In this document: in pieces, positions 1 through 24,094 of the stretch | Layout of the letters: every line of letters starts with the position of its first letter | Position numbering within the stretch: position 1 is the first letter of the stretch | Source: a virus | Taxonomy: Duplodnaviria; Caudoviricetes | Strand: one strand, 5' to 3' | Virus record (IMG/VR): IMGVR_UViG_3300023184_000512 | Span: 1-24,094 of that record | Length of the DNA: 24,094 bases | Made by a program: the position numbers and the translations under genes | Notes under the pieces: model-generated | Told to the model about the DNA's origin: nothing | What the model saw: the letters and a program-made list of their open reading frames with translations, nothing else | Database searches by the model: none

Positions 1-540
1 AATGAAGCCTTTATAGAGCAGATTGATTACCGTGCAACAGCAAAGCGAATTAAAAATGTTGTTGGTCTTCATCCCAAGTGGGCAGATGCCGTAGTTAAGT
101 TCGAGCAGCGCGAGTACACACGTCTAGTTAAGCAAGGCTTGAAAGAGGGAGCAGCCCGTATCAAGGCTCAGTCCAATGCTGCTACTTATTCTGACCGCTT
201 GCGTAGCGCTCGCGCTTCAATGATTGCTCGCACTGAAATTAACATTGCTCAAAACGAAGGCAGAATGCAGGGATGGAATCAGGCATTCGAGCAAGGATTT
301 ATTGACCCTGCATCACTTAAGATGTGGATGACTGCTAAAGATGAGCGCACCTGCGATGTTTGTGGTCCAATGGATGGCGAGATAGTTCCATGGAATGGCT
401 TATTCTCAACAGGCGATAAAGTCCCTGGGCGAGTTCATCCACACTGCCGTTGCTCAATGGTCATGCTGCCACCCAATGGTAAAGGTCAATCTTTCAAAGA
501 AAACTATGACCTACTCAATGAATTTATTGGGTGGGATTAA
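1..540 (+). CDS. MuF/gpF-like phage minor head (head morphogenesis) protein, 5'-truncated by window
   Basis: Frame 1 is open from base 1 to TAA at 538-540, so the ORF-track start at 139 is internal. Contains Phage_Mu_F signatures: RASMIARTE, W-x-T-x-x-DERTCDVCGPMDGE, HPHCRC. Confidence 0.9.
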   Translation, partial: NEAFIEQIDYRATAKRIKNVVGLHPKWADAVVKFEQREYTRLVKQGLKEGAARIKAQSNAATYSDRLRSARASMIARTEINIAQNEGRMQGWNQAFEQGFIDPASLKMWMTAKDERTCDVCGPMDGEIVPWNGLFSTGDKVPGRVHPHCRCSMVMLPPNGKGQSFKENYDLLNEFIGWD

Positions 541-1697
541 TGACATACGCAATTAAATTTCCAGTCGGATACAAGCCTGTAATCAAGCACGGTGAGCATG
601 ACCAGTCTTCTCACGGAAACTGGGCTGGGGATAGTGTTTCATTTAAGCAAGATAAGCATTTGCTGACAATGCAGGATAAAAGTGGAAAAACTTTGGCTTC
701 AATAGATTATGTTAATTTGGGATTTAACAAACTTGATATCAATTCAATAGATTCTTTTGATGAAGGCAAAGGTTATGCGACTAAAGTATTAGAAAAACTT
801 TATTCTTCATTTCCTGAGCATAGTATTTTTTGGGGCAAAACAATTGTTCCAGCGTCAACTCATTTGGCTGAAAAGTTTGCATCTAAGTATGGTCGAACAA
901 CTTATATCCCTTGGGGTGAAGGCGCTATTAATGGAAAAGAAATGGGCAAACTTTACGGGCAAGAGGAACCTGTAACAAAGCACGAAGGCGGAGGACACGA
1001 CCAGAAAACTCACGGTTCTTGGGCTACAGGTCAAAAGGGTGGAAGCGGGCTAAGCCATCGAGAGATGTTTGAGTTGAAAAGAAATCGCCAAGACCCTATG
1101 GTGAGAAAAGTTTATGAGGCTGAAGAAAAAAATCATAATCAGATTCAAGATAAAAATGCAGATATGCCATCTGCGCCAAATCGTGCGGACTTCACTGAAT
1201 ACTCTGATTACAACGATGCCTACAAAAAGTATTCGAAAGATTTTCTGAATTGGTCAAGGAAAGTCACTACTTCAGTTATATCCGATATTGGAAAAAAACA
1301 TTTAGACGGAACACCTAGAGGTGTTAATGGATATATCAGAGATGTGCTAAGACAAGATTGGTTTGTCGAGCAATTTGGAAAAGGTGGCGTTGCTGGAAAT
1401 AATCTTGAGGTTAAAGTCACTTCTGCTGGTGAGGCTGGGGCGTATCAAATTGGATTCAAGGGCGACCTGCCCGTAAGTATTTTGAGAGTAAATAGAGGCT
1501 ATTCCAAAGCCGAGCCTACTATCGTCCATGAGATTGCTCATTACGCTACAACGATTAGCGCGACTGCACCGCATGATGGACACGGGGTAGAGTTCGTGCG
1601 AAATCACATATTTATTTCTAGCAAAGTATTGGGACAAAGTTTTGCAGACCAACTTGAAGCAACATACAGAGAGGCAGGTATACCTCTTGGAGACTAA
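540..1697 (+). CDS. Two-module tagged effector: GNAT-like acetyltransferase + HExxH (SprT-like/zincin) metallopeptidase
   Basis: ATG at 540 overlaps the MuF stop (TAATG) and is preferred to GTG 531. Tag copies at 585 and 978. Module 1 has IDSFDEGKGYATKVL (GNAT acetyl-CoA motif A-like). Module 2 has IVHEIAHY...HDGHGVEF (HExxH plus downstream HG-x-x-F). Confidence 0.75.
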   Translation: MTYAIKFPVGYKPVIKHGEHDQSSHGNWAGDSVSFKQDKHLLTMQDKSGKTLASIDYVNLGFNKLDINSIDSFDEGKGYATKVLEKLYSSFPEHSIFWGKTIVPASTHLAEKFASKYGRTTYIPWGEGAINGKEMGKLYGQEEPVTKHEGGGHDQKTHGSWATGQKGGSGLSHREMFELKRNRQDPMVRKVYEAEEKNHNQIQDKNADMPSAPNRADFTEYSDYNDAYKKYSKDFLNWSRKVTTSVISDIGKKHLDGTPRGVNGYIRDVLRQDWFVEQFGKGGVAGNNLEVKVTSAGEAGAYQIGFKGDLPVSILRVNRGYSKAEPTIVHEIAHYATTISATAPHDGHGVEFVRNHIFISSKVLGQSFADQLEATYREAGIPLGD

Positions 1698-2478
1698 ATT
1701 TTACGGCTGGGAGATTGTTGACCCAATTCATCCTGATTTGATTCCTGAACCTCAAGTTGAAGAAGTTTTGAAGCATGGCTCCCACGACCAAAAGACTCAT
1801 GGCAACTGGGCTTTAAGTGAGAACTATCCAGATTTATTAACACTTGGAACATTTGATGAAGAATTTGAATACGATTCAGCGTTAATGACTTACAGCGAGC
1901 GCTATGGGGTGGACAAAGATGGCAAAATTGTTGGAGTTGAGACATTTGAGCATGATGCTATAGATAGTTATTCTCAAGAGGGGTATAAAAATATAAACGC
2001 GTTTCTTCGCAACCCAAGAGGTTTTGAAGGTTCTTATGAAATAAAATTTCTTCAAGAAAAGGTTGATGGGTTAGATTCTTTGATTGATAAGGCTCCAAAT
2101 ATGTTCGGAGATAAAACTTTATTTCGAGTCGTAGATAATTTTGTTTTAGCGCAGTTAGCCCCAGGCGACACTCTCAGAGATAAAGGTTATTTATCAACTA
2201 CACGAATAGATTTGACCAAAGATACGGATACTCGGGATGCGCTTGGCGAAATATATGACACACCTGATACGGTTGCTGTCATTCTTCCAAGCCCAACCAA
2301 AAGCGGTAAAGGAATTGCCGTAGACCTTTATCGAACCTCCGTCAATGATACGAGTTCGGTATCAGATAGAGAAAAGGAAGTTCTATTACCTCGCCAAACG
2401 GATTTGCTGTTTTTGGGATATAAAAGAGGTATAGGCTCTGAGGATAAGGTCGCAGTCTTTCAAAGGGTGGACAAATGA
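1687..2478 (+). CDS. Tagged ADP-ribosyltransferase (VIP2/Alt-like, R-S-ExE type)
   Basis: YSQEGYKNINAFLR helix, LFRV, GYLSTT, REKEVLLPR. Start placed at TTG 1687 (AGGT about 7 nt upstream) rather than 1642; start is uncertain. Tag copy at 1771. Confidence 0.85.
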   Translation: METKFYGWEIVDPIHPDLIPEPQVEEVLKHGSHDQKTHGNWALSENYPDLLTLGTFDEEFEYDSALMTYSERYGVDKDGKIVGVETFEHDAIDSYSQEGYKNINAFLRNPRGFEGSYEIKFLQEKVDGLDSLIDKAPNMFGDKTLFRVVDNFVLAQLAPGDTLRDKGYLSTTRIDLTKDTDTRDALGEIYDTPDTVAVILPSPTKSGKGIAVDLYRTSVNDTSSVSDREKEVLLPRQTDLLFLGYKRGIGSEDKVAVFQRVDK

Positions 2479-5400
2479 ATAAATTTAAGACCATTCTTGA
2501 AGATGTTGAAATTATTGTAGGTGTTAAAAAGCACGGTTCTCACAACCAAAAAACTCACGGCAACTGGGCAACAGGTGGCGAAATTGCTCACTGGAATCCT
2601 AATGACCCAGTTCCTGCATCTCCTCGTAACGCTGGAGGAATGACAGATAAGATATGGGAAAATTGGGAACATGGCGTAGATGGTGAGCAATACGTTGAGT
2701 TGTATCGCCAATATGCAGCAGAGGCTCTTGGACTTAAGGTTCCTGAAAGCGACATGGCTCCTGGGGGTTCTCTTAATTATTTAACCCAACGTGGATTCGG
2801 TGGCTCATCTACTCAAACCGCAAAGGGTCATGCTCTTGCAATATTAAAGGCTATTGCCAATGGCTCTCCAACTCAACCAGCCCTTTATCGCGGTGTAACA
2901 GAGTTAAAGAATGACCCAAATTCAACAGCGCTTGTACAACAACTTTCTAGTCTTAAGGCTGGCGATACGCTTGACATGCCACTTGTATCAACCACTCGTT
3001 CCCTTGGCGTCGCTGCTTGGTATGCAGCGGATAGAGTTCAATCAGGTTCATCCCCAATAATTATGAAAATTCAGGCTGGTGCTAAGGGTGTATCAATTGC
3101 ACCCGAAAAAAGTTATTACCAAGCAGACCATGAAGTTATTACAAGCGGAAAGTTTGAAGTTGTTTCAGTAAATCAGGTCAAGACACCATACTGGAAACGT
3201 GGAATTTTTGAACCTCGCAAAACAGTTTATACTGATGGAAGCGGTACAAGTTATGAAGTAGCGACATATTCACCTAAGAGATATACAAGTGCTGAGGCTA
3301 AAAACATTTGGAATACAGTTAGCGCTGGAAAGTTGCAATCTTTAGCCACATCAAAATTCAAACTTACTGATGATAGAAGCAAGAATCCAAACCGTACAGT
3401 TTATTCAAGTTGGGATTTGCAAGCACCAACTGAGTTCACTATCGTGGAGGTTAAGATGATTGAACCTCATGTAGTCCAAAAGTCAATTGACCATGGAATG
3501 AAGTTCGATTCATTATTTGCTGGACGTCCACAATATGATGCAGCACCGCTCGAGAAGCACGGAAACCATGACCAATCCAGTCACGGCAACTGGGCTACTG
3601 GTGAATTATCCGAGGAACAAAAATCTGTTGTATCAGCATGGACTTCGTTAAGCAATAAAACTTCTTGGAGAGAGATTGCAAATGATTTGTCCGAAGGTAA
3701 AACTCCAAATGCTTCAGAAGATGACATTAAAACAGTTAAAACCCTTGTTGATGCAATTAAACAAAATGGAGTTATTCCAGCCGAGGCTCTTGGTCGTGCT
3801 GAATTATTAACTACTGGATTGCGCTGGCAAGGTGCTTTACCTAAAGTCGGAGATACATTAAAAAATGAATTGAGTTCAGCAACTCTTGATGAAAGAACAT
3901 CTGAAAGATTCTCGCAGTATTCAGATTTTGGTGGTTCTAAAGGGAAGCCAGTTATTTTCCATTATGGTTTCCAAACTAAAGGATTAGATGTTAATAGGGC
4001 TGGAGCAGATAATTTTGCCGATGAACAAGAATGGCTTGTATCAGGTACATTCAAAATTACTGAAAGATATTCAGAAAATGGAATTACGCACATAAATCTA
4101 AAACTTGTTGATGAGGTTAAAAAGCACGGCTCTCACGACCAAAAAACCCACGGTAGTTGGGCTAATGGTGGCAGTGGAAAAACAGTTACTGGTCTTATCA
4201 ATAAACTCAGCGAAAAGAGAAGCCCCGGATTCTCTATTGATTTGCGAACTGGGGCATCCCCAAAAGATGGTTTTATAGCCTCAGATATGGGTGCCGAGGA
4301 AGCGATGCCTTGGAAAGAGGCTAGTAAGACTCGAGATAATCTTCGCAATGTAATGGTAAATTACATGGATAAACACGCTGAGTTGCTAGATGGCTCAGGA
4401 GCATTCTTTGGCGGTTGGGTTGACGAGGGAACACTCTTTTTGGATGTTTCGCGTAGATATCCAACGCGTTCTGAAGGCGTAGCAGCAGGTTTTGCTAATC
4501 AGCAAAAAGCAATATACGATGTCGTGAACGATTCGTATATCTATATGAAGGATGAGGTAGATGGAAGAACCAACAAAGCCCGTAATGATAGAAGTACCGA
4601 AGGCAATCAAGGATATGACCAAGGAAGAGAAACTAGCCTTCGCGGACAAAATAATCGACGCAATGACGGGCAACCGTTAACTTTTCCTCATGTTTGCTTA
4701 GGCAGATATCAAGTTCAAAAGCATTTAGAGGGACAGCATGACCAAGGAACTCACGGCAACTGGGCAGGGGATAGATACCCTACTGATTCAGTTAAAAGCG
4801 CAAGAGACGGCGCTAAAGAATATGCCTTTAAGAAAGGCTTAGAGCCTGACGAGACAATTGATTACACAAAGGTTGTAGCAAACCGTGAACGCGCATCAAA
4901 GATAGCCGATGTCTACGAGGACCTACCTAAGATGGATAGGGACGCAGTAGATGAGTACGAGGCATTAGCCTCAGAAGTAGAACAGCAGTTCGATTTCATG
5001 ACCAAGAATCTTGGAGTAAAAGTTTCCTTTGTTGCTGAAGACCCGTACAAGACTTCTAAAGAGATGTTTGATGATGTAAGCAAGGGAAACCTAAAGGTCT
5101 TATCAACTGCATCAACAGGTGCTCATCCGCTATTTAGTAATGAGCAGAATGACAAGTTTAGAGCAGTTCATGATTACTTTGGACATGCTGCAACTGGGCG
5201 TGGATTCGGTCAAGATGGCGAAGAGGCTGCGTGGGTTCATCACTCACAAATGTTTACAATGGATGCTCGCGCAGCATTGACTACTGAGACCCGTGGGCAA
5301 AACTCTTTCTTCAATAATCGTGGCAAGCAGTTCGCTGACCAAAAGGTTGCATTGTTGCCTTCTGAGTTTTGGGAAGTTCCAGCAGTATTTACAAAATTTA

Positions 5401-6695
5401 GAGCAATTCGTTTTGCGTTTGGACTAAAGCCTATCTTCAAGCACAGTGGTGGAGAAGCACATGCAGGTGGCGATGACCAATCTTCTCACGGCAACTGGGC
5501 GCGTGGAATCTCTGCTGAAGATGAAGCACTTATTAACGAGATGGAGAATTTAGGTCCATCGCTCCAAGATTTAGAAAATGCTCTGACACCTGCCGAACAA
5601 CCTGACTATACCGACTTAAAAGATTATGTTAATAACGATGCGGGTATGTACGAGGCAGCCATTGAAGGAATTGACGAAAGAGTTGCCGAGCGACTTAAAA
5701 ATTTACAAGAAGAATTTCCTAACCATGAATACACAGAGCAAGAAAAAACAACCATTTATGAAGATATGCAAAATGAAATGATTCAAGAATATATTGATAA
5801 TGATGACGGCACCATTGCTCAATTATGGCAAGAACAAAACGGTGAAGAATTTAACCCTGAAGATTTACATACCTTCTTTGATGATGTTTATGCCATGGAT
5901 TATGATGTTAAAAATGCTCAGGGTGAGGTTGCCACCACTCTTAGTTCATCAACAAATAACATTTATCTTGATGGTCAGAGGCTGGTTGTAACTGGTGAAA
6001 TCACGGATGATGCTGGTAACTATGCTGGAGAGTTCCAACGCGGCTTCTTCAAAAGCCAAGACAAACAAGGCAATGAGATTTGGGCTGTAGAGCATGACCT
6101 ATTCAAAATGGAAGATGAATATGCTGGAGTTGGATTCGGCTCCAAATTTATAGCCCGACAAGAGGCTTGGTATGTAGCGGTAGGCATTGGCAGAATTGAT
6201 GTAGGCACAGCATGGGATGGCGCTCGCCATTGGGCTAAGTCAGGTTTTGACTTTGATGAAAGAAATATGCGTGAAAATGTAAGTCAGTTGATAGGTGGGA
6301 GAATAAATAATTCTGCTGATTTTGGTGAGGGTTCAACAAATCGTCTTGAGTTTGATTCTTTAATGTCAAAAATGGTTACTGATTACACCCCAATTTTTAG
6401 GGTATTTACCTCATTCAAACCAATTACCTCGGAGGATTTTCCTATCCCGAATGATTTCTTGATGATTGGCTATAAAGATAGAGTTCAAATAGACACTAAT
6501 CGCATTACGGGAAAACCCGTATATTCGTGGGCTGGGGCAAGATTGCTTAATAACCTGACCATGAAGTATCAAAAAGGCTTGACCAAAGAAGGACGCACTA
6601 TCCAGCAAGGTCCAATTGACCGAGATGGCGATGGTTTGGTCTATGACGGCACCCCTCGCGAAAAGCCCGCTCCTACGGTAAACTCATCACCATGA
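2475..6695 (+). CDS. 1406-aa polyvalent effector polyprotein: ART-like, ART-like, unknown domain, HDxxGH zincin-like domain, acidic helical + GNAT-like domain, C-terminal DxDxDG motif
   Basis: ATGA overlap with the upstream gene. Tag copies at 2529, 3555, 4122, 4719 and 5439 split it into five modules. Motifs: LYRGV/VSTT/DHEVI; LSSAT/DEQEWLV; GGW...LDVS...NQQKAIYD; FRAVHDYFGH...GEE; YAGVGFGSKF...GARHWAKSGFDF; DRDGDGLVYDGT. Confidence 0.85.
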   Translation: MNKFKTILEDVEIIVGVKKHGSHNQKTHGNWATGGEIAHWNPNDPVPASPRNAGGMTDKIWENWEHGVDGEQYVELYRQYAAEALGLKVPESDMAPGGSLNYLTQRGFGGSSTQTAKGHALAILKAIANGSPTQPALYRGVTELKNDPNSTALVQQLSSLKAGDTLDMPLVSTTRSLGVAAWYAADRVQSGSSPIIMKIQAGAKGVSIAPEKSYYQADHEVITSGKFEVVSVNQVKTPYWKRGIFEPRKTVYTDGSGTSYEVATYSPKRYTSAEAKNIWNTVSAGKLQSLATSKFKLTDDRSKNPNRTVYSSWDLQAPTEFTIVEVKMIEPHVVQKSIDHGMKFDSLFAGRPQYDAAPLEKHGNHDQSSHGNWATGELSEEQKSVVSAWTSLSNKTSWREIANDLSEGKTPNASEDDIKTVKTLVDAIKQNGVIPAEALGRAELLTTGLRWQGALPKVGDTLKNELSSATLDERTSERFSQYSDFGGSKGKPVIFHYGFQTKGLDVNRAGADNFADEQEWLVSGTFKITERYSENGITHINLKLVDEVKKHGSHDQKTHGSWANGGSGKTVTGLINKLSEKRSPGFSIDLRTGASPKDGFIASDMGAEEAMPWKEASKTRDNLRNVMVNYMDKHAELLDGSGAFFGGWVDEGTLFLDVSRRYPTRSEGVAAGFANQQKAIYDVVNDSYIYMKDEVDGRTNKARNDRSTEGNQGYDQGRETSLRGQNNRRNDGQPLTFPHVCLGRYQVQKHLEGQHDQGTHGNWAGDRYPTDSVKSARDGAKEYAFKKGLEPDETIDYTKVVANRERASKIADVYEDLPKMDRDAVDEYEALASEVEQQFDFMTKNLGVKVSFVAEDPYKTSKEMFDDVSKGNLKVLSTASTGAHPLFSNEQNDKFRAVHDYFGHAATGRGFGQDGEEAAWVHHSQMFTMDARAALTTETRGQNSFFNNRGKQFADQKVALLPSEFWEVPAVFTKFRAIRFAFGLKPIFKHSGGEAHAGGDDQSSHGNWARGISAEDEALINEMENLGPSLQDLENALTPAEQPDYTDLKDYVNNDAGMYEAAIEGIDERVAERLKNLQEEFPNHEYTEQEKTTIYEDMQNEMIQEYIDNDDGTIAQLWQEQNGEEFNPEDLHTFFDDVYAMDYDVKNAQGEVATTLSSSTNNIYLDGQRLVVTGEITDDAGNYAGEFQRGFFKSQDKQGNEIWAVEHDLFKMEDEYAGVGFGSKFIARQEAWYVAVGIGRIDVGTAWDGARHWAKSGFDFDERNMRENVSQLIGGRINNSADFGEGSTNRLEFDSLMSKMVTDYTPIFRVFTSFKPITSEDFPIPNDFLMIGYKDRVQIDTNRITGKPVYSWAGARLLNNLTMKYQKGLTKEGRTIQQGPIDRDGDGLVYDGTPREKPAPTVNSSP
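4561..4680 (+). CDS. Nested out-of-frame 39-aa ORF inside the polyprotein (MEEPTKPVMIEVPKAIKDMTKEEKLAFADKIIDAMTGNR), candidate immunity peptide
   Basis: +1 frame relative to 2475..6695. AAGGA 8 nt before the ATG. Protein-like amphipathic sequence, while the host frame reads as an R/G/N/Q-rich linker over the same interval. Confidence 0.65.
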   Translation: MEEPTKPVMIEVPKAIKDMTKEEKLAFADKIIDAMTGNR

Positions 6696-6838
6696 ACAGA
6701 CAAGAGAGATTAGACGCCTTATCAAAACTCCATGCCTCCATGCCTGTTGAGATGGAAGGCTTACCCGACGATAATGAGGTGGCTTTCTTGGACAAAGTAG
6801 TAGAGCAAAAACTAACTTTGGTTGAAAAGACTAAATAA
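6692..6838 (+). CDS. 48-aa hypothetical protein (MNRQERLDALSKLHASMPVEMEGLPDDNEVAFLDKVVEQKLTLVEKTK), candidate immunity protein
   Basis: ATGA overlap with the polyprotein stop. Fills the gap before 6870. Not in the supplied ORF track. Confidence 0.65.
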   Translation: MNRQERLDALSKLHASMPVEMEGLPDDNEVAFLDKVVEQKLTLVEKTK

Positions 6839-6857
6839 CAGTTGAAATTCTATCCGC

Positions 6858-6863
6858 TATCCT
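6858..6863 (+). promoter_or_regulatory. Possible -10 element for leaderless expression of ORF 6870
   Basis: TATCCT (TAnnnT) 6 nt before the ATG; no SD and no well-spaced -35. Confidence 0.3.
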
Positions 6864-6869
6864 TTACAC

Positions 6870-9077
6870 ATGGCGGATATTGCATCTAAACTAATTAATC
6901 TGAGCGCAGAGAAACTTCTCACGCTCCATGAGAACCTTCACAAATCTATGGCTCCTACGGCTGCCGAGATTGAGGTACACCACACGGTCCTCAACGAGAT
7001 GGCTCGTCGCAAGATGTCTCGCCCTCAAGACTCATGGGATGAGTTCGAAATCCTTGTAGATTCAATTAAAGATGTTGACCTGACCTCTCTCGCCTCCTCG
7101 TTACCTGAAGGAATGGTTGAAGATGTAATTAAGACAACTGGGAGTCCAATTGGAAATGTCGATACCTATCTAACAATTGATGGCTATGAAATGCGTATCG
7201 AGCCAGTTGAATTTGACCCTATGGAAAAGATGATTCGTGAAGAGGGTGGAAAGTACACAGTTTACGATTCAACTGGAAAGCGAAAGTTTGGTACATACAG
7301 TTCAGAGAAAGAGGCTCAAGACCGCCTTGACCAAATTCACCGATTCTCAAAGGCAGATAACACTCCTCCTAAATCAGTTCGAGATGCAGCGCGTCGCGCC
7401 CTAGATTGGATTGCTGATGGAAAGGCTGGCAGTGGATTCACAGCAGTTGGAAAGCACCGCGCTTCGCAATTAGCAGCGGGAGAATCAGTATCTATTGAAA
7501 CTTTGAAGAGAATGAAATCATTCTTCTCTCGTCATGAAGTTGATAAGAATGCTCTTGGATTTACTCAAGGCGAAAAAGGTTATCCATCCGCTGGTCGAGT
7601 TGCTTGGGATGCTTGGGGCGGAGACGCAGGATTTGCATGGGCTGAGTCCATGGTTGCTCGCGCCGAAAAAGAAGAAGTTGTAAAACATAATCCTGGGCAA
7701 CACGACCAAAAAACTCACGGTAAATGGGCTGATGGAATTGCTGAAGCAATTTTGGCAGGTGGTCACCCTGAAGTAGAACCTGAGAATCTATCTGCTTTCT
7801 TGATGAAAGCATCAAAGCGAACAGACCATCCTGATTTAACGGAGTTAAGCATCAAGGGAACATTGCTATATGGCGATGAAGGAATGGGAATTGCTCGTAA
7901 AGATATGCCTCAAATTCCTGGAAAAGAACGCGCTCGCTTCTTATCTGAGATTGAAGCCAAATTAGGTGTTACGGCTGAGAAAGAAAAGATTGACCCAACC
8001 ACTCTCAAGCCAGTTCAGAAAGAAATTTCTGCTTCTCGTTCAGGTGCTATCTATAATAAATTCCGCGAAGATGGCAAGATTCCAAAAGATGAACGAATTC
8101 TTATTTCCAAAGATGGTTACGTTATTGATGGACACCATACATGGGGCGCTGCTGTTGCATTTGCATTTGATAATCCTGGAACTGAGTTGCCTGTCTATCG
8201 TCTTTCAGTAACAGCAAAAGAGGCACTAGATATTTCACTAGACTGGTCAACAAAGAATGGTTTTGAAGGTCAAGCAATTGATGCACCCGCTAAGAAAGCA
8301 CTTATTTGGAAACATGAAGGTGGCGGGCATGACCAAAAGAAACATGGTGCATGGGCTGCTGGTTCTTCGGCGTATGCAGATGATGTTGCTCCAACAAAAG
8401 AGCGCTCAGCAAAGGCTGTTTCACTTGCGAGCGCTATCCGTGACCGCTCAGTTAAAATTGAACCACAGGTCACAGAGTTAGTAAATACTTTTGCTAAAAA
8501 CGCTGATGGAAAACTCATGGGATTAAGCCAACGCCTAAAGTCAACAGATTCACTTGCTCGAAAGATTGATGCAGATGCTGCAAAGGAGCATGAAGGAAAT
8601 CACGAGAAGGCTGCTGAAGGAGTATCAGATGCAATTCGTTACACCATCAAAGTTTCTGATGCAAACTATGCAGATGGATTAGATGCAACAGTAAAGGGTC
8701 TTGAAGCAACTGGCTGGAAAGTCCGCACCAAAAACTTTTGGACGGCTGGAGACCCATATGATGGGGTCAATATCAAGGCTGTGAAGAATGGCGTAGCAAT
8801 TGAGATTCAGTTGCACACACCAAAATCACTTGAAGTAAAAGAAGGAAAACTTCATAGGGTTTATGAGAAGTACCGTGTGTCTACAGACAATCAATACCGT
8901 ATCGCCCGATGGGATGAGATGGTTGTAATGGCTAAGCAAATTCCTCGCCCCGATAACATGCCAAAAGTTTTAGGAATCGGCTCCCTTGAGGTTCAGCGCT
9001 TTGAAACTGCTGAAGAGGCAGGATTGACTAAATCAACCCCAGTTGATATACTCCAAAACGAGAGAGGAGGAGAATAA
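6870..9077 (+). CDS. 735-aa multi-module head-associated polyprotein: helical N-terminus, two small conserved-looking head modules, tagged ParB/Srx-like domain, tagged RelA/SpoT-like (alarmone synthetase-like) domain
   Basis: Tags at 7683 and 8310. ParB-like: LKPVQKEI...ILISKDGYVIDGHHTW. RelA/SpoT-like: RLKSTDSLARKI, DAIRYT, KNFW...YDGVN, EIQLHT, HRVYEKYR. Confidence 0.85.
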   Translation: MADIASKLINLSAEKLLTLHENLHKSMAPTAAEIEVHHTVLNEMARRKMSRPQDSWDEFEILVDSIKDVDLTSLASSLPEGMVEDVIKTTGSPIGNVDTYLTIDGYEMRIEPVEFDPMEKMIREEGGKYTVYDSTGKRKFGTYSSEKEAQDRLDQIHRFSKADNTPPKSVRDAARRALDWIADGKAGSGFTAVGKHRASQLAAGESVSIETLKRMKSFFSRHEVDKNALGFTQGEKGYPSAGRVAWDAWGGDAGFAWAESMVARAEKEEVVKHNPGQHDQKTHGKWADGIAEAILAGGHPEVEPENLSAFLMKASKRTDHPDLTELSIKGTLLYGDEGMGIARKDMPQIPGKERARFLSEIEAKLGVTAEKEKIDPTTLKPVQKEISASRSGAIYNKFREDGKIPKDERILISKDGYVIDGHHTWGAAVAFAFDNPGTELPVYRLSVTAKEALDISLDWSTKNGFEGQAIDAPAKKALIWKHEGGGHDQKKHGAWAAGSSAYADDVAPTKERSAKAVSLASAIRDRSVKIEPQVTELVNTFAKNADGKLMGLSQRLKSTDSLARKIDADAAKEHEGNHEKAAEGVSDAIRYTIKVSDANYADGLDATVKGLEATGWKVRTKNFWTAGDPYDGVNIKAVKNGVAIEIQLHTPKSLEVKEGKLHRVYEKYRVSTDNQYRIARWDEMVVMAKQIPRPDNMPKVLGIGSLEVQRFETAEEAGLTKSTPVDILQNERGGE
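9024..9052 (+). promoter_or_regulatory. Near-consensus sigma70/sigmaA promoter inside the 3' end of the RelA/SpoT-like gene
   Basis: TTGACT (9024-9029), 17 nt, TATACT (9047-9052), with an extended TG at 9044-9045. Lies upstream of the GAGGAGG SD of ORF 9080. Confidence 0.7.
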
Positions 9078-9079
9078 AT

Positions 9080-10075
9080 ATGCGTTACTTTGTAAAGACT
9101 GATATCAATTTTCAGCCTGTGGTGCTCTATCGCTTCAATCTTGACGTACCCGATAGCATTTCAGAAGAGATATGGAAACCGATTGCTAATACTTGGGAAC
9201 CATCGGAAAGAATCGTTGAAGTTCTAACTCAAGGCTCAGCAGATTTTGACGAAGTAAGCGAAGAGTTGGCTCGCAAAACCTTCCCTGATGCTTTCTCGGA
9301 AGTGGCTAAATCAATCGGAGAGTACGAAGTATCCAAGGCTGAAGGCGACAAGCGTTACACGCTAGGAGCCATGTATATCCCCGACCGCTTAGATGCTCAT
9401 GGCGAATGGACAGATGCCGAAGAGTTGCAAAAAGCGGTTTGGGATTATGTTCGAACAGATGACCGTCGAATCCGACTTCAGCACAACCGCGATATCGTGG
9501 CTGGAGAATGGGTCGAGGTTATGGCTTTCCCATATGAGTTGACCGTGCCAATTAGCACCCCATCAGGAATTGAAGTAAACCATACCTACCCGCCAAACAC
9601 TGTTTTTCTTGGAGTTGTTTGGGAACCTTGGGCATGGGAAAAGATTCAAAACGGTGAAATTCTTGGTTATTCTATTGGTGGTCGTGCTGAGCGTTTATAC
9701 GTTGATATGGAAAAGGCAGATGGACCAACAGTTTCTGATGTCCATGTTGATACAGTAATGAATCAACCAAAGAAAAAGAAAAAGGTCATCCAAGATGAGG
9801 AAGTCCTAGTAGAAAAAGAAAAGCCAATCGATATTAAGGCTTTAACTGATTCAATTATTGAAACTATTAAAAAGGACATGCCCGCTCCAGTTGAGCCAGT
9901 AATCATAGAAAAGTCACCTACAATTGACATTGAAGCAATGATGATTAAACTTGCGGAAATAATGTCCGCTAATCAACCTGTCATCAATGTTGTAATGCCT
10001 GAAGAAAAACCTAAAAATCGAAAAATTGAACGGGATGAATTCGGCAATATTTCAAGAATTATTGAGGAAGAATAA
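9080..10075 (+). CDS. XkdF-like putative serine prohead protease with an extra ~75-aa N-terminal immunity-like domain and an acidic C-terminal tail
   Basis: Strong SD GAGGAGG. Protease core from ~9338: [39 protein letters not shown] (Peptidase_S78_2/XkdF pattern). Confidence 0.8.
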
Positions 10076-12354
10076 TGTCTACAAATTATCCATCGGGGAT
10101 AGATAATTTTACAAATCCAACACCTACAGACAATTTAGATTCTGTAACGGTTCCCCATGCACAACAACATGCAAATGCTAATGATGCAATTGAAGCAATT
10201 GAAGCAGAATTAGGAACAAATCCTAAAGGCAGTAGTGCATCAGTAAAAGACCGTTTACTGGCAATTGAAGCATCGGTGTCAAATACGGTGGGTCCAACTG
10301 GAGCGACTGGTCCCGCAGGTCCAACAGGTCCAACTGGTCCCGCTGGCGCAGTAGGAGCAACGGGCGCAACGGGTGCTCAAGGAATTCAAGGTATTCAAGG
10401 AGATATTGGTCCAACAGGACCAACGGGCGCTACTGGCGAGCAAGGCGCAACTGGCTCTATTGGTCCAACGGGTGCTCAAGGCGCAACGGGTGCTCAAGGA
10501 GCAACGGGTGCAAAAGGTGATACTGGAGCAACTGGCGCAGGTGGTGCGTTAGGTTATTACGGCGCATTTTCTAGTTATCAAGACCAAACAATTGCGAGTT
10601 CAACAACTGCTTATGAAATGATTTTTGAGCAGACTGATGAAAACAATGGCGTTCGAATGGTTGCCAATGGTGGTGGAAATAAAACCAAAATAACCTTTGA
10701 TTATGCAGGAACTTACAATGTTCAATGGTCAGGTCAATTTGAAAATAGCGATACTCAAGAACACGATGTAAAAATTTGGTTGCGTAAAAATGGTGTAGAT
10801 GTTGCTGGCTCAACTGGACTTGTTGCAGTTGTTTCAAAACACGGTGGAGTTAACGGTCACACATTGCCATCATGGAATTTTGTGTTCACAGTTGCTGCTG
10901 GAGATTATTACGAATTTGTATGGAGTAGTGATACCACTGTTAGTCTTCAAACATACGCTGCATCTGCAAGTCCAACGGCTCCAACAACTGCAAGTTTAGT
11001 TTTAACCGTAACTCAGGTGATGTATACACAAGTTGGACCAACAGGTTTAACTGGCGCAACAGGTCAGCAAGGCGCGACGGGTGCTCAAGGCGCTACTGGC
11101 GCTCAAGGAATTCAAGGTATTACTGGAGCAGTTGGTTCAACAGGTCTTCAAGGTGCTACAGGTGCTAACGGTACTAATGGAATTGATGGTGCAACGGGAG
11201 CAACGGGAGCAACAGGGGCAGTTGGTGCTACGGGAGCAACAGGTCCTCAAGGAGTAAAAGGCGATACAGGCGCAACAGGTCAGCAAGGCGCGACGGGTGC
11301 AACAGGTGCTAACGGCACTAACGGTACAAACGGAATTGACGGAGCAACTGGAGCGACTGGTCCCGCTGGAGCAACTGGCGCAACAGGAGCGACTGGAACT
11401 AACGGAACTAACGGAACTAACGGAACAGACGGCAAGACAGTTAGGAACGGCTCAGGTGCGCCTTCGGCTGGACTTGGGGTTGATGGCGATTTCTACATAG
11501 ATACAACTAACAATTTAATTTATGGACCAAAAACTGCTGGAGCATGGGGAACTGGAACTAGCATAATCGGTCCAACTGGTTCTACGGGAGCAACTGGCGT
11601 AACAGGTGCAGTTGGCGCTACAGGAGCCATAGGAGCAACAGGGTCTACAGGCGCTGTTGGAGCAACAGGTTCGACTGGCGCAACTGGTCCTCAAGGAATT
11701 CAAGGAGATGTAGGTCCCGCTGGAGCCACAGGAGCAACTGGAGCAGTAGGAGCAACAGGTCCTCAAGGTGCAACAGGTGCAACTGGCGCAACAGGAAATA
11801 ATGGTACTGATGGTAAGACAGTTAGAAATGGCAGTGGAGCACCATCATCGGGATTAGGTGTTGATGGCGATTTTTATATTGATACCACAAATAATCTTAT
11901 CTATGGTCCAAAAACTGCTGGCGCTTGGGGAAGTGGTACAAGTTTAATTGGTTCAACGGGCGCGACGGGTGCAACAGGCTCTCCTGGTACAAATGGCACA
12001 AATGGCACAAATGGTACAAATGGAGCCACTGGCGCGACGGGTCCTCAAGGCGCTACTGGAGCAACGGGGGCTGCTGGTACTAACGGGGCTACAGGAGCAA
12101 CTGGAGCAACTGGGCAAGGTGTTCCAGTTGGCGGTACAACTGGACAAGTATTAGCAAAAATAGATGGCACTGATTACAACACTCAATGGGTTGCACAAAC
12201 TGGTGGTGTAACACAAATTATTGCTGGAACTAACGTCACAATTAGTCCCACAGGTGGAACTGGTGTAGTTACTATTAACTCATCAGGTAGTGGCGGTGGC
12301 GGAAGCGCAGTAGACTCAGACCAAAACATATTAGCAACTCAGGTATTTGGATAG
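10075..12354 (+). CDS. Collagen-like fibre protein with central C1q/TNF-like beta domain
   Basis: Long G-X-Y runs (GAT/GPT/GAQ) interrupted by YYGAFSS...[11 protein letters not shown]...WLRKNG and by a duplicated 50-aa unit. TAATG overlap with the protease stop. Confidence 0.85.
11422..11952 (+). repeat. Duplicated 150-nt (50-aa) non-collagen unit in the fibre gene
   Basis: 11422-11571 and 11803-11952 both encode [15 protein letters not shown][35 protein letters not shown], with many synonymous differences. Confidence 0.9.
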
Positions 12355-12363
12355 GATAAAACA

Positions 12364-12726
12364 ATGGCAACTTTTACAAAGGTAGCATTTTCAGGCGCAA
12401 CAGACGGTTCACCAATTAAGGTTGTGGCAACTGCATCGGCTGGTACAACTATCCACACAACTGGCACATCATCATCAATCTTTGATGAGATTTGGCTTTA
12501 TGCTTACAACTCATCTACTGGTCCAATTTTGCTAACTGTTCAATACGGTGGTACTGCAACACCTGACGATGACATTAAAATTACTATTCCTTCACAGTCA
12601 GGTTTGACACTAATAGTGCCAGGGCTTATCTTGGCTGGTACAGGTTCAGCAGGTAATACAGTTGCAGCCTATGCAGGAACTGCAAATGTGGTCACAGTTT
12701 CAGGTTATGTAAACAGGATTTCGTAA
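12364..12726 (+). CDS. Small beta-rich virion structural protein
   Basis: 120 aa, T/S/A/G-rich, AGGA upstream, lies within the fibre gene block. Confidence 0.7.
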   Translation: MATFTKVAFSGATDGSPIKVVATASAGTTIHTTGTSSSIFDEIWLYAYNSSTGPILLTVQYGGTATPDDDIKITIPSQSGLTLIVPGLILAGTGSAGNTVAAYAGTANVVTVSGYVNRIS

Positions 12727-13644
12727 ATGGCTAACCCGATTCGTAGAGGCGAATCTAGTTCGCAAGTTTCTAGTTGGGCGCAAAGTGACATAGTTACACC
12801 AAACGCACAGACATCTTTCATACTTCCACACGGCTTAACCCTTAGACAAACAATTAACGCAGGTACAACCTCAGTGACAATCCCCGCTGGTATTACTTGG
12901 GTTTATGCAATCTGTGTTGGTGGTGGTGGTGGCGGTCAAAGTAGCAATATTGACAAAGGTGGCGGGGGCGCTGGTGGAATTGCTTGGGGTTGGACATTGG
13001 CTAATTCAACTTGCGTTGTCGGCACTGGCGGCGGTTACACGCGCTATGGTCATATTATTGCTGGTCCAGGTGGTAATGGTGGCGCAGGTGGTACTGGAAG
13101 CGCTGGAATTTTAGGTGCGGCAGGCGGTGGTGGTGGTGCAGCAACAGGTGGTTCAGGTTCAACTAATTATTATGGAATACCTGGTGGCACCGCTGCAAAT
13201 AATACAAATGGAACTGTAGGTGCTGGTGCTGGTGCTGGTAGTTCTTCAAGTACTTCAAATCCAACTAACGGTGGTAATGGTATTTCAGGTGGTGGTGGTG
13301 GAAGCAATAACATCGGTGTTGCATTTCAAGTAGCAGGCAACGGCGGTTCAGGTTTAGCAGGTGGTGGCGGTGGTAAAGCACAACACGCATCTATTGCAGG
13401 TAACGGCGGCACAGGCGGTAATGGAATAAACATTTTGACTGGTGCAACAACTACTGGTGGCGCTGGCGTATCTTTTACTGCTGGCGGTACTGGCGGTGGC
13501 GGTGGTGGGGCGGGTGTAGCAGGTAACGGAAGTGCTGCTGTTGGTGCTGCTGGCGGTGCAGGCGGTTTAGGCGGCGGTGGTGGTGGCGGTGGAACTACTA
13601 CAAGCGGCGTTGGCGGCGCAGGAATTCTTTATATTTTCTACTAA
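12727..13644 (+). CDS. Glycine-rich virion protein (paralog 1)
   Basis: VTIPAGITWVYAICVGGGGGG start of the Gly-rich domain; ends GAGILYIFY. Confidence 0.8.
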   Translation: MANPIRRGESSSQVSSWAQSDIVTPNAQTSFILPHGLTLRQTINAGTTSVTIPAGITWVYAICVGGGGGGQSSNIDKGGGGAGGIAWGWTLANSTCVVGTGGGYTRYGHIIAGPGGNGGAGGTGSAGILGAAGGGGGAATGGSGSTNYYGIPGGTAANNTNGTVGAGAGAGSSSSTSNPTNGGNGISGGGGGSNNIGVAFQVAGNGGSGLAGGGGGKAQHASIAGNGGTGGNGINILTGATTTGGAGVSFTAGGTGGGGGGAGVAGNGSAAVGAAGGAGGLGGGGGGGGTTTSGVGGAGILYIFY

Positions 13645-13653
13645 GGAGATAAA

Positions 13654-14688
13654 TTGTCAAACATATTTCGTAAGACCAAAGTAGGTACGCAAGTATCTTC
13701 TTGGCAACAATCTTCTAATACAGTCACGCCTAATCAACAAACATCTTTCTTTTTGCCACACGGTTTGACCTTGCGCCATAAAGTTGGTCAAGCAGATATT
13801 ACAAATGTAACTGCTTCTGCTGGCGTTGTTACTTATACGGCTGCAAATAATTATTCTGCTGGTGATATTGTTAGTATCTACAATGTTACTCCAATTGCTT
13901 ACAATTTAAGAGTAGCAACAGTTCGTTCTGCAACTTCAACTCAGTTTACTATAACTAGCGCTGCAACTGGCACTTTTGTATCAGGTGGAATTGTGCAAAA
14001 AATGGGTTATATGTCTGTAACAATTCCTAGTGATATTACTTGGGTATATGCAATCTGTGTCGGTGGCGGTGGTCAAGGTGGTGGTTATAATGGTGGCGGT
14101 GCTGGTGGTGCTGCTTGGGGTTGGACACCTGCTGCTCCATTTTGTTTGATTGGTACTGGCGGAAATAATGCTGGCTTTGGTGGCGGTTCCACTCGTTATG
14201 GCTTGATAATTAGCGGACAGGCTGGCGGTGGTTCGTCAAGCGTTAATGGCTATTATGGCGGAGGAAGTAGCGGTGGTGTTGGTGGGAGTACAAATATGTG
14301 GGGTATGCCTAATGCTGGAGGAGCAGGAAACTCTGCAAATGCAATCTCAGGTGGTGGTGGACTTAATGCAACAGCAATACTTGGTCAAACAGTTACAGCA
14401 GGTAATGGCGGTTCAGGTTTAGTTGGCGGTGGCGGAGGAAGTACAAGTGGCGCTGGTACTTGCATTGGCGGAAACGGTGGAAACGGTGTCAATATAATAA
14501 CTGGAGTTTCCACTACTGGTGGTACTGGTACTACTGGTAGCGGTGCAGTTGGTGCTGGTGGTGGTGGTGCAGGTGTTGTTACTAATGGAGGCGCTGGTAG
14601 TACAAATAACGGTGGTCTTGGCGGTGGCGGAGGCGGTAGTAGTGGTAATGGTTGGGGTGGCGATGGCATACTTTACATTTTCTACTAA
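13654..14688 (+). CDS. Glycine-rich virion protein (paralog 2) with one inserted beta module
   Basis: TTG start with AAGGAG SD. N-terminus similar to paralog 1 (QVSSW...TSF-x-LPHGLTLR); ends GDGILYIFY. Confidence 0.8.
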   Translation: MSNIFRKTKVGTQVSSWQQSSNTVTPNQQTSFFLPHGLTLRHKVGQADITNVTASAGVVTYTAANNYSAGDIVSIYNVTPIAYNLRVATVRSATSTQFTITSAATGTFVSGGIVQKMGYMSVTIPSDITWVYAICVGGGGQGGGYNGGGAGGAAWGWTPAAPFCLIGTGGNNAGFGGGSTRYGLIISGQAGGGSSSVNGYYGGGSSGGVGGSTNMWGMPNAGGAGNSANAISGGGGLNATAILGQTVTAGNGGSGLVGGGGGSTSGAGTCIGGNGGNGVNIITGVSTTGGTGTTGSGAVGAGGGGAGVVTNGGAGSTNNGGLGGGGGGSSGNGWGGDGILYIFY

Positions 14689-14700
14689 GGAGAGCAAACA

Positions 14701-16506
14701 ATGAGCGTAAACATTTATCAAAATTCATCTTTTAGTGATACTCCTTTTGGATTAAAACTACAACAAACAATCACATCAAGCGGTTCAGTAACAATCCCTG
14801 CTGGTATTCAACGAGTTTATGCAGTCTGTATTGCTGGCGGTGGCGGAGGCGGAACTGGAGTAGGTGGTCAATATGTAACAATTACTGCTGCATCTGCTGA
14901 CGGAACTACTGTTACCTACACTGGGAACAACACAATGGTTGCAGGTCAAAGAGTAACAATCACGGGTTTATCAACTACTGCGTTTAACTTGTCGGCAGTA
15001 ACGGTTGCAACTGCAACTTCTACTGGATTTACAGTTACAAACGCTGCAACAGGAACTGCCGTAACTGGCGCTGCTGGTTTAGCAGTTGTCACATCAATAG
15101 TTACTGGAGCAGTTGCAGGTGGAACAATTACCGCAGTCACCGCTTCATCACCTGCTACTGGTTCTGTAACATATACATCAACTGCAAGAGTGCCAGTCGG
15201 AACTTCGGTTGTTATTTCAGGTGCAACACCTGCTGGTTACAACGGAACATTTACCGTTACTGCTTCAACTTTAGGAACATCTTTTACTGTTGCCAACGCA
15301 ACAACTGGAGCAGCAACTGGAACAATTACATTTACTGGCGTAGTTACTTATACGGGAAGCCATAACTTTCTATTAGGTCAAACAGTTTCAACAACTGGCG
15401 TTACCCCCACAGGTTTCAATCTTTCAACCTTAAATATCATTGACGCAACTTCTACAACTTGGACAGTTGCAAATACTTTAGCGCAATCTACAACTTATAC
15501 ATCAGGTGGAACTACATCACCTGCTTATCTCAATGCAGGAGGCGGAGGAGGTGGAGGGTTTTCTGCTGGTTGGACTTTTGCAAGCAACACTTGCACAGTT
15601 GGTGCAGGAGGTGCAGGTGGGACTACATCTAATGGATTGCTTAACGGACAAAATGGTGGCGTAACTACTTATGGAATGGTTTTAGCAGGTGGCGGTTCAG
15701 GTGGTAGAGGAAATACAACAGCACAGGCTGCAACTGTTTTAGGTGGTGCAGGTGGTGGTGGGTTAAATGTGGGTGGTCAAACAGGCAGTTCAATTTCTTA
15801 TACAGGTGCTCCTGCTGCAAGTAGTGGAAACCCAGGCGGTTTTGGTTATGCAGGGGGTGGTGGAAACCCAGTAGCCACCAATGGCGGTCATGGTGGTGAG
15901 GGTGTATCAGGTGGTGGCGGTGGCACTGGATATAATGTAACCGCAGGAAGTGTTGGCTACGGCGGGTGTGGTGGTGCGGGTTTAATTGGTGGTGGTGGCG
16001 CGTCAGGTTGGGCGCCAGGATTTTCTATTGGCGGGGCAGGTGGTGGAAATCTACAATCATCAGTATCAATTACTGCTGGAACAGGTAATGGAACAACTGT
16101 TACTTACACAGTTGCCTCACACACTTTCAAAGTTGGTCAAAAATTAACTGTAACTGGTCTAGGTACTGCATCAGGTTCTTCTCTTAATTTAACTGGTGTT
16201 CCTATTAGCGCAACTACTTCAACAACAATTACAGTTATTAGCGCAACAACAGGTGTTTCAAGTGGTACTGGTACTGGCGTTACTACCACTCTTTCAGGCG
16301 CTGCTGGTAATGGTTCTTATGGAGTTGGTACAACTACTGCTGGTGGCGGAGGCGGAGGTGGTATAGGTTTTAATGGAAATGCTGGTTCAGATGCTTCAGG
16401 TTACAATGGTGGTGCTGGCGCTAACTATGGTGGCGGTGGCGGTGCAGGGTGTCAATCAGGCACAGGCGGTGCTGGCGGTAACGGCGTAATTTATCTTTAC
16501 TACTAA
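14701..16506 (+). CDS. Glycine-rich virion protein (paralog 3) with about four inserted beta modules
   Basis: AAGGAG SD. VTIPAGIQRVYAVCIAGGGGGG; ends GNGVIYLYY; repeated VTYT...G-x-x-V-x-x-x-G modules. Confidence 0.8.
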   Translation: MSVNIYQNSSFSDTPFGLKLQQTITSSGSVTIPAGIQRVYAVCIAGGGGGGTGVGGQYVTITAASADGTTVTYTGNNTMVAGQRVTITGLSTTAFNLSAVTVATATSTGFTVTNAATGTAVTGAAGLAVVTSIVTGAVAGGTITAVTASSPATGSVTYTSTARVPVGTSVVISGATPAGYNGTFTVTASTLGTSFTVANATTGAATGTITFTGVVTYTGSHNFLLGQTVSTTGVTPTGFNLSTLNIIDATSTTWTVANTLAQSTTYTSGGTTSPAYLNAGGGGGGGFSAGWTFASNTCTVGAGGAGGTTSNGLLNGQNGGVTTYGMVLAGGGSGGRGNTTAQAATVLGGAGGGGLNVGGQTGSSISYTGAPAASSGNPGGFGYAGGGGNPVATNGGHGGEGVSGGGGGTGYNVTAGSVGYGGCGGAGLIGGGGASGWAPGFSIGGAGGGNLQSSVSITAGTGNGTTVTYTVASHTFKVGQKLTVTGLGTASGSSLNLTGVPISATTSTTITVISATTGVSSGTGTGVTTTLSGAAGNGSYGVGTTTAGGGGGGGIGFNGNAGSDASGYNGGAGANYGGGGGAGCQSGTGGAGGNGVIYLYY

Positions 16507-16515
16507 GGAGTAACA

Positions 16516-16722
16516 ATGGCAACATTTGCAGTAATGAGTGGAAATGTGGTTTCAAGCGTCATCGTTGCAGACAATAAAGAAGAAACCGAGGCATCGTTAG
16601 GTTTAACTCTTATTGAATACACACCTGAAAACTCTGCTGGCATTGGTTCATTTTATGATGAGGCAACAGGCAGATTTGTAGCCCCACCAGCGCCAGCGGT
16701 ACAGGAAATAATTCAAGAGTAA
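16516..16722 (+). CDS. Small acidic protein following Gly-rich fibre genes (possible fibre assembly chaperone)
   Basis: AAGGAG SD. Pattern FAV...V-x-x-VIVAD...AGIG-x-x-YD...F-x-x-P, of the kind that trails phage Gly-rich genes. Function inferred. Confidence 0.65.
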   Translation: MATFAVMSGNVVSSVIVADNKEETEASLGLTLIEYTPENSAGIGSFYDEATGRFVAPPAPAVQEIIQE

Positions 16723-16934
16723 TGTATACCTATGATAGCCCCATTCTTTACAATGAATTAAATTTTCCTTATAACGGATTGTTAGAACCAATCCAAAGAA
16801 AAATTTCAAATTTCATTCCTACATTTACTGGTCCGCCAAGAGATTCCCATGGTCAATCCAAGGCTTCTATTTTATTATGGGATAAGAGAAACAAAGATGA
16901 AGAAGAATTATTAAGCCTACTTGGTTATTTTTAA
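16722..16934 (+). CDS. Hypothetical protein, 70 aa
   Basis: TAATG overlap. Tyr-spaced N-terminus and acidic DEEELL C-terminus. Confidence 0.55.
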   Translation: MYTYDSPILYNELNFPYNGLLEPIQRKISNFIPTFTGPPRDSHGQSKASILLWDKRNKDEEELLSLLGYF

Positions 16935-16942
16935 TCCCTCTT

Positions 16943-16951
16943 TGATACAAT
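16943..16951 (+). promoter_or_regulatory. Extended -10 element, probable leaderless transcript for ORF 16959
   Basis: TGATACAAT ends 7 nt before the ATG; no SD. Confidence 0.5.
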
Positions 16952-16958
16952 TGCCCAC

Positions 16959-17378
16959 ATGAAAGATAAAAAGATTCTCAAAGAACTACGCCTTGGTCCT
17001 ATGAAAAGCATGAAGGACGAAGAGTATGCCATGATTGAGGAAGAGGTCAATCAAAAGGGAATCGCTGGTCTTAAAGGCTATGCAAAGTCAATAGTTGATA
17101 AGTCTATGCGCGAAATGGCTTACGCAATGAAAAAGATTGCTGTTGCAAAGCATGGCAATCACGACCAAGGAAGCCACGGCGCTTGGGCTAATGGGAAATA
17201 CAATACAGATGATTCTGAAGGCGAAGACAGTTCAGAGCCAAAAAACTATAAGAACAAAAAGCCAAAGATTAGTTATGAAGAAAATGACACAGAGGGTGAG
17301 TTCGACAATAACGCCGATGACCCTAGGTGGATGGATGACATGGATATTCTCCATCCTCCAAAGCGTTCTCCCAAGTAA
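16959..17378 (+). CDS. 139-aa protein carrying the 11th His-tag copy followed by an acidic disordered tail
   Basis: VAKHGNHDQGSHGAWA at 17148-17189. No SD; extended -10-like element 7 nt before the ATG. Confidence 0.75.
   Translation: MKDKKILKELRLGPMKSMKDEEYAMIEEEVNQKGIAGLKGYAKSIVDKSMREMAYAMKKIAVAKHGNHDQGSHGAWANGKYNTDDSEGEDSSEPKNYKNKKPKISYEENDTEGEFDNNADDPRWMDDMDILHPPKRSPK
17148..17189 (+). repeat. 11th copy of the KH...HDQxxHGxWA repeat
   Basis: AAGCATGGCAATCACGACCAAGGAAGCCACGGCGCTTGGGCT = KHGNHDQGSHGAWA. Confidence 0.95.
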
Positions 17379-17641
17379 TGAAAACCATTATTGATGTAAC
17401 CATTGAGTTACTTAATTCTATGAACCTACAAGCCCAAAGAGTTACAACACAACCGGGGTATGTAGGAGTTGAAGTTGACCTTCCAAATGACACTCATGCT
17501 TTTTTTATATGGTCCAAGATGGACTCAAATGATTTTGCTTTTAGAGTTGCCAGTTTTTGGGAGAATGAAAATGTTTTTCCCTCTTTTAGTATCTCAAATC
17601 TACCTGAAGCGTTCGCAAAGACCCAAATCCTCAGTAACTAA
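17378..17641 (+). CDS. Hypothetical protein, 87 aa
   Basis: TAATG overlap with the upstream gene; globular-looking composition. Confidence 0.65.
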   Translation: MKTIIDVTIELLNSMNLQAQRVTTQPGYVGVEVDLPNDTHAFFIWSKMDSNDFAFRVASFWENENVFPSFSISNLPEAFAKTQILSN

Positions 17642-17744
17642 AAAAGGTACAAAACGGGCATATGGTATTCTTTAGCCGTCAAGACCCGAGTTTGTTTGCC
17701 TAACTAGGTGTTAGGTCGGCACTCTCTATTCGTTAGGAGAAACA

Positions 17745-18524
17745 TTGGCAAATCGCACCCGCAAAATGGTGAATCTCGCCATTGAGGAAACGAGTGGGGT
17801 AGACCATCCCGCTCACCTACATGAAGGTTGGTTGGTTATGAAATCAGCCGATGAATCTGAAGTTCAGAGGGTAATGGACGAAACGCTCACCGAGGAGGAC
17901 TCCAATATGGAGGAAGTAACTACCACGGCTGTTGAAGAGCAGGTCGAAAAGGCTGATATGACTATGGAAGAAGCAATGAAAAAAATTGCTGAACTAGAAG
18001 CCAAATTAGCAGAATCCGCTAAAGAAGATGCTGCTGAACCAGCGATGGCAAAAGCAGTGGATACTTCAGAGGATTTCTTGAAGTCGGCTCCCGAAGCAGT
18101 TGTAAAAATGATTGACGACCTTCGCAAACAAGCAGAAGATGCAACAGCGGAACTTGCAAAAGAACGCGATGCTCATGCAGATGCAGAAGCAGTCGAAAAG
18201 GCAAAGGGTTGGGCAAACCTCAATCTCGATGCAGAAAAAGTTGGACCAGCGCTTCGTCGCTTGGCATCAACAGATGCAGACCTTGCAAAGTCAGTTGAAG
18301 AAATTCTTTCTTCAATCAATGCACAGGCTGAATCAGCAGCAATTTTTGCGGAAATCGGCAAATCCGCAGATTTCAAGAGCGGTGATGCTTATGGTCGTAT
18401 GACGGCTATGGCAAAGTCTGCTGTTGAAGAGGGTGTTGCAAAGTCATTTGAGGTCGCACTCGCTGACATTGCATCAAAAAATCCTGACCTTTACAGCCAA
18501 TACCTAACCGAGAAAGGTGCCTAA
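17745..18524 (+). CDS. Capsid scaffolding protein
   Basis: TTG start with AGGAG SD. N-terminal NLAIEETSGVDHPAH...VMKS motif, then an acidic E/A/K-rich coiled coil. Directly upstream of the decoration and capsid genes. Confidence 0.8.
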   Translation: MANRTRKMVNLAIEETSGVDHPAHLHEGWLVMKSADESEVQRVMDETLTEEDSNMEEVTTTAVEEQVEKADMTMEEAMKKIAELEAKLAESAKEDAAEPAMAKAVDTSEDFLKSAPEAVVKMIDDLRKQAEDATAELAKERDAHADAEAVEKAKGWANLNLDAEKVGPALRRLASTDADLAKSVEEILSSINAQAESAAIFAEIGKSADFKSGDAYGRMTAMAKSAVEEGVAKSFEVALADIASKNPDLYSQYLTEKGA

Positions 18525-18529
18525 TTACC

Positions 18530-18922
18530 ATGGCATATGAATTCAGTAATTACTCGGTAAAGGTCACCCTCGTCGCAGGTGCAGACCTTTCCGCAGCACA
18601 ATACAAGTTCGTTAAGTTGAACTCAAGCGGACAGGCAGTCATCTGCTCTGGCGCTACAGATTCACCAATCGGCGTTCTTCAGAACGCACCAACATCAGGT
18701 CAAGAAGCAGAAGTTCTAATCGTAGGCGGAACAAAGGTTGTTGCTGGTGCAGCAATCACACTTCCAAACACAATTGGTACAGATGCTAACGGTAAGGCAG
18801 TTGCTCTTACTACAACAGATACAACAAAGTACATTGTCGGTTCTCTTATTACCGCTTCTGCTGCTGATGCAAATGTTGTGACCGCCGTTATTAACTGCGC
18901 TAACGCAACTAGAGCGAACTAA
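18530..18922 (+). CDS. DUF2190-like capsid cement/decoration protein
   Basis: AGADLS...YKFVKL...IGVLQNAP...G-x-TKVVAGAAI...DANGKAV pattern; position between scaffold and capsid. Confidence 0.8.
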   Translation: MAYEFSNYSVKVTLVAGADLSAAQYKFVKLNSSGQAVICSGATDSPIGVLQNAPTSGQEAEVLIVGGTKVVAGAAITLPNTIGTDANGKAVALTTTDTTKYIVGSLITASAADANVVTAVINCANATRAN

Positions 18923-18936
18923 GGAGCAAATAGAAA

Positions 18937-19914
18937 ATGCCACAGCCAAATATCAATAGCGTCCACATTGACGCAATTCTTACAAACATTTCTGTTGCTT
19001 ACCTTCAGAATCAAGATAACTTCATTGCCGACAAGGTATTCCCAGTAATCCCTGTCGATAAGAAGTCAAATAAGTATTTCACTTATGACAAGAACGACTG
19101 GTTCCGTGACGAGGCTCAACGCCGTGCTCCGGGAACAGAGTCTGCTGGTGGTGGATATTCTCTATCATCTGCAACATACTCAGCAGATGTTTTTGCTTTC
19201 CACAAAGATGTCGATGACCAAACAATTGCTAACGCAGATACACCTTTGAACCCTCTTCGTGAGGCAACAGAGTTCGTAACTCGTCGTCTAATGCTCCGTC
19301 GTGAACTTCAGTTCGTAAATGATTTCTTCACAACAAGCGTATGGGGAACAGACATCACAGGTGTTGCTGGAACTCCAACAACAGGTCAGGTCAAGCAATG
19401 GTCAGATTACACAGCATCAGACCCAATCAATGACATCGAAAACGGAAAGTCAGGCATCCTATCTACAACAGGTATGGAAGCAAACACTCTCGTTCTCGGA
19501 TACGACGTATTCAAGGCTCTAAAGAATCACCCTGACCTTGTAGACCGTATCAAGTACACATCTTCACAGACAATTACAACAGATATGCTCGCTGCTATGT
19601 TCGATGTACCGCGTGTTATCGTTGCTAAGGCTGTTAAGGCAACAAACAATGAAGGCGCAACAGGTGCATATAGTTTTGCATTTGGTAAGTCAGCACTTCT
19701 TTGCCACGTTGCTCCAAACCCAGGACTACTTACACCTTCAGCGGGTTACACATTCGCATGGACAGGTGTTTCAGGTGGACTTAACGCAACTATCGGTACT
19801 TCACAGTTCCGTATGGAGTCAATCAAGTCAGACCGCATTGAAGCGGAAATGGCATTTGATAATAAGGTAGTAGCCAATGACCTTGGTTATTTCTGGACAT
19901 CAATCGTCGCTTAA
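18937..19914 (+). CDS. Major capsid protein
   Basis: 325 aa, AAGGAG SD, visibly biased codon usage. HIDAILTNISVAY...FIADKVFPVIPV...RAPG N-terminus typical of gpE-like capsid proteins. Followed by a terminator. Confidence 0.88.
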   Translation: MPQPNINSVHIDAILTNISVAYLQNQDNFIADKVFPVIPVDKKSNKYFTYDKNDWFRDEAQRRAPGTESAGGGYSLSSATYSADVFAFHKDVDDQTIANADTPLNPLREATEFVTRRLMLRRELQFVNDFFTTSVWGTDITGVAGTPTTGQVKQWSDYTASDPINDIENGKSGILSTTGMEANTLVLGYDVFKALKNHPDLVDRIKYTSSQTITTDMLAAMFDVPRVIVAKAVKATNNEGATGAYSFAFGKSALLCHVAPNPGLLTPSAGYTFAWTGVSGGLNATIGTSQFRMESIKSDRIEAEMAFDNKVVANDLGYFWTSIVA

Positions 19915-19925
19915 TTAAGTTGAGT

Positions 19926-19963
19926 GAGGGGGAGGGTCTGTAAAGGCTCTCCCCTTCTTTCTT
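19926..19963 (+). terminator. Intrinsic terminator after the major capsid gene
   Basis: 14-bp stem GAGGGGGAGGGTCT / AGGCTCTCCCCTTC (3 G-U pairs), GTAA loop, followed by TTTCTT. Confidence 0.75.
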
Positions 19964-19979
19964 AGAAAAGGAAATTAAA

Positions 19980-20402
19980 ATGGGAGCAAATCCAAATCGT
20001 CTTACCAAAGGTGATGCAATTGTTGGACAGATTATGGCTACAGATGCACAGTTCACTGGCACACTAGCACTTTCTACAACAGTTGATAATATTGCTGACG
20101 GCGCATCAATGGTTGCATCAGCAGCAAATATCATCACAAGCAAAATTATTACATCAACACCAACAACTGCTCGCAACCTTACAACTGATACAGCAGCAGC
20201 AATTATTGCTCTGACTTCAGGCGTAGTTGGCGCAAGTTATGAACTAACAGTTATTAACCTTTCGGCATCAGCAGCAGCAATTACTATGGTTGGTGGAACA
20301 AGCGTAACAATCGTTGGTTCAGCAACTGTTGGTTCCGCTTCGTCAGCATCATTCTTAGTTCGTGTTGCTTCATCTTCAACAGTAGTTATCTACCGTCAAT
20401 AA
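19980..20402 (+). CDS. Putative head decoration/virion protein
   Basis: 140 aa, A/S/T/V-rich beta protein immediately after the capsid gene; AAGGA SD. Confidence 0.7.
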   Translation: MGANPNRLTKGDAIVGQIMATDAQFTGTLALSTTVDNIADGASMVASAANIITSKIITSTPTTARNLTTDTAAAIIALTSGVVGASYELTVINLSASAAAITMVGGTSVTIVGSATVGSASSASFLVRVASSSTVVIYRQ

Positions 20403-20403
20403 T

Positions 20404-20586
20404 ATGAAGCATTTCGTTCTCAAGACTTTCGTATCTAACGGTAAAAACCTTAAATACGGAGATATTGTTGATACATCCGAATGGATGCACATTAAGAACC
20501 TTGAGTCAATGCGTTATATTCGCCCTCTTACCGAGGAAGAAGAAGCGCCCAAGGTGACAAAGAAAACAAAAGTCGCCACCGAATAA
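20404..20586 (+). CDS. Hypothetical 60-aa protein (head-completion region)
   Basis: Abuts the upstream stop. Short GDIVD-containing domain with a Lys-rich tail. Confidence 0.65.
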   Translation: MKHFVLKTFVSNGKNLKYGDIVDTSEWMHIKNLESMRYIRPLTEEEEAPKVTKKTKVATE

Positions 20587-20591
20587 TCGGT

Positions 20592-20629
20592 TGGGGGGCG
20601 ATTCAGTAAAATGAGTCGTCCCCCATTTT
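20592..20629 (+). terminator. Intrinsic terminator
   Basis: 14-bp stem TGGGGGGCGATTCA / TGAGTCGTCCCCCA, GTAAAA loop, then TTTT. Confidence 0.75.
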
Positions 20630-20643
20630 CATAGGAGAATAAA

Positions 20644-20934
20644 ATGGCATTTAAGTCACAGGTAATTACAATCGCTGCCACACCAACATTAATTTCTAAT
20701 CCAAATCCAAGCAGTCGCGACGGACATATTGTTTACATTCAGAACATTTCTACAACAGTTGATTTTTATATTGGCGGTTCAGATGTGTCTACATCTAATG
20801 GTTACTTGATGCACCGTGCTTCATCAGCAACAGTTGGAGATGACCTTCAAATCAAAGTTGCTAACGGTGAATCACTTTATGCAATTGTTGCCACAGGCAC
20901 ATTAGACCAGCGCTTTATGTGGTCTAGTTGCTAA
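20644..20934 (+). CDS. Small beta-rich virion protein
   Basis: AGGAG SD; 96 aa; IQN...YIGGSDVSTSNGY...GESLYAI. Confidence 0.7.
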   Translation: MAFKSQVITIAATPTLISNPNPSSRDGHIVYIQNISTTVDFYIGGSDVSTSNGYLMHRASSATVGDDLQIKVANGESLYAIVATGTLDQRFMWSSC

Positions 20935-20964
20935 TATTTGATTACAATTTGTAAGGGGTGAAAA

Positions 20965-21525
20965 ATGGCTTTAACGCCAAATTTAACAACTGTTACGGTT
21001 TCAGGAACTTATGTTGATATCCAAGGCAATCCAATTGCTGGGCAAGTCAATTTTACTCCTAGAGCCATTTTGACAGATGCTTCATACAATCAAATAGTCA
21101 TTGCCAAAACTATCTCGGTAACTCTTGATTCAAATGGTTCATTTAGCACTATTTTGCCCGCTACAGATGACACATCTTTAAGCCCGTATAACTTTACTTA
21201 TTCAGTTGAAGAGGCTTTCTCAGGTGGTCGTTTATACGACATTGCCATTCCTTCAGCAGCAGCAACGCTCAATCTTGCAGATGTAGCGCCATCTTCTGCA
21301 AGCGCTGGTTTGAGTTCAACTTATGTTTTGCTAAGTAGTTACTCAACGCTTAATGCCCAAGTGACGGGAATGGTTGCAACAGTTAATACTGCTTCAGACC
21401 CTGCTGGACAAATTAATACTGCAACAGCAGCAGCGACTTCAGCAGCAAGTTCAGCATCTGCCACAGCAACCACAGCAGCAGAAAATCTTAGGTACATACA
21501 TCCCTTTTTACTTATGGGAGTCTAA
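20965..21525 (+). CDS. Virion structural protein (paralog A)
   Basis: TVTVSGTYVDIQGNPIAG...TLDSNGSFS-x-x-LPATDD...Y-x-VEE-x-F-x-GGR-x-Y-x-I domain followed by an Ala-rich helix. Confidence 0.75.
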   Translation: MALTPNLTTVTVSGTYVDIQGNPIAGQVNFTPRAILTDASYNQIVIAKTISVTLDSNGSFSTILPATDDTSLSPYNFTYSVEEAFSGGRLYDIAIPSAAATLNLADVAPSSASAGLSSTYVLLSSYSTLNAQVTGMVATVNTASDPAGQINTATAAATSAASSASATATTAAENLRYIHPFLLMGV

Positions 21526-22131
21526 ATGGCTCTCCCGGGAAATGTAACTCTTATTACCGTAAACGGTACTTATGTTGATTATCAAGGAAATCCAATTGCT
21601 GGCTCAATTAGATTCAGCAGCAGTCAGACATTGCGCGATATGGCAGCAGATGTAATTATTATTCAGTCAACTTCTGTAGCAACCCTTGACCCAACTGGCT
21701 CATTTAGTATTGTTTTACCAGCAACAAATGACCCTGATTTAAGCGATATTTTCACTTACCTAGTTGAAGAGTCTTTTTTAGGTGGTCGTTCTTATTCAAT
21801 TAGTCTTACTGGCGGTTCCCCAGTTGAGATGGCAGATATTGCTCCACCATACGTTGTCAGTCCAACTTACTATTCATTCGTATCTTCTACGGACTGGGCG
21901 ATTCTTGATGCCACAGTTCAAGATATGGATACAAAAGTCGACCAAGCCAATCTTAGATTTATTGGTCCGCTTGGCTTTATTTATTCAACGGATTTACCGC
22001 CTTATGTAACACAGGCACAGACTCAACAGACAAACGCAGAATCTAGCCTAACTTCGGCTCAGGTAGACTTAGCCAGTATAATAAGCGAGAACGCCTCACG
22101 CTTAGACGATTTCATGATTATGGGAGCATAA
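21526..22131 (+). CDS. Virion structural protein (paralog B)
   Basis: Tandem paralog of 20965..21525 (ITVNGTYVDYQGNPIAG...LPATND...VEESFLGGRSY); both end F-x-x-MG-x. Confidence 0.75.
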   Translation: MALPGNVTLITVNGTYVDYQGNPIAGSIRFSSSQTLRDMAADVIIIQSTSVATLDPTGSFSIVLPATNDPDLSDIFTYLVEESFLGGRSYSISLTGGSPVEMADIAPPYVVSPTYYSFVSSTDWAILDATVQDMDTKVDQANLRFIGPLGFIYSTDLPPYVTQAQTQQTNAESSLTSAQVDLASIISENASRLDDFMIMGA

Positions 22132-22134
22132 ACG

Positions 22135-22464
22135 ATGCCAAATTTCTATAAAGTTCTAGGGCAATCAAACCCTGCCTCTATCACGGCTACAACCCTTTAT
22201 ACGGTTCCTGCCTCAAGAAGCGCAGTGGTATCGACTATTGCCGTGGCTAACCTATCATCTACAGGAGCGACTTTCCGTATTGCTGTTCGTGTAGGTGGAG
22301 CATCCCTAGCCAACTCCCAGTATATTGCTTATGACGCAGTTTTAGGAGGAAATGACACTATTTCCTTCACTCTTGGAATTACTTTAGCAACAACAGATGT
22401 AATCACAATTTATGCCTCAACTGCTAACTTAACATTCTCTGCATTCGGAACGGAAATTTCATAA
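22135..22464 (+). CDS. Small beta-sandwich virion protein
   Basis: YKVLGQSNP...TTLYTVP...FSAFGTEIS, a pattern common in phage structural regions. Confidence 0.7.
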   Translation: MPNFYKVLGQSNPASITATTLYTVPASRSAVVSTIAVANLSSTGATFRIAVRVGGASLANSQYIAYDAVLGGNDTISFTLGITLATTDVITIYASTANLTFSAFGTEIS

Positions 22465-24094
22465 TGGCTATTACTACAACTAAACCTCCACGCAGTCAAT
22501 ATTTTCAAGAGTTCACCACATCAGGTACATGGACAGCGCCTTCAGGTGTTAACACAGTAGAAGTTCTTGCCGTTGCAGGTGGCGGTGGCGGTGGCGGGGG
22601 CGGTTGCTCAATGGGTGGAACTGGAAGCCTTGGCAATACAACTGCTCGTCCATCAGGACGCGGTGGCGGTGGCGGGGGCGGTGGAGAAGTTGTTCTTCGC
22701 AGACTCTCTGTTACACCAAATACTGCTTACACAGTAACTATTGGTGCAGGTGGCACAGGCGCAACAGTTGGTAGTACAACTCCAAGTATTCTCTATAACG
22801 CATTTCCAAATGGAGACTTTGCTGCTGCAAACGTCACAAACTGGTCAGCAACAGGCGGTACTATCGCTCATTCTAATACTACTGCCGTAGGAGTAGGTTC
22901 GAGTGGTCAGATGAATTTTACTGCCACTACAGGTGCTTTAAGCCTAACTTACGATTCAACCACTGGTCTTACTATTCCATTTTCAACAATCGCAGGGGAT
23001 AACTTTACTTTTAATTTTGCTTGGTACAATAACAGTGGTTCTACTGTAACTTACAATTTTACGCCGACAATTGCTTGGTACAACGCTTCAACTTTATTAC
23101 GCACTGATACTGGTATTACTGGCTCTTATGCTGTTGCTGCGACACAGGCTTCTCACTACGCATTTAATTCTTCAGGTGGAGACTTTGGAACAACAGCGCA
23201 AACTAGCGGTGTTCCATCAACTGCCACACGGTTTATTTTAACATTAAACTGGACTCAGAATACTGCGGGTAACGTATACTTTGATGGCTTTTTATTAGGT
23301 TCATCTCGTTACTTAAATACTACTGTTAATAGTTCTTCTACTAATAATCATTGGCTTGACCCAACAGTTAACACAGGTCTTGGACTTGCATGGCAAGGCA
23401 CTGCAAATGCTTCACCTATTTTAACTGTTCCTTTTGGCGGTCAAGCATTAACAGCACCATATGGGCGCCGTGGTAATAATGGTTCAAATGGTGGTAATAC
23501 TTCATTTGGTTCACTACTTACAACTCTCGGCGGTGGTGGCGGGGGCGGTGGTTCTATGGCTGCCGAAGGTATGAATCTCACTGGTGCAACTAAATATTAT
23601 AAATTATTTGCTTCTAGTTCGGGTGATTATGTATATGGCGGAGCATTAAACGGTGGCAATGGCGGTGGCGCAGGTGGCGGTGGGTCGGTTGGCAACAACG
23701 GCGCCGATTCCAGCAATTATGCTGGTGTTGGCGGGGGCGGTAATGGTGGATACACATTTTTTATGGCGTCTATAACTAGCAACTCTACAACACTACCTAT
23801 TACACGCGGTTCTCTATCATCATATGCAACTACTGGCTTCCGTGGTTACGGTGGGGCAGTAACTACTGGTTCTAATGCCATATCATCGCCATATATTACT
23901 TATTCAACCAGCCATCCAATTGTTGGTGCTGAAGGTTTATATGGTTATGGCTACGGCGGTTCAGGCGGTGGCGGTGGTGGCATTGTAAACAGCAATACTG
24001 ATGTTGTTACACGCAGAGGTGTTTCTGAGTTTTTTCCAACAAACTATTTAAGCGCTGCTGGTGGTCTTGGTGGACTCAATGGCGCAGCAGGAGT
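22464..24094 (+). CDS. Glycine-rich virion/fibre protein, 3'-truncated by window
   Basis: ATG overlaps the upstream TAA. Reads MAITTTKPPRSQYFQEFTTSGTWTAPSGVNTVEVLAVAGGGGGGGG. Absent from the ORF track, consistent with no stop before the window end. Has a non-Gly-rich insert starting near NAFPNGDF (carbohydrate-binding-like, inferred). Confidence 0.8.
   Translation, partial: MAITTTKPPRSQYFQEFTTSGTWTAPSGVNTVEVLAVAGGGGGGGGGCSMGGTGSLGNTTARPSGRGGGGGGGGEVVLRRLSVTPNTAYTVTIGAGGTGATVGSTTPSILYNAFPNGDFAAANVTNWSATGGTIAHSNTTAVGVGSSGQMNFTATTGALSLTYDSTTGLTIPFSTIAGDNFTFNFAWYNNSGSTVTYNFTPTIAWYNASTLLRTDTGITGSYAVAATQASHYAFNSSGGDFGTTAQTSGVPSTATRFILTLNWTQNTAGNVYFDGFLLGSSRYLNTTVNSSSTNNHWLDPTVNTGLGLAWQGTANASPILTVPFGGQALTAPYGRRGNNGSNGGNTSFGSLLTTLGGGGGGGGSMAAEGMNLTGATKYYKLFASSSGDYVYGGALNGGNGGGAGGGGSVGNNGADSSNYAGVGGGGNGGYTFFMASITSNSTTLPITRGSLSSYATTGFRGYGGAVTTGSNAISSPYITYSTSHPIVGAEGLYGYGYGGSGGGGGGIVNSNTDVVTRRGVSEFFPTNYLSAAGGLGGLNGAAG

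Follow-up and report, generated by a model that had tools for sequence, protein, structure and literature searches.

Genes of the head module and a repeated tag

The window, as we call the whole 24,094-nt stretch of viral DNA analysed here, contains a head module in which four large ORFs lie between the gene for the MuF minor head protein and that for an XkdF-type prohead protease, with probable scaffold and major capsid genes further to the right (Table 1). A short peptide motif recurs in these ORFs; its core, H-x(2-9)-[HD][DN]QxxHGxWA, occurs 11 times in the window as a degenerate DNA pattern with at most one mismatch, and the same pattern gives no matches in 100 dinucleotide shuffles of the window. 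Ten of the copies fall in the four ORFs (two in 531-1697, one in 1642-2478, five in 2475-6695 and two in 6870-9077), as claimed in a preliminary description of this DNA, and the eleventh in ORF 16959-17378, 5′ of the scaffold gene. A hydrophobic-x-Lys triplet precedes all 11 tags, and each of the ten triplets given in that description is present.

Table 1. Positions of genes, cargo modules and tags in the window, in order along the DNA.
Feature	Position	Strand	Basis
MuF minor head protein, C-terminal part; gene start 5′ of window	139..540	+	PF04233, E 4e-13; ORF end
Candidate cargo polyprotein 1: tag, GNAT-like (624-980), tag, HExxH metallopeptidase-like (1023-1694)	531..1697	+	
Site + tag 1 (VIK then HGEHDQSSHGNWA)	579..626	+	DNA pattern, site listing
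Site + tag 2 (VTK then HEGGGHDQKTHGSWA)	972..1025	+	DNA pattern, site listing
Candidate cargo protein 2: tag + VIP2/Alt-like ADP-ribosyltransferase (ART; 1810-2475)	1642..2478	+	PF03496, E 2e-10
Site + tag 3 (VLK then HGSHDQKTHGNWA)	1765..1812	+	DNA pattern, site listing
Candidate cargo polyprotein 3, five tagged modules	2475..6695	+	Profile links, structure model
Site + tag 4 (VKK then HGSHNQKTHGNWA)	2523..2570	+	DNA pattern, site listing
Polyprotein 3 module: ART-like	2568-3557	+	
Site + tag 5 (LEK then HGNHDQSSHGNWA)	3549..3596	+	DNA pattern, site listing
Polyprotein 3 module: ART-like	3594-4124	+	
Site + tag 6 (VKK then HGSHDQKTHGSWA)	4116..4163	+	DNA pattern, site listing, structure model
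Polyprotein 3 module: unknown	4161-4721	+	
Site + tag 7 (VQK then HLEGQHDQGTHGNWA)	4713..4766	+	DNA pattern, site listing, structure model
Polyprotein 3 module: HDxxGH domain, related to Bxz1 gp104	4764-5441	+	
Site + tag 8, long variant (IFK then HSGGEAHAGGDDQSSHGNWA)	5433..5501	+	DNA pattern, site listing, structure model
Polyprotein 3 module: GNAT fold	5499-6692	+	
48-aa ORF 3′ of polyprotein 3; candidate inhibitor or spacer	6692..6838	+	
Candidate cargo polyprotein 4 (phrog_2859): untagged N-terminal part, tag, ParB-like (7728-8312), tag, small alarmone synthetase (8355-9074)	6870..9077	+	
Site + tag 9 (VVK then HNPGQHDQKTHGKWA)	7677..7730	+	DNA pattern, site listing
Site + tag 10 (IWK then HEGGGHDQKKHGAWA)	8304..8357	+	DNA pattern, site listing
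XkdF-type prohead serine protease; five hydrophobic-x-K then [AS] sites	9080..10075	+	PF14550, E 4e-13
Small tagged ORF; no recognised enzyme	16959..17378	+	
Site + tag 11 (VAK then HGNHDQGSHGAWA), inside ORF 16959..17378	17142-17189	+	DNA pattern, site listing
Probable scaffold protein; nine hydrophobic-x-K then [AS] sites, no tag	17745..18524	+	Position 5′ of cement and capsid genes
Major capsid protein (phrog_1005)	18937..19914	+	PHROGs

The ART module of the 1642 ORF is identified by Pfam and two further ART-like modules through profile links only; GNAT is called twice among the ten modules. The RelA/SpoT-type synthetase call is firm (8vx3, E 1.5e-27), the ParB-like call is weak and the match of the HExxH module is below the cut-off. 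With three ART-family and two GNAT members these are not ten unrelated domains, and of the earlier proposal that each copy stands before a new, unrelated domain we retain the tagged modules and give up the unrelatedness. Foldseek and VIA-align recognised GNAT alone among three modelled domains, the other two being barely tested. The Atlas returned unnamed viral clusters only, and one of the ART-like modules had no match in a PDB profile search. No ART-PolyVal, LPD or MPTase-type Pfam domains were found in the window ORFs; ART-PolyVal matches occur in tagged proteins of another locus (L344). The start codon of cargo protein 2 is uncertain.

The tag itself belongs to no named family that we could find; the preliminary description did not recognise one either. 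NCBIfam and PHROGs searches with whole ORFs gave none; 99 tag stretches gave two single matches in Pfam (E 0.17 or worse) and the tag profile a best E of 1.4 in the PDB, short motifs being hard for such searches. No account of the motif was found in a search of openly accessible literature. In one modelled polyprotein the tag positions are linkers of pLDDT<50 separating folded domains.

Distribution of the tag

All 375 tag contexts that could be placed lie in head modules, although these contexts are related and not independent, and each of the 24 capsid-selected loci in which the DNA reaches far enough upstream carries tags. Five near-complete genomes have 50 of their 51 matches in one cluster, and the remaining match adjoins the terminase. 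The tag is a clade-wide feature of the head module that is also present in unrelated phages, bearing out the suggestion that it is portable and confined to head and packaging genes. One tagged locus (L307) is from a Streptosporangium longisporum prophage. Cultured relatives that share the head module lack it. A tblastn search of cultured phages with one tag gave a single match at E 6, and the tag profile gave one 7-residue match in five cultured genomes.

The wider sample changes several features assigned to the system from the window. Tag tails vary (HGRR, HNP and HGNR are found), so that a terminal Trp is not general, and the tag is not restricted to XkdF-type enzymes but stands also beside S78, Mu-like and one unnamed protease, there with a different residue before it. 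Tagged modules are fused in relatives to the portal, the protease or, in only some (for example L012 and L026), to MuF. A tagged phage genome that is 96% complete has no PF04233 match, and we have rejected MuF as an obligatory partner; MuF as the general docking site is not supported. Sibling motifs ending in GRF occupy the same slot, and sibling tags without the N-terminal His weaken the case for a general metal role.

The residue before the tag and the prohead protease

Although K-H was not part of the search pattern, K-[HF], nearly always K-H, lies upstream of the core in 497 of 506 distinct tag contexts, with a spacer of 2 or 4 residues in 483 of the 497; position P3 is V, L, I, M or F in 92% of tag contexts. 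In the untagged protease and scaffold of the window, hydrophobic-x-K followed by A, S or G occurs 14 times against 2.55 expected, an enrichment at the level of sequence. Because the scaffold sites take A or S, the near-invariant His at P1′ appears to be demanded by the tag. This enrichment agreed with the tag P1 in only 8 of 19 phages, failing for most R and all F/Y phages, for which often just a short protease ORF entered the test; post hoc site patterns for the F, Y and R phages are weak and we do not rely on them.

The residue preceding the tag is not Lys everywhere: in unrelated phages it is R, E, F, Y, A or L. Within a locus it is nearly constant, being identical in 98 of 101 pairs drawn from 18 loci that have several tags and a P1 other than K (pooling would predict 25%), and it covaries with the type of protease. 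Wherever the protease of a P1 = R locus could be identified it is of the S78 type (11 of 11), and E goes with the unnamed family (4 of 4); XkdF is the partner of K, and a Mu-like protease that of F, Y or A. Since S78 also stands beside A (two loci) and K (one locus), the pairing is not one-to-one. The comparison retained 42 of 114 candidate loci; 35 of 39 bacterial-genome loci and most loci of a set of 80 were left out as judged chance matches (off-frame or lacking head context). Both the uniformity of P1 in each phage and its covariation with the type of protease support cleavage just before the first His, and it is very likely that the prohead protease cuts after Lys in the window, freeing separate effectors, as first proposed. 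The occurrence of one tag per module would fit a tag that acts after this cleavage.

A model for the tagged modules and its alternatives

The reading that we favour, with a probability of roughly 60%, is that the four ORFs encode chains of interchangeable enzyme-like modules that each begin with the histidine tag, and that these chains would be loaded into the prohead and cut apart there by the XkdF protease after hydrophobic-x-Lys. The tag would thereby become the new N-terminus of every freed effector, and would probably hold it in the maturing head and route it out with the DNA. As partner of the tag, the least certain element of the model, we favour packaged DNA or else a conserved surface on the portal side, given that the tag is retained alongside distant capsids, portals and proteases; a metal on the freed N-terminal His may take part. 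In His-brace-type sites the free amine of an N-terminal His and a second His bind a metal. A complex prediction with tag, portal, capsid protein and zinc, all from one relative (L015), scored 0.00, which is evidence neither way. Telling against the model are the limited agreement of the site enrichment with the tag P1, the exceptions to the S78 pairing, the tag-free cultured relatives that share the head module, and the untagged gp104 of mycobacteriophage Bxz1.

The tag could instead simply dock the uncut precursor in the prohead, as an encapsulin cargo peptide or the T4 targeting sequence does, with no role after cleavage. Its restriction to the head module agrees with this, as do the small tagged ORFs without a recognised enzyme that lie beside the scaffold and the GRF-type siblings found also in acidic low-complexity proteins that look scaffold-like by eye. 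A single tag per polyprotein would suffice for docking, yet every module has its own; docking gives no reason for the fixed short distance to the cut site or the near-invariant first His; and capsids, portals and proteases diverge widely among tagged phages. We therefore regard this explanation as unlikely.

Still less probable is that the tag is a mere processing and shuffling device, extending the protease site on its prime side and offering modules a common DNA junction at which to recombine. Modules have indeed been shuffled: when the ART module in the 1642 ORF is aligned with its close, near-identical relatives in other phages, similarity starts only in the tag region in 20 of 21 cases, and members of one module family stand behind many different predecessors, the upstream leaders being heterogeneous. 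Against this stand the constancy of the tag over four protease families while P1 changes, and the protease and scaffold sites that have no tag. Synonymous codons also vary freely at invariant tag residues (there are 465 different 30-nt cores, and the codons disagree in 120 of 310 window pairs that have the same residue), which points to selection on the peptide; a DNA-level repeat was rejected. We give equally little weight to a tag acting in the host cell, by protecting or targeting injected effectors or by silencing them in the producing cell until cleavage. In its favour, the cargo includes predicted toxic activities (ART, alarmone synthetase, Zeta toxin, GNAT), and for most modules an immunity ORF is not obvious. 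Against it, effectors of unrelated folds and targets would hardly all be inhibited by a single 12-residue peptide, the modelled tag is not folded onto its domain, and tags occur also on small ORFs without a recognised enzyme.

If effectors are indeed freed tag-first and ejected with the genome, the arrangement might be one instance of a general code of tailed phages, a tentative extension that we think rather improbable. Hooks exposed by the protease would bind DNA or the portal exit and carry enzymes in with the genome; they would form a family of 11-14 residues ending G-[RNS]-[FW], with HDQ, NPYHD-GRF, DQxRD-GRF and GHPF-GNQ classes. Being portable and independent of the protease family, such a hook could, if this is true, load chosen proteins into unrelated phage heads.

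To our knowledge, how internal proteins are chosen, retained and ejected is understood in only a few model tailed phages. Here a peptide of 12-16 residues marks dozens of exchangeable enzyme modules in unrelated phages, preceded by a residue from which the likely specificity of the phage's protease can be read. If confirmed, this would allow effectors delivered by virions, which are probably anti-host or anti-defence enzymes, to be found by a rule at the level of sequence, and prohead-protease specificity to be predicted from genomes. It would also make the way in which cargo leaves the head behind the DNA simple to test with peptides, and offer a candidate tag for portable loading.

Comparison with known systems

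The nearest parallels are phages T4 and SPN3US, whose ejection proteins are cut by the prohead proteases gp21 and gp245, respectively (PMC7411985). T4 IPI-III and Alt are head-packaged effectors, including an ART, with a short shared signal (PMC7411985), as the candidate cargo here would be; hydrophobic-x-P1 cleavage by a prohead protease is common to T4 and SPN3US (PMC7411985) and predicted here; and the window tags, like the T4 signal, adjoin a protease site shared with the scaffold, so far as can be read from the genes. The T4 signal, on the N-terminal side of its cleavage site, is removed and exits the head (PMC7411985), whereas the window tag is on the C-terminal side of the predicted cut, would be kept by the cargo and is repeated before each polyprotein domain. 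In this the window departs from the T4 precedent cited in the preliminary description: the conserved peptide follows the predicted cut, and it is the leaders that vary.

Polyvalent proteins (Iyer et al. 2017, PMC5512222) are large multidomain late-gene products, predicted to be injected with DNA, in which ART, GNAT, zincin, ParB-like and RelA/SpoT domains are combined. The tagged proteins resemble them in joining disparate enzymatic domains in one polypeptide, as in ORFs 2475-6695 (five modules) and 6870-9077, and in their place among the head genes, with fusions to MuF or portal in relatives. For polyvalent proteins, processing by internal zincin peptidases has been proposed, and the passages of the article covered (PMC5512222) describe no repeated inter-domain tag or prohead-protease code. 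MuF polymorphic toxins share the locus and an alarmone-synthetase-type domain (phrog_7625) with the window (Jamet et al. 2017, PMC5576092); 'cleav' and 'motif' are absent from the main text of that article. These toxins are fused C-terminally to MuF, whereas the window MuF ends at 540 with no effector extension, as the preliminary description had noted in calling it toxin-free, and the many effectors are on separate genes. MuF toxin systems have a small immunity ORF after the toxin gene; in the window, the 48-aa ORF at 6692-6838 might encode such an inhibitor or be a spacer.

The HDxxGH module is shared with mycobacteriophage Bxz1 gp104 (47% identity), which has no tag, indicating that cargo of this type does not generally require one. 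The closest cultured relatives of the XkdF protease, in Laroyevirus and related Arthrobacter phages, lack the tag and have the same Lys-type sites.

A repeated tag in the putative cargo genes of the head module

This 24-kb virus record holds a head module in which a MuF end is followed by four large ORFs, an XkdF protease and, after these, genes for a probable scaffold, cement and the major capsid protein. The tag, H-x(2-9)-[HD][DN]QxxHGxWA (the HDQ tag), matches 11 times in the window as against 0 in 100 shuffles, with ten copies spread over these large ORFs and the eleventh in a 139-aa ORF 5′ of the scaffold; hydrophobic-x-Lys-His leads into every copy, and the repeated motif of the preliminary description is therefore real. 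DNA repeat family D3 also picks up the tag. It matched nothing in Pfam and PDB profile searches, in keeping with the earlier view that it is no recognised named family, and no description was found in the literature searched (subscription journals being mostly outside its scope); the system apparently has not been described before.

Features of the window and evidence for their assignment
Feature	Position	Evidence
MuF end	139-540	PF04233
Cargo ORFs	531-1697; 1642-2478; 2475-6695; 6870-9077
GNAT-like module		Profile link to Pfam-positive GNAT cluster
HExxH module		SprT-like and TIGR04338 matches, both below cut-off
ART module		PF03496
Two ART-like modules		Profile links, E 8e-8 and 5e-6
Unknown domain
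HDxxGH domain		47% identity to Bxz1 gp104
GNAT fold (second GNAT)
ParB-like domain		Weak assignment
Small alarmone synthetase		Match to 8vx3, E 1.5e-27
XkdF prohead protease	9080-10075	PF14550
I-x-F-x-x-G-[LY]-K-P spacer	540-587; 5397-5441
D-x-D-G-D-G motif	6615-6680
Untagged small domains	7227-7680
Collagen-repeat and Gly-rich block	10075-16934

Ten modules follow the ten tags of the four ORFs; a PDB search with an ART-like module gave no match. An AlphaFold model of 4098-6692 (input 83 sequences) contains three confident domains, and its three tags lie in segments of pLDDT <50 (residues 1-25, 158-223 and 430-468), as would be expected of exposed cut sites and of short linear motifs. BLAST sorts 537 modules into 96 clusters, of which many are truncated singletons, and Pfam searches with 119 representatives add Zeta toxin, DRAT, DUF3626 and Hva1-Tudor. 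Many tagged modules, among them several in locus L203, close with the calcium-loop-like motif D-x-D-G-D-G, notably the GNAT family (32 cases).

The last cargo ORF is partly without tag; there a pair of small domains without tag stands after hydrophobic-x-K sites, and sequences resembling them were noticed by eye in head proteins of two other loci (L345 and L013). A 7-kb block separates protease from scaffold in the window; in most relatives examined the scaffold follows directly, or after one small tagged ORF.

Distribution of the tag

A core-only pattern matched an estimated ∼380 stretches in IMG/VR, and capsid relatives were retrieved separately. Among 506 distinct tag contexts, which are mainly of one clade and not independent, K-[HF] stands upstream in 497, nearly all K-H, although K-H was not part of the search pattern; P3, two residues before the residue preceding the predicted cut (P1), is V, L, I, M or F in 92%, and the tag spacer has 2 or 4 residues in 483. 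All 375 placeable contexts (a count outside which 131 fall) lie between MuF and scaffold, or else on the corresponding side of whichever of the markers could be seen. Tags occur in 24 of 24 capsid-selected loci with sufficient upstream DNA, and 50 of 51 matches in five near-complete genomes fall in one cluster, the other being in a small gene adjoining terminase, beside a second variant tag. The pattern search thus bears out the proposed restriction to head modules. In one locus (L372 17073-18205) the gene for the terminase large subunit is immediately followed by two small tagged genes, at a distance of 18 kb from the main cluster.

The number of tags in relatives ranges from 2 to at least 16 (33 long loci examined), on single genes or polyproteins, some fused to MuF or protease. 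One module family occurs after many different predecessors, and of 21 close relatives of the ART gene, 20 show no alignment upstream of the tag region. Synonymous codons vary freely at the invariant residues, and selection is therefore on the peptide and not the DNA. The system is real and widespread.

Four of 39 bacterial loci are genuine, all titled Actinomycetota; a relative encodes a WhiB-like protein (recognised by eye), and the nearest cultured proteases are those of Arthrobacter phages, from which we infer that the host is probably actinobacterial. A prophage of the cultured Streptosporangium longisporum (L307 6848-9222) has E-type tags on two related modules and is a possible experimental system.

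The residue before the tag and the protease family

Hydrophobic-x-K-[ASG] occurs 14 times against 2.55 expected in the window protease and scaffold, both untagged. Outlier phages, together with two scans from which Lys codons were excluded, yielded tags whose P1 is R, E, F, Y, A or L. P1 agrees within loci in 98 of 101 pairs (25% expected if pooled) from 18 non-K multi-tag loci; L760 and L779 belong to a single contig, and L785 is closely related to L792. K pairs with XkdF (window clade, L012, L318, L304), R with Peptidase_S78 (11/11 loci having an identified protease) and E (4/4 loci) with an unnamed protease-scaffold family, recognised by its position and by the likeness of its members to one another. 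Mu-like proteases go with F, Y or A in 4 loci, for three of which the assignment is weak or indirect; S78 is also found with A twice and with K once. The suggested restriction to XkdF-type proteases does not hold in general, as tags also accompany the other three families. In an independent enrichment test the residue ranked first is the tag P1 in 8 of 19 phages (K 2/3, E 4/4, A 1/1, R 1/8, which is weak, and F/Y 0/3), and post hoc site patterns did not rescue the failures.

A P1 that is uniform within a genome and tied to protease family is as expected if each phage has a single protease, and we put the probability of cleavage directly before the first tag residue (His1) at about 0.85. The HK97 protease cuts after Lys; no paper on XkdF specificity was found in the literature searched.

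A tag predicted to be retained on its cargo

Because the tag lies after the predicted cut, it would be kept on the released cargo. Scaffold sites have A or S after the cut, and His1 is therefore demanded by the tag. The fixed tag-to-cut distance, with one tag to each module, suggests that the tag acts once the pieces have been released. Docking on MuF is disfavored: capsid, portal and protease family vary among tagged phages, and one 96%-complete tagged genome, of two near-complete records, gave no MuF match, making DNA or a conserved portal-side surface a more economical putative partner than either MuF or one particular pocket on the capsid. The I-x-F-x-x-G-[LY]-K-P spacer, which precedes many tags (66 cases) as both gene leader and internal linker, is a candidate loading peptide, one that would not be retained.

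Sibling motifs occupy the same slot, at times within the same polyprotein: for K/[FYA]NPYHDxxGRF, the slash marking the predicted cut, P1 is K in 117 of 146 contexts, and for K/Y[SN]PDQxRDxxGRF in 60 of 128. These classes terminate in G-[RNS]-[FW] ∼11-14 residues from the predicted N-terminus; the terminal Trp proposed for the tag is not invariant, since distant HDQ tags may end HGRR or HNP. These motifs may resemble GRF minor-groove hooks of NF-YA/CCT proteins as well as His-brace metal sites. DQxRDxxGRF, NPYHDxxGRF, GHPFRGNQW and CPTGxGGGID are seen in the slot in four loci (L020 6530-13641, L203 476-6775, L012 6599-14101, L345 7406-9421), and L020 has one hybrid tag.

Comparison with known systems

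Ejection proteins of T4 and SPN3US are cut by protease and the T4 targeting peptide is removed (PMC7411985), whereas the window tag would be retained; T4 gp21 cleaves at I/L-x-E (PMC12991175). Polyvalent proteins have a domain repertoire in common with the window cargo, but their processing is attributed to internal zincins (PMC5512222). MuF toxins are single fusions (PMC5576092; PMC7302621), XkdF is named a head-processing peptidase (PMC7824862), and head-fused ART and Nudix domains are reported (PMC9503650), with no match to two tag strings or to XkdF in the supplement. Predicted cleavage and head loading of the tagged modules are well supported by sequence comparison, and the system would be a form of protease-processed head cargo in which the tag is kept.

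Laroye-type phages share this head module and its Lys sites but are untagged, and Bxz1 gp104 has a common cargo module without tag; the tag is thus optional and not required for head cargo. Bxz1 gp103-104 (L375 9873-13071), which have the common cargo module, show by eye repeated R-x-A sites between segments, suggesting similar processed cargo without the tag. In Laroye-type Arthrobacter phages (L347 14381-15502; L348; L350) the XkdF protease carries the annotation RNA ligase or aldolase, and the MuF-like gene that of capsid maturation protease, both likely misannotations.

Follow-up and report, generated by a model that had tools for sequence, protein, structure and literature searches.

A 39-residue gene nested out of frame in a phage cargo polyprotein may encode an inhibitor of the domain that precedes it

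The forward strand of the window, by which we mean the whole stretch of 24,094 nucleotides of phage DNA that was analysed, carries a hidden gene at positions 4561–4680, in the +1 frame relative to the open reading frame (ORF) 2475–6695. That this hidden ORF is a real gene we regard as almost certain. The reading that we prefer, with a probability of roughly 0.57, is that its 39-residue product binds domain 6, the cargo domain encoded immediately upstream, and is likely the cognate inhibitor of a capsid-cargo effector, nested out of frame.

The window contains a phage head region, in which a MuF-like gene, an XkdF-type protease gene and the gene for the major head protein (18937–19914) were recognised by Pfam or PHROG matches. 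The MuF-like head morphogenesis gene (1–540, forward strand; PF04233, E 3.5e-14) is cut by the start of the window and is separate from the cargo genes; the prohead protease (9080–10075, forward strand; PF14550, E 4.4e-13) has an N-terminal leader of about 75 residues. Between these two genes stand four ORFs with ten copies of a repeated tag (540–9077). The ORF that hosts the hidden gene (2475–6695, forward strand) encodes a polyprotein of 1406 residues with five tagged modules; like polyvalent or capsid-cargo proteins, it joins several effector-like domains in a single chain encoded next to virion genes. Domain 6 sits behind the sixth copy of the tag (4122–4163, forward strand), a Lys followed by H..HDQxxHGxWA. 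Tag 7 (4719–4766, forward strand; Lys codon from 4719, His from 4722) leads into domain 7 (4767–5400, forward strand), a module made by way of the linker, which matches the N-terminal part of PHROG 3170, for which no function is known, and carries a conserved His-Asp-x-x-Gly-His motif. The tag probably acts as a cleavage and capsid-targeting signal, and the XkdF-type protease would be the enzyme that cuts the cargo proteins.

The order of the cargo modules is shuffled among relatives, with 22 clusters of preceding domains in 50 loci. Some 199 mycobacteriophage records contain a gene about 47% identical to domain 7, and there it precedes a domain-6 relative within one protein, so that the two domains recur together in reversed order. 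In sequencing run X2 the tag-6 DNA has another copy, at about 2517–2573, that is identical to 4116–4172; in run X1 this other copy has 9 differing letters, which hints at conversion or recombination among the tags. The DNA of the window is present in lake and freshwater metagenome runs, one of which may be its source, and identical letters were found over 4465–5000 and 4554–4873 in contigs of two other studies. No RNA dataset was listed among the runs with this DNA, a result that has no bearing on expression. An actinobacterial host is suggested because whiB, described as a marker of actinobacterial phages (PMC6802176), is present in 3 of 5 related complete virus records; the phages would then be freshwater actinophages. 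A scan of genome collections for a prophage or host gave a sole match (L172), which was spurious.

Translation of 4561–4680 in the +1 frame gives the 39-residue peptide of the original prediction, and the main frame over the same bases reads as Arg-, Gly-, Asp- and Asn-rich text with an off-frame look, as had been described. The ATG lies one base past the last codon of domain 6, in agreement with the claim that the hidden ORF starts at the end of the domain. The AAGGA that had been reported 8 nt upstream of the start is found at 4548–4552 and is followed by GAGGT at 4554–4558; together they form a candidate ribosome-binding site (4548–4558, forward strand) within the last codons of domain 6. 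This stretch is purine-rich in all 32 distinct complete ORFs. The site is of moderate strength, with a duplex energy of −6.6 kcal/mol that is equalled or bettered at 32 of the 269 ATGs in 1–10000; the value for the major head gene is −7.4. The distance of 39 nt given for the stop and the next tag fits if it is counted to the Lys codon at 4719. The hexamers TTGCTA-17-TACGAT (4492–4520, forward strand) are likewise present, with 8 of 12 consensus matches, but the reading of them as a promoter does not hold above chance level: the promoter scan does not list the site, and its count of 24 sites in the region compares with 20.0 ± 4.6 for shuffled sequences. The hexamers form no part of the mechanism proposed below.

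The main-frame linker (4560–4721, forward strand) is unconstrained over the hidden gene except for the avoidance of stops, and is conserved again past 4680, up to the Lys before tag 7. There is no in-frame ATG, GTG or TTG in 4560–4724 of the main frame, and tag 7 is therefore reachable only through main-frame read-through. Just before tag 7, the main-frame stretch 4687–4721 has a Cys-containing motif that nearly all close relatives keep; in 17 of 32 sequences the hidden ORF runs on across this stretch. The hidden peptide, which is predicted to form a strand at residues 8–12 and an amphipathic helix at about residues 20–36, had no match in Pfam or PHROG and no usable match in the Atlas.

Frame-specific selection, which had been suggested as a check, is purifying on the +1 frame and not on the main frame. 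The ratio pN/pS is 0.40 in the +1 frame (codon bootstrap 0.26–0.57) against 1.66 (1.08–3.17) in the main frame and 1.17 in the third, computed over 37 codons of 32 distinct sequences from pooled pairwise counts without a tree, the sequences being related and the counts not independent. A more distant subfamily and giant proteins that carry the domain give 0.47 against 1.52 (19 cores), and the main frame of domain 6 itself has a pN/pS of 0.21. Codon position 1 of the main frame is at least as variable as position 3 in only 3 of 194 thirty-codon windows across 540–10072, all of them on 4545–4724; the next highest ratio of position 1 to position 3 is 0.98, and ordinary codon variation is back after 4680. 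A third-position T that would give a main-frame stop occurs in none of 272 cells (0 of 15 columns), compared with 98 of 384 cells (11 of 24 columns; Fisher p 0.002) in the rest of the ORF and 131 of 324 for the domain-6 control, with the caveat that T is also scarcer at the non-risk sites (26%) than in the genes of the window (46–49%), so that the test is not fully clean. This variation shows two frames to be maintained over 4561–4680: the +1 frame carries the protein information, and the main frame need only remain without stops for modules 7 and 8 to be made.

The peptide gene is the constrained layer and the linker the read-through; on the simplest reading, this linker came to lie over a small gene that is older. 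The original prediction had described a gene overprinted on the linker, and here its direction has to be reversed: the constrained frame is +1 and the linker would be the later layer. The accompanying idea that a pair was absorbed into the polyprotein fits a constrained +1 layer under a read-through linker. The proposed ancestral state, with domain and peptide each encoded by a free gene, did not turn up among the cultured-phage loci or the loci with a free-standing domain. The nearest case is L108, where at about 1548–1700 the main frame stops within the peptide ORF and the next tagged gene apparently starts inside it, in the third frame.

The peptide accompanies domain 6 closely in the relatives of the window. 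Three viral scans gave 50 distinct contigs, one of which (L067) is distant and two of which (L064 and L066) end before the junction. All of the remaining 47 have a +1 ORF with an ATG at the end of domain 6, and in none of them does the +1 frame show the stops or the missing start that had been named as grounds for rejecting the prediction. A scripted census counts 46 of 48 with the window included; the two that its pattern missed (L022 and L065) are visible on inspection. In the 32 distinct complete close loci the hidden ORF is 39 or 49 residues long, and none of them has a main-frame stop before the next tag. All 22 loci recovered with the peptide alignment lie on contigs where the peptide follows domain 6. 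The +1 ORF of L067 resembles the peptide by eye and received no score as a relative.

Beyond the close relatives, distant loci were sampled through five single queries. In a second subfamily, whose domains are about 30% identical, all 28 loci have a homologous +1 peptide while the downstream modules vary; 16 of these peptides had been in the profile and so match by construction. Here GGAGG lies inside the codons of the closing TGGTG motif of the domain, and the main frame is open in 27 of the 28. A complete out-of-frame ORF with both frames open is accordingly the arrangement in 32/32 close loci and 27/28 of the second subfamily. In a forward test with two giant proteins, picked by their linker pattern and lying outside the profile, both loci (L169 and L170) have the +1 peptide, at 37.6 and 40.0 bits among 981 segments. 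In these three groups peptide homologues follow domain-6 homologues, which had been suggested as a check (47/47, 28/28 and 2/2), and the peptide follows the domain-6 family whichever module is next. A linker signature like that of the window was seen in 22 of 62 relatives with a long enough tail, by a crude pattern and with close homologues included.

Elsewhere the domain occurs without this peptide. It is missing beside the domain in 9 of 9 cultured-phage loci, which include three T7-like internal virion proteins and a mycobacteriophage head-region gene, and in 25 of 25 loci of free-standing versions of the domain, tagged or untagged. In seven further loci (L162–L168, three of them distinct) a different +1 ORF, unmatched by the peptide profile, stands at the same place, with a pN/pS of 0.15 against 2.56 in the main frame (three sequences only). 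This ORF lies under the linker of a polyprotein of roughly 2,200 residues and looks unrelated to the 39-residue peptide. A partner wherever the domain occurs, as in toxin-immunity pairs, is hence not what we find (0/9 and 0/25, and another +1 ORF in 7 loci); given its absence from these 9 and 25 loci, pairing with the peptide is not obligatory for the domain, which may not be toxic. We think overt toxicity of domain 6 to the host possible and on balance doubtful. Twelve in-frame C-terminal tails, chosen by eye, were considered as homologues of the peptide and rejected, with a best score of 2.4 bits against a shuffle maximum of 3.6 and a profile-profile score of 12.7 against a null maximum of 12.8. 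A profile of the in-frame tails did not single out the ORFs of L162–L168 among 22,826 segments.

Domain 6 (4176–4559, forward strand) is an alpha/beta module of 128 residues with near-invariant G18, G32, G79, W81, D90, S92 and Q110. It belongs to an uncharacterised phage family of 2,550 clusters at 50% identity, as counted by profile search. It matches PHROG 3170 and 17808, neither with a known function, and falls in unnamed Atlas clusters; 22 viral models match it at E 0.001, all of them unnamed or named after other domains. Pfam gave no match for the domain of the window and weak, unrelated matches for 2 of 106 family members. Modelled alone, the domain has a pLDDT of 80 and a pTM of 0.64. 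This model had no PDB match at E 0.001 (best Z 4.1), and a sequence search of solved structures returned nothing with one alignment (A1) and only E values above 1 with another (A4). The lack of a fold match does not prove a new fold. SAM lyase, a first guess, found no support: a single weak match had TM 0.23 and E 0.23, and there was none in the PDB searches.

Relatives of domain 6 occur in proteins of up to 4,243 residues, in annotated internal virion proteins of three cyanophages, in a Rhodococcus phage gene near a structural gene, and together with domain 7 in a mycobacteriophage protein; others are small free-standing genes. These contexts would fit a role as virion cargo, and neither they nor the Pfam and structure searches yielded an activity that could be assigned to the domain. 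Many of the relatives carry other short N-terminal repeat motifs, and in other phages different repeated motifs stand before members of this domain family.

Modelling of the complex, also suggested as a check, predicts that the peptide binds domain 6. The model score is 0.67 (runs 0.67, 0.66 and 0.77), against 0.01 for the best of three controls; a score of 0.67 is reached by 116 of 157 solved complexes and by 2 of 215 mismatched pairs, counts that are rough where own alignments were used. The runs share at least 80% of their contacts, with a partner pLDDT of at least 78 and an interface of 102–104 contacts. In the model, peptide residues 8–12 pair antiparallel with the domain strand 76–80, and residues 24–32 pack on the helix 56–65. 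The interface touches W81 and S92 of the conserved patch; D90 and Q110 are outside the list of confident interface residues. Structure searches found no similar solved structure for either chain. The hydrophobic positions 9, 10, 16, 19, 27, 31, 32 and 35 of the peptide are kept in at least 97% of 34 sequences from both subfamilies. From the model we consider binding of the peptide to domain 6 very probable, and inhibition of the domain by the peptide, with less assurance, probable.

What the bound peptide does is the point at which the best surviving alternative departs. The peptide might bind domain 6 as a structural subunit, a chaperone or an aid to packaging or ejection, adding a strand and a helix and staying with the domain. 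Strand addition with so large a predicted interface would suit such a role, as would the absence of D90 and Q110 from the confident contacts and the ordered in-frame tail of one relative (P0137), whose helix is modelled with confidence (pLDDT 85–95) and whose expected strand is unpaired. Yet domain 6 is modelled by itself at a pLDDT of 80 and occurs in many phages with neither peptide nor tail, and several of the in-frame tails are preceded by Lys-Ala, which by eye resembles the Lys-His junction before the tags, where cleavage would take place. We therefore rate a subunit or chaperone as unlikely beside an inhibitor.

Less likely still is that the gene is real and has another partner, such as the next module, the protease or a scaffold, or that its translation regulates the flow of ribosomes on the polyprotein mRNA. 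Domain 7 is always next in the subfamily of the window, at all distinct complete loci, and binding to domain 6 comes from a model. Against this, the peptide stays although the next module differs in the second subfamily and in the giant proteins, the conservation of its hydrophobic positions points to a folded interface rather than to mere translation, and the complex passes against its controls. That the ORF is an unexpressed chance by-product of a low-complexity linker, as its shortness, its moderate ribosome-binding site and the lack of Pfam, PHROG or Atlas matches might suggest, appears largely refuted by frame-specific selection and is scarcely credible, given that three groups of loci show a synonymous bias in the frame of the ORF, that no other such window occurs among the 194, and that peptide homologues are recognisable beside domains only about 30% identical.

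For the peptide as an inhibitor we propose the following course of events. On the late head-gene mRNA, some ribosomes would read the ORF of 1406 residues and others would start at 4561. The peptide strand is predicted to join the strand 76–80 of the domain, with the helix packed on helix 56–65, and the bound peptide would keep domain 6 silent in the producing cell. The repeated tags would load the polyprotein into the prohead, and the XkdF-type protease would cut after the Lys before each tag. The untagged peptide would be left behind or lost, and domain 6 would become active in the next host. A tightly binding peptide could be co-packaged, needing another release step. As to its history, a domain gene with a small downstream partner gene may have been joined to the next module by loss of the stop codon of the domain, and this loss would have buried the partner gene.

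We put forward a wider reading only tentatively: tailed phages with polyprotein cargo would encode the antidotes of internal effectors in the +1 frame, concealed beneath disordered linkers rich in Arg, Gly and Asp, and would do so in three or more lineages of polyprotein with two types of peptide. Domain 6 would represent a family of new fold (2,550 clusters), whose members are effectors that the phage injects and that are switched on in head maturation by separation from the untagged peptide.

Several known systems resemble parts of this arrangement. The internal proteins of T4 carry a capsid-targeting sequence that is cut by the prohead protease. As there, a short N-terminal signal stands on varied cargo and the protease is in the head module; unlike there, the signal is repeated within polyproteins, and its function would be as proposed above. 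In polyvalent proteins, many effector-like domains are combined in one polypeptide next to virion genes, and packaging followed by injection has been proposed for them (Iyer et al. 2017, PMC5512222). The presence of domain-6 relatives in giant proteins and in annotated internal virion proteins is similar, whereas the description of polyvalent proteins that was consulted mentions no repeated tags, no cognate inhibitors of internal domains and no nested frames; the supplements of that survey might list domain 6 under another name.

MuF toxin-immunity pairs come closest in organisation. A small ORF is reported to follow 89.4% of 191 muf toxin genes (Jamet et al. 2017, PMC5576092), and IapK is described as a downstream inhibitor of the MuF-linked small alarmone synthetase Apk2 that acts by direct binding (PMC12226406). 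As described for those pairs, the location is the head module and an effector-like domain is followed at once by a small ORF, here of fewer than 150 residues and directly after the domain in 47 of 47 close contigs. The small protein is also predicted to bind the domain directly, as in type II-like toxin-immunity pairs, and the cargo cluster of the window ends in a small alarmone synthetase, recalling Apk2 and IapK. The differences are that domain 6 is not fused to MuF, the MuF ORF stopping at 540, and is an internal module of a tagged polyprotein, with no toxin family among the matches described above, and that its partner gene is wholly nested in another frame. By analogy, domain 6 and the peptide may work like a MuF toxin-immunity pair while standing outside that class, with no MuF fusion and an internal domain.

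Genes within genes whose products interact have been described for lambda Rz/Rz1 and for Synechocystis slr0489, slr1079 and slr1082 (bioRxiv 10.64898/2025.12.20.695498). For slr0489, both frames are reported to be translated, the products to interact, and the long product alone to retard growth (same preprint). These cases share a complete out-of-frame ORF inside a host gene; in the accounts given of them both frames are meaningful and the partner is a membrane protein, whereas here the host frame, whose pN/pS exceeds 1, is filler, and the partner, a module of a phage polyprotein, is soluble. In the literature covered, with few subscription papers and no supplements, we found no description of the domain, the peptide, the tag or the arrangement.

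Other modules of the cluster may also have small partners. The leader before each tag tracks the preceding domain (50 loci, 302 tags): a leader score of at least 35 was found for 81% of 433 pairs that share only the preceding domain and for 0% of 1,729 that share only the next, a count that includes trivial same-ORF rows. This co-segregation is also explained by recombination at the tags alone. Leaders at about 1688–1773, 2475–2531 and 9080–9300 begin new ORFs directly after SprT-like, ADP-ribosyltransferase-like and alarmone-synthetase modules, respectively, and are fused to the next protein; they are candidates for immunity peptides that the protease would remove. The last cargo module (about 8360–8970) is a small alarmone synthetase (PDB 8vx3, E 1e-17), 33–37% identical to the C-termini of Streptococcus phage MuF proteins, and the leader on the protease is weakly like a small ORF at the same position in phage K13 (4.7 bits; 9 of 1,000 shuffles). 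An unlisted ORF of 48 residues (6692–6838), with homologues conserved in relatives, follows the last module of the polyprotein and may encode a partner for it.

The ADP-ribosyltransferases of these freshwater phages were earlier read as anti-predator toxins, in the account that we cite for whiB (PMC6802176). Their position in a cargo cluster with a cognate trailer peptide for each module, if that is what the leaders are, would fit action inside bacteria. More generally, the locus shows how a gene pair may outlast being fused into a polyprotein, with the small partner retaining its frame beneath a newly written linker. Such nested genes escape gene callers, and inhibitors of phage-delivered effectors would thus be undercounted. 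If the wider reading above is true, Arg/Gly/Asp-rich linkers in giant phage proteins mark unannotated inhibitors. The predicted partner of domain 6 gives direct access to a large family of phage domains whose function is unknown.
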